From Chlorokybus atmophyticus (Eukaryota; Plantae; Mesostigma and Chlorokybus algae), in the NCBI GenBank assembly GCA_009103225.1, contig RHPI01001831.1:1-64000 (forward strand): 64,000 bases of DNA. Reading direction: 5' to 3'. Shown here in pieces: positions 1 through 64,000 of this stretch (within the stretch, counting starts at the first letter, position 1; each line of letters starts with the position of its first letter). The translations under genes were made by a program, and so were the position numbers. The notes beneath the pieces were generated by a model. The model worked only from the letters and a program-made list of their open reading frames with translations, had not been told where the DNA came from and ran no database searches.

Positions 1-10
1 AGCAGCACAC

Positions 11-2899
11 ATGCTACTGACCAGGCCTCAGCTCACTGCACACTTCCCTGTCTACAAAGACCAGGCTACCGTGCAGGAGCAGTACTACATAGCTGCTGGA
101 GTTGTGGAGTTCCACATGTTCCGCCGACAACAAGGCATCACCGTGCTGGAGCTGTTCGGAGGCATAGGCAGTGGGCTTGCGGCTGTCCTCAACACAGGAA
201 CAACAGTCACCAAGTACCTCTACTGTGACCCTAACCCTCATGCACTGGAGGCTCTGAGCCATCATTTACGACAGGTGCACCAGCGCTACCCGCAGCAGCT
301 ACCACTGTCGGCACTGCAAGGGAGCCAGAAGGCTCTGCCGCATGACATCCGCTGGATTACCAAGGATCACCTGCAGGCAGTCGGCAACATTGACCTGCTG
401 ATAGCAGGATGGGAGTGCCAAGGGCACTCCAGGGCAGGCAGAGGCCAAGGGCTCTCTGATCCTCGCTCACAGCTGTTCTGGGAGCTGATGAGAGTCATCA
501 AACTCCTGCAGACCAGTCAGGTCGCTAGGCCCTTGGGGTACATTGTCGAAAATGTGCACTCCGAGGATGACAAGCGGCATCACGTCGCCAAGGCCTATCG
601 ACAAGTATGCTCCTTGCTGGGGCATCCTCTCAAAATCAACGCCGCGCGTCATGGATCACGCGCACACCGCGTCCGCGCCAAGTGGACCAACCTGGCCATT
701 GTGGAAGACCTGTTTCTGGCAGAGTACCTATACAGCAATCGGCCACGAAATCTCGTCGTCGATGACATCCTGGACCCTGGACGCACAGCGCAACCAGTCA
801 CACGCCTTGACCACCACCACTTCTACCAGTGCAACCAGCCTTGTCAGCCGCGCCGCGCGCTACCCACACTTGTATCCTATCCAGGCTCCTACGCGTTCCG
901 CAATGCAGGCGACGGCATGGTGTTGGACTCCAACATTAGACAGCTGGAAGAACCCAATGCCCGCGAGCGCGAGCGTGCTATGGGATTCTTTCCAGGCAGC
1001 ATCACAGGCTCCACGCTGACAACCAGTCAACAATGTCAGTTGTTAGGGCGCGCCATGGATCAGAACAGCATGGTGTGGTACTTGGAAATGTGCTTTGCTC
1101 TCCAGGACCGCCATGTGTCCTTCCAGGAGCTCGAACACCTGGCTGGGGGGTGGATTGCTCGCTTTTCAGAGACCAAAGCAGCACACACCGCCCTCGAGAC
1201 CGCCCACATGGAGGAGCAGGCAGCAGTCACTGTGGAAGACATTCCAGTGGTCGCCAACGCTACCTCGTGGTCCCACGCCATTGGACCGCTGGCCACAGGC
1301 CAGACTCGAGAGCAACTCGAGGCTCTCCTCAACAGGTGGAGGAGCCAATTCAGCTTCAGTGTGAAGGAGCTGGGCATATGCTCGGCATACCAGATGGACA
1401 TTGAACTAGTGGACACCGAACCGGTGTTCAGAAGACAGTACCGCCTCTCCAAGCTAGAAGAAGACTTGGTGGAACAGAGGTGCAAGGCGCTGCTAGATGC
1501 AGGCCTGATCGAGGAGTCCACATCGGACTTTGCGGCCGCGACCGTCATGCCCCTGAAGAAAGATTCAGCAGGCAACTGGACAGACCGGCGCATGTGTGGC
1601 GACTATCGCCCCCTCAACAACAAGACCAAGCAGGACAGGTATCCAATGCCTACCGCAGAAGGCATCTTTGACGATGTAGGAGAATGCACGGTCTTTAGTA
1701 TCTTGGATATGCGCCAAGGGTACAACCAGATCGCCATCAAGGAGGAGGACAAGCACAAGACTTCCTTCTGGGGAAACCGGCAGCTGTACCAGTGGAAGGT
1801 CATGCCCTTCGGACTGAAGAACGCTCCGGCCAAGTTCCAGCGCGTCATGGACAAAGCCCTCAAGGGGTTGGACTTCGCACGCTGCTACATCGACGACATC
1901 CTCATCTTCAGTCACAGCAATGAGGAGCATCTCCAGCACATCGAAGAGGTGCTACAGAGGCTGAAGGAAGTCGGGATGACGGTGCACCCTGACAAGTGCA
2001 CCTTCTTCACCCACAAGGTACCCTACCTAGGACACATGATTGTGCCCCATGGTGTGTACGTACAGCAGGCCAAAGTGGAGGCACTGGTGGCTATCCCTGC
2101 CCCCACAGACCTCACGCGGCTGCGGGCCTTCCTCGGCCTTGCCAACTATTACCGCCGGTTTGTCAAGGACTTTGCCAAGATCGCAAGGCCTCTCAACGAA
2201 CTACTGAAGAAGGACACCGAGTTCTTGTGGAAGGAGGCACAACAGGAGGCCTTTCAGGAGCTGAAGCTCCGCCTCACCACAGCTCCCATTCTGCAACGCC
2301 CTGACTACACCAGGTCGTTCATCCTGCACACAGACTGGAGCAAGCTCGGCATGGGGGCCGTGCTCGTACAGCACGACAACAACAAGAAGGAGCGCGTAGT
2401 GTCATACGCCAGCCGCAGCAACAACAGTGCTGAGGCCAACTACAGCAGCTACGAAGGGGAGTGTCTCGCCGCAGTGTGGGCCATCTCCTTCTTCCGACCC
2501 TTCTTGTTTGGACGGCAGTTCCAACTGATCACCGACCATCAACCCTTCAAGTGGCTAATGAACAACCAGCACTTGACAGGAAAGTTAGCACGATGGGCGC
2601 TGCTGCTCCAGGAGTACGACTTCGAGGTGGAACACCGCGCAGGCCTTGCCAACCAGGATGCGGATGGCCTCAGCCGTAACCCCCACCTCAGCACCAACGA
2701 CGCCATAGGCGCCCGACATGAGTTGGGTCCTACAGCTGCACCTTCAGGTGTGGCCACCATGTTCGCTGTCGCTGCGCTACGCTCAGGATGCAGGACTCAG
2801 ATCGCTAAGGCAGCAGCAGACGGGGACATGCCCGCTCTCGAGCCCGCCATCACCACCACAGATCCTTTTATCAGAAGAAGCGATCGCTGCCGACCCTGA
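11..2899 (+). CDS. Pol polyprotein part 1: C5 cytosine DNA methyltransferase (about 110-1090) fused in frame to reverse transcriptase and RNase H
   Basis: MTase motifs: I VLELFGGIGSG, IV IAGWECQGHS (Cys codon 416-418), VI IVENV, VIII HRVRAKWTN, IX RERAMGF, X LLGRAMD. RT motifs: MCGDYRPLN, MPFGLKNAP, YIDD (1886-1897). RNase H motifs: LHTDWS, SYEGECLA, TDHQP. The ORF is open from the window edge, so the true start is upstream. Confidence 0.93.
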   Translation: MLLTRPQLTAHFPVYKDQATVQEQYYIAAGVVEFHMFRRQQGITVLELFGGIGSGLAAVLNTGTTVTKYLYCDPNPHALEALSHHLRQVHQRYPQQLPLSALQGSQKALPHDIRWITKDHLQAVGNIDLLIAGWECQGHSRAGRGQGLSDPRSQLFWELMRVIKLLQTSQVARPLGYIVENVHSEDDKRHHVAKAYRQVCSLLGHPLKINAARHGSRAHRVRAKWTNLAIVEDLFLAEYLYSNRPRNLVVDDILDPGRTAQPVTRLDHHHFYQCNQPCQPRRALPTLVSYPGSYAFRNAGDGMVLDSNIRQLEEPNARERERAMGFFPGSITGSTLTTSQQCQLLGRAMDQNSMVWYLEMCFALQDRHVSFQELEHLAGGWIARFSETKAAHTALETAHMEEQAAVTVEDIPVVANATSWSHAIGPLATGQTREQLEALLNRWRSQFSFSVKELGICSAYQMDIELVDTEPVFRRQYRLSKLEEDLVEQRCKALLDAGLIEESTSDFAAATVMPLKKDSAGNWTDRRMCGDYRPLNNKTKQDRYPMPTAEGIFDDVGECTVFSILDMRQGYNQIAIKEEDKHKTSFWGNRQLYQWKVMPFGLKNAPAKFQRVMDKALKGLDFARCYIDDILIFSHSNEEHLQHIEEVLQRLKEVGMTVHPDKCTFFTHKVPYLGHMIVPHGVYVQQAKVEALVAIPAPTDLTRLRAFLGLANYYRRFVKDFAKIARPLNELLKKDTEFLWKEAQQEAFQELKLRLTTAPILQRPDYTRSFILHTDWSKLGMGAVLVQHDNNKKERVVSYASRSNNSAEANYSSYEGECLAAVWAISFFRPFLFGRQFQLITDHQPFKWLMNNQHLTGKLARWALLLQEYDFEVEHRAGLANQDADGLSRNPHLSTNDAIGARHELGPTAAPSGVATMFAVAALRSGCRTQIAKAAADGDMPALEPAITTTDPFIRRSDRCRP

Positions 2900-4405
2900 G
2901 GTGGATGATGAGGAGCTGGCACCCACCGACACACGACAAGACATCTGGCTGGACGAGCCATCCCTCGCACTGCTTCAGACTGGACAACTTCCAGCAGGCA
3001 TGAGCGCACGCGAGAAGGACCGTGTCCGGCAACGCACTCAGCGTTACCGCTGGGCCAACGACCGGCTGTATCGACGGATACAAGATGCAGATCAGGAGGT
3101 CCCCACACCAGCTGCACGTGAAGGCATCATCTCCTCCCTTCACACCGAGCTCGGGCACTTCGGTGTCAAGCGCACGGTCAGCCTGGTTAGGACCCAGTAC
3201 TGGTGGTATGGGGTGCACAGACAGGTGCGGGAGTTCGTCAGCAACTGTCAGCAGTGTGACATGGTTCGCGCCAGCCTCAACACGCGCAACGCCACCTTGC
3301 ATCCCCTTCCCATTTCCGGGTTGTTCTACCGCTGGGGACTGGACATCCTCGGAGACCTAGCGCCCTCAGCGCGAGGCAACCGCTACATCCTCGTCATGAT
3401 CGAGCACTTCTCTCCAAGTGGGTGGAGCTGGTGCCCCTGCCCGACAAGAGCAGTGAGGGAGTAGCCCAGGCTTTCCTCTCCCATATACTCGGACGCTTCG
3501 GCAGCTGCGCTGAAGTCATCACCGACCAGGGTACGGAGTTCAGAGGAGCCTTCGACAAGCTTATCGAAAGATGCTTCATCGACCACCGTCGCACCTCACG
3601 CGACCACCCGCAGGCCGACGGCCTCGCCGAGCGTACCGTGCAGACTATCAAGAAGGCACTGCGCAAGTACGTCCTCGCCTACGAGAAGAATACCTGGGAT
3701 GATCACATCCCATGGGTAGCAATGGGCTACCGGCTGTCCAAGCAGACAGCCCTGCGAGAGTACAGCCCATACTATCTACTGTTCCGAAGGCAGCCATTGC
3801 TCCCTTTCCGCGCACAGCAGGGGGGTGACAGAGTGGTGGACAATCTCGACAATCCCGACGAGATGTTGTATGATCTGACAGTGCGCAGTGCGCTGTTCGA
3901 ATACACAGTCCCCATGGCCTTCAACAACCTGCGCATCGCGCAGCACCGCGACACGCTGCGTTACGAGCGTGTGCGCAGTGGCTTCTACAAGGAGTGGGAG
4001 CGCCGCTTCGAGTCAGGAGACTTCGTCTACCGTATGGCGTCTACACGTGACACCCTCGATACCTCCGTCGGGCGTGCTGTCTACAAGGTATTGAAGGTGC
4101 ACCCCACAGGGGTACTGGACCTGCTGGGACAACGAGGCGAGCGCATGAAGGACAACATGGTCAACTGCGCGCCCTGTCATCTCCCCTACATTGCTGGCTT
4201 CACCAAGATCCAGCACCCGCGTCCGCTGCGCAGCACCCGATGCGAGAAGTGTGGCAGCGCCGACGACGACCCATTGATGATGTTATGCGACGGCTGTAAT
4301 CAAGGCATGCACTGCTACTGCCTTGACCCTCCACTGGACGCAGTACCCTTGTGGGAGTACTGGTGCGATGACTGCCGCATCAACGGTCCCCCACACAGTC
4401 GGTAG
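2870..4405 (+). CDS. Pol polyprotein part 2: integrase (HHCC, DDE core) with C-terminal PHD finger, split by two frameshifts
   Basis: HTELGH..CQQC zinc site; WGLDILG, ITDQGTEF and GLAERT catalytic motifs with D(34)E spacing. PHD is CEKC..CDGC..H..C..WCDDC at 4241-4378. One extra T in the T4 run at 2866-2869 and an extra TC at 3409-3414 shift the frame; removing both joins all three ORFs. Confidence 0.9.
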
Positions 4406-4443
4406 GAACTGAGTTCTGGAGCAGAGGGCTACCCCAGAATCTC

Positions 4444-4451
4444 AGGGGGGG
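4444..4451 (+). other. Polypurine tract
   Basis: AGGGGGGG just after the pol stop and immediately before repeat block A. The same arrangement occurs in the second copy (30845-30852, minus strand). Confidence 0.8.
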
Positions 4452-4690
4452 TGGCTTGTTGACTGTGTGCACTACGACACAGTCTGTACACAAAGGTGGC
4501 GAGCGGCATCGGCTCGTCCACTGCACTGAACACCGCGTAGGCTCATCTTCAAGCCTATGCCCACGATTGGGGGGTTGTCTTTTGCTTACATGACTCCAAT
4601 GCACTGCACGGCACTAGCATGCGTGCAGCACTAGCACTCCTCCGCAGCCTGTCCGAGACAAGGTTGCCCTCGACCATAACAGGCACGACA
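4452..4690 (+). repeat. Terminal repeat block A, first copy (ends ...CACGACA)
   Basis: Near-identical direct copy at 5343-5614. A diverged, collinear homologue lies at 30607-30844 (minus). Confidence 0.9.
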
Positions 4691-4692
4691 GC

Positions 4693-5342
4693 TGTCATGC
4701 CATCTACCCTCGCATGCCAGTCCTTCTCGAGCATGCCTACACCCAGCCCCACGCCCGGGCTACCAGCATGAAGACCGCGCGAGCCCCAGCCTACTGCTAG
4801 CTACTGTACCTCTCATGTAGCATGTAGCTAGGGCTACTTTATAGACCTGTCTGTAGGGACCGCGCGTAGCTGATCAGTTGTAAGTCTGTTAACAACACAT
4901 GTGCTATATCGAGTCTTAGGGGATTTCCGAAATAGCATACGGCCTCGATGTGACCGTTGGCCTAGTGCCTGCGTGGCACTGCACAGTCCTAGTTTGACAT
5001 GTATAAGTAGGAAGTCACGTCACCAGACCGGCTGGTGACACTGTAAGTGAGTACTGTGAGTACTAGGAGTATTAAGCAGTAAAGACTCTGTTTCTAAAGA
5101 GCTTGTGAAGCGACTTGAATTGGAAGCACGCTGCCCCAGTTGCCAAGAATTCCCTTACTGCGTGAGACACGGTGCATGCTCTTGTGCGCTGTGCCTGTCA
5201 TTGCTGTGAGCTGGGCGATGGTGTGTTGTCTCAGTAGTCAGGGTGTTGTATCCACGTGTTGCACACTCATTCACCTCACTTAACAGTGTATCGTTCTATC
5301 CACTCATGCAAAGAATTGTGTCCACAGCACTACCTATCGTAG
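4693..5342 (+). repeat. Terminal repeat block B (starts TGTCATGCC)
   Basis: Aligns over its length with 35086-34496 (minus). Shared blocks include GCACC/GACCGCGCGTAGCTG, TATATCGAGT, GTATAAGTAG, GCTGGTGACACTGT, CTCATTCACCTCACTTAACAGTGTA and CTCATGCAAAGAA. Confidence 0.85.
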
Positions 5343-5614
5343 TGGCTTGTTGACTGTGTGCACTACGACACAGTCTGACTTGTTGACTGTGTGCACTACG
5401 ACACAGTTTGTACACAAAGGTGGCGAGCGGCATCGGCTCGTCCACTGCACTGAACACCGCGTGGGCTCATCTTCAAGCCTATGCCCACGATTGGGGGGTT
5501 GTCTTTTGCTTACATGCCTCCAATGCACTGCACGGCACTAGCATGCGTGCAGCACTAGCACTCCTCCGCAGCCTGTCCGAGACAAGGTTGCCATCGACCA
5601 TAACAGGCACGACA
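5343..5614 (+). repeat. Terminal repeat block A, second copy, with an internal 33-bp tandem duplication
   Basis: Matches 4452-4690. CTTGTTGACTGTGTGCACTACGACACAGT occurs at 5346 and 5379. Identity stops at GACAG (5615), just before the point where block B would begin. Confidence 0.9.
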
Positions 5615-5734
5615 GTGCACATGCATGGGGTACCGTTGCTGGCATGCGACCCCCCCCCCCACACACGTAAACGCTGGCACAAGGAGTAAGGCATTCGCAT
5701 GTGCCCTTGTGCTAGCGTTTGTGTGCGTGCATGT

Positions 5735-6585
5735 GCACACAAACGCTGGCCCACACAACAACGAAACACACACACACATACACTCGCACAGTCCAATCAC
5801 ATTGCCATCAGCATTGCACACACATACACACACAAATGCTGACACATAGCGCACGCAGACAAGCAAGCACGCGCATGTGCACACAAACGCTGTCACACAC
5901 AACAACCAAACACATACATACACACGCACGATCCAATCACATTGCCATCAGCATTGCACACACACACACTCACACAAACGCTGACACATAGCACATGCGG
6001 ACAAGCAAGCACGCGCATGTGCACACAAACGCTGTCACACACAACAACCAAACACATACATACACACGCACGATCCAATCACATTGCCATCAGCATTGCA
6101 CACACATACACACACAAATGCTGACACATAGCGCACGCAGACAAGCAAGCACGCGCATGTGCACACAAACGCTGTCACACACAACAACCAAACACATACA
6201 TACACACGCACGATCCAATCACATTGCCATCAGCATTGCACACACATACACACACAAATGCTGACACATAGCGCACGCAGACAAGCAAGCACGCGCATGT
6301 GCACACAAACGCTGTCCCACACAACAACCACACACACACATACACTCGCACAGTCCAATCACATTGCCATCAGCATTGCACACACATACACACACAAATG
6401 CTGACACATAGCGCACGCAGACAAGCAAGCACGCGCATGTGCACACAAACGCTGTCACACACAACAACCAAACACATACATACACACGCACGATCCAATC
6501 ACATTGCCATCAGCATTGCATACACACACACACACACTCACACAAACGCTGACACATAGCACATGCGGACATGCAAGCACGCGCC
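5735..6585. repeat. CA-rich minisatellite, about 140-bp unit, about 6 copies
   Basis: TCCAATCACATTGCCATCAGCATTGCA recurs at about 5791, 5931, 6073, 6213, 6353 and 6493. Confidence 0.9.
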
Positions 6586-6659
6586 AACATGCATAGCACA
6601 TGATACCAACGAAATCGACATGCACCAGCACATCATTTGCTTAATTACCGTCTGTGTGC

Positions 6660-7468
6660 GTGTGTGCGCAGCTCGAGGCGAAGCGGCTGGTTTTTAACAC
6701 AATGCCGGTCAGCGAGAATGAGAGCAAATGGAAGTTGAAGGTCTCCCTTAATTGGGTTGTCCGCTTCATGGCACGCAAAGATCTTACCGTGCGCGCACCA
6801 AAGTTGGACAAAAGTTGCCGCGAGATCTGGAGCAGAAGGGCATCGTATGTTCATCACTCTCATGCGAGAGCGGCACAAATACGCGTCCAGTCAGGAACAT
6901 GGACGAAGTACCGGTGATGGTTGACATGCCCGCCACTCGTACGGTCAACCAGCAAGAAAGCCGCACTGTCACCATGAAAACGACAGGTCAGTCATGCATG
7001 CACATGCAGTCAAGCAAAAGTTGCAAGCTTAATTTAGGTAAACATGTATGGCGTGGCCTCACATACATTGAACAGGTGCTGAAAATAAGAACATTACGGT
7101 TGTGTTAGCATGTGCCCTAGACGGCACTAAACTGCCGCCAGTCGTCATTTTTGAGCGCAAAAGTTTACCTTTTAATTTAGTCATGCCGGATGGGGTGGTG
7201 GTGTGGGCGAATGATGCGGGGTGGATAGATGAACAACACACACGCGAGTGGGTGGAGGTGGTGATGCGCAAGCGCCCAAAGCCGGTGTTTGGCACAAGAG
7301 CATTGCTTGCTTGGGATGCCTTTTCGGCACACGGATGTGACTCCGTGAAAGCAGCAACGCAGGCCGCCGGCATCGATCAAGCTATCATTCCGGGTGGGTG
7401 CACGCCTATCCTTCACCCTAGGGGGGACTGTATTTTGGGGGGGGGACTGTATTGGGGTAAATACGGTA
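6660..7468 (+). mobile_element. pogo-family (DDE_1) transposon remnant with one terminal inverted repeat
   Basis: Transposase fragments WVVRFMAR, DEVPV..DMP, TG/AENKNITVVLACALDGTKLPP, LLAWDAFSAH and IPGGCT, with a GT-AG intron at 6987-7075. The coding sequence is truncated at about 7418. The end GGGTAAATACGG+TA (7466-7468) is the reverse complement of a TA-CCGTATTT pogo-type terminus. Confidence 0.8.
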
Positions 7469-8231
7469 GGCCCCACCCTTTTTGTAAACGAAAGATTAGG
7501 GTAAACGTGCCTAATTTCGGAACATGCCCTAATTTCGGAAATGCTAGTTTTTGAGCTGCTGACGGCGCATCTCGATCCCGATTAACGTGAAACTTACAGG
7601 CAATCAACTAAGTATCAATCGAGTTCTGATGAGCCAAAATTCAGTTGAAACGGCCAAGTATGGCGGCCAATTCAAATTGTCAAAGGGGGGGTTTGTAAGA
7701 CCCTTTGGCCGTGTGCATGAACCCTAAACTTTGTCTGGTCATAAATTGGTCAATTCTTTATCAATTCAAATGAAACCTAGTGCAATAGAGAGCTCTTACT
7801 GTGCTCTATTTATCTACCAAGTTTCATTGCATTTGACGCGGTTATGCAAAAGTTACAATGTTGGGGGTGTGGGGGTGTTGCGCAGCGCATGGAGTGAGGT
7901 GGGGCAGATGTAGTATGTAGCCTAAAGCTTTGAAAACGGGGTTGGCGCCTTGTATCAACGTGCTTAGGTGTTTGAAATGGGTATATAGTGTTCAGAATGC
8001 AAGTTGGGAGCTGTTAGCGCTCTGGTTGGGTGTGAGTGCAGGTGAGTGCAGTCCGCACCAAGTTGCATGTGTGAGTGCTAGGACAGGCCATTGGCAAGTG
8101 CGGGTGAGTGGCAAGCTTGTGGCAGTCAAGGAGGTGTTGATCAGATTGTGGGTAGCTCAAGCAAGTGTACAACTCATACATGAGGCTACAACTACTTCTA
8201 TCTATGCCAAGCACAAAGGGCACTAGGGTGG

Positions 8232-8566
8232 GTGATGTGTGCTTTCGCATCGCATCTGCATCCTTGTGGCTTGCTTCCACTCAGACCACCCCTGTCTCAC
8301 ATGTGCTTGTGTGTGTGGGAGCAGGGCAGCAAGCGTGTGAGAGCCAAGACCCCAAAAAGACCTGGAGGCAGAGGGCAATACATGCGTCACCAAGATCACC
8401 TGCATGACATAAGCCGTGTGGTCAGTGCTGTCAAGTCTGGCTGCATGGCAGTTAGCACGGCACTGACGGAGCTGGACATCCCATACTCCACCCTGTGGGA
8501 CTACTGCACACACCCCGAGAAGTTAGACAACTACAAGTAACCCACATAGTTAGTGTAGAGTGCAAA

Positions 8567-8615
<49 letters not shown>

Positions 8616-10537
8616 AGAGAAAACTGACTTGGCTATGTGCATGTAGGGGGGCAGGTGCACCAACACTGTTAACTTCTGAAGAGGAGGCTGATCTAGCTGA
8701 ATTTGTGAATGCACGCAATCAAGTGGGACGAGCAATGACATGGACTGAAATCGTGCTGGAAGTGGGCAAACAATTGACTAAGGATCCTCGTGCAAACAAC
8801 TGGAAGCATGGCGTACCTACCAAGAAGTGGTTTGATGCATTTGCAGCAAGGAACAAGCTATCCTCGCGCAAGGCAGAGCCACTGGACCGCTCCAGGAGGG
8901 TGGGACTCAGCCGGCCTGTTGTTGAACATTACTTCAACCTGTTGGAGCAAGTGGTGACTGAGTTGGGAGTTGAGCCCGCAAGGATCGTCTCAGCAGATGA
9001 GATTGGGGTTGAACCGGACACTGCAATGCAAAACCAAATAGTGATAGTGGCAAGGTGAGTGTTACCTTGCCACTATCACTCTTTGGTTTTGCATTGCAGT
9101 GTCCGGTTCAACCCCAATCTCATCTGCTGGAGTGTTATTGTTGCAACTACCAATGCATGCCCCTGTCAGTGCATGTGGGTCAACGTCATGTGGTTGTAGC
9201 AGCAAGTACAAAAGCACGCGCAGAGTGTGCTAATGCGTGTATGTGTCGGCAGTGGATCGAAATGGGCACAAGCTGCAACCACTGGAAGCCGCGAACACAT
9301 TACCTTGATGTGTGCCGTGACTGGTGCTGGGTATGCCTTTCCCCCCCTGGTCATTCTGAAGGGCAAAAGGCTCAATGACGACTACAGAGACTTCGGGAAG
9401 AAGGTGCCAGATGCCCGGTTCAAGGCTCAAGACAACGCGTGGATGACAACGGAAATCTTTCAAGAGTGGGTGAAGATGTTGGTGGACCACATCCCTGGCG
9501 GCGTGTCGCTTGACAAACCTGCACTGCTTGTCATAGTTGGGCATGTTAGCCGCTACAACCCAGTCATGATTGAGTACGCCAAGGAGAAGGGTCTGCACAT
9601 TCTGATACTTCCTCCTCACACCACACACAGGCTGCAAGTTCTTGATGTGGCATGCTTTCACTTCTTCAAAGAGAGCTACCGGAAGCAATACCAACAGAGG
9701 CAGAGGACACGCTTCAACTACCACCCACACAGAAAGGAGTTTTTGAGCATGCTTGTGGAGCCATTCTTTGCGGGGCTGTCATCAACCAACATCATCAGCG
9801 GCTTTCGTGCTTGTGGCCTATGGCCAATTAACAAGCATGCAGTGGACAAGTACCTACCCCCTGTTCTGCCAGCTGGCCACTTGAGAGCCCTGCTGCAAGC
9901 CATTGATGTTGATGATGCCATAGCCCAGGCTGACGCCAACCCAGAGGTGGAGGTGGAAGACTGTGCCTTGCATACAGAAGCACCTAAGAAAAGGAGGGGG
10001 GTTACCACTGCACACCTCCTCATCAGCGACGAGCTGCACGCAATGCTAGTGGCTCAAGACGAAGAGAAGGAGCAGAAGAGACAAGCAAAGCTACGCAGGC
10101 AAGTAGAACAAGCAAACAAGAAGGAGGCAGCAGCAATGGCAGCAGCTCAGAAGGCAACAGCAAGAGCAGCCAAGAAGGCTGCTAGTGAGAGGAAGAAGAT
10201 GTTAGAACAAGCAGAGAAGGATGAAAGACGTGCTGCAAGGGAGGACAAGCAAGCAGAGGCAGCAAGGCAGAGGGCGGAAGCAGAGGAGGCAACTCGCCTT
10301 GAGAAGGAGCAGAGGGACAAGACCAGGGATGAGGCGCTGGCTATCCTTTGCCGCTACGAATGGGATCCTGTGTTGTGTTGCAATCAGCAGGGAGACCCAT
10401 TCGGTGACGTAGCAGAGGACTACGCCAACACACGCTTCAGGCCCAACCCTGAAGCGCGAGCAGCAGGCGCACGCTGGCGAGCAAAGCGGCGAGCTGCAAC
10501 ACAGCAACCAGCGCCAGTCATGCATGCTGCAGCTTAG
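8232..10537 (+). CDS. Intron-containing transposase (psq-type HTH, CENP-B/Tc5 HTH, DDE_1); second catalytic Asp replaced by Val
   Basis: Exons are about 8232-8536, 8647-9054 and 9253-10537, joined in frame by GT-AG introns. Motifs: LDIPYSTLWD, GAPTLLTSEEE, WFDAFAAR, SADEIG, LLVIVGH (GTT at 9536 where DGH is expected) and PPHTTHRLQVLDV. The start codon is uncertain. Confidence 0.85.
8571..8610. repeat. (GT)n microsatellite in transposase intron 1
   Basis: Directly visible. Confidence 0.95.
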
Positions 10538-11383
10538 GTAGGCCTGTAGCAGGGCAGATGCAACCTGTAAATAGACATGACTTGTACAAAGACACACACA
10601 GCAACAACAACCTCCACAACAACAACCACAACTCCAACAAGAAAGCATCCAGATCACCTTGGCTTGCCTTGCAAGATGGATTGCCTTGCACTCCGCTTTG
10701 CATGCCGCCGCTCAACCATCAACTCCTAGGCCTTGGCACCACACTCTGTGCGCTCACACCCCTGTGCACGCCTCCTGCACAGCGCCGCCGGCGCCAACCC
10801 TAACTTGCAGCACAACTACCTGCTTGGCGCCAACATGGCGGCGTAGCTTAGCGCCAAAAAATGGCTGCACTAACTGGCTGCAAGGCAAGCCTGTGATAGG
10901 CTGGCGCAGCACTGGGCCTATTACAGGCTTGATAGGCTGCCAAGACAGCAAGGCTAACCCCGCCAACCCCTCACACCCTTCACAAACGATAAGTGCTGCT
11001 AGCGCGCAGACAAGGCATTCTGACCTTCCGAAATTAGGGGCAACTCACTTTTGAGGAGAGCCTCAAAATACCCCTACTTTGGCGTGCTGTATCTGGCGCG
11101 ATACTGCGCCAAAAAATGCAAAAAAATAACCATTGTGTAGCCCTAAGCCTCAGCTACAATTCCTATACATACATCACCGCCAAAAAACGTACTTATTAGC
11201 CGCCACAACCTTAAAACCTCAAAAACCTCCGAAATTAGGCACTCTTACCCTACGTGGGTTGCAAGTCATGTCAAATGGCCATCCGGCGCTGACCTGAGAG
11301 GCCTTTTCCTTGTATCGAGCGGCCGCCTCTCGCCACGACGCACGTGTGCACCCTGACAGCGGCTGACAGCGACGGCACCAACC

Positions 11384-12028
11384 ATGCCCGCAACCATGTG
11401 GCTGAGTCAGTCAGCTTGCTCCATGGCGGGGCGCAGGCCAGGCGGCGGTCGTGGCGACCTGGTGAAGGCGAGCAAGCAGCTGTCCTACCTGCTGAGGCAC
11501 CACCCGGAGAGCGCAGGCCTGCGGCTGGACGCGCAGGGGTGGGTGCCTGTGGCGGAGGTGCTGGCGGCGGTGCCGAACCTGACCGCCGCCCAGCTGGAGG
11601 CCGTGGTGGCCGCGGAGGGCCTGGACAAGAAGCGCTTTACTGTCGCCGTAGGCGACGACGGCGTCGCTCGCATCCGAGCCAGCCAGGGCCACTCCGCCGC
11701 GGTGCCCGTGGATCTCGCCCTTGTCGCCGCCTCGCCGGCCGACGTACCTGCCCACCTCTACCACGGCACTCCCGCCGTCAACCTCCCATCCATCATGGCC
11801 CAGGGCCTCCGCCCCCGCTCTCGCCACCACGTCCACCTTTCCAGGGACGTCCCCACAGCCCTTGCCGTCGGCCGGCGCCACGTGGGCGGCGGCGGCGCCC
11901 ACCCGGTCGTCCTGCAGGTGGCTGCCGCCTGCGCAACATCTTCAGGCCTCGATTTCTACCTTAGCGAAAATGGCGTTTGGCTGGCTGATCATGTGCCTCC
12001 CTCCTACTTGAGTGTTCATCCTGCTTGA
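11384..12028 (+). CDS. kptA: RNA 2'-phosphotransferase (KptA/Tpt1), bacterial-type, single exon
   Basis: Motifs SKQLSYLLRHHP, LDAQGWV, DKKRF, IRASQGHS, LYHGT, RHHVHLS, VGRRH..PVVL and FYLSENGVWL. The start may be Met 11384 or Met 11423. Confidence 0.92.
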   Translation: MPATMWLSQSACSMAGRRPGGGRGDLVKASKQLSYLLRHHPESAGLRLDAQGWVPVAEVLAAVPNLTAAQLEAVVAAEGLDKKRFTVAVGDDGVARIRASQGHSAAVPVDLALVAASPADVPAHLYHGTPAVNLPSIMAQGLRPRSRHHVHLSRDVPTALAVGRRHVGGGGAHPVVLQVAAACATSSGLDFYLSENGVWLADHVPPSYLSVHPA

Positions 12029-13436
12029 AACTCGCACCATACTAAAGCAAACAACCATTGTGTGGTTACTCTTTTGGCTCCAAGCCGGCTTCAAGCTGCA
12101 AAACAGTGCGTCTGTTGCAGGCAAGTGAAAGTATTGCGTCCTTAGCATGTCGATGTAGCAGTGTGTTGTTAGTTTCTTCAGTCTGACTTGCCTGTGCCAT
12201 TTGCATGGTACACGTACTTGTTGTGCTCTGTTCGATCTCGCACGCACGTGCGCACTTGCTTGTGAGCTGTGTGCGTGCATGCACGCATCCATTTGTTTGT
12301 GCATGTGCGAGTCTTACATGTACATGTAGCACGCGCATGTGCCATGTGTACTTGTGAAAGACAACGGAGCTAGCGCCCGTGCGCGAGTGTCTGTGTGTTT
12401 GTGTGCTGAGACTTACCTGCATTTTCATCGTTTTCTAAACTCAAAGTAGTGTCTTGCAGGCGGTTGTTAGTGTCTACAAGGCAAGCCTGTTATGAAGGTC
12501 TCGGCCTAGTTGTGTGGTGCCTAGTGATTGATGGCATTCACATCGTTGTGCTTGCAAGGAAGTTTGCTACGCCATGTCCCAGTCGGTTCGGCTACGTTGA
12601 TGGGCCACTCAGGTTGTTGCCAGACATGACCCGTGAGGCAGTCACCAGCTGCTGGAGGAGGAACAACATGTTTCCTGCCTGAAGCAGCAATACAACCTGT
12701 TACGGTGACTTGACGCTGGTGCAGTAATGTAGTAGCATGACGCTAGTAGTACACATAGCTCGGTCTGCTGCATTGTCGTGTGCGCATGCAAGTTATGTAC
12801 ACTCAGTTGACGAGTCTCTTGAGCTTTCCTTGTGTACGGTGTTGTGGAACAGGTCCATTTCAGCACCACACATTGTGATTGGAAGCCGGCAGCGTTTTTT
12901 GTGCAACTTGCATTTCTAAGTACTCTGGGGTGAAGTGAAGGTCGTAGCTTGCCAATGTACTAAACATGCGATACAATACTTATATGCATAAGATAATATG
13001 GAAACTGCAGGTGTCCTAGCTAGCCAACCAACCAACAAGCACGTCATAACAGAATAAGCAACAACATGAGGCAAACACACCATATTTCAGGTCGGGGGGG
13101 CATAGCGCAGCATGTGCCTCCAGTCATGCGCATGTGTGTTATGTACATGGGTGTTCAACACGTGCATGGAAGTTGACAGCACGTCCTACACATAACCCAA
13201 CCTGCTACTTTGAGACAGACTACACAATCACATCACAGCACACGCTCACCATTAAAATCACACAACAAGTAACGCACCACCTGCAACTGAACTATCCAAG
13301 CGCAAGTGTGCTCAACATGGTAAGCACATGTACATGCAGAGGTTCGACCACGACCACTACTATGTACACACATACAAACTTGTATGAGTGCGATATCGCG
13401 CACACAGCTGAACACTATCGTGGCACACCGCACCAG

Positions 13437-15390
13437 TCACAGCAGCCTGCTCCAGTGCTTCTCTAGCTCTTGCAATACGGAGGTGGCCAGTTCGCCAGCT
13501 TCCGGAGAGATGTTCAAGGCGCCAGTCAGATACGCACCACTGAAAGCCTTCCAATAAGGTGACGCAGGCCTTGGATAGTATGGATCGTTGATCGTGATGC
13601 TTTGCACAATGACATGGACGTCGTCATTGTGCGCCCGCATCTGATTGAAGTCGATACAACCATACCAAGGCTCTTGACTCATGGGGTTGTTGGGGTCACT
13701 GCACAAAACAAACTCGATGTCGCGCCCGTCCCAACCAACCTCAAAATTGATGAAGGACAGGAGCTGACCCATGCCAGCAGCAATCCTACTTGCGGGTAAG
13801 CCCAATCCTTCGATGCGATCGGTCGTAAGCGGATAATTCTCCAAATTGAAAAACCTGCTACGGGCTTGACTCGTTTCCTTGCCTAAGTAAAGGCGTGCCA
13901 AGAATGGTGGCATAGGTTTCTCCTTCTCAGCCTCAGGAAAATACTTCTCCATGATGGCGTTGCCGACTTCGAGTGGCACCGGCCGCATGCGCTGCATCAC
14001 ATACATTGCAACGGGTGGCAAGCCCAAGGCCATGCCTGGAGGGTTGCCAAGAGCATTCGCAAAGTCCTGAAACGTGTCGTAGTAGCCAAGTGGTTGGGGC
14101 ACTTGAAATATTAAATGCTCTTGCTTGCTGCATGCGGCAGCAAGCAACTCAAGATCTTTGTATTCCTGCAACAGCTTCGTGGCATCTGCTTGATGCCTAA
14201 CTTGCTTGACAACAACGGCGCTGTAGTCCTTGTTGCAGAAAACAGTAGCAAAGCTACCGGCACCCAAGCGCTCGAACCGACTGATCAGAGCAGAACTTGG
14301 AACCTAAATTCGTACAAAGGTAACAGGTGATTAGAAACCAAGCAAGTCATCACATTCATTACTCCGGCATGCATTTCCTTTGACAGATGTCACACTTGAA
14401 GAGCAGCATGGAAGATATCTAACAACGCATCAACCTAACAGCTTGTTCAACTCTTCATGCTGTGTGCATGACAGTACTTGGAATTGGGACGACTCAATAG
14501 CGAAGCATGCATCAGTATTGGGTTTCACACACCTCCGCTTGTGCAGTGACAGAACCGGCAGGCTCCCCTTCGACACCCTTCACAGCCTGCTTGAAAACAC
14601 TACAGTCATCTCTCAAACCCTTGACTATCATAGCCATGACGTTAGGACGAACAAACATAGTTGCAGTGCACCAGTACTGCCTCCCACACCTCAGCTTTTG
14701 CAGTGATGGTAGCAGGCTCAGCTTGGACAACTTGCACCTCCCCTTTACCCTCCTCCAACTCTTCATCCTGATGTGAGTGCATGACAGCATCGCAAACTTG
14801 GACTGAGGACAACCCGACAGAAAAGCATTGCACGAGATTTGGCTTTCGTACACCTCAGCTTGCGCAGTGAAGGGCGAACCAGCAGGCTCGCCTTCAACCT
14901 GCTTGACAACAATACTGTCATCTCCCAAACGCTTGGCTATATTAGGACGATTAAGTACTGCCTCTCACACCTCAGCTTGTACAGTGATGGTATCAGGCTC
15001 ATCTTGGACATCTTGCGCCTCCCCTTTGCCCTCCTCAGCCTGCTCGCCAACAACAGTATCTCCCAAGCGCTCCACTATGCTGACGAACGCTGCCTCGCCC
15101 ACCAGCGTTGTTGTCAACGTTAGGTTGTCCATGAGATCATGCAGAGCAGGATATGCTTGGCTTTGGTCTCCCAGTTGCACCTGAAAACTGTTGCGCAACT
15201 TGTCCAACAGTTCTGTCGCAGGCATGTCCAACAGACTTGCCTGCGACAGAACTGTTGGAGGTGAAAGTTTGTCAGAAAGCATGTCTGACAGAGCGGCCAA
15301 AAGCGGCCACAGCCAAGCGGGCATGCCTGGCAACAACTTCGTTGCCATGGCCCGTCAGCCGTTCAAGGCTGGGTTGCATGGTGTAGGTCC
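13437..15390 (-). CDS. Kinase-like protein of fungal DUF3669 type, paralogue 1 (main exon 14302-13437; upstream exon(s) partly degenerate)
   Basis: Gly-loop LGAGSFATVF, VVKQV, DGRDIEFVL, CIDFNQ and NDPYYPRP. An acceptor lies at 14302. The upstream segment MQPSLERLTGHGNEVV is shared with paralogue 2 but frameshifted here. The family name is recalled from motifs and was not searched. Confidence 0.7.
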
Positions 15391-16199
15391 AGCCAAACAG
15401 TGCAAACGGAAGGCTGCAAGGACCTACAAGCAAAGGTCAGCAACGTTAGTCATTAACCCGCAATAACCTAGGCAGTGCCCCTGTTTTACTCACAACGCGT
15501 GTACTTGATAGCCAATACTCTACATATTGCTCTGAATGCACAGCAATCTTCATCCATCAAACACACACACGCATACGCAACACACACACGCATGCATGCA
15601 TGCATGCATGCATGCATGCATGTACAACCATTATATAAACCGTCACATGCAGACGCACTGTGTTGAATGCAAGGCATGTGGAAACACGCACGAGCAAGCA
15701 GCCGCAACAGAACTCACCCCGCTCCACAACATGCAAGGCATGTGGAAACCCGCACGAGCAGCCGCAGCGCTCACAATCCTCATCCACCACAAGCTTGCTG
15801 TGTTCGCTACAGAAACTACAAAGTCACACAGCACCTGACCAGCAGATTAGCGTTAGTAGTTTGAGATCAATGAACGGAAGGCAGGTGGGCGGTAGAATCG
15901 CTAGTGCCCGCCTGCCTCGCCTACAGTAGGTTTGAGGGGTTGGAGAAAGGCGAGGCAGGCAGGTGGCAGCGAGTAGCCACCGCCTGCCTCGCCCTTGTCA
16001 AATTAGACCTGCTGATTGTGTCTCAGTTTGTGAGTACCGTAAAGCTGTGAGTTTACTGTCCCATACATCCATCATGCGTGACCGGGTGGCCGTCACGCAT
16101 CGCATTCGGCGATGTTGGTAACCCGTTCTATAACAACTGTAGCTAACGTCGTTGTCATAAAAATGTCACACACAACAAAAACATGACAAATTGTAGGCG

Positions 16200-19100
16200 T
16201 CGTCGCGATGATGAACGATCACATTGATGCGGTTGCCTTACATACATATACATGTATGCATATCTGCCCAGATTATTGTACTATGTCTTACATCAGTTGT
16301 ACTTGTTCATGTACATTATAGTGTTAGAAATCGTGCTTGTTTTTATGTACAAAGGTACTATGAATTTTGTGTCTTATATATATTTATAATTATCTATATA
16401 ACTAATATATTAAAATATGTATTACAATATTTCAATAGAATACTATGGATATTTATAATTAAGCTGCAATCGTTTCCTTCAGCTTTGTCAAGCTTGGACC
16501 TGATCTTTATGTTTAAACTAATCATCGGATATTATGACATAAAAGCCAAAACTACTATATAACTGCATGTAAGACAATTGTAACACAAACATTGATTTAA
16601 CGATAAACAATATTTTTAATAAAACAAGAGTGAAATGTGCAAGTGTATGTAAGAAAGCTTGAGTGTCAGCTGGTGCATTAGCCTAATGTCATTATCATGC
16701 ATATGCTTGGTGTATTGCCTATATATATGTGGTGTTCCGTGTTTACTGCCGCATGCGGCGCAAGGCATGCCGCCATGTACTGGGTGTGCGTGTTCGCCAA
16801 TCATTCATGCTGTATGATCATAGCCATATGTGTAGGTTTAAAACATGATTATATATAAATGCATTGGCCCAATCATATAATATTCTGCTTTTAAGTGTAT
16901 GGGCCCCAGCATATAATATCCATGATAGATGTTGTATATCAAGCGGTGTGACCACTACCTCTTATGGTCATAGTTCATGTGCATCTCTTTTGTGTCAGCT
17001 TACATGCACGCCAAGAATATTTGTGAAATATGTAGACTGAAATAATTTGTTTCTTTTGAGGCGCTAAATTATTTATGATATGTATATATGATACCAATAA
17101 TGGCAATCAACGTCATGTATGCGACAATTGCATGAACTTACATTGATTGCCATCATTTGTGTGGCCACATCTAGCGTGCGTCTCCTTCGTGTCGGCTTAC
17201 TAAGCCGACATGACATGCATGCTATAAGTAAATGAACTCAACTGCAAATTGTGCTGACTACCATTACTTGTTTGATTTGAGGCATTAAATACTAATAATG
17301 GCAATCAACGTCGTGCATCCGACCTCCGCATACGCTTGTGTTGATATTCAACGACCAATGTACTGCTCGTAATATGACTTTAAATATTGCAAATAATGTC
17401 ACATTGATTGTAACGATCACAATTCAATGGCAATATGATGTCGCGATGGCCAATTAATTGTACGATATTGTGCCATGCAAGCCTGCACTGATGACTCTCA
17501 CCCATAGAAGTTCAGATGTATATGTTATATCACCCATCCGTATCAAAGAGACATCGAGCTGCATATACATATTGTTTAATTATTTGATAATGTGCCATTG
17601 CAAGGTTCAAGAATTTATGTGGATCATCCCACCGTGGCGCACGTGAGGCTCACGTGTGCACGTGTATGTGTGCACATGCAAAGCGCTTGTCCTTTACTCC
17701 TCAATTTGCCCGTCAATCCTTTCAACGTACCTGCAGTTGAAGGCGCAACTACAAAACCAATATGGGTACTGTGGCCTCTCCTCCCTGCAGGTTGTGCTTC
17801 ACGGAAGGGGTACCCCTTCTTGCTGCCTACCTCGACCTGCTTGAGGGTCTAGTCTTATCTAGTGTCTTGCATACTATACTTGTAGTGTTATAGCTAGTCC
17901 AAGTGTTAACACTTACAACTGGCGTTGTATTTGATAGCTCTACCTTAGCCCCCGCATGATTGAGGGTGTTTTGCGTGCTGTTGGCTGTGCGCTAAATGCT
18001 GCACACATTCGTTTCCACATGATAGAGTGTGCTTCGCGCAGCTCTTGTGTCTATTATGGGTACTATTGCTACTTGCATAACAGATTCTGCATGAACCTTC
18101 AGCAAGCGTCTCTTACAAGCGCACGCGATATGACAGCGAATATGGCACAACTTGCCTTTGGTGTGACTCGAACCCAGCTTTCTCGAATCACAACCTCTTC
18201 TTCCTATTTACCTTATGAGTTAAACAACAGAAATTGAAAAAGCTTGCTCTTGGTATATCACTAGAACAATCGGATTACAACCCCCCCTCCCCCCCCTTCC
18301 TTAGATACGATAACATTTANNNNNNNNNNNNNNNNNNNNNNNNNNNNCCCCCCCCCCCCCCCCCCCCCCCCCCCCGCTTTCATCGTAAAGGGTGAAAGTG
18401 ACTACAAAATTGAATCCAAATTTGGATAATCTAACTTAGCGGTCATTGTTACGTGTGTAGAAAATAATTTTCATGCATGAGTAGGTTTGTCACATGATGC
18501 CTAATCAAATGGGTAGACAATTCTTTGTCCGATAAGGACAGACTTTATTCAATAACCAGACATCACCGCCTCAAACTCATCTGAACTTATATTTGAAACC
18601 TCTCAAACATTCAGCTTGTCAACTGAAAGTCAACTTACTAGCTGACCAACAAAGTCTTCAACATTGATTAGACAGCTGATGTTATCCTGCATACTCAAAT
18701 ATTTTTACAATAGTCTAGGTCTTAGCCATTTCAGTGACTTGAAGAAAAGTGAAGGTTGAATGTCAGACAAAAATAGCCTGCTTACATTCACAACATCTTT
18801 GATAGACAGAGTTCACTGCATATGGTTGATGCTGCTATCTGATTGTCATGCATTGGAGAGGTTACCGGTTTTATTCAACAACCAAACAAGCCATCTGCCA
18901 ACAAGATTATTAGTAGATCTCGTCAACCATGTACGTGCTGATACATCTAATTGCCGTCGCGGCGCAGCCACTCGTTTGCATCTTCATCCACCACGTCTTC
19001 CTCATCGCTCGAGGCGATGTTAATTCTTTGCGTGCCTCCCTAAGGGACACATGTATCAACCCCTTGGGCAATAACGCGTGCGAGTGATGTTTATTTTCCT

Positions 19101-19790
19101 TTAGTGACAATATTTATGTTTGCAAGCGGTATCATTTGTATAAAAACATGTGTGATCTCTCGTAATAATGATGTGAATGAAAATTGTGGCCAACATTGGT
19201 TGCATAAGAGTTTGACAATGTGACGCTACCAAGTTAAATACTTATTATGATATGCACGAAAAAAAGTGGTGCAGTTGTTGATATCATATCTAAAGGTTAA
19301 TTCTATCTTTATCAATCTATGGTTTGTTAAAAAGTAATACGGTATGTGTATTAATTTTGATATAAGTATGTACAAGCATGTAAAATTGAGGATTTATACA
19401 AGTATGAAGCATTGTGTATGTAACATATAACATAAATATATCATCAGACTGTATAGTTCTTAAATGTTTATATATTGTTTATGTATATACACACACATAC
19501 ACATATACATATATATGTATGTATACAAATATATATATATATGTGTATATATATACTTATATATACATATATGTGTATATGTGTATGTGTATGTATATAC
19601 ATAAACAACATATAAATATATGTATATATACATACATATATGTGTATATGCATGTATATATATATCAAGGATAATATCATGACATAGTATGCATGTTACA
19701 TGTGAACAACTACTAGTACACTGGCTCATAAAATTGAGAGGTGTATATACATGATTAATGAGTATAAATACGCATCTGTACGCGTAAAAA
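16200..19790. other. AT-rich, unassigned block containing an assembly gap (N 18320-18347) and an (AT/AC) low-complexity tract (19460-19670)
   Basis: Composition is visibly much more AT-rich than the flanks. There is no long ORF and no motif I can name. Confidence 0.6.
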
Positions 19791-20260
19791 CAAATCATTG
19801 TGGTCGCTTGGCAGCATCCTTACCCCCTAGCAATATCCCAATTTCTTTAAAAGTTCTAGGTTTGAATTTCGCCGTTGCACAGAGCCATTGCGTCTGATGG
19901 CTCTGTGCAACGGTGGCGGCAGGCGGGAGGGCAGCGGCGGCGGCGATGGCGGTGGCGGTGGCGGGCGGGCGGGCGGTTGGACGGACGGGCGGGCTTAGCG
20001 GTGGTGGTCCGGCCGCAGCACTGGTGCGGATGTCTGGCCAGCCACCAGCAGGGAGGCCGCGGCAGGCCGCCTGCCAGCGGGCAGCGGGCAACGGCACGTG
20101 GGCAGAGTATAGTGCGCACATGTAAGCGTGTGAGCGTGTGGGCGTGCGTGTGTGTTGGCGTGTGGCGTGTTTTAGGTCTTCCACTTGTCACATTGGCCTG
20201 ATCTGGTAGTGCATGTGAGTGTTGGCGAACAGTTTACCTTGTGCCTGGCTTGGTCTGACA

Positions 20261-20262
<2 letters not shown>

Positions 20263-20332
<70 letters not shown>
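20263..20332. repeat. (GT)n microsatellite ending at a single N
   Basis: Directly visible; N at 20333. Confidence 0.95.
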
Positions 20333-20339
20333 NTCCTCT

Positions 20340-22110
20340 ACCTAGGGGTTAGGCAGGATGCTGACCTCCCCGCCCATGTTGTCCTTCGCCTCGATCAAGG
20401 GCACGGCTTCAGGGTCTACAAGGTCCGGCAGCGGAACACCCGAGGGGTAGTGGTGGACGCGCTGATGTTAGAGCACAGCATCAGCGATCAAGTCTAGCTG
20501 CGCTTTTGTGTGGATGTTACCACCCCCACCTTTTGGATGGAGTACAACTGAGGTGGTTGTACATGCACTGACTTGTGTTGTTTGTGTTTGTGTTTCTGTT
20601 TGTCTTTATGTCTGTGTGGCGTGCTTGTGCATTGCTGTGCGTGTGTGCATACTTAAACTGGTTTGGGGCATTACGGGCAATGTGTGTGTGTGTTATGACA
20701 ACCTGTGCATGCACATAGCATGCAGCTTGTATGCTCGAAGGCTGGCACAATAGGTTGGGAGGGTGAAGGGTTTCTGTACGCAGCGGTCTAGGCCTGCTTT
20801 ACTTATGCAGCGCAAGCCTGTGTCTAGCTGCTGTTTTCATGTTGACGAGGGTGAGTGCTGGCTGACATGCTGCCAGGGTTGCATGCACGGCCTTATCTGC
20901 AGCGTTGAGGTCGGAGGGAATGGGGGACAGTGACATGTAGCGATCTGGGCTGCAGACAGGGCTGTGGTCAGGGCTTGCCATGTGGAGCTCATGCCTCGCT
21001 GTGGGTCATTATATACGTGTGGGGGCTCCAGCTGTGAAGAGATCAATGCTGCATGACTAAGCTCCTGCAGGTGTGTGAATGTGCGTGGGTCCTGCATGCT
21101 GCATAGCCCGGTGCTATTCTAACAACTTGGCTTATTTTGCAGCCTCCTTTGGCAGCCTTGGCAGCATCCTTGGCGGCCTTGGCAGCCTTCTTCTGCTCGG
21201 CCAGCTGCGCTCGAACCTCCTGAGCACCCTGCCTCTTCTCAGCAGCCTCCTCCTTCTTCTGTGCCATCTGCTTCCTGTACGCAGCCTTCTCCTTGCGCAG
21301 CACAACTTGAATGGCTCGGTTCTTGGCTGTCACTGCCTCCCTCTTCTCGTGCAGCAGGTCTACGTTGGCCTGCGAGGTCACAACTTGGGCGCCCTGCACC
21401 ACATGGTTCCTTTTCTGCTTCTGATGCCACCCTTGCTGTGCATCCTGCTGGTGGACGCCAATGTTGATGTTGTTGTTTTCGGCAGCAGCGTTATAATGGC
21501 CACTGATGTTATTGTTGTTGTGGTTGTTGATGTTGTTGACGTTTGGACGTACCTCCACCGGTGGGCGGCCATTCTCGTTATCGCTGTCACTGGCCTCGTC
21601 CTCTGTCGCCTCCGAGTACTCTTCGCTCGCAGACTGTTCAGGCAGGCCATCTCCGTCCATTGGCAGTGCCGGGCCTCCAAACTCATGCTGCACCTGCAAG
21701 TGGGCGAGATCTGGTGTGCACTTTGCATGTTCACAGGGGTTCTTATGCGCGGACCAGTTGGAGGACGGCGCGCAGGCCACGTCTGGCACGTTCTAGCGTA
21801 CCAGTGCCGCGACTGGTCCGTCGTTGCCGGACCACTGGTGGTCCGGCCCCGGAGCCCGCCAGCATGGTCTGAATGACCGGACCAGGGCTGGTTGCGTGCC
21901 CCGCGGGTTGTAGACCGGTACTGCATTGATCAGCACGCGGTTCAATTGATAGAACCAAGGCTGATCGCGTGTTCCGCGGCCTGTGAGCCAGTGGACTTTG
22001 TTAGCAGTACACATGCACTGTGCGCATAGGGTCCATTGCTTCGCACCATGCATGGTACGGCAACCGGCTGCTGCTTACTACATTACACTTTGCCGCTGAC
22101 TCAACGGATT
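20340..22110 (-). pseudogene. Possible degenerate multi-exon gene, Myb/SANT(trihelix)-like N-terminus with acidic and Lys/Ala-rich coiled-coil tail, probably transposon-associated
   Basis: KQWTLC...DQPWFYQLNRVL resembles the end of Harbinger-associated Myb domains. ORF 21789-21043 has SEEYSEATEDEASDSD and AEQKKAAKAAKDAAK. Confidence 0.3.
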
Positions 22111-22262
22111 GAGCGTACGTCAGCAGAACGCAAGCAGCTTACGGCAGCTTGTAGTTATCCGCGCTTGCTGGAATGTCAAGGTGCTGAGTTGTCGTTGCTG
22201 GTGCTGCGGTCCAAGCTGGTGGCGGCGGCGGGTGGTGCGGCGAGTGGTTTTGCGCGAGCTGA

Positions 22263-22438
22263 GTTTGTTAGGTAGAAGTTGTTGCTGATAGCCAAAGCAT
22301 GTACGTACCGTAGCATTGCTGCTGCTGTGGCTTGCATGCGTAGCATGAAAGTTTGTTTGGTAGAAGTTGTTGCTGATAGCCAAAGCATGTACGTACCGTA
22401 GCATTGCTGCTGCTGTGGCTTGCATGCGTAGCATGAAA
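22263..22438. repeat. 88-bp tandem duplication
   Basis: 22263-22350 repeats almost exactly at 22351-22438. Confidence 0.95.
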
Positions 22439-23229
22439 GCGGCTGCTGCTCAGGCAGTTGCTTATGTTGCTGCTGATGTCAGCATTGGCTTTGTATTGGT
22501 AAGACTGTGGTGAGTGCAGCCTCTCGCCTGCCGGCAGCAACCGTTGCTGTGGTTGTAAGTGTCGCATCTGGTCATGTCTGCATATAGATGTTGCTAATGT
22601 ATGTGTTTGCTTATTGTCAAGCTGCAGTGCATCTGCGTATGTTTACCTCTGCAAAGCTGACTGCCTTGTGCATTGGCTAGCAATCAGGTGATGGAATTGC
22701 TTGGCATGGTTGGTATACCGTAAGTTGACTGCTGTTATGAGTGGGCGGATGCTCAACTGCTGCCCGAAGTGGCTTATCGGAGGAGGCATGGACGGTACCA
22801 GTCACCAAGCAGCTGACAAGATTGATATACACTGCCTGCTTCGCGGTGCCGTGAGATAAGTACATTGGTGTATGTGTGCTTAAGGTACACCCCCACCAAT
22901 GCTTGTAGCTGCACGTGCGCATATCATGCGTATGTGTGCACATGTAAGTTTCTGTGCTTCCGCGTGGCCTCATATGTTAATCGACGATCGGACAATGCCT
23001 CGGCGGCGGACACAGTCGCCTGCAGGCGCAGGGGAGGGAGGTACAAGGGGGTCTACAGAGCAGGCACTGCATGGCGGCGCTGCTTCCCAGCCTGTGGACG
23101 GTGTAGGAGCGCGGGTTGCGAGGGGAGCGCGGGGAGGGGGGGACAAGGTCGAGTGTGGGCGACAGCGTCACAAGATGAGCTACTAGAGCGCCGTTTGTAC
23201 ATGGCAATTCGACTAGGTATAGGACCGCC

Positions 23230-23620
23230 ATGCCGCCCTACTCCCATGGACGACAACGACTCGCCTACGCATCCACGCAAACGCCCACGGACCAGACAGT
23301 CCAGGACATACACATTCGCGTGGCAGGACAAAACTGCAGCCATCAACGCAAGAGCGCAAGCCCGTGGTGCTGCTCGCGCTTCCGTTCCTCAACCAACGAT
23401 CGCTGGCCCATCGTCCGGCACAACACCTCTGAGCGTCGAAACCGACATTGACCAGGCGAGGGCGCTGGCCCAACAAACCAGGGGGGTGATCGCCCCGCTG
23501 CTACCCGCCTTGGTGGAAGATCTGCCTGACGATCAACGAGATTCAGGAAGAGGCTACCTTACACCTTAAGGGTGTACACAACGGGATGGAGCAGGCCTAG
23601 TTGGAGAACAGCAAGTTCGC
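23230..23620 (+). repeat. Relic of the gag-pol intervening region of the DNMT/PHD Gypsy family
   Basis: Homologous to 31620-31300 (minus). Both translate to F.W.D..AAINARA..PTIAGPSS..ARALA.QT..VIAPLLPAL.EDLPDD..GRGYLTP. Confidence 0.75.
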
Positions 23621-23774
23621 ATCGCCCTATTGCGACAAGCAACCATGCTACATCGACAAGAAGGCATTGGCCTTAGACAGATGATGGGGATACTACGAGA
23701 AGGTGGCAATGCAGCGCGAGCCTAGTGACTTGGCTAGTCACCAATCACCCCGCAGTCTCTTTTGTTCGCATTTG

Positions 23775-26499
23775 TGTTAGCATGAGCATGTCTTGCACAC
23801 CGCTCAGTCCAGTCAGCTTGTGAATTGGCTAAGGCATGAGCCTTAGAGATAATGCTACTAGGGTGAGCTGATATCGATCAGTCATGAGTCTGTAGCAGAT
23901 ATCGAGTCCACTACGCGGAGTATGACAAAGCTGGAGACTCCGGACTTGCTCATGAGGCTGGCGCAGCTTGACGCAGCCAACGCCTTGGGAGAACGGCAAG
24001 AACTCCGTGTGTGCTTAGTCTTAAGAGGCGTGGCTTAGCTTGTTGGAAAGCTTTGGCTATAAGCTAAACATCTAAGCTTACATAATGCCAATCAGCTGAG
24101 TATAGCTCACGCGGTGCTTGGTAAAGTAGACATGTGTAGTCTGGCTGGTATAAAGGCCAACAAAATTAACAAGTTGTTGGTTCGGGTGAAACCCCTTTGC
24201 AAGCCTTGTGTGCACGCCTTGTGTGTATGTTCTAGTGCATGTGTATGCTATAGTTGGCCAGCGCTAGCTCAGTGTTCAACAGGTTATGGGCCCACACTGC
24301 TAGTGGTTCAAGAGAGGAGACAACACTACAACTAGTGGAAAAGCTGAGCGGAACTGCTACTTGCGGAAGACCACTAAAGAAGGCGTGACAAGATGGCAGA
24401 AGATGAAGGCTCTAGAGTCAGGTTGTCGGTGGCACCTCTGGACCTGGAGAACTACAGCACATGGAGCATAAAGATGAAGGCGCTCCTGAAGCACAAGGGT
24501 TTGTGGAAGTAGGCCGATCCCAACGGTGACGCACCTGTAGAGGGTACGCAGAGTGTGTGGTTGGAGAAGAGTGAAAAGGCACTTGCATTGCTATGCTTGA
24601 ACATGAAGGATCACTATCTTGTGATGCTTGATGACTGTGAGCATGCCAAGGAAGCGTTGCAAAAGCTGGCAGATACATTCAAAGCAAGCAACAATGCAAG
24701 GAAGCTGCAGCTCGGAAGGCAGCTGAACGCGCTGAAGAAGAAGTCAGTGGAGCCTATATCTCCAAGTATGGCGGGACGAGCAAGGGATTTGTGGCAAGAC
24801 CTCACTTCGATAGGCCACGAGGTGAAGGAGGTGGAGCTGGTTTGGGCTATCCTCTCCAGTCTTCCTGAGGAGAGTGACGTGGTGGTGGTCGTGCTTGAGA
24901 CGCTAAGGGAAGAACTCAAGCTCAATGTGGTGCTGCCCATGCTGCTTCAACAAGAAGAGACGATAGGCTGGAGAAGGGATGAAGCAGATTCGGTGGCGTT
25001 TGCTGCTTCAAGCTTAAAAAAAGGAAGTCAAGGTGGAGGAGGAGGCTCGTACAACGGTGGCAACAGAAGGGGAAGGACTACAAGAAGACCCTCAAGTGTC
25101 ATCATTGTGGGAAGAAGGACCACTTCAAGATGGAATGCCGGCTGTGGTTAGCGGAGCAAGAGAAGGTGAAGGGTGGCGGACACGACAACAAGGGTGAGAA
25201 ACCCATGGCGTTCATAGCAGCATCATCAAGATCTGCTACTGCTTGGGTGTTGGACTCCAGGTGTGAACAAGCATCTCACCTTTGACAAGGAGCAGTTCCA
25301 GGGCTACAGGCTTATGGACAAGCCTGTCATGGTCACATTTGGAAGCAGTGAGGAAGCAGCCATTGGCATGGGGGACATCCACCTCAAATGCAGTGTTGAC
25401 GGAGCTGAGAGGCAAGCGTGCTTGCGCAACGTGTTACATGTTCCCCGAGCGGTTGTTTATCTAGTCTCAGTGCGTGCTGCAAGAGCTGGGGCTATGACGG
25501 TGTTTGAGGAAGATCATGGGCGTGTATATTGTTTGATGGGGTCATGTACATGATCGGCAAAGATTATGGAGGAGGAGAGTATCATGTAAAGCTTGCTAGA
25601 GTGCAAGCGTATACTGCATCGACAAAAGAGTTTGCAGCGCTGTGGTGCAAGCGTATACCGCATCGATGACTTGGACATCTCGGCTACGATAACCTCACCA
25701 GGCTGGTAAAGGAAGACCGTCTTCCACCATGTGACATGGCATCAACAAAAAGCCGGAGGAGTTCAACACCATGCAAGAGTGTTGTGTGAACCCTGTGTGC
25801 TAACGAAGCAACGAAGACTGCCATTCCCAGCATCACACAGTGTGACAACCAAGCCTCTGCAATCAGTACACTCCGATGTATGCGGACCACTGCCTGTTGC
25901 AAGTGCTGAAGGGTACAGGTAGTTCTGTACATTCCTGGATGACTACAGCAAGGTTGCGGTGGTGGTGCCCCTGCATTTCAAGTTGGAAGTGTCGGCACAG
26001 CTGAAGAAGGTACTCACCCTAATGGAGAAACAGATAGAAGAGAAGGCGGTGACAGTGCGGTCAGACATAGGTGGAGATTACATCAGCAAGGAGTTGAAGA
26101 CCTGGTTGGCCGAGCACGGGATCACGCACCTTTACACGGCACCCTGCACCCCGCAGCAGAACGGAGCAGCTGAGAGGCTGAACAGAACCATGTTGGAGAA
26201 AGTCAGAGCAATGCTAGGGGACGCAAAAATGCAAGACCATAGGTGGGGAGATGCACTGCTTACTGCAGCGTATGTGCGCAATCGCTCATCGGGAGCATCT
26301 CAAGCAAAGACACCGTGGGAGCTTTTCATCAAGCAAAGGCCAGACATCTCTATGTTGAAGGTTTTCGTCTCTACAGCATATGTTTTCATCCCCTAGCGAC
26401 CGTGAAAGAAGCTGGCGCCCAAAAGCAAAAAGGGCGTGTTTATTGGCTATGAGCTCGACTCAAAGGCCTACCGCGTGCTGCTGGAAGATGACAAGGTGG
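23775..26499 (+). mobile_element. Ty1/Copia retrotransposon, 3'-truncated (5' LTR, PBS, gag, protease, integrase)
   Basis: The LTR ends TCAACA at 24281; its start at about 23775 is uncertain. PBS GGTTATGGGCCCA is at 24282-24294. Order is gag-PR-INT. No RT or RNase H is present. Confidence 0.85.
24393..26499 (+). pseudogene. Copia gag-pol pseudogene
   Basis: LENYSTWSIKMKALL, CHHCGKKDHFKMEC knuckle, WVLDS, LGHLGYDNL, CEPCVLTK, VHSDVCGP, FLDDYSK, RSDIGGDY and PQQNGAAERLNRT. Several stops and frameshifts are present. Confidence 0.9.
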
Positions 26500-26991
26500 T
26501 GTTGGAGTTTAGGACCTGGTTCTGCCGTCTTTAGACTTCAGGCAGCTTAATCTGGCTAGGTAGTTAGCAGTTTTGTACTTAGCAATATATTTGAGTATAG
26601 GACATATCTCTGCCGCCTCTAGACTCTAGTCAGCTTAATCTGGCTGGATACTCATTGGTTTGTACTTAGCAGACTCTAGACCTGTCGAGTTTCCTAACAG
26701 TCCTGGCAGTTTCGACCGTTTAGGGCTTTGTTAGTTTTTGACCAAACCTGACCTGTATGACTACTTGGTAGTTGAAAAGGTTATTTGGGTATAAGGGGAC
26801 GCCCATACACGTTTGTAATGATTCACTTTCACTTGTGCTTGAGTCTGGTGGTGGCAAGGCTAGAATCCGGCGTGGCCTGGACGGGGTTTGGTCTGGCGTG
26901 GTCTGACTGGTCATTTTGCACAGACTGTCTGAGGGTGTTGTGTTGTGTATTCACGCCTAGGTAGCTCACATCTCAACAGGTTATGGGCCCA
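26500..26991 (+). mobile_element. Second, unrelated Copia LTR (26500-26978) plus PBS
   Basis: TGTTGG...CTCAACA followed by GGTTATGGGCCCA (26979-26991). An internal about 90-bp duplication lies near 26521 and 26610. It interrupts the first Copia integrase. Confidence 0.75.
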
Positions 26992-27165
26992 CATACGCTG
27001 GGTATTAAGCTGGTATAGGCATTTTGGCGGAACATTTACTTTGATCGTAGCTTTCTAAGTCTGCGCCATTCTGGTGATACTGTGGAGGTCTGGGCGCCTG
27101 AAACTGCTTTTTCTTTTTTGGCCTGATTTGGGCTTGTTTTTGAGCGGGGGGGGTGTTATGACGAC

Positions 27166-30100
27166 CAGCTACTTGACCATGCTTGGGTGAAACGTTGTAA
27201 CATACCATTCACACCAGCCACGTCTTATGTGCGTGCTGCTGGTTCCACCCTCAGTGCACTTGGGGAGGTGAAGGGTCGTTTTCTTATTGCTGGCCATACA
27301 TCTCGACTTGCCTTCATCGTAGTGGATATAAGTATCCCTGGGGTGGATGTTGTGTTGGGAGAGCAGTGGCACACCGAGGCAGGGTTACAACTCGATTCTC
27401 AAACCAACACGTGCACACTTCGTAAAGGTCAACGAAAGGTGACTTTGAAAGCACATTGTGTGGCACGTGTTGAACGCAATATCGTTCCGCTCCTCGCTGC
27501 TATGCAATCAAAACGTTGTATGCGCAAACGTGGGGAAGTGTATTTGATGCACTCACAACAGGTAGAACACTTGCAAACCAGGATATTACTGATCCTGTTG
27601 TGCACTCTCTTACGAAACAATATGCAGATGTGTTTTGAGATGAGCTCCCGGAGCTACCTCCTGACCGAAACACACCATACTATTCCGTCGGAAGAGGGCG
27701 CAAAGCCACCATGGCAACCTATGTATTGGTTAAGCCCCTTTGAACACGCGAAAATGAAAAGACAGCTCAAAGAGCTATTAGACAAAGGTTAAATAGCAAA
27801 GAGCATATTTCCTTATGGTGCACCTATTTTGTTTGTGCTAAAAAAAAATGGCAAACTACGCATGTGTATAGATTACCGTGCGTTGAACAACGTAGCTGTG
27901 AAAAATCGATATCCTTTGCCACGCATAGATGATATGTTGAATAAGCTCAGGTGCAACAGTGTTAAGCACACTGGATCTGACCAGTGGGTATCATTAAATT
28001 CATCCAGCACATGTGCAGAAAACAGCATTTTGCACCCCAATAGGCCACTTTGAATACAACGTATTGCCTTTCGGGTTAACCAATGCTCCTGCTATATCTC
28101 AATCAGAAATGAATGCAATCTTTTCTATGAATTGTACAAGTTTGTGTACTGAATGATATTATTGTGTTCAGCAAAACGCGGGAACAGCACCACAAACATG
28201 TCGAAATGGCTCTGTCCAAGCTGCGCAAACACAAATTTTATGCAAATCTATCCAAGTGCAACTTTGCAAAGGATGAACTCCCCTTTTTGGAACATATTAT
28301 TGGCAAACAAGAATTGAAACTAGATCCTTAAAAGGTATCTGCGGTGAAGGATTGCCGTCACCCAAGGATGTGCATCAATTACGTGCTTTCTTGGGGTTAG
28401 CTAATTACTTTCGCAAGTTCATGCGCGCATACTCGAGCATGGCAGATCCCTTAACATCTTTATTGCGAAAAGATGTCAACTTTTTGTGGACAGAGGCACA
28501 CGAGGTTGCTTTCACACGCATAAAAGATGCATTGTCTCAAGCACCTGTGTTGACTTTTTCAGACCACAAAGCCTTGTGGTTATCTGTGATGCTTCAACCA
28601 TTGGGTGTGGGGCAGTCCTTCCGCAGGATGATAGACCATGTGGGTATGAAAGCAGAAAGTTCATTCCTGCTGAGCGCAACTACAAGACCACTTTGCAAAA
28701 GCTGCTCGGGGTTGCATGCGTTACGCACGTGGCGTTGCTATTCGGAAGGGGTAGAGTTTTTAGTGATTACTGATCATAACCCATTGACCTTTTTTCATAC
28801 GCAACACAACCTGTCAAGACGGCAAGCTAGGTGGTATGAGTTCATTTTTCGATTCACTTTTACTTGGCAATACCGTCCGGGTCGCACCAATGTGGCAGAT
28901 CCACTAAGTCGCAGCCCTGCACTTTTGGCACTCACACGTTCTCGCAGTACGCGTGACTCGCCACAACCTAAGGACCCTTTTTCAAAGAACGTCTCCATAG
29001 GTTATGCTGTGGATGATTGGTTTAGCAGTCAACCCAACTTACAACAACTCACTGCTGTTGGCAATCTGTGGTATAAAGGAGAGCAGTTGGTAGTCCCTAA
29101 CTCGGGCAACTTGCGCACGCAATGCTTGCAATCATTGCACGACCCACCGTATGCTGGGCATTTGGGTAAACAGAAAACACTCAAATCTGCGCAACAGTTA
29201 TTGGTGGCCGTCAATGTCTGCTGATGTGGATCAATATATTCGCACATGTGATATGTGTCAGTGAAATAAGCTAAAACGACAAAACAAGCGGGATTGCATA
29301 AGCCGTTGGCAATTCCGGAGCACAAATGGGATAGCGTCAGCATGGATTGAATCACTGATCTACCTGACACAGCAGCAAAGTATACTGCTATTGTGGTTTT
29401 TGTCGATCGATTAACAAAAGTGGTGCACTTCGCCCCGTGTTTGTTGAAGGTATTATATGGGTGATGCTTGTATCCGGTCAGCTTGCCCTTCATACAGGAG
29501 TCGAGGGTCGAAGGTACCAGGAAGAAGCGCGTGGACACCAGACTTAGCAAGACGGTCGAGTCATGACGGACTCCGGACCAGGCTGCTTGGTAGAGCCTTG
29601 GGAGAAATCGCGTAGCTTTGTGGATACGTAAGCTTAGCAGGCGTGGCTTAACTTGTTGGAAAGCTCTGGTTGTGAGCTAGACAGCGTAGCTTACAGAACA
29701 GCAATCGGCTGAGTATAGCGCACGCGTTGCTTGCCAATGTGGACGTGTGTAGAGACTGGCGGGGTATAAAGCCCAGACTTGTTGCAATGAAGAAGAGAGG
29801 TCACGATGTAGCATGTGTGCGGATGCTATGGCGGCAGTAGCAGTCATGCTCTTGTGTTGATGTTGTTGGCGTGTCACTTGCACGTGTGTATGTCAACAGT
29901 GTTGCATGACAATTCGTGCTCGGGACTTGGCACATTTGTGTTGACGATCTTTAGGGCACACGGTGTACCTCGTGAGCTCACTACGGATCGAGATCCTCGC
30001 TTTGTTATCAAATTCTGAAAGGAGGTCTGTGATTGTTGGGGGTGACATAAAGCATGTCAACTGCTTTCCACCCGCAAACAGATGGTCAAACAAAGTGAGC

Positions 30101-30606
30101 GAATAGAATTTTAGAAAAAATGCTTCGCCACTATGTGGCTCCCTATCATACTGATTGGGACAGGTACTTGCCAATGGGAGAGTTCGCTGTGCACAATGCA
30201 TGGCAGGAGAGTGTAAGGGAAACCACATTTTTCTTGAATTATGGGATTCACCCTAACACACCCGCTTCATTGCGCGTACCTCGCAATGATCTTTATGTGC
30301 TAGCGGCAAAGGAATTTGCCACTACTATGCAAGAACATTTGGCTCGAGCCAAGCTATGTTTGTCACAAGCACAGGACAGGCAAAAAGCTTACGCTGAAAG
30401 GTACAGGGGCGCGCAAGTTGTTGCCCCGATGGTTATGACCATTCTCTATTATCAATAGAGTTGTTGCGCATGCTTACTGACTGCAATTGCCCCCGAGCAT
30501 GCGTGTGCACAACGTGTTCCATGTGAACTTGTTGAAACCCTACCGCTCTAACGGTAGAACACAGCCTCCACCACCGCCACACTCAGGTGGACAGCGAGCT
30601 TGAAAA
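27166..30606 (+). pseudogene. Chromovirus pol pseudogene
   Basis: [88 protein letters not shown] and HTDWDRYLP. Many stops and frameshifts are present. Confidence 0.9.
29442..29898 (+). mobile_element. Solo LTR (Copia family of 23775-24281) inside the chromovirus integrase
   Basis: TGTTGA...TCAACA with a perfect 5-bp TSD GTGTT (29437-29441 and 29899-29903). It shares AGGCGTGGCTTA.CTTGTTGGAAAGCT and GCTGAGTATAGC blocks with 24027-24110. Confidence 0.92.
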
Positions 30607-30889
30607 TGTAAGGTCGAGGGGAGTCGAGGGTCACACTGTCTCGGGCCGCTGCAGGGAAAATCATGCTTGCTAGCCCTGCTGCTGCAACATGTTACAACAT
30701 GTAGCAAAGTAAAAGATAACACAGCTTGTATGGCGAGGAGTGCTTGGTGGAGCTGCTCTGCTGTTGCTGAGTCACACGGACATGTGGAGGCGGTGTCCTC
30801 CTTAGAGTACATGCTGTGCTGTAGGACACACAGTCAACAAGCCACCCCCCCTGAGCTTCTGGGGAGGTTCCAGCTCCAGAGCTCAGCTG

Positions 30890-31310
30890 TTAACGCATGT
30901 GAGGAGGACCATTGGTGCAGTCGTCGCACCAGTACTCCTCCATGGGTATTGCGTACAATGGGGGCTCCAGACAGTAGCAATGCAGGCCCTTGTTGCAGCC
31001 ATCGCCGAGCATCATGAGTGCGTCGTCGCCGGCACTGCCGCACCGTTCACAGCGTGTGCTGCGGGCGGGGCGAGGGTGCTGGATGCGCGAAGTAAGGGGT
31101 GGACATGGCGCGCAGTTCACCATGTTGTCTTTCAACCTCTCGCCATTCTGACCAAGGAGGTCCAGCACTCCTATGGGGTACACCTTGAGTACCTTGTAGA
31201 CAGTGCGGCCCACGGAGGTGTCGAGCGTGTCCTTGGTAGCCGCGATAGGCAAAGTCTTCTGCTTAAAACCGCCGTTGGCGCTCTCTGTAGAAGCCCCGAT
31301 TGAACCTGCT
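30890..31310 (-). pseudogene. Integrase C-terminus plus PHD finger remnant
   Basis: DTLDTSVGRTVYKVLKV..DNMVNCAPC..RSTRCERCGSAGDD..HCYCLEPPL..YWCDDC, homologous to 3960-4405. One PHD Cys is now Gly, and an upstream stop is present. Confidence 0.9.
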
Positions 31311-32679
31311 CCATCTCGTTGTGTCCACCCTTGCGGTGTGAGGTAGCCTCTCCCGGGATCTTGTTAATCGTCAGGCAAGTCTTCCAACAAGGCGGGTAGC
31401 AGCGGGGCGATCACCACCCTGGTTTGATAGGCCAGCGCCCTCGTCTGGTCGTTGTCGGGCCCATCAACGAGAGGTGCCGTACTGGATGATGGGCCAGCGA
31501 TTGTGGGTTGAAAAACGCCAGCGAGCGTTGGCAAGGGCGTGTGCTCTTGCGTTGATTGCTGCTGCTTGGTCCTGTCGCCAGGTGAACGCCTGTTCCAGCG
31601 CGGTGTAGCGCTCATAAAGTCGAATGGTATTGAGGGGCCTCAGTGCTTCGTTGTCACCCAGAGGCATGTCGGCTGTATCAGCGATGTGCTGCTGTACGTT
31701 GGGTGGCCCGTCCCATTACGTGTCCATTGGGCTGGGCTCAAAGGGTTCATGACGGACTGGTGCGGTTGGCGTGGCGCCGTCTGCATGTCGTCATGCAGAG
31801 TCTAGAACAAGTGTAGTGCCAACTCCAGTACAACAGGTGTTCTGACTACGAAGACACAGTTTTGCATGGGAGGCACTGTGCCGGCGAGGATTTCATCCTC
31901 CAGTTGCCGCTGAGTCTGTTCTGGCAGCGTGTGATATTCAGGCAGTGGGAAGACTCGGTCACTGCGTTCAACGCGTGTTGTGCGCTCCCCTCCGCGCCCA
32001 AAGCAATGGTAGTGGGATCTGCTCCACGCATAATGGTCTCCCAAGCACGCTCAGCTTGCTGATCTCGCGGGACAGCTTGAGTGACGTCGAGGGCGGGCAA
32101 TGTAGCTGCGCGTGTCGCTGCGGTGGCAGCAGGCTCGACAATGGCACTGCTGGTGGTGGTGAGAGTGCCGCTCAAATAGCGCAAGGGTGGTCTCAACGCT
32201 TGCTGACACAGGTGGCTCTGCAGTTGGAGCGGGACCGGCGCGACCTACTGCTGCAGGGTCGGTGACAGCGGTGGCTGTTGCCAGCGTGCTCACCAGTGTT
32301 GGCGTTACGGTGCTCACTGGTATACCAACTTCTGGTGAAATTGGAGCAGTTGCTGCTGATGTTGACGGAGGCGACGCCGTAGCCAGTGTAACTGTTGCTG
32401 CTGGTGCAATACCACTGGTGGCTTCAGAGGAGGTGGCTGCTGACGATGTTGCGGCATCCCCTCGAACTTGCTGGGATGGTTGAATACGCAACAGAGTGCT
32501 GGTGTCCCTCGTGCGCTTTGGAGCCATCAGTGCCCACCGGGCAGAGTAACAGGCGCGGTAGTCCTGCTCCTTGTCTTCTTCTAAGCGTGCCATACGCGCC
32601 ATGAGGGCAGCCATATGGTCATCAGCTGGCGGGTTGGCTGGAGCCTTGGCGGCAACAGCAGCAGCAGCGCGCGGACGTC

Positions 32680-34065
32680 CTACCAGTCCCTTACGCTGAG
32701 GAGGGCGATTCTTCCCCCTAGGCCTTGCTCTTCCTTGCGAGCGTTGGCGCAGTTGTTGGTGTTGTTATGGCCTCCGGTGTTGTTGCTGTTGTAGCCACCA
32801 GAGTTGTTGCCGTTGTGGCCTCCAGTGTTGTTGCTGTTGTAGCCACCAGAGTTGTTGCTGTTGACAGGTCTCAACTTAGTGAACTTAAGCCAGCAAACTG
32901 TCTCCAAGTGGCCTGTCTTGTGACAGTAGTCGCAGACCAGAGTTGAGTACTCTTCGGTGCACTCCTTTTGGTAGTGCCCATGCCGTCCACAGCGATGACA
33001 CAGCACAGGGGCAGGCAAAGCAGTATGCGCTGACCGTTTCCCTTTGTCGCGTGCTGGTGGAGCGTCCCGGCCACGTTCGCGGCAAGGAGGCTCGACAGTT
33101 GTGCTGGCTACAGGCCGTGAGGCGCTGCGGTTGGTGTCCAGCACTGCCTTCTCATATACCAAGCGCTTATGGATGGCTTGTGCAGTCTCGAAAGCTTCCT
33201 TGAGCGTGTAGCCAAGGGGTCTGCTGTAGTTCAGGGTCAGGCGCGTTGACTCGCTTAGGGTGGCATCCAACTCATTGACACATACCACTGCAGCAGCCTC
33301 GTCACTGACAATCTTGCAGCCAGTGTCCTTCAACAGAAGTTCCAGTCTTGAGTACAGGCGTATAGGGCCCTCGTTGGGCTTTCGCCGGAACCGCCTCAAC
33401 TCCTCCACTTTGCTAGTGGGCTGCGGTGGGAAAGTGCGACGAAGTGCAGCGTATAGATCCTTGAGTGGAGAGTCAGAGATGGCAGCACCTACAGTGATGG
33501 CTGGTGCGCGCAATGTAACTGACCCGAGGGTAAAAGCACTGCCTCCCGCACGAGAGCCAGGTGTTGCCATAGGTAGGGGTGTGCCCACCTCAGCGGCTGC
33601 TGTTCGTTGTTCTTCAAGGATGACAGCAGAAGGGTCCAGGATCCGGGCCCGTCGTGCAGCCGTCTTGATCTCAATCTCTGCAGGGGTCATATTGACGACC
33701 ACCAACTCAGGTTCCTCTTCCTCTGCTCTATCAGTGGCTGCCGCTATGGACAACCCGGTGACGGCAGCGGGAGTGGCAGGTGGAAAGACGGCTGCTGGAC
33801 TGTGCCGTGACGCAAATGCTATGGTACTGGCGAGCTCGCCATAGCCATCAACTCGATGCAGTTCAGCAACAGACTTCTAGACATCATGTACTTCATGGTC
33901 CAGATACTGAGCGGCAATGTGAAAAGAGATCTCATCTGACCAGTCTTTGTTCTTCAAAGCCTGCTGTCGCATCTTGGAGCGGAACTTGATGATGAATTCG
34001 TCCAGCGAGGTAGTGCCAGCACGTCCGCAGAAACAAAGGGATGTGGTTGAGCTGAAAGACTCCAT
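32680..34065 (-). pseudogene. Gag with two CCHC zinc knuckles
   Basis: FCGRAG..LDEFIIKF..AAQYL; one in-frame TAG at about 33877; KVEELRRFRRKPNEG; CHRCGRHGHYQKEC and CDYCHKTGHLETVC; C-terminal NNSGGYNSNNTGGH repeats. Confidence 0.85.
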
Positions 34066-35088
34066 CTCGTAGTCGTCACTGTCGCACGAGAGTGGGAAGC
34101 TCGATGCCGTGGAGTGGACAGGAACGGAGTGAAGTTGAAGACAGCACGAAAGCCTCTGCTGCTATGATCGTTGCCCCCGCCGTTGGTACGCTCGTAGGTG
34201 AGGTTGGAGGTTGGGCTCCAGCTGATGAGGTCACCCTTGTCTATTGGAGAGAACGGGGCGGGCCTGCTTATACAGCGAGTCCAAAGGTGAAAGTGTATGC
34301 AGGGTAGAGTGTTTGTGCTCTATCGCCTGTCGCGATGCCACTACCACTCACCACACTAGTGCCTGTGTGCGCTATGTAATGACAGTGATAACGAATGCAC
34401 AGGGATGTGTCCCCAGATACAGACTGCACTATCTGATGCAGAATGCAACGCACTCACTTGAGCAAAGAGGGCGACACTATGAGTCAACAAGCCACTATTA
34501 TAGGTAGTGCTGTTTACACAGTTCTTTGCATGAGCGGAAAATGTGTTACACTGTTAAGTGAGGTGAATGAGCAAGCAACACGTGAATACTATGCCCTAAC
34601 TGATGCCAACAACCACACTGCACCCAGGCACACCAAGCTCACAGCGATGATAAGCACGATGCACACACGAGCATGCACAGGCTCTCACACAGTGAAAGGG
34701 TTCTTAATAACCGGGATGGCGTGTTCGCAGTTCAAGTCGTTTCACAAGCTCCCAGCTTTCTCACTCACAGTGTCACCAGCTGATCCGGTGAACACTGTGA
34801 CTACTTATACAAGTCACATCATGACTGTTCAGAACATAAGCTAACGGTCATATCGAGGCTATTTCCACAGCGATTGTCACTCGATATAAAACACAACTTA
34901 TAACTGAACACACAACTAAACAGCTACGCGCGGTGCCTATATAGGCTATGGTCGTGAGCTACCCTGAAGTCATGACCTAGCTACAGGTCAGGGACGCGCG
35001 CGCGTTGGTATGCTGGTAGGCCGGGCGACGGTTTCGATGTAGACATGCCCGATGAAGGCAGGTATGTGTGGGCACTAGGCAGGACAAA

Positions 35089-35262
35089 TATGAGGTGGAA
35101 GCAATATTGGACTGTAAGCTAAACAAGCGTGGACGCGCGACCCGCTGTGTAGTCAAATGGAAAGGGTATGGCTCGGAACATAACAGTTGCGAGCCCGACA
35201 GGCATCTCACACACTGCCGTGAGTTGCTTCGAGCTTACTGGGATGTACATCCCACCCCGTGA
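35089..35262 (+). CDS. Chromodomain (detached C-terminus of the chromovirus integrase)
   Basis: YEVEAILD..VVKWKGYGSEHNSCEP..L..C.ELL..YW. Confidence 0.88.
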   Translation, partial: YEVEAILDCKLNKRGRATRCVVKWKGYGSEHNSCEPDRHLTHCRELLRAYWDVHPTP

Positions 35263-35407
35263 ACTGTGGGCTTGGTTGTGACAGATTGGCAGTGCAGTTT
35301 CATTACCACCCTACCATTTCCTGCTATCTCACTGGTGTCACTGACTCGGGACTAAGCCTGATCGACTTAAGTTGAACGAGGACGTTAAAAACCTAAGTGG
35401 GGGGGAA

Positions 35408-36232
35408 TGTAACGGGAGCAAATATAATAGGGGTATTATTGCTACCTTAATAACATATTATGTGTAGATAAATACATGTAAATGCTTATTTATACCTCTT
35501 TTCTACGGTTCCTCGCTTATGAAAGCTTATAATACTTTTATTATAGCCTTGATAAGTCCCAATGGGTGTAGAATCGCCTATTTAAGCTTATTTAGGGTCG
35601 CATATCATATGCGATCACTACAGCCAGATTTTGCGATAGGTACCTTATCATTAAATACCTTATCGTTGGATATCAGAGCTCTTATTGGCTCACGCTAGAT
35701 TTCTAACGGCTATCCTATTTATAGGGGTGATATCTTGTTGTGTATCCGATATCATCCGATATGTGATACATTCTTGATATATAAGAGAGATATAAGGTCT
35801 CATCAACTGATGAGACCTCATTCAGTTCTCTGCCATCTGCAGCGTCATGCTGCCGGGGGCGTGACAGGCTTGTCATTGGAAATGTGCAAATTGGGGTAGA
35901 GGATTGAAGGGACGGCGGCCTCATAGGCGCCGTGGTTGTTACACCAACACCATTACCAGCCACGCCGCCGGCCCACACCGCCGCTGCCGGGGCAACTGCC
36001 AGAGCAAAAGATGCTCTGGCTATGGCGGCAGCTGCATTAGCAGCGCCGCAATGCGGCTGATATCGATGTGAGACATGAGTCTCACATCGATATCAGTGCT
36101 AGCGATAAGCTAACACTACATTAAGGCCATAAAGGCCCTAATACGGCTAAATTGGCTGTTTATTACCCGTTGGGACTCTTATTTCCAATTCAATCAGGGC
36201 GGGGATCTGCATAGCGGTAGCACTCCGTTACA
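35408..36232 (+). repeat. Chromovirus 3' LTR
   Basis: Follows a purine-rich tract, and TGTAACGG...CCGTTACA form an 8-bp terminal inverted repeat. No second LTR is in the window to confirm the end. Confidence 0.75.
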
Positions 36233-36559
36233 AGATACGACAGATAAAAGACAGACCATACGACTAGGTATAAATTGTGGTCTTCTCTAATCCGGCCAAA
36301 CTATGATAGGTCATGACCAGACCATGGCGGTCCCTTATAAATGCTAGACCTACGTGTTAAACAGGAACTTTGCCAGCACCTTTGCTGGCCAAGTTTCTGT
36401 TTAGCATAGTGCATGTTTGAGTATGCATGTGTGTGTGTGTCTGCATGTGTTGGCATAAACAAACCTGCGTGTGTGCCACTGCATGCTTTTGTGTATGCAG
36501 TTGCGTGTGCATTTGTGCATGCGTGCTCAAGCTGTTTTCCTGAAACCGCTTAAAATCTT

Positions 36560-37940
36560 CTCAAGAGTTATAGACATGATAAAGGGCTTTGCAGTTATTT
36601 GCATGAACTTGATCGTGATGATAGCAGCGCTGGGTGACTCCATGAGCCATCAAAAGAACTTTGACCTGCACCGCTGTTTCCAGGACCTGAAGCAGCGGAC
36701 GTTGAAATGCTGTGCAACAGGAGGGTTGCATGTGAGTGCTATTAGCTCTCTGCAGCCGCTACAAAGAGCTGAGCTGTGAGTGTTATAACTAACATACTTG
36801 CATGAGGTGCATGATGTGTGGTGCTAACATAAACGGGGTGATGCCACGCCATGGCAATTGGTGGTCGACGCGAGCTTTCTTCAGAAGGTCAGGGTTCATG
36901 CGGGACGAATGCCCATGGAGCAGGAGCAGCACAGGTTGATTAACACTGCAGCCTCTTGGTGTGTGGTCGACGAAGAATTGGTCCACTCAGCGAAGATGTT
37001 CAAGGTCATGTATGTTCTTTACATCCTCATTATGTTACTTGGTGGTGCCTCCTGTATATAGTTGTCTGTAAGCTGCTTACTATTGAGGATGTACAAGGGT
37101 GGCATGGCTTACCCTGCAGCGTTCACACACTCCATCACAAACATGTGCTCCCTAATGCCAACTCGATTGTAATAAGGGTTCTTGTAACCCTTCTTGCATA
37201 TACATAACAGTCACCGTTCCTGCAAGGTGAGGGTAAGATGTCAGCAAGGCCAACGATCATTAAGCATACTGTGGTTGACAGACCCTCCAGGAGGACTGAC
37301 CCAAGTTGTCTGGCTCAAAGCTAGTTTCATTTACGTTATATACGCGATACGAAGGGTCTCGAATGTCAAGCTCCTCCAGCGGTAACTTTTGAGCATACAA
37401 GTTAAGAAATGACTTCACGTTGTCATGCGTGAATGCTTGCCACCTTCTCATGTCTAACCCTTCTGCAACACGTGTTGCCAATTGGTGTATTTACAGTCTC
37501 AACCACTTGTTCCCATTACAACCAGATGCTTTAAAGCGCTTGTTGCAATCATCATTAAGACTCCGCATCGTCTCAATGTGTGGGACAGCCTTCTCCCCCG
37601 GACCCGTACACACAAAAATACTATAATACATGCGTCATATTGTTGAACACACATGCACACCCACACAGTTGCACACATGCACGCACCATTAAAAACAAGG
37701 CAGGCCTGGTGACATCATAGATTGTTTGGACATCCACTGGACCCACGTGTATATGACTAACTCTTCTTCCTCTACTTTTGTCAGCACAAGTTGTCTTCCG
37801 ACTCTGAAAACAACTTGTGAAAGTGTTAAAACTGCGAGGGACTTGCTGCTTGTCCGAGATAGTAGTTATATAAGGTGGACAATGCCATGCTGCTCCGCTG
37901 CCTCCCTGATGATTGCCCCAACCTTTACGTCATCTACAAC
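36560..37940 (-). pseudogene. Degenerate Fot1/pogo-like transposase related to 8232-10537
   Basis: IREAAEQHG (psq-like HTH), GRQLVLTKVEEEEL, RVAEGLDMRR, VYNVNETSFEPD, PVLLLLHGHSSR and FMLAPHIMHLMQ. Multiple stops are present and no TIRs were identified. Confidence 0.75.
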
Positions 37941-39199
37941 CACATCCGTTTTCAAGGGTTTGGGTTAGGGTTTATGATTATGCCACGGCCATTGTGATCA
38001 ATGTAGCGCATGCCGGCGCGCTTGGTAAGTCCCACAACCTGCCCTAAAGCCCTCTTGCTGCGATGCCTGAGCCTTTTAAGCATGCACGGTGCTGAAGGTG
38101 TGTTGGTGGAGCACATGCTCTCATGAGGGGTAGACTCCACACACACACGCAGTCAGGCTATGGGTTGATAATGATAAGACACCCCCTCAGCCCTTAGTCT
38201 GACTGCACATCAGGCTAATGCTAGTCATGCATGAAGAATGCAGAGTATAGGCGCTAGGAACATAGCATGCAATGCAGCCAGCAACAAGGCATTGTGTGAA
38301 CGTGCCATGGATATATGTGTGCGCAGCCTTGCATGTAATGCCGGTTAATGTGGCATAGGCTAAGAAGGGCTTATGAAGCAGTAATAAGCAATACACAACC
38401 TCTCATGGTAGCGACCATGGCCTAGTCGGCTACTAGCCTATGTAACGCGGGGCTTACTAAGCCCCGCGCTACTTTGGTAAGCGGAGCTCTCATGGTCGCG
38501 GGATCAAATCCCACTGGGCGCAAAATGCGCGCGAGTGGTAGTTTGTCGGCGACCGTCGGAAACGATCAAAGGCAGTTGGTATGATCGGTTAACAATAAAC
38601 TGTGAGGTGAAGTTGAATGAGAGGGTCTTTACACCTAAGGTACGAGCCTCGCGGTTATCAGACGTGGCGGCGCTTTTCGTTCTAACCTAACAGAGGCACC
38701 GGTTACACTAGTCGATTAGGCCGCCGGTTAGCATCGAGCTGCTTAACCTCGATGCCAGCGTGGCTATTCGTCTACGATGCATTGCAATGCATATCAACTT
38801 TTCCTAAACCACCTCTCGAGCGGCTTTAGAAAATGTTAAGGGGGCCGCGGCAATTGCGATCGCGTCTGAGTGGACGACAAAGATTGAGCTGATACTCGCG
38901 CCTTTTGTCGTTTATTTCAAACATGCCGGCGCTGGGGGTTCAGAAGGACTGCGACGGCGGAGATGGCAGGGCAGGCGGCGGTGGTGGTGGAGGCGGTGGC
39001 ATTGCGAGGTGGTTTGTTGTGTTGCTTGCTATGGACGCTCAGCACTGCAAGCTAGTCAGCCCACTGCTGCACCAGGTAGACTGCATTATGCTGCGTCCAC
39101 GTCACCGGATGTAACCCTTGATGGCTATTAGGCGCAGCGAGCGCATGAGCTACTGCAGCACATCCCTCCCAACCCAGCCACAGGACCTCGTCTGGTGCA

Positions 39200-39880
39200 G
39201 GTGTGATTGCATGTGCGTGCAAGCGTGCGTGCGTGTGTGTTCATGCGTATGTGTGTGTGTGTTTGTGCATGTGTGCGTGCGCGCATGCGTGCATGCGTGA
39301 GTGTGATTGCATATGTGTGTCTGTGTGTGTGCGTGTGTGTGAGAGTGCGATTGCATATGTGAGTGCGTGCGTGTATGTGCAGTGCAGTGCAGTGCAGTGC
39401 AGTCGAGTGCAGTGCAGTGCAGTGTGTGCGTGCGTGCGTGAGTGTGATTGCATATGTGTGTCTGTGTGTCTGTGTGTGTGCGTGTGTGTGAGAGTGCGAT
39501 TGCATATGTGAGTGCGTGCATGTATGTGCAGTGCATGCGTGCGTGCATAAGTGTGATTGCATATGTGTGTCTGTGTGTGTGCGTGTGTGTGAGAGTGCGA
39601 TTGCATATGTGAGTGCGTGCGTGTATGTGCAGTGCAGTGCAGTGCAGTGAGAGTGTGATTGCATATGTGTGTCTGTGTGTGTGCGTGTGTGTGAGAGTGC
39701 GATTGCATATGTGAGCGCAAGCGTGTATGTGCAGTGCAGTGCAGTGCAGTGCAGTGCAGTCAGTGCGTGCGTGCGAGAGTGTGATTGTACTTGTGAGTGT
39801 GTGCGTGTGTGTGAGAGTATAGTTGCAGATGTGAGTGCGTGCGTGTGTGTGTGAGTGTGATTGCATGCATGTGTGCGTAG
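39200..39880. repeat. GT-rich minisatellite with variable (CAGTG)n units inside the Harbinger element
   Basis: GTGTGATTGCATATGTG and GAGAGTGCGATTGCATATGTGAG recur every 100-140 bp. Confidence 0.9.
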
Positions 39881-39945
39881 TTCAGTTCATGCATCACTCA
39901 GTGGCGTGATTGTGATCTGCAGATGAGTCCATCCCAGCACCCGCG

Positions 39946-41326
39946 ATGTCTAGGCCAGAAGCACGCCCCGACTCGCCACCCAGCACCGTGCCGACTGAGC
40001 CCACTCCGGCTCAAGAGTCCCCGGGGCACTCCAAAACTGCCCCAGTGCATTGCCTAACGCCTGAGCATGGTGCGCGAAGTGCCCCTTCCAAGAAGAAGAA
40101 GACCACGCCTGCAGCAGCAGGTACACGTGTGTGCACAGACTGGATGAGCTTGCGTGCTGCATGCATGTGCCAGAATGTGCACGTGTGCACAGTGCGAGTA
40201 TGCTTGTGTGCTGTGCTGTATGTGTGTGTAGAGTCAAGCAATCCGTGCATGTGTGTGCATGGTGATACAATAACTGTGCGTGTGTGTGCACAGTCAAACT
40301 CTGCTAGCGTGCATGTGTGTGCACACTCACAGCACCTGCATGCACGTGCACAGTCAGTGTTGAAGTTTGTACATGTGCATGGCTAGAGGCTGTGCGCGTG
40401 CAGGTGTGTAGAATGATAGTAGGTGCTTGCATCACTGCCTGGCGTATACTGTGCAGGCAAAAAGCGTGCAGGGACGTGGAGTGCAGCGGAGAGCGTTTGG
40501 TTAATTGCTGCACACAAGGAGTCCCACGAGAAGTGGGCCACCGGCGTCTACCAAGCAAGCAAGAACAAGACCTTGATGTGGAAGGAGATCGCAGCAGCTG
40601 CATCCAAGCTTGCCGAGGCAGCCAATGGGGTGTTCGAGCGCACACCCACCCGTGCGATGATAGGTCAGCCACTTGCTGGTTGTAGTGTGCATGTGAACGT
40701 ATGTATGCAGCCAGGGTTCGTGTATGTGAGTGGGTCGTGCGCCTTGCTAACATGTGCATGGGCTACAGGTGGAGCAACATGAGATTGCAATACTATGAGA
40801 TCCGTCGCTTTGCTAGGCGGTCAGGCGCACCCGACTACTACTTCAGCCTTGAGGTAGATCACAAGAAGGAGTGGGAAGTGCCCAACAACTTGCTGGGCAA
40901 CAACATCCGTGTGTACGAGTTGATGGAGGACGCGTTGGGCAGCACCGCAGCTGCAGAGCCACCTCTTTCACCGCCGGGGGAGGCGAGCAGGAGCCATCAA
41001 AGACTTGCCAAGGTATGTCCATGTTGTCAAGCAAGGCTGTGTCACACTTGGCAATTACTGCATGCTTACGTTGTGCTATTCTGGTAGATGAGACTGCTGG
41101 CACCACGGGTAAGAAGCGCAAGGCCAAGGTCTCTTCCATCAGTGACGTGATCAACCGCCAGTGTGAGCAGCAGGAACGCATGGCAGCGGAGCGCGCCGAA
41201 AAGGAGGCAGCTGCCAAGTAGGTAGAGCTAGCAGCACTCAAGGAAGAGGGGGATAAGCAGTGCTCAGCTATCCTAGGTCTAGGAAAAATGCTGAGTGAGG
41301 CTATTATGACATTGCGTTCCGCTTGA
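39946..41326 (+). CDS. Harbinger Myb/SANT (trihelix-like) DNA-binding protein, multi-exon, one in-frame stop (41219-41221)
   Basis: TWSAAESVWLI..KTLMWKEIA..ERTP..RWSNMRLQY..RSGAPDYYFSL, then a coiled-coil tail. GT-AG introns are visible. Confidence 0.75.
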
Positions 41327-41430
41327 GGGCATGTTGTAGCCAAATCATGCATTATGTTTATATAGCAGGGAACAATGATACAAGTAGGGTTAGTATTGTA
41401 ATGTGATAGCAATTCTTACTACATGAATTG

Positions 41431-42745
41431 TTACGCTAGTAGGTCTCTGACCAAGCTATCACTGTTGTCCAGGTTGTCATTGTCTGCTGTAGCATGAAGG
41501 GACATGTCTCTATCAGCATCCAGCACATAGTCCAAAGGCTCCTCCCCTGCTATAACACAGAAGTTGTGAAGTACACAACATGCACTAATAACATAAGGCG
41601 CAGATAACATGTCGCTACTGATAGTATCCTTCAAAATGCGCCACCTGCTTTTTAGCACCCCGAACGCTCGTTCAACAGCCATGCATGCGAACGAGTGGCG
41701 GAAATTAGAAAAACGCTGCCACTCAGGTGAAGCATCACGCTGTCCAGGGTAGAGCACGATCAGGTGTTGAGTTAACGGATATGCAGCATCACCGAAAATG
41801 TAAGGGGTCACACGATCACCAAAGTTGTGTCAGGATGGGCTCTTGCATGGTGGTCTTGTCTTGGTAGATGGATCGATACAACCCGGAACTGCTGAACACC
41901 CTTGCATCATGCACACTGCCGGGCCAGGCGATGTCGATATGGGTGAAATGCAGGTCGTAATCAACCACGGCCTGCAGCACGCATGCAATTTTATGTACGA
42001 CACAACTTGTGGCGACACAATGCATGGGTCATACTTGCACAGGTTGCATGAATTGGTACGGGCTTACGTGAAAGATGATGGAGTAGCTGCCTTTGCGGTT
42101 GAAGTAATCAGCAGAATGTGGAGTAGTCGGCTTTTTGATCATAATGTGATGGCCATTTATGGCGTCTACGCAGCCTGGGAACCCTTTGCCCTCCCAACGC
42201 GCCATCACTTGCCTCAAGCGCGCACCCTCCGGCCATGCTATTAAGGCACGCAGCTCTGCATTGACAACTTGCCCAAACTGCTCACAAATCTGGCAAGCAC
42301 TAGCAGTGCTTACGCCCATCAACTCACCTAGCACATGATAAGGGGTACCATGTCCAAGCCTATGCAATCCTATGGCAACCCGCTTATGCAAAGGTATCGC
42401 TTCTCCAAAGCGTGTGTCGGTTTAACAGAACTCAATGTTAGATATACCTGGCACAATGCATTGAACGAAACTGCACTCAAATGAAAGTGAGTGTTCCACA
42501 TAGCGTCAGGCCGATGTACAGACACGACTCTATCCAACCACGCTTGTTTCCGCGGAAAGCAATACCAAATGCTGAAATGCTCTCACATCGTAGCAACAGC
42601 CGCCCATGCAGTGCTTGTGGAGTGCATGTCCTCTCCATCTGCTGGCAATGATAGCCAACGCTGACGCCGCTTGGTGACTGGTCAACGCCTGCCTGATTGT
42701 GGCGATCAGCGCCCCAATAATGGCCAGTAACATGCCTCGCATTAC
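41431..42745 (-). pseudogene. Harbinger (HARBI1-like, DDE_Tnp_4) nuclease, degenerate
   Basis: KRVAIGLHRLGHG, FPGCVDAINGHHI, YFNRKGSYSI, WPGSVHDARVF, FGDAAYP, VERAFGVLKSRWRIL and ACCVLHNFC. Stops and frameshifts are present. Confidence 0.9.
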
Positions 42746-44241
42746 TGCTGCTGCTGGAGCATCCATTGCGACTCTGCACACACAAAAGCTAATTGGACTA
42801 ACTGAACAGCAACACACGCACACGCACAGGTCGGCTCTGCACACACATGCATATGCCAACTCCCACTGTGCATGCGCGAGCACGCCCCCCCNCCCACACA
42901 CAGTCTTTACGCTCACACACACGCACTCACTCGGCACACACATGCAAACACACGCACGGAGTCCGTCTCTGCACACACTGAGAACCAACACACACTGGCA
43001 CATACATGCACGCTGACTCTGATTCTGCACACACGACAAATCCAGCGCTCACGCACACATATGGACACGTACACATGCCTACCTGCCGTCGCCGACTTGC
43101 AAGCAGCTGCCCCCACTCACATGCTGCCCCCGGCCGCCGCCGCCGCCACCCACCACGCCGCCTTCCAGGCCGCCTCGGCCGCCTCGGCCGCCTCCAATGT
43201 GAGCAAACCCTACACTACTATCGCGGGAAATGATATAAACTTTTGTTAATCTGACTGCCAAAAACATAGTCTGAACCCGGCAGTAAGATTAAGGGGGACG
43301 ATTGCTTAACCTGTGCTAACGTGGCAAGGTTAGGCGCTGCTAACCTTCGCACCTTTAACCTTAGATGTAAAGACCCTCTCAGAGTCGGCGCAGTCAAGGC
43401 AGGGTCGCGCCTGCGTGCGGCAACGTAGCAAGTCGCCGCGGATAAATACGCGACATGACCGGTTATGGCTGGACGCGAGCAAGCCGTGCCGGTCAAAAAG
43501 GACCAAGATGTGCAGGTAAAATCGCCGTAAAAGGCAGGTTGAATGTAATGGTTAATGTGGCATATGTTAAGAAGGGCTTACGAAGCATTAATAAGCAAAA
43601 CACAACCTCTCATGGTAGCGATTTTCGGTTGTGGACTAGTCGGTTGAGCCCCGTGTTACATGGCACGTGCATGCCTCGTCACTTTAAGAAAACCATTCTG
43701 TGTTCACTGCTGCGCGTGTAACCACCATGTCACTCAAAGCATACCTGGTACATTCAGTGTGACTGCTAACACCTCCCCCTCTTCCAAAACACCTTTTACC
43801 CCCTCACACAACATAATGTACTGCAATTGCACTCGCATTTATGGCAACCAACCCTATTTCGGATGGCTCAAATCCAACCCACGGATTGCCGGCATTAGAT
43901 TACGATTATGAAGATGAATTTAAATACACCAAGTTATGGGCATCTAGAACACAACCATGGCTACACTTGGAGCATGAGCACTGCCCAATAATTAACCAAA
44001 CTTTGTTGATATAGATATATAGTTAAAAGTCAATCCAACCATGCACGCACAATTGCCACCCACTGCTTGACAGGCTCCAATAGAGTTAATTCCCAACAGA
44101 ATGAGCTGCACTTACATTTTCAATTGTTAACACCATTGGTCCCATGGATAACACCTACACACCGTATAATACCATTAGCCGCCAACACAGTGTACTAGGC
44201 ACGTCAAAGTAGGCTGTAGCAGATATTGTCCAAAAATGGGC

Positions 44242-44640
44242 TGTTGAAATCTGGACAAACTACCACATTTGCATGGAGCTGGTGCAAGCACTGATACACA
44301 CACATGCTAAACCATGAGCATAAGCACGCACAACAAGCTTTTATTACCATGAGTTCACGGGCTTTTGTACCTCGCAAGTTTCTACACACGTTTACTCCAG
44401 CAAGCACCACGTAAGCTTTACTCAGCTATACTGAGCTAAATGCGGCGCTGTAAGTCTTGACACATAGCTAGCTTCACACGCTTTCCAGCAAGCCATGCCA
44501 CGCGCCATCAGACCAATACACACGGAGTTCTTGCCATCCTTCTGGAACTCTGAGCTGCGCTAGACTTAGCCAAGTCCGGGGTCTTCGGGCTTGCTCACAC
44601 TCCGTTGCACACTGTCCAGATATCTGCCATTGGACTTACA
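44242..44640 (-). mobile_element. Diverged LTR of the same Copia LTR family as 23775-24281 and 29442-29898
   Basis: The reverse complement contains GGCAAGAACTCCGTGTGT (identical to about 23995-24012), GCGTGGC..GCTTG.TGGAAAGC and GCTGAGTA, and ends TTCAACA. The start is approximate. Confidence 0.65.
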
Positions 44641-46418
44641 ACTGCTCAATATCAATCCTTTTACCATAACCACTAGTACACTAAGGACTTAGCCATGTTA
44701 GGCTGACCGAACTTGTCCATGATATGCACTCAACAGTGCAACTATGCAAGCCAACTTCCAACATGGGCATTTGTCCAAATCTGGTACGTTTACCCTAAAT
44801 GCAACCTCAACGCTTACCAAAGTCATCATGATGTTTCATCTTGCATGTTGTTGTGCTCAAGAACCTTACATAATAGACACAAGAGCTGCGCAAAGCACAC
44901 TATATCAGATAGAAATGAATGTGTGCACAGCAGCAAGCACATCAACCAGCACAGAAAACACACTCAATTAGGCAAGGGCTAAGGCAGAGCTATCCAACAC
45001 AACGCCAACACTTAGACTAGCTATGACACCTGTTGAGGCAAACAACTTTTGAGTTGCACCAGAAGTTATAATTATAATGCTGTGACTTACCTAACTGGCA
45101 GTTAGAACTGATGATTGTCGCTGGAGGGTTGTGGGGTGATTAGCAGTAGCAGAAATTGTGGCTTAAGCTACAATCCCGACAGTATAGGAAACCCGTATGG
45201 CAATTTGTTGTAAATTAGACCATAAGAGGGCAACATAAGCTTTTCGGCCGGATGTTGTGAATGTAATTTTAAGAGAAATATGTTAATGCAGGGAGTGTAT
45301 AAGCGACTTGCCTATCTGTGGCTTCGTGCATATTATTTGCCTTCAATCACGTTTCTTCAATAAAGACGCGCGTGATTAAAAATGCAGCACGCTTGTGACG
45401 ATCGAATGTTTTGATAGTTGCGCGACACACTGCTGAGCAGCGTTGATGATAAACACCACAACGAATAAAACAACAAACAAAGCCAAGCTCTAGCATCACA
45501 TTAAACTTCATTTCATTTCATTGTTTTTAACCCTAGCATGAGGCAACCCTGGTGAGCCTCACTATGCTGGCAGCACAATGAATCATTAATAATGATGGGT
45601 TGCCTTCGAGAACCCATCACACAGCCTCAGTTGCACAATCATCACCATCTCCCACCGCAGACTTTCAACCCTCACTCTCGCCTAGGTTGTATGCTCGTCA
45701 GCAGCGTTTCAGGGGTGCGCGGGGCAGGCGGGCGGTGGTAACGCTTGTGTTGTTGCGGTGGTGGTCAAACGCGTGGGTGTGTCAGGTGTTGTAACGAGGA
45801 GTGTCTGGTCGCTGTGTGTAGCAGCCGTAAGTTGCTGTAAGGTTGGTGTGGTTGCTGCCTTGGGAGCGGCATCTTGTTACCCGCAACTACAGTGCGTCGG
45901 TTGGCGGAGGGTGCCAGCTACGAGAGGAGGCAGCCGAGGCGGGACAAGGTGATAGCTGCAGCTGCTTGCAAGCAGGTTTCGCTTTGCCTGCACTTGTGGC
46001 GATATGCGCACGTTGTCTGTATTTGTGTGTGTACACATCAACAGAGTGATGCTGTGCCAGTATACCAGCTGCGTTGTAGCTATTATGGCACCACTATCAT
46101 CGCACATGTTGACTGTGGTGAAGGACCGTCGCCAGGAGAATGCATGAAGCACCCTACAGTTGCTCAGCTTGGCTTGTAGGTCTTTCCCGCCTTCCGCTCA
46201 CTCTGGCTGAACTATCAGATTATCAAACTATCATCGCAGACTAGCAGATCTCCAGACTATTAGAGAAATATCGCACCAGTATCATCAGCACGCGTTGACT
46301 GTGAGAAAGGGCATCGTCTCTAGGACAACGCATGAAGCACTTGACAGTCGCTCAGCTTGCCTGTAGGTCTGGCCCGCCTTCAGCTCACACTCTTAATCTG
46401 CTTGGCAGCACCAACACA

Positions 46419-48082
46419 ATGCAAGTACCACCGCCAAAACCACCAAGCCTTGAACGGCTGACGGGCCATGGCAACGAAGTTGTAGTCAAGTATGCCCGCT
46501 TGGCTATGGTTGCATTGACTACTCTGTCATTGGACGTGCTTCCTGACAACCCTGCAACGGACTTGCCTGCAACAGAACTGTTGGACAAATTACGGGAACA
46601 TCATTTGCAGCTGCTAGATGACAGCCCAAGCCGTGCTAGTCTGCGCGACATTGTGCGCAACCTTGTGTTTGCAACAAGGCTGGCGGACTTGACAGAGTTT
46701 AGCGCAGTCCAGCGCTTGGGAGATGCTACCGTCGTTGACCAGCAAGTGGAAGAAGATGTTGGGGACGATGTGCAAGGTGTCACATGTGCGCCTGCTGGTG
46801 CGCCCACTGCACAAGCTGAGGTGTGCCAATTTTCCGTTTTCTTTTTTTTCCGATTTCTCGTATTTGTTTTGTGACCATCTGTGCAATGCTTCTCCTAGTG
46901 CTTGATGCTGGCGTTGTCCTCTTGACTAGAAAGCTGCTGCTCACTAAGCTTGGGAAACGCTCTTGTTGTTGATCAGCAGGTTGGGGAAGGTGTCGGGCAT
47001 GATGTGCAAGGTGTTGAACGCGCGCCTGCTGGTGCTCCCAGCACTGCACACGCTGAGGTGTGTTAGCTAGTCTCTGTGCATTGTTCTGATTTGACTCGTC
47101 CTAGTACTCAATGCTAGAGATGTCTCAACTAGCAATCCAGTGCTCACTAAATCGTGTGTCAACTCAAACAATTTACAACTTGTGACCTGGTGTGCAGGAG
47201 TCTTGTCAGCAAGCTGAGTTGAAAGCAACAAGGCATGTGGTCGGCAGCTTCAAGCGCCTAGGCGCCGGCAGCTTTGCCACTGTGTTTGCTAGTGAACACT
47301 ACGGTGCTGGTGTTATCAAGCAAGTCCACGATCCAGCACAGGCCATGACGATCTTGCAGGAGCACAGAGATCTCGAGCTGATTGCCGCCATATGCAAGAC
47401 CCGAGAGCATCTGTTCCACGTGCCTCAGCCATATGGCGGCTACAACAGCTATCGTAGCCTTGTGAAAGCCATGAACATTCCTCAACACCTTGACTTGGGG
47501 CTGTCACCTCATGCACTGTACGTGATGCAGCGCATGTGGCCGGTGCCACTGAACTTCGGCTTTGCAATCCGTGAGAAGTATTTCCCTGAGGCTGAGAAGC
47601 AGAAACCTTTGCCAGCATTCTTGGCGCGCCTATATCTAGGCAGAGCAAAGAGCCAAGCCAGCAGACGGTTTTTCAGCTGTGAGAATTTTCCTCTTACTGC
47701 CGATCGCATTGAAGGACTGGGCTTGCCGGCAGCTAGGATTGCTGCAGGCATGGGTCAGCTGCTGTCGTGCATCAATTTTGAGGTTGGTCGAGACGGACGC
47801 GACATCGAGTTTGTCTTGTGCAGCAATCCCAACAATCCCTTCAGCACAGAGCCTTGGTACGGTTGCATCGACTTCAATCAGCTGCGGGCGCACAGTGATG
47901 ACGTTGATGTCATTGTGGAGAGCATCACAATCAACGATCCCTATTATCCAAGGCCTACATCACCTTACTGGCAAGACTTTTGTTGTGCATATCTTGCTGG
48001 TGCCTTCCAAGTCTCTTCGCCAGCTGGCAACTTGGCCACTGCCGTGATCAACAAGCTGATGGAGCGCTGGGGTGGGAAGTAA
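46419..48082 (+). CDS. Kinase-like protein of fungal DUF3669 type, paralogue 2
   Basis: Exon 46419-46820, possible cassette exon 46977-47057, main exon 47198-48082. Motifs LGAGSFATVF, VIKQV, DGRDIEFVL, IDFNQ and NDPYYPRP; long identical stretches with 13437-14267. Confidence 0.72.
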
Positions 48083-48169
48083 CATGAAGGTGCGCAACCT
48101 GGCCTTGCCATCAACACGTAATGCGCTTGTTCAAACCAATCTGGCTGCCCTTCTTGGGAGCAAGGGGGG

Positions 48170-48472
48170 TATACCTGGCACAATGCATTGAACGAAACTG
48201 CACTCAAATGAAAGTGAGTGTTCCACATAGCGTCAGGCCGATGTACAGACACGACTCTATCCAACCACGCTTGTTTCCGCGGAAAGCAATACCAAATGCT
48301 GAAATGCTCTCACATCGTAGCAACAGCCGCCCATGCAGTGCTTGTGGAGTGCATGTCCTCTCCATCTGCTGGCAATGATAGCCAACGCTGACGCCGCTTG
48401 GTGACTGGTCAACGCCTGCCTGATTGTGGCGATCAGCGCCCCAATAATGGCCAGTAACATGCCTCGCATTAC
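48170..48472. repeat. 303-bp apparently exact copy of 42443-42745 (Harbinger nuclease 5' part), ending at an N
   Basis: Read base by base from TATACCTGGCAC to CCTCGCATTAC; N at 48473. Confidence 0.9.
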
Positions 48473-49061
48473 NGTTGTACTCTGTTTCAAGCTAGGTACC
48501 ATACATGTTAAGAGCGGTACACACAGGTGCAGCGCATTGGTCCAGCTTGTAACAGAACAGATTAGTGTGTGTGGCATGTGGTGTGAGTGCGCGAGCAACT
48601 GGCGCTTTGATGTACCTTTGAACATTTGTGTACAGTAGAGACTCGACTTTACAGACTGCAGCTGTGAGTGAAACACATATCTCAGTTTAGTGAGCACAGT
48701 TTGTTCGTGTTACGCTCAAATTGTTTGAATTCGTCATCTTTTTTGCAGCTACAATCTCCCTTCTGGACAGCAGGGTCTTGAACAGTGATGGCATTGCAGA
48801 TCACGGAATTGTTTGCAGAAGAAGTCTGCTGTTGTTACGGACACTGGAATGCAGTGCCCAACTGTAACGCCCAGCTTATAGCTCTGTAAGTGCTGCTACT
48901 CGAATGCATCTGCTGGTCTGCAAAGTTCTTGCAGGTAGCGACGCTCTAAGATGTACGCTTTGTTGCAGCAAGTCAGTTTGGTGCTGTCTGTTGTGGTAAT
49001 AAACACCGACGCAGCAATAATACTCAGTTGTACCAGTCTAAACAGAAGAATATTAATTTCG

Positions 49062-52000
49062 TCAACAGGCCATGACATCAAACGGTTCAAATGTCGACTT
49101 GAACTTCTCAGCTAACCGCTCCTCCTCGGCCTTATCTATCCTGCACGCCTTCCAGTCGGCCCTCTCGGGCATGTTCAACATCTCCGCGAGCACGTCCCGC
49201 CCGAACTGCATCGGAAAACTCTTCTCTCCGTGCTTGATCATATGAACCAGCCGCGTGCCATCAGGCAACCTGCACATGAAGATGGGGCAGTTGATGCGGT
49301 GCTATTGGTTACGATGCAGCCGCTCGCACACACGCACACGCGCGTCCGTGCGCAGTGCATGCACCATGCAACACACGACAGACAGTCGCACAACCACGAG
49401 CTCAAGGGGTTGCATGATGCATGAAACATACTCAGCAAGGAAGTACTGTGCGCCAGCGCCGCCCGCAGCTTCCAGCAAATCGCCATCTTCACTTAGCGCC
49501 TTGGCGTGGGTTGATGACTTCTGTGGCAACTCGACGAATGCAAATCCTGCCCTCTCTGCATGGCTGTCCAGTACACGCCTAGCGAATGCCCTGGCCTCCC
49601 GTGAAATGGGGCAGACCTGTGCAATGGCATTTAACAATCCAATACATTCATGCCGAATACGTTGCTTACATGATTCACACGATGTGTACACACATGTGCA
49701 TGCCGATTTGCATAGAAACCAGGGCCATAATCATGTTACAGCAATGACTCCTTGCCTGGACATGACAGTGCGTTCCAGCTCGCAAGTTGAGGTACCGCTC
49801 AAAAACAAAGATGTCTTTTCCAACAGCCGCGAAGCATTTCCGCAGCGCCTCCTTGTATCTCTCAACTTCTTGCCCAATCGCCGGCGGCAACTGTCGGTTG
49901 TACCACACAATCAGCGGTGTACACGCCAATACACGTAGTCACAACAGTCACCTGCAGGCATGATGGGAAGTGCTCTATAGGGAGTAACAACACGTGCTCG
50001 GGTAAGATGCCGCCCTTCGCCAGCGCCAAATAGCAATCGGTGCCGACCGACACCACCAGATGCGTCTCGGCCTCTGAACTCGACAGGCAAAACCAGCAGG
50101 GGCCTGGAGGCTGGTGTTGCCTCGCTGCCAACGTACAAATCTCGGTATTAGGCACAGGTGCAATGACAACTTTAGCTAGATAATGCACGCACTCTCACAC
50201 GCGGGTGTAGGTGTATGTGCATGTGTATGTGTATGTGGATGTGTATCTATAGCAGCATGTGTGCACGCACACACTCATGCGCGCACACATGCGCACATTG
50301 TGTCATACCTCCGCTATGTTGCGCTGCATTCAAGTCGTGCGAGTAGCGACAGCTGTCGCCGCGTGTGCAGCTGCCTTTTTGGAACTCGAAGCAGACTTTG
50401 TTCCTGCCGGGTTCACCGCTGCCGGCATCTTGCATGCTATGCGAGTACCGACAAGAGTCGCCTCGTGCGCAGCGACCCTTCTGAAAGTCGAAACAAACCT
50501 ACCACAGTGCTGGTGAGCATGAAGCAATAGTACACATGCAGTTGCGCACATGCGGATGCAAAGTTTACATAAATACGCCTGTGTACTTATGTGCGCACGC
50601 GCTAACACGTGATCTGTAACGTCATGTTTTTTGTTGGTAACCAGTGGAGCACGCGTGCATCTGTATATGTGTGCATCCATGTGCACGTGCGCATTCGCAC
50701 ACAATGTGTTTGCCTACTTGTTGGCATGAGCACGTGCGCACGAGCGTATCAGAGGGTTGTCTGCAGTTATGTACGTGCGTGCCGACGTGTCTATAAACAC
50801 GCGGGCTGTGCGTATATCTATAACACATCGCCACGCACATACATGTACTGCGTGCATAAGCACGCAAAGCACACCGACACATCGCCAACCCTCCATAGCA
50901 ACAAAAAGCAAGTCATCTCACTCACTTTGGCTTCGGCTCCATCCGTCCTCGCCCTCTTCGCCCCCGTCACATCATATCTCCAGCTCTGCGTCGCATTTCC
51001 CTGCTGCTCTTCCGCAGCGATGGCGCGGAACCGCCCCGCCTTGCCCACGGCCTCCTCGTGTGCAACCTCCTCGCGGTATGGGTTGGACGTCGTGTTGGGG
51101 GGACGAGCGGAGAGGAGGGAGGAGTCCATGGACTCGGCTGATGTTAAAGATAAGGCGTGGAGGTACTTCTGCGGGGAGACAGAGTGAGCAAGAGGTGTGC
51201 ACGTGCGTGTGGGTGGGTGCACGTGCACGTGATAACTATTACGCAAGTGTGATCGCAGCGTACGAGGGCTGTACTTGTTTCTTGTCGTTGCCGACGTCCG
51301 CGAGCGCTATGAAGCGCGTGACGTGGCCAATCGCGTTGGCGTACGGCTCGCGCGCGTAGAACACCCCTTGTCTCGCTGCCACGTGGTACCTACGACATAA
51401 TCACACGAGACATTGTTGTTATGATAACACTCAACACCAGATGGCGTTACTGCAATCTACACGTGTAGTCATCATGCAGGATGAATGAATGCCAAGTATG
51501 AGTCGAACGATGCATGATGGTGCACTTTACCGTGGCTGGACTCTCAAGGCAGCATCCGCCACCACTGCACTGCCACAGTCTGCTGGCACACCTTCAGGGA
51601 GGGCCACACCTGCAAACACAACACACACATCAAGCAAGTTGCAAAACCTGAAGTTGATCTCATACCATGCACATCAACCACAAACAGTACGAGCATACTT
51701 GTGTTCTGGTGAGATGGCATGAGACAAAAGCATGTACAAGACTGTGTTTACAACAGGGTGAATGTTGAGACAAGCAACACATGTATGCAGACTGTCACGG
51801 ACAGCAACTCACCCTTGCAGACGCCTTGGGGCCACTCATCCGTGAGCAACAGATCAACAATGCCTTCCGCAGCAGCAGTTATCACCACTACAGCGTCAGA
51901 TTCAGCTGTGTTTCCGCCTTCACTTGCTGCCAAGTACGCCACTCGCAAACCTGCAGCAATAGACACTATACTTGTTAATCAAGCGCATTACAACATGAGG

Positions 52001-52759
52001 GGGTGCATGCATGCATGCGCAACTGTGTGCGCATGTGCAGGCGCGAGCGGGCTTGTCTATGTGTGTGTGTGTATGTCTGCGCGCGTGCATGCGTGCGCGC
52101 GTGTGTGTATATGTGCGAGTGTAAGTGTGTGCGCGCGCATGTGTGTGAGGGTAAGCGCGCATGCACGTGTGCACGTGCACACTTGCAGATGTGTGCATGC
52201 ACGCATGCCTGTGTGTTTACAAAGCATGCACTTGCGCATGTTCTGGGTATGTGCGAATAGTGCATGATGAAACAACAGCGTTTACCGTGGAGTTCACGCA
52301 CCCCGGCGGTTCCCAACGGACGCACGTTGGGGCAGTGGACAGGCGTGGCGGCCTCTCCAACAAAGTACAAAGGAATAGGCAGTGACTCCTCCGCTGCACA
52401 ACACACAGAAGCAGCGGTTTCATACCTGCATTGGTGCAGAGCCTTGACACGACTCTGCAACCCAATCTTCGTACCCATGCAAAGCACTCACAAAGCACAA
52501 AAGCACTCGCAACGGCATACGTGCACGAACATGCAATTGACAAGTAAGTCAGATGAGTGAGTGAGCGAGCGAGTAATTTAGTGAGTGCATACATGCACGC
52601 ACGCAGGCGAGTGTGAGTAAGTGCATGCACAATCACCTGCTTCGACTAAACTCACCTGTTCCATCGGCGTACGGCCTCAGCACGGCTTCCGCGTCCGCCC
52701 CGCCAAAGAAGTCGCCGACGCAGATGGCACAGTCGAAAGGGCCGTTTGACTTGTTCACC
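49062..52759 (-). CDS. CWF19L1: CWF19-like protein 1 (metallophosphoesterase-like N-terminus, CCCH finger, CwfJ domains), multi-exon; first exon lies further upstream and is unresolved
   Basis: [89 protein letters not shown] and [22 protein letters not shown]. Confidence 0.92.
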
Positions 52760-53581
52760 TGTTAAGCACATCGTCGCACAGAAGTCACAACAGCACAATG
52801 CCATCCCTGCTGTCCGTGTGCTTCCTCTCAGAGTAAACACAACAAGTTGTATATAGAACAACCCTGTGACTTGTAACCTGAAATCACATGTTTGCAAGTG
52901 ACAAAGCACAGCATGCGGGCCATGAGCATGGAGTCAACTTAGCTGAAGATTATGCTTGCAAGACGACAATGAGCGCCATCATAAAGCAGAGGTGTGCAGT
53001 TGCAGGGTGCAAGCTGTGAAGTGCGAGTAGCGTATGACAAAAAAACTCTACTGCAGCATTAAATAGTTGGACGCTCCACATCTGCGTGCTGCTAGCTTAG
53101 CTTAGCTTAGCTAAGCCGTGCTTAGCTGAGCTTGTAGAAGCGAAAGAACAGCCTGCTTGCATTACAATAGCAGAGACACCACAGCAACAGTAACAGCGAA
53201 CCATATTGAGTATGAATACAATATTCTAGCAAGTAAGCAAGCATCGTCACCGTCACCAGTAACATTGAACCTTGAAAATGGCTAACAGCGACAATCATGC
53301 AAGCTCACATATTGCATACTTGCTCACAAATTGCATGCTTGCTTACATACTTGCAAGCATGCAAGGGAGCATGCATGAGTAATCAATCAACCAAGAAATC
53401 AGTACTGGTAGCTGCCAGCTGCACAAACACACACGCTTACAGCAGCTAGTCGCTTGCACAGCTGCGGCAGCCTGCCCCGCACGTCCCCCACAAGCAGCAC
53501 CTTCGCCCCGGCCCCCGCCGCCGCCGCCGCCGCCGCCGCCGCCATGGCCACCGCCCAGGCAAGCAACCATGATCACAAACC

Positions 53582-56030
53582 ATGAGGACACACTTGCCTT
53601 GGGTGCAGCAGCAGGCGGCGGCGGCGGGCGACAAGGCGGCGGAGAAGCAGGCGGAGGTGGGGGAGGAGGGCTTGCTCAGGAACATGTACAAGAGGAAGAA
53701 CACGGTGCTGGACCGTGCCGCCGCCGCTGGGCGACGAGGCGGAGGAGGCGACAGCAGCAGCAGCAGCAGCGACAGCGAGGCTTCCTCAGGCAAGCAGCAA
53801 TGTCCTTCATGCTGTCGTTGTAATCTTCATCCTTGTGGTTGTGTGTTCTGTATTTTGTTCAACCCGTATTGTCAACCGCGGCACACAACCAGCAAATTCA
53901 TGCATGCCAATAGCTGCCGTGCCTTGAGAGCAATCGAGTGCATTATGTAACAAAGTGACGAACTCATTCACTCAAAGCCCAGAACTAGTAAGGTTGACGG
54001 ATAACTGAAAGACAAGTAGTAGGAGCAAGATGACACAAAGCGAGTAGCAGCAATCACGTTGTTGGAATCTTTCAAGCTGCTGCCAGTCTGCAGCTGCTTG
54101 CATACCTTGACAGTTCAAGCACCCTGAATACATACACTTGATTTACTCAAATACAGCATGAAATACAATACTTGGCTTTCCTTACACTGCAGTCGCGAAA
54201 CATATTGTGCTGCACTCTTTCATCACTCCCTAGAATAAAGGTGTCGTTTAGAATGCTGAACTGGTTAAGAGCAGACTCTGAGGTGGACGAGCAGCAGCAA
54301 GAGGAGGAGGAGGAGGTGACAAGTCCCGACGAACAAGAAGAAGATGATGAAGTTGATGAAGAAGGCAATGGTAATGCCCAAATCGATGACGACGACGACG
54401 CAGATGACGATGCTGGTACGCAACAGTTGTTGCAAGCAGAGTGCCCAGTCCTTTCCCATAGTACATACTCTTACCTCATTGTGGTTGTTTTAAGCTTGTG
54501 CATGCGCCTGCGCGGCTGCGCGTGGGCATTCAAACATGCGCGCGTGCGTACACAGGTGGTACGAGGAGAAGCCTACAGATGCCCTCAAGTTCAGAAGACG
54601 ACGCCAATGATGACAGCGGTGAGGACGACTCCGACGTCGATGACGACGGCCTCAACGACGATATCGAGTTGCTGGAGCGCACCCGCGAGCGCATCGCGGC
54701 CTCGTTTGGCGCGGAGGCGCTCGATATCGTGCAGATGACCGGCACAAAGAAGAAGGGCGGCGCGGTGTGGCGGTGCCGCGTGTGCCCGGGGGTGCTGTGT
54801 CTGTCTGAAGAGAGCATGCAAGCACACCTGACGAGCAAGGTAGAGTGTGTTGGTTGTTGTGTTGGACAGATGGGTTACATGAGGTTGTGAGGTGTTGTTG
54901 TGTGAGCAGCGAGTTTGTTTGTTTGTGGTAAGTGATGAAATTGCACTATGTGTGGTGCGAGCACTGCATGCACACATGTGCTACTCCTGGGGTATATGCA
55001 AGAGCGCGTGTGCACGTATGAGTGCATACTCCGTTCTGCAGGTGTAGTGTGTGTGCTTCTGCATGCGTCTGTGCACTTGCGCCCGCTTCATTGTGTGTGC
55101 ACGCTTTTATGTGTGCGTGCACATGCATGCGTGTCTATGCGTGTCTATGTGTGCATACACATGCGAACCTGCCCTTAAAAAATTCAACGAACATGTTGCC
55201 GTTGCCAGCGTCATCTGCGGTCTATAAAGAGCGGCGGGCCCAAAGAGGAGGAGGCCGAGACGCACGCAGACCGCCTCGCACGCACAAGACAACTTGAGGC
55301 AAGCTACGTGTCAATATAGCGTGCAGCACCTGTCATTAAAAAAGCCACAAGTTGCATGCAAACGATGCGCGTACTTCTACTACTGCTATCAACTTACAGG
55401 CAATCAATGGTTGTACAAATGCAGACATTGCATACAAGCCTACTGTTTATATTGTCACGTTGTTGTTGTCATTGTTGTGTTCGTCATTAAAAGGTGGTGA
55501 TGGCAATCCAACATACCATTTGTCCCACAGAATGCACCCGCGGTTGAAGCAAGCAAGCGTAGACGCGGTCAAGGCCGCCAGAGACAACGCAAGAGGGCAC
55601 TATTGAAGGTACGGATGACAGCCTTTTGTTCCCCATCTCTTGTTTTGTTGTAACTCCCAAACTTCCCTTTCATGTTACGTGCACAAGTAACACAACTTTG
55701 TTTCATGCATTCTTGTTGTGCAGTAAACTTGACGACTACACGTCGTGTTGTCACAGTGAGCGGTCTGTTCATGGTAGCCATGCTAACGCTTTCTCCCCGT
55801 GTCTTTTTATTATGCAGAAAGCTGGTGTGGAAGAGACGCCTTCAAAAGCTGATGAAGTCAAGCAAAAGAAGGCCACTCCAAAGCCCAAGAAGCCGCGTGA
55901 TAAGCCCACTGCGCAGACACATAAACAGAGTAGCAGCAAAGTTACTGGGGAGGTCAAGAAAGGCCAAACGCCCAAGACAGATGGCAACGCTGTAAAAAGG
56001 CGCGCGAAGAAATCTAAACTTTCACTGTAG
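53582..56030 (+). CDS. Uncharacterised multi-exon protein with acidic tracts, a C2H2/U1-like zinc finger and a Lys-rich tail (nucleolar-like)
   Basis: Exons with D/E runs; WRCRVCPGVLCLSEESMQAHLTSK joined to RHLRS across an intron; KKATPKPKKP tail. The start is uncertain. Confidence 0.7.
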
Positions 56031-56384
56031 CAAGGGTCTGCCATTTGCTCTCGCGTGCGTGCTTGTAAAAATCTATTTGCAAATGCACACACGCAAGGTA
56101 GTGCAAAACACACGAGCAAGCATGCATGTGTGTCCGCCATGCGTCTGCAAAGATGCGGTATGCCGCCGCCCAGTCTGATCCAACATGTGACCCACTCATG
56201 AAATGCACAGAAGGTCAAGTCAATAAAGGTCAGGCGATATAAGAAGCTGTACTGCTGATGGTACAAATCCAATTGACTTTTTTGCGAAATCTTACATCGT
56301 TCGGATGCAAATCCACTATGTACAGACTACCAGACAGCTGTGCATACCGCTGCGGTTAGCGTAAGCAACTTAGTAAGCTTCGTG

Positions 56385-59016
56385 TCATATGTTGGATTGA
56401 GAAGAGGAGCGTAAATGCCAGTCGAACGGCCCGCTCGTGCTCGTGATGTGCGCCTCGTTCAGAAACGTCTCCTGATCGCGATGCGTGGTGGTCAAGTAGA
56501 AGCCCCAGTGATAGTGCGCTCGTATCCTGCACGCCACAACACGTGCCACATTTGAGCAAGCTCCTTGCGCTGTGTCATGATAATGCAGTTATTGGGAGAT
56601 CCAAGAAAGTTGGTGTAATACTGTGCGACCAACTACAGACTGTGCAATGTGTCTCACCGTGAGTCTATGTATGCACGTGTGCACGTGCGTGCATGCGTGC
56701 GCATGAGAGTGCGTGCATGCATGCATGCATGCAAGCGCTCGGCGGGTGTATGCGCACGCATGTGTGTGTGTGCTTACCACAAGAAGAAGGACAGCAGGAT
56801 GAGGCCGGACATGATGCCCGCAATGGACGGTTGGCTGAACTGCATCCATGAGATGGTCACGACGTTTGCCATGAAGCACGGCACCGCTATTGAGAACAGC
56901 CGGAAAGCAAAGCGCCAGTCGTCTTCGCACCTGCATAGCACACAAAACGAAACATGCCATGTAAAGTTGGGCTGCTGCACACCACCGCACAGTTTGCATT
57001 GATAATGAGTATGAAGTGCATGGTATTGTATTAGCTGAAAAGGGTCGAACATTGTGTAAGTCAAGTTGTGTACCCGCAGTAATACACGCACACAAACATG
57101 CATATTTAGTGTACACACAGGAGCACCATGCACACGCATGCGCACAAAGACACGCACACACATTTGACGCGCGCGCGCGCATCCACCCGCACACGCTTGC
57201 ACTCGCACGCACACGCGCACACACGCACACACACACACCTCAGCTGCCAGTGCATCTGGAACGTCCTTTTCGGCGCGGGCGGCCTGTCTCTTTCGGGGTC
57301 TCTGGGTCCGAGCGCGAACCGTCGGCACCGCATCATGAACTCCTCCTCCGCGGCCTCCGAGACGTACGTCTGGCCGTTCTTCAACACGGAAGCGAGCATG
57401 AGGGTGGTGGTCATGAGAGAGGTGGTCATCAGGGAGACCTTAGGATAGGAGGTGTGTGAGAAGAGTGGAGAGAATGATGAAGGCAGATGTACGCAAAGCA
57501 TTCAGAAACACGCACCGCTACGAGGAATATGACTGAAAAAAAAGGACAACGTCTCGCTTGCATGCATGCACACGCACATGCGATGTCTAACGACGAGACA
57601 CATATATACGCTTGCGAACGGATGCATGCATACACATTGGATGCACAAGCTGTGGGCGTTGGACACAGGCCACAAAACAAAACAACGCTGCCACACAAGT
57701 CTTCATCACTCTACTGCACTTACCACAAGAGCTGTGGATATCCCATAAGCTGCAAGAAGCGCCTGCAGCACGGTTCGCATGGGTTCAATGAGACAAGCTA
57801 TGTGGAATCCCAACAACAAGGGATGTTGTGGTGTTGTTGTCACACTCACGAGGGACAGCGTGCGGCCCTGGAAGTTGAGCTGCGTGAGGGCGGTGAGCTG
57901 GAAGCCCGCGAAGAGCGCGGCCAGGTTGGAGAGGGACCTCAGCTGCTCCGACTTCTCCTCCACGTCCCGACGGTTCTTCTCAACAAACCTGTGATGTTTG
58001 TGTGTATGCGTGTGAGCACGCGCGTGCGAGCGCGCGTGTGCACGTGTGCAAGTGTGCAAGTGTGTACGCAAGTGTGCGTGTATGTGCACGTGCATGTGCG
58101 TGTACCCACGTGTGTGCGTGCGTGTGCATGTTGATCACACGATACTGCTATCAACCCAAGATGTGAGAGTCAGTAGTAGCAACCACATGGGCGATGCATG
58201 CACGAGGAGCGCACCGGTTCCACAAATAGCGCGCATTGTCGGCTTCTCTCTGCTCCCAGTCCAGCCCTCGCCATCTGCCGCAAACACAACACAACAAAAC
58301 AAACAGAATCAGGTGCATGTTTGTGAAGTAACCCAAAGTCAACACTCCCTGCGCAGCAAAAGAAACTGAGACAAGAATTCACTGCTGTTTCAAGCAAGCT
58401 GTTGCATGCAACAGAGGCTGCAAGTGACAAACCCGGTGGTGATTTGAGTTTTCAGCTTGGCATGAAGTGCAGACATGCACGCACATCAGCAGGCACGCAT
58501 TGACACACATAAATAGTGGTTCACGCACGCACGCACCACTCATTCACACTAAGTGTGGGTGAGCGAGCGAGCGAGCCAGTGAATACTCGCTCACTGGCTC
58601 ACTCGCTCGCACCCACACTTAGTCAGTCACATTCTCACTCACCTTCGCTCTTCTTCTCTCCATTCTCTCTCCTCCTGTCTGTTGCGCCTCTTGTCAAGCG
58701 CCTCCTCTAGCTCCTCCTTCTCCGCATCGCCTCCTGCACCTCCTACGCCTACAGCCTGAGCCTCATAGTAGGACTCTGAGTCCGAGAAATACTGCTGCTC
58801 CCCTCCAGCGCTGTGGTAACTCTCTCCGCCTCCTCCACCCAATCCTCCTCCTCCTCCTCCTCCTCCTCCTCTTCCTCCTCCTCCTCCTCCTCCTCCTCCT
58901 CCTCCTGCTGCTCCGCCTCCTCCACCTCCTCTTGGTGGTCGTCCACTTCCGCCTGCTTGCCCGTTAGAGTAGTAGTAGCGGTCTATCTCGGGTGAGACCC
59001 AGCGCCGGTCGGCCAT
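56385..59016 (-). CDS. Orai-like four-TM channel protein, multi-exon
   Basis: TM1 EQLRSLSNLAALFAGFQLTALTQLNF (compare Orai [21 protein letters not shown]), TM2 ALLAAYGISTALVVSLM, TM3 FSIAVPCFMANVVTISWMQF, TM4 AGIMSGLILLSFFLW. The last exon 56527-56385 is in frame after GT-AG splicing (..GPFDWHL..stop). Confidence 0.78.
58845..58905. repeat. (CCT)n trinucleotide tract encoding poly-Gly in the Orai-like N-terminus
   Basis: Directly visible; ORF 59016-58639. Confidence 0.9.
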
Positions 59017-59565
59017 CAGGCCATTTGACTACTGAACATGCGCGCTCAGCTGGGCGGCGTGCTTTGGCGTGGCCTGGTCTGGTCTGGCCCGAGCCAGGCC
59101 GACGACGCACGGCTAACGGCGAGGACTTCTGGGAGAGTGAAGTGTGCCCGCGGTCTACCGTTGCCGTTCCCTGTGTAACACGAATGTCTCCTGACAACTG
59201 CTGCAACTGATGTGTTGACTATTCAACGCTCACTGAACACAAAGATTACAGGTACAATCAATGCGGAAGGCAATTGCACATGCGCATGCACATGATTGTG
59301 AACGATGCTTCACACATCACGTTTAGAAACAATACTCTGAGCTTCGCTTTATGAGTCACAAACACTGTATGACATCTGCAAATGATGCGAGTACAATCAT
59401 GCAGCCAACATTCAGGTGCAGCCAGTGCACCCACGTAGCTAATCACATCGTTGGCTACTATGTTGACGTGCGGTTGCTATGATTGTTCCCATTTCGTCAT
59501 TGTCAGGCAGTCACTCTGCTGCCCCGCCTGTGACAAACAGCATGCTCATGGAAGTGATGCAGCAT

Positions 59566-59602
<37 letters not shown>

Positions 59603-59873
59603 CACCGGCACTGCAGCCACTTCTAAAGCGCTATTTCTTCCACGCTGCCACACAAGTGCCTAAAGCTGGAGAGTGCAAAAGCCTACGCAGCACTGCCAGC
59701 ACTCGCAGTCGTGCATGTCATCGATGGCCATCGCCGCTCAACACTTGTCAACTGGCAGCTAGCACAAAGATCGACACCACAACCACGGACAACAGTAGCG
59801 CAATGGCCAACTGCACAGCGGCAGAGCTGGCTGGCACTTGTGAAAGATGTTGACACTGATTTGTACCACAATT

Positions 59874-62800
59874 TCAAGCCGGCAACGTTTCAATGTCGTT
59901 AGCGCTGAACCGCATGCACTCGTCGTACAGTGCGGAGTTAAGCATCTCCGCGGTGAATGTGTCATCTCGCACCAACGACAGCGCGCTGTGGTAGTATTCG
60001 ATCGCGTCGGCGAGCCTGCCTTGCAGGTGACAGGTGTAGCCGAGTGCAGCGAGCGTGCTGCCGCGCTGCGGAGACAGGCAGAGTGCCTTCTCGTACCACA
60101 GCACAGCCTCTCCATACACCCTGAACACATGTTCACATTCACTGAAGCCTTGTAAGTCTGGGACCGGACCACGACCTTAAGGCTTGCTTGGAAACGACTG
60201 TGATTGTTGGAAATCTACACAGCGAACACGCATGTTACTCACTTGCGCTTGCGCAGTGCGTGCGCAAGGTTGACAATAGTAGCCTCCCAAGCGTCTCCAA
60301 GAGGCAGTGGTGCCAAGCTGAGAGCCCTTCTGAAATATCCTTCCGCTTCAGCAAACCTGATGCATGGCACATGAGCTCCTGCCAAATATGCCGACTGGTA
60401 TTGCAGACTTTCCTCTCAATAGTTGCATTCGGTGAAGCAGCTTCCATGTCTACCGGAAGTGACACTGGCTAAGCTTGCCAGAGAGGGGTTGTGTAATAAG
60501 ATGTGTCAGTGATACAATGACGCTTACTGCTGGTTGCGGAAAGCGAGCACTCCCAGCTCGTTGTAGAGGAGAGGATCGGTCTGGCAGACGGTGTGCGCTT
60601 GGACGAGGTACTGTTCGGCCAGGTTGGCGTTCAGTGTCCTCATGTACTCCATACCGATGCACAGCAGGGGCAAGTGACATCCAGGAAACAATCTGGCTGC
60701 TGTTCGGTACGCCGCCATAGCTTGGTCGCTCTCCTCTTGAGCTACACACAACCAGCCGTGAGTTTGTGTGCCACACCAGTCACATTTGCAATCAACTAGT
60801 ACTTGACACCGAGCTAAGAGCATGCATGCATGCATGCATAAGCTGTCAACACGCCCACCGGCAAAAGCGTGCCCAAAGCCTATCCACGCGGGCAGAAACA
60901 TGGCCTCCAAGGAGGTTGCTTTACTGTCAGCAAACAGACAAATTGAAAACACGGGGTTGCAGTCTCAAAGCACTGGCAGCGCAGAAACATCACATGGGCC
61001 ATAAGCACAGTTTGCTGAAGGAAGCAACGCAATGTACCTAAAGTGCCGTCGCGCAGCTTCAAACTGCTGTGTGCAATAGTAGTAGCAGCCAACTGCAAAC
61101 CAAGCTATGGCCCTGCGGCACACATGTTACCATACATACGCTTGCACACTTTTGTTCAGTGGATTGGCTGAACAACTCATTAAACAAGCCCGTGCCTTTT
61201 GGGGTATTCCTGTACAAGTTTGTGCGCTCGCAAAAACAAATCGTTCTTCTGCTTCAGCTCTACGGCGGATGCCAGATGGACTGGCAGGCACATAAGATCA
61301 TATGGATCCTTCTCAAGGAGCCTGTCATGCCAGTGCCACATCAGTTACCAACACCAAAACAAAGCCAATCGCATACATGTGGATTACGTAGCAGTGTTGC
61401 AATGCTAGATTCCAGGCACCCCAGGAGTGAGAGAAGTTTTTGCGGCCACTGGCAATAGCTGCAGCCTCAGCTTGTGTGTGGTTACCTTGTGGTGAGTTCG
61501 TAGGATAATTGGTACTGTCCGTTGTGATAGAGATAGTCAGCTTGATACGCAGCAACACAAGGGTTTTCCTTCAGGCTTACGCGCACTCCGCAGCAGTCCA
61601 CCCCAGACTCTAACGTGGATATTTCTGCCTCAAAGCTAGGCTGGTTGTACTGCAGCACAGATGGATGGCATCAACACCAGTGTCCAGATGTTGGTGTGCA
61701 CAACGTTGTCAAGTCCAACACTGCTTCAGCCGCATGGCACTGTGATCTTGCCAGGGACACAAGGATGCAGCCTCACGGGAATGCAATCACACGTTTAAGT
61801 CATCACTGACCTTTTTCGTTTTGCACTTGTACAATAGCAGCAACCACTGATCCTCCGGTTTGATTGCCAAGGAGTTCAGGAGCTGATGTTCTGCGTATGT
61901 GTTATGATGTAAACACAACATGCAACAGTGCACTTTCGCGAGCAGGATGCGCACCATCCTTGCTGGAGATCATATGATTATTGATGATGTGCTCAAACGC
62001 CTGCAAACAGCAAGAATCATAAATAGTACGAAGACTTGTGTAGCAACGCAGGTCTTGTAAGGAGTGGAGTACACATGTACTCTCTGCCACACCCACACCC
62101 AACAACAACTGACAACGTTGCTGCTCACCTCATAGCAGTACGGGTCCTTGCTTAGTGCTGCTTTGTAACTGGTGGCACAGCCATGCTTGTAAGCACTCTC
62201 ACCTCAAACTCCCATGAAGCATATTTACGCACGCATGACAGCTGCAATCATACCATTGCAAAGCACGAGGCCGGTTCTCTTGGGAATCGTGAATACGGCC
62301 CTTCAGCAAGAAAGTGACGGCCTCCAGCTGTTAACAAACAATGGATCACACAGCAGGCAGGCTGACTCAGCGGGCCTGTGACAGGCAAAGTGTATCGCAC
62401 GTTGATACCGCTGGAAGCTGTGCCTATTGCAAATGTCGGAGATTGAATACTCAAGTCGGCATCCATAGCACCCACACCATTGCTGCTGTCATTGTCAGCC
62501 TCAAGCAGAGTTACCGCCTCATCCCACTCTCGGCAAGCTTCCTGTGAATGTTGCAACACCATCGCAGACTCAAAAACAACAGGCGCTGTCAAGAGACCAT
62601 ACATACACGGATTAAGCGCTACACTTTGCGTACAATAAGAGATTATACTGCCGGGCCCAACCCACTTGATACCACTGGGTTGCGTCATGAAGATACAATG
62701 TAGGTAAGTGGCTTGACACCATAGCGCATATATCAATAACGCATATTCTACTTACCAGACACTTGGCAGAAAGGTAGCGAAACAATGGATGGGCAGCAAC

Positions 62801-63457
62801 CAGGTCGTGTTGTTGGAGCAAGTGCAGCGCCCGTCGGTACTGGCTGCTTACAAAGTATGCCTGCCAGCGATCGCAACAATTGCACTCTCATGTTAAATAA
62901 GGCGTTGGTTGCAATGCGTCTCAGTGTCTTTCTGTCACGCATGCAGGGTCAAACACTGTTACTTAGTCAGCTGCAGCACCCAATAAGAGGGGGGAGGGGG
63001 GAGGGGGGAGGTATGCTTGCAAGCTACCTAGGTAAAGTACTGCTTGTCTGTGTATTCTCATTAGCATGGTGCTAGGCAACGAATGCTGTGAGCTGGCTGT
63101 ATATGTCCACAGTCATCAATCACCACGACACAGCATGCACAGCTTTTTGTGTATGATTGATGGACGCAAGTACGTATACCACAGCTGTGCATCAATGCAC
63201 ACCTTCAAATAGACCTCATAGAATGTACGACGCTTGCTGATCCTTGTTGATTTGCTCCGCTGCGTCAACATGCAGCGCAGCTCTGCACTGCTAATGCAAC
63301 TTGGCTGAAGCAGTACCTGAGCGAGCAAATACACATCGCCGGGGTCGGAATGGGATAGTGTCGTGAGCTTGTCTGCGAAGAAGATGGCGGATGAATGCAG
63401 GTGGTGCCCTAAGCAGCTGCGAACAAGCAGGCGCAGCCGCAACAGCATCGCCTCCAT
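59874..63457 (-). CDS. CDC16: Anaphase-promoting complex subunit 6 (TPR protein), multi-exon
   Basis: LRLLVRSCL..SAIFFADKL..DVYLLAQ; PAWIGFGHAFA; ESDQAMAAYRTAARLFPGCHLPLLCIGMEY; DPLLYNELGV; WEATIVNLAHALRK; ALGYTCHLQG..AIEYYHSAL..DDTFTAEML. Confidence 0.95.
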
Positions 63458-64000
63458 TGCAGCCGCTTCTTGTTACTAGCCTCTGTTCTATACGTAGTAG
63501 GCTGAAGGAGTAGGTCAAAGTAAGATGCTTGTAAGCCCCTCTCCCCAGCTCATGTTTCCTGTTGAGGTGGCCGAAGCAGCATGCACACAGCGCGATGCCG
63601 CTTAATTAGGAGCAGCGCCAGCAAGCTTCCTTCTGCTCCACACATGCCACCCATTCAGCGCTAACGATCCCTCCAGACCGTTCAATTGTACCTACACCTC
63701 CACCTTCTGCTCCACCTCCTCTTCCACCTTCTCCGCCGCCGTGCAGCTGTGAGCGGCACCGACGTTTCGCATTTTGCAGCTGGTTGGTTCAGTGCAGGCA
63801 TGCACACTGTGCGGCAGCGCTGACCCGTGCATGCGGGCATCCGTTTCTGTGCAATGCGTTCAGGTTACGCGCAAGCAAAGTACAGCTGTTGGGCGGCGGC
63901 AGCGGCGCTGTGTGGCGCTCGTGGAGGCGAGTGGTGGGGGCTTCAACCTATTGCTCAGAACGTCAACTTCATAGTCGTGGTGGTGGGTTTCAAGGGTGGT

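What the first reader, a model, noticed from the sequence alone, without database searches (positions are those of the whole stretch)
4444..5614. DDE-integrase Gypsy element with split direct repeats instead of canonical LTRs
Seen: copy 1 ends PPT-A-GC-B-A, and copy 2 (30607-35086) is B-internal-PPT-A. The PPT abuts A in both clearly diverged copies, so this is family architecture rather than a one-off deletion. Known: an A1-internal-B1-A2-B2 split-repeat layout characterises PAT/TOC1/Ngaro retrotransposons, which use tyrosine recombinase. Ty3/Gypsy elements normally have two identical LTRs joined at their outer ends. Inference: the replication unit is an LTR (A+B), but integration uses a site inside it. 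Opening a 1-LTR circle there gives copy 2, and opening a 2-LTR circle gives the end of copy 1. I know of no description of this for a DDE-integrase element, but I could not search.
Basis: partly seen in the sequence, partly recalled or inferred. Interest (0 to 1): 0.92.

Follow-up and report, generated by a model that had tools for sequence, protein, structure and literature searches.

The report
Gypsy retrotransposon with split, permuted LTRs
The window holds two dead copies of a Gypsy-type retrotransposon, carrying a DNA methyltransferase, whose end repeats are arranged as in tyrosine-recombinase (DIRS-like) elements although it inserts with an ordinary DDE integrase; this layout was briefly noted in 2018 for a Klebsormidium element but never explained, and here it proves to be shared by relatives in liverworts, mosses and other green algae.

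Summary
Copy 1 (+ strand, cut by the window start) ends PPT-A(239 nt)-GC-B(650 nt)-A. Copy 2 lies on the minus strand (35086 to 30607) and reads B-gag-(pol deleted)-PPT-A. The A|B joint is the 10-bp palindrome GACAGCTGTC.

Fetched relatives show the same plan, B1-internal-PPT-A1-GC-B2-A2. They come from Marchantia, Calypogeia, Closterium, three long-read metagenome contigs and about 20 independent moss-like metagenome insertions. Ten complete elements have perfect 4-bp target-site duplications. None has A in front of B1, and no tyrosine recombinase was found.

A G-run polypurine tract abuts A1. The bases right after B1 pair with a B sequence about 30 nt downstream of a TATA box, as in Tf1-type self-priming. 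So the LTR made by reverse transcription is A-GC-B. The integrated ends (TGTC...GACA) lie inside it, and B2|A2 is a U5|U3 end-to-end joint.

The best reading is that integrase opens a 2-LTR circle or concatemer at the internal palindrome. That step is inferred, not shown. Short B-internal-A forms are about as common as long ones and may equally arise by A1xA2 recombination.

The parts
1..4405 (+). Copy 1 pol remnant, cut by the window start. C5-DNA methylase (detected core about 341-580), RT (about 1580-2041), RNase H (about 2228-2617), integrase H2C2 finger (about 3108-3272), DDE core, PHD finger (about 4241-4375), stop at 4403-4405. Frame changes between 2707 and 2940 and near 3413.
   Evidence: Pfam. 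tblastn against an intact 2300-aa relative covers its residues 886-2299 at 45-49% identity.
4445..4451 (+). Polypurine tract (G7) directly abutting A1.
   Evidence: Sequence. The same G-run|A joint is seen in copy 2 and in all relatives.
4452..4690 (+). A1: the 5' part of the reverse-transcription LTR (U3 start). It ends ...GGCACGACA.
4687..4696 (.). Palindrome GACA-GC-TGTC at the A|B joint, read as an internal att site. The flanks extend it to an 18/20 imperfect inverted repeat.
   Evidence: The exact 10-mer is at the same joint in L001-L004 and L006-L008, and appears as C-to-T decayed versions in the metagenome family.
4693..5342 (+). B2: starts TGTCATGCC. TATA-like box at 5002-5007. Predicted transcript start and self-primer GACACTGTAAGT at 5037-5048.
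   Evidence: Assigned by analogy with copy 2 and the relatives.
5343..5614 (+). A2: the terminal A copy, ending in GACA at the element's 3' end. Includes a 33-nt tandem duplication (5346-5378 and 5379-5411).
5615..5618 (+). Right flank GTGC, a candidate half of a 4-bp target-site duplication. The left half lies outside the window.
   Evidence: 4-bp duplications are shown only in relatives.
34495..35086 (-). Copy 2 B1: the 5' terminus TGTCCTGCC at 35086. TATA-like boxes. Predicted self-primer GGTGACACTGTGAGT at 34777-34763.
34473..34494 (-). Copy 2: the 10 nt TGGCTTGTTG (identical to the first 10 nt of A), followed by the primer-binding site ACTCATAGTGTC.
   Evidence: In the RNA fold, 15 pairs (2 of them G-U) join this site to the predicted 5' end.
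32680..33753 (-). Copy 2 gag ORF with a CCHC zinc knuckle.
   Evidence: Pfam
30890..31330 (-). Copy 2 integrase C-terminus and PHD finger remnant. Everything from protease to the integrase core is deleted.
30607..30851 (-). Copy 2 PPT (30851-30845) and a single A (30844-30607), ending ...CCTTACA. Flanks are tatt on the left and tttt on the right, a 3/4 match.
23324..23595 (+). Third fragment of the family, 81% identical to the copy-2 internal region 31574-31305.

Best explanation
**What it is.** These are two decayed copies, one long form cut by the window edge and one internally deleted short form. They belong to a Ty3/Gypsy retrotransposon clade of streptophytes that carries a DNMT3-like methylase and a PHD-finger integrase.

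**Shown from sequence**
- The integrated element reads B1-PBS-gag-pol-PPT-A1-GC-B2-A2.
- It is bounded by TGTC...GACA inverted ends.
- Relatives have 4-bp target-site duplications.

**Inferred from position**
- Transcription starts in B1, about 30 nt after a TATA box.
- The first 11-16 nt of the RNA fold back on the site just after B1 and prime minus-strand DNA, as in Tf1.
- The PPT primes plus-strand DNA at the first base of A.
- Ordinary reverse transcription therefore yields a linear DNA carrying two A-GC-B LTRs. Its ends are not integrase ends.

**Inferred mechanism**
- The ends are joined U5 to U3, giving the B|A joint of a 2-LTR circle or head-to-tail concatemer.
- Integrase then cuts at the CA of the palindrome GACA-GC-TGTC inside one LTR.
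- The resulting B...A-GC-B-A molecule is inserted with a 4-bp stagger.
- Only this long form keeps a downstream B (the R region and transcript end), which the next replication cycle needs.
- B-internal-A short forms such as copy 2 are dead ends. They arise either by opening a 1-LTR circle, by cutting both palindromes of a linear DNA, or later by A1xA2 recombination.
For: **Architecture**
- The layout and palindrome are present in the window.
- They are also present in 7 independently assembled relatives from Marchantia, Calypogeia, Closterium and metagenome contigs.
- About 20 unique long-form ends of a moss-like family show the same layout.

**Integration**
- Perfect 4-bp duplications in long forms: L006 GGTT, L007 CCCT, L008 AGGT, L070 TTTA, L081 TTGT.
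- Perfect 4-bp duplications in short forms: L035 CCAA, L054 TGTT, L061 ACTA, L074 TCCC, L086 ATGG.
- 3/4 matches in L031, L072 and window copy 2.
- None of about 15 complete elements has A upstream of B1.
- The intact 2300-aa and 2188-aa polyproteins have an rve integrase and no tyrosine recombinase.

**Priming sites**
- The PPT|A1 joint is invariant in 17 of 17 unique insertions.
- Self-primer complementarity of 11-16 nt lies immediately after B1, pairing with a site about 30 nt downstream of a TATA box. It was seen in Marchantia, Calypogeia, L005, the moss family, Closterium and window copy 2.
- RNA folds pair these ends, with z-scores of -4.0 and -2.4.

**B2|A2 joint**
- It equals the U5 end joined to the U3 start.
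- It varies by -5+1, -2, 0, +1 or +2 nt between copies. The +2 variant equals the first two PBS bases.
- A1|GC|B2 has one indel in 17 copies.
- The variants are scattered over the family tree.

**Precedent**
- Retroviral integrases cleave the palindromic 2-LTR junction (PMC1905944, PMC1180852, PMC4372172).
Against: - There is no direct evidence here for circles, for the RNA ends, or for integrase cutting this palindrome.
- Internal palindrome cleavage is documented only for retroviral integrases, at a U5|U3 junction and not inside U3.
- The commonest joint variant (-2, loss of AT within ATAT) could be recurrent slippage rather than fresh end-joining.
- L006 and L007 share an identical joint.
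- Short forms are nearly as frequent as long forms (about 17 against about 20), which the model explains only by side reactions or later recombination.
- Two complete relatives (L001, L014) show no target-site duplication.
- The 5' end of window copy 1 is unseen, and no same-family copy could be fetched.
Confidence: 0.6

Rival explanations
1. Templated permutation without a ligated circle. As proposed for DIRS/PAT elements, reverse transcriptase itself builds the B...A-GC-B-A molecule by template switches. The internal A-GC-B copy would serve as a bridge that defines and regenerates the termini, and integrase would then act on ready-made linear ends.
For: - The repeat layout is formally the same as A1-internal-B1-A2-B2 of DIRS-type elements (legend).
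- The B2|A2 joint is identical in L006 and L007, and in both units of L008.
Against: - The PPT sits before A1 and the self-primer site after B1. These positions predict ends at the start of A and the end of B, not at TGTC/GACA.
- No purine tract precedes B.
- The B2|A2 joint shows untemplated-looking variants, including PBS-derived bases.
Confidence: 0.15
2. Copy 2 and the other short B-internal-A forms are not primary insertions. They would be long forms that lost GC-B2-A by unequal recombination between A1 and A2, in the way solo LTRs form.
For: - Short forms keep perfect 4-bp target-site duplications and complete A ends, as recombination predicts.
- A1 and A2 are 115-240-bp direct repeats only 0.3-0.9 kb apart.
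- Copy 2 is old and internally deleted.
Against: - Direct insertion of a short form predicts the same sequence, so the sequence alone cannot separate the two origins.
- Short forms are very frequent, about 17 of 37 unique ends.
Confidence: 0.5
3. An ordinary LTR element that suffered local rearrangement (tandem LTR plus deletions), or a mis-assembly of the A-B-A stretch.
For: - A2 of copy 1 contains a 33-nt tandem duplication.
- L001 has an assembly gap inside B2.
Against: - The same layout, palindrome and end positions occur in independent assemblies. These include gap-free chromosome-scale Marchantia and Calypogeia assemblies.
- They also occur in dozens of insertions with different flanks and matching target-site duplications.
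Confidence: 0.02
4. A true DIRS/PAT/Ngaro-type element that moves by a tyrosine recombinase.
For: Split direct repeats are the hallmark of that group.
Against: - No Phage_integrase domain is present in the window ORFs or in the intact relatives.
- An rve DDE integrase with conserved D and E residues is present.
- 4-bp target-site duplications are present, whereas DIRS elements lack them.
Confidence: 0.02

Closest known systems
KnitGypsy-Dnmt3 of Klebsormidium nitens (de Mendoza et al. 2018, PMC5890265)
   Same: - A Gypsy pol with a C5 DNA methyltransferase inside the polyprotein.
- The paper's Fig. 4c legend states that the repeat structure is that of a DIRS element while the domains are Gypsy-type.
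   Different: - The paper gives no target-site duplications, palindrome, PPT/PBS analysis or mechanism, and reports only one species.
- Whether the window comes from K. nitens could not be tested.
- The closest retrievable proteins are at most 61% identical to the window's pol.
DIRS-order elements with split direct repeats (PAT-like, Ngaro, TOC1)
   Same: The formal repeat order: terminal repeat 1 - internal - repeat 2 - repeat 1 - repeat 2.
   Different: - Those elements use a tyrosine recombinase, make no target-site duplication and have DIRS-type RT.
- This clade has a DDE integrase, 4-bp target-site duplications, TG...CA ends, a PPT and a self-primer site.
Tf1/Sushi (and plant Tcn1) Ty3/Gypsy elements
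   Same: - Predicted self-priming, in which the start of the transcript pairs with the site next to U5 (PMC6317226).
- The domain order PR-RT-RH-IN.
   Different: - Tf1-type elements have two canonical LTRs and a chromodomain integrase.
- This clade has permuted LTRs, a PHD finger and a DNMT.
Retroviral 2-LTR circles and integrase cleavage of their palindromic junction (foamy virus, HIV-1)
   Same: - A CA...TG palindrome that an integrase tetramer can cut to regenerate integration-competent ends.
- A U5|U3 end-joint with small indels.
   Different: - In retroviruses the palindrome is the U5|U3 joint itself, and this route is at most a side route.
- Here the palindrome lies inside U3, and the U5|U3 joint ends up inside the integrated element.

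Membership tests
Ty3/Gypsy (Metaviridae) LTR retrotransposons | Pol order PR-RT-RNase H-DDE integrase, with Gypsy-type RT/RNase H | tested here: met
   - The window has RVT_1, RT_RNaseH(_2) and Integrase_H2C2 in that order.
- Intact relatives add gag-CCHC, an aspartic protease and rve.
Ty3/Gypsy (Metaviridae) LTR retrotransposons | Two identical LTRs at the outer ends | tested here: not met
   - The integrated form is B-internal-A-GC-B-A.
- None of about 15 complete elements has A before B1.
Ty3/Gypsy (Metaviridae) LTR retrotransposons | TG...CA ends and a short target-site duplication | tested here: met
   - The ends are TGTC...GACA.
- Ten relatives have perfect 4-bp duplications.
- In the window, only copy 2 is testable, and it matches at 3 of 4 positions.
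Ty3/Gypsy (Metaviridae) LTR retrotransposons | PPT before the 3' LTR and a primer-binding site after the 5' LTR | tested here: met
   - A G-run PPT abuts A1.
- A self-primer site abuts B1.
- These sites define an LTR (A-GC-B) that is out of register with the integrated ends.
DIRS order (DIRS1, PAT-like, Ngaro) | Split direct repeats or ITR+ICR termini | tested here: met
DIRS order (DIRS1, PAT-like, Ngaro) | Tyrosine recombinase instead of a DDE integrase | tested here: not met
   No Phage_integrase hit was found. An rve/H2C2 integrase is present.
DIRS order (DIRS1, PAT-like, Ngaro) | No target-site duplication | tested here: not met
   4-bp duplications are present in 10 relatives. The criterion comes from PMC8969392.
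KnitGypsy-Dnmt3-type elements | C5-DNMT domain inside a Gypsy pol | tested here: met
   PF00145 hit upstream of RT in the window ORF, and in relatives.
KnitGypsy-Dnmt3-type elements | DIRS-like arrangement of the repeats | tested here: met
   compared with the legend quoted.
KnitGypsy-Dnmt3-type elements | Sequence identity to the published K. nitens copies, or host species | not testable with these tools
   - No K. nitens sequence could be fetched.
- Exact-protein look-ups found nothing.
- The best relatives are at most 61% identical.
Tf1/Sushi-type self-priming elements | The 5' end of the transcript is complementary to the site next to U5 | tested here: inconclusive
   - Complementarity is present and conserved in position in 6 lineages.
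- The transcript start is only predicted from TATA spacing.
- The phylogenetic position relative to Tf1/Sushi was not tested.

The most novel reading that the evidence does not exclude
A whole streptophyte-wide clade of DDE-integrase LTR retrotransposons integrates obligatorily from an end-joined (2-LTR circular or concatemeric) cDNA. The integrase would cut an att palindrome placed inside U3. The provirus would then be a circular permutation of the canonical one, and only circle-derived copies could replicate. This would be the first natural system in which integrase palindrome cleavage is the main integration route rather than a retroviral side reaction.
Probability: 0.45. Interest if true: 0.85.

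Novelty: new member of a known kind. Interest (0 to 1): 0.66.

Why it matters
LTR retrotransposons and retroviruses are taught as integrating a linear DNA whose two LTR tips are the integrase substrates. Circles are treated as dead ends.

In this clade the reverse-transcription landmarks (PPT, primer site) and the integration landmarks (TG...CA ends, target-site duplication) are out of register by a fixed amount. That is hard to explain without an end-joined intermediate and internal cutting by integrase. If confirmed, three things follow:
- It gives a natural, genetically tractable model (Marchantia, Klebsormidium) for integrase cleavage of palindromic junctions.
- It shows that split direct repeats are not diagnostic of tyrosine-recombinase elements.
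- It explains why LTR-finding software, which expects two identical terminal LTRs, would miss or misclassify these DNMT-bearing elements in bryophyte and algal genomes.

Tried and rejected
- **tRNA primer site.** I first read TGGCTTGTTGACT after B1 of copy 2 as a tRNA-type PBS. I set this aside once a self-primer complementarity was found 10 nt further on, and in every related lineage. No tRNA set was searched.
- **The 13-nt identity between the post-B1 sequence and the start of A.** It reduces to a 10-nt repeat, TGGCTTGTTG, at the predicted cDNA ends. It is absent from the Marchantia and moss families, so it is not general.
- **Search for same-family copies to see the 5' end of copy 1.**
  - The gag search found nothing.
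  - Exact-protein look-ups of two window ORFs found nothing.
  - The full HMMER search found no relative above 61% identity.
  - The closest full-length polyprotein sits on a contig without ends (L090).
- **Identifying the host through the KptA/Tpt1 ORF.** This returned only actinobacterial relatives at 56-61% identity. The organism remains unidentified.
- **The second GACAGCTGTC at 50348.** Read but not followed up.
- **Closterium L009.** Too gapped to use.
- **Short forms: 1-LTR circle or A1xA2 recombination.** The sequence cannot separate the two.
Full report
**1. Observation**

The described layout is present at the stated coordinates.
- After the pol stop (4403-4405) comes a G7 polypurine tract (4445-4451).
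- A1 follows at 4452-4690, then the dinucleotide GC, then B at 4693-5342, then A2 at 5343-5614.
- A1 and the in-register part of A2 (5376-5615) are 97.9% identical over 240 nt.
- A2 also has a 33-nt tandem duplication of its first bases.
- The end of A, the GC and the start of B together form the perfect palindrome GACAGCTGTC (4687-4696).

Copy 2 is real but lies on the minus strand.
- Read in its own sense it is B (35086-34495), then a gag ORF with a CCHC knuckle, then only the integrase C-terminus with a PHD finger.
- The same G7 tract follows (30851-30845), and then a single A (30844-30607).
- The two copies are 67-76% identical, so they are separate old insertions.

Copy 1 encodes a C5-DNA methylase, RT, RNase H, an H2C2/DDE integrase and a PHD finger. 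It aligns to residues 886-2299 of an intact 2300-aa relative. It has two frame changes and is cut by the window start. Its 5' end and left flank therefore cannot be seen. A third 272-bp fragment of the family lies at 23324-23595.

**2. Prior description**

A full-text search found that de Mendoza et al. 2018 (PMC5890265) describe KnitGypsy-Dnmt3 of Klebsormidium nitens. It is a Gypsy element with a DNMT3-type methylase in pol. The Fig. [quoted passage not shown]
- Neither the main-text passages read (section 9 and term searches) nor a term search of the held supplements gave target-site duplications or a mechanism.
- No other paper in the library mentions the element.

**3. Is it a family architecture?**

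Protein relatives at 40-54% identity occur in Marchantia polymorpha, Calypogeia fissa, Closterium and metagenomes. The surrounding DNA was fetched.

Liverwort and alga loci:

| Locus | Source | Layout | TSD |
|---|---|---|---|
| L006 | Marchantia, gap-free | B1-internal-A1-GC-B2-A2; A1/A2 100% and B1/B2 99% identical | GGTT |
| L007 | Marchantia, gap-free | B1-internal-A1-GC-B2-A2; A1/A2 100% and B1/B2 96% identical | CCCT |
| L008 | Calypogeia | B1-internal-A-GC-B-A-GC-B-A | AGGT |
| L001 | Marchantia | Same joint and ends; assembly gap in B2 | none found |
| L004 | Closterium | B1 ... PPT-A (about 25 nt)-GC-B2, running into the contig end | not seen |

- Two long-read metagenome contigs (L002, L003) end PPT-A-GC-B-A|flank.
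- A third (L005) is a head-to-tail array of whole units, B-internal-PPT-A-GC.

A scan of JGI metagenome contigs with an integrase-PHD alignment returned 80 loci, mostly one moss-like family decayed by C-to-T changes.
- About 20 unique insertions end PPT|A|GC|B|A|flank.
- About 17 end PPT|A|flank, like window copy 2.
- Perfect 4-bp duplications: L070 TTTA and L081 TTGT (long forms); L035 CCAA, L054 TGTT, L061 ACTA, L074 TCCC and L086 ATGG (short forms).
- L031 and L072 match at 3 of 4 positions. L014 has no duplication.

In none of about 15 complete elements is there an A in front of B1. The layout is therefore the family plan across streptophytes, and the ends are made by a staggered DDE-type cut.

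No tyrosine recombinase domain is present in the intact polyproteins, which do carry rve. The window integrase keeps the conserved D and E residues.

**4. Which repeat is the reverse-transcription LTR?**

Two landmarks fix it.

First, the G-run PPT directly abuts the first base of A1 in every element. The joint is invariant in 17 of 17 unique moss-family insertions.

Second, the 11-16 nt that follow B1 are the reverse complement of a sequence inside B that lies about 30 nt downstream of a TATA box. This was seen in:
- Marchantia (ACTCGAAGAACT against AGTTCTTCGAGT)
- Calypogeia
- L005
- the moss family
- Closterium
- window copy 2 (ACTCATAGTGTC against GACACTGTGAGT)

Sources.

In window copy 2 the pairing reaches 15 pairs once two G-U pairs are counted. 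RNA folds join these two ends in the minimum-energy structure, with z-scores of -4.0 for L006 and -2.4 for copy 2.

This is the signature of Tf1/Sushi-type self-priming, which is also predicted for plant Tcn1 elements (PMC6317226). It implies:
- Transcription starts in B.
- Minus-strand DNA starts at the end of B.
- Plus-strand DNA starts at the start of A.
- The B2|A2 joint of the integrated element is then exactly U5 end joined to U3 start, the joint of a 2-LTR circle.
- The integrated termini (TGTC...GACA, an imperfect inverted repeat) sit at the palindrome inside that LTR.

**5. How it most likely works**

Shown:
- the layout
- the palindrome
- the target-site duplications
- the positions of the PPT and the self-primer site

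Inferred, step by step:
1. RNA runs from B1 to an end inside B2, so that A1-GC and the first part of B2 act as U3.
2. Standard reverse transcription gives a linear DNA with two A-GC-B LTRs.
3. Its ends are joined.
4. Integrase cuts 3' of the two CA dinucleotides of one internal palindrome. Only one nucleotide (G) lies beyond each CA.
5. The permuted molecule is inserted.

Three further observations fit this.
- Only the long form retains a downstream R. It is therefore the only replication-competent product, which explains why a layout that looks wasteful is conserved.
- The B2|A2 joint, alone among the joints, varies between copies of one family. Variants are precise, -2, +1, +2 (equal to the first two PBS bases), and -5 with one added base. 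A1|GC|B2 has one indel in 17 copies. The variants are scattered over a tree of the copies, as expected if the joint is made anew in each cycle.
- Retroviral integrases are known to cut the palindromic 2-LTR junction in a restriction-like manner (PMC1905944, PMC1180852).

Weak points:
- There are no RNA or circle data.
- The -2 variant could be slippage.
- L006 and L007 share the same joint.
- Short forms are almost as common as long ones.

**6. Rivals**

- A templated, DIRS-like route without ligation is not excluded. It fits poorly with the PPT and primer positions and with the joint variants.
- For the short forms, including copy 2, A1xA2 recombination explains the sequence as well as opening of a 1-LTR circle does. 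I rate the two about equal.
- Rearrangement or mis-assembly is contradicted by the comparative data.
- A tyrosine-recombinase mechanism is likewise contradicted.

**7. Comparison and novelty**

In function the element is a Ty3/Gypsy retrotransposon. It meets the domain-order, PPT, primer-site, TG...CA and target-site-duplication criteria. It fails the criterion of two terminal LTRs. It shares only the repeat order with DIRS/PAT/Ngaro elements, and fails their recombinase and no-duplication criteria (PMC8969392).

It belongs with KnitGypsy-Dnmt3. Identity with the published copies could not be tested:
- The window's organism was not identified.
- The nearest retrievable proteins are at most 61% identical.

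I therefore file it as a new member of a briefly described kind. The following were not found in the literature searched:
- the 4-bp duplications
- the internal palindrome
- the self-primer and PPT register
- the joint heterogeneity
- the spread to liverworts, zygnematophytes and moss-like genomes

**8. Verdict**

The circle step is plausible but unproven, and the priority claim is overstated. Interest is moderately high. The phenomenon is real, clade-wide and mechanistically unexplained, and the next experiments are straightforward.

Noticed in passing
window 11384-12028 (+): An intact 214-aa ORF is a Tpt1/KptA RNA 2'-phosphotransferase (Pfam E 8e-44). Its best relatives, at 56-61% identity, are actinobacterial (Actinoplanes, Couchioplanes). 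It may be a bacterial-type, horizontally acquired gene in a TE-rich eukaryotic region.
   Followed up: partly
window 9227-10537 (+): A 436-aa ORF with a DDE_1 (pogo/Tigger-type) transposase domain.
   Followed up: no
window 5677-6658: About seven copies of a 140-bp satellite, rich in CA/ACAC motifs, begin 60 nt after the 3' end of copy 1.
   Followed up: no
window 42443-48477 and 13437-14276: 308-bp direct repeats, 99.4% identical and 5.7 kb apart. The 3' repeat is preceded by a G-run. They enclose a DUF3669 zinc-finger ORF (47192-48082). An older related copy lies at 13437-14276 on the other strand.
   Followed up: partly
window 24007-29775: Another, older LTR element. It has 78-80% identical terminal repeats, a copia-type gag (24555-25151) and RNase H/integrase remnants (28352-29224).
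   Followed up: no
window 50348-50357: A second GACAGCTGTC (12-bp palindrome CGACAGCTGTCG), preceded by a TG-rich stretch. It may be the A|B joint of another decayed element of this kind, or it may be chance.
   Followed up: no
window 34485-34494 (-), 4452-4461 (+), 30835-30844 (-): In this family the 10 nt TGGCTTGTTG end the predicted U5 (just before the self-primer site) and also begin A (the U3 start). The predicted linear cDNA would therefore carry a 10-nt terminal direct repeat. The B2|A2 joint of copy 1 holds it once. It is not seen in the Marchantia or moss families.
   Followed up: partly
L005 (ENA ctg158368_0x_c) 1-16317: A head-to-tail tandem array of whole elements (unit about 8.4 kb, over 99% identical). 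The contig's name ends in '_c', which may flag a circular contig. The A|B palindrome is mutated to GACAGCTGAC. It could be a genomic tandem array, an extrachromosomal concatemer or an assembly effect.
   Followed up: partly
L008 (Calypogeia fissa) 15454-16429: This copy ends A-GC-B-A-GC-B-A, one extra B-A unit, inside a perfect AGGT target-site duplication. It fits either unequal crossing-over or a three-LTR intermediate.
   Followed up: partly
L010-L089 (JGI metagenome contigs Ga0116226-31, Ga0209611 and others): The palindrome and neighbouring sites in the moss-like family are often changed to GACAGTTGTC or GACAACTGTC. Together with many CG-to-TG changes, this fits decay of methylated cytosines in old copies.
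   Followed up: no
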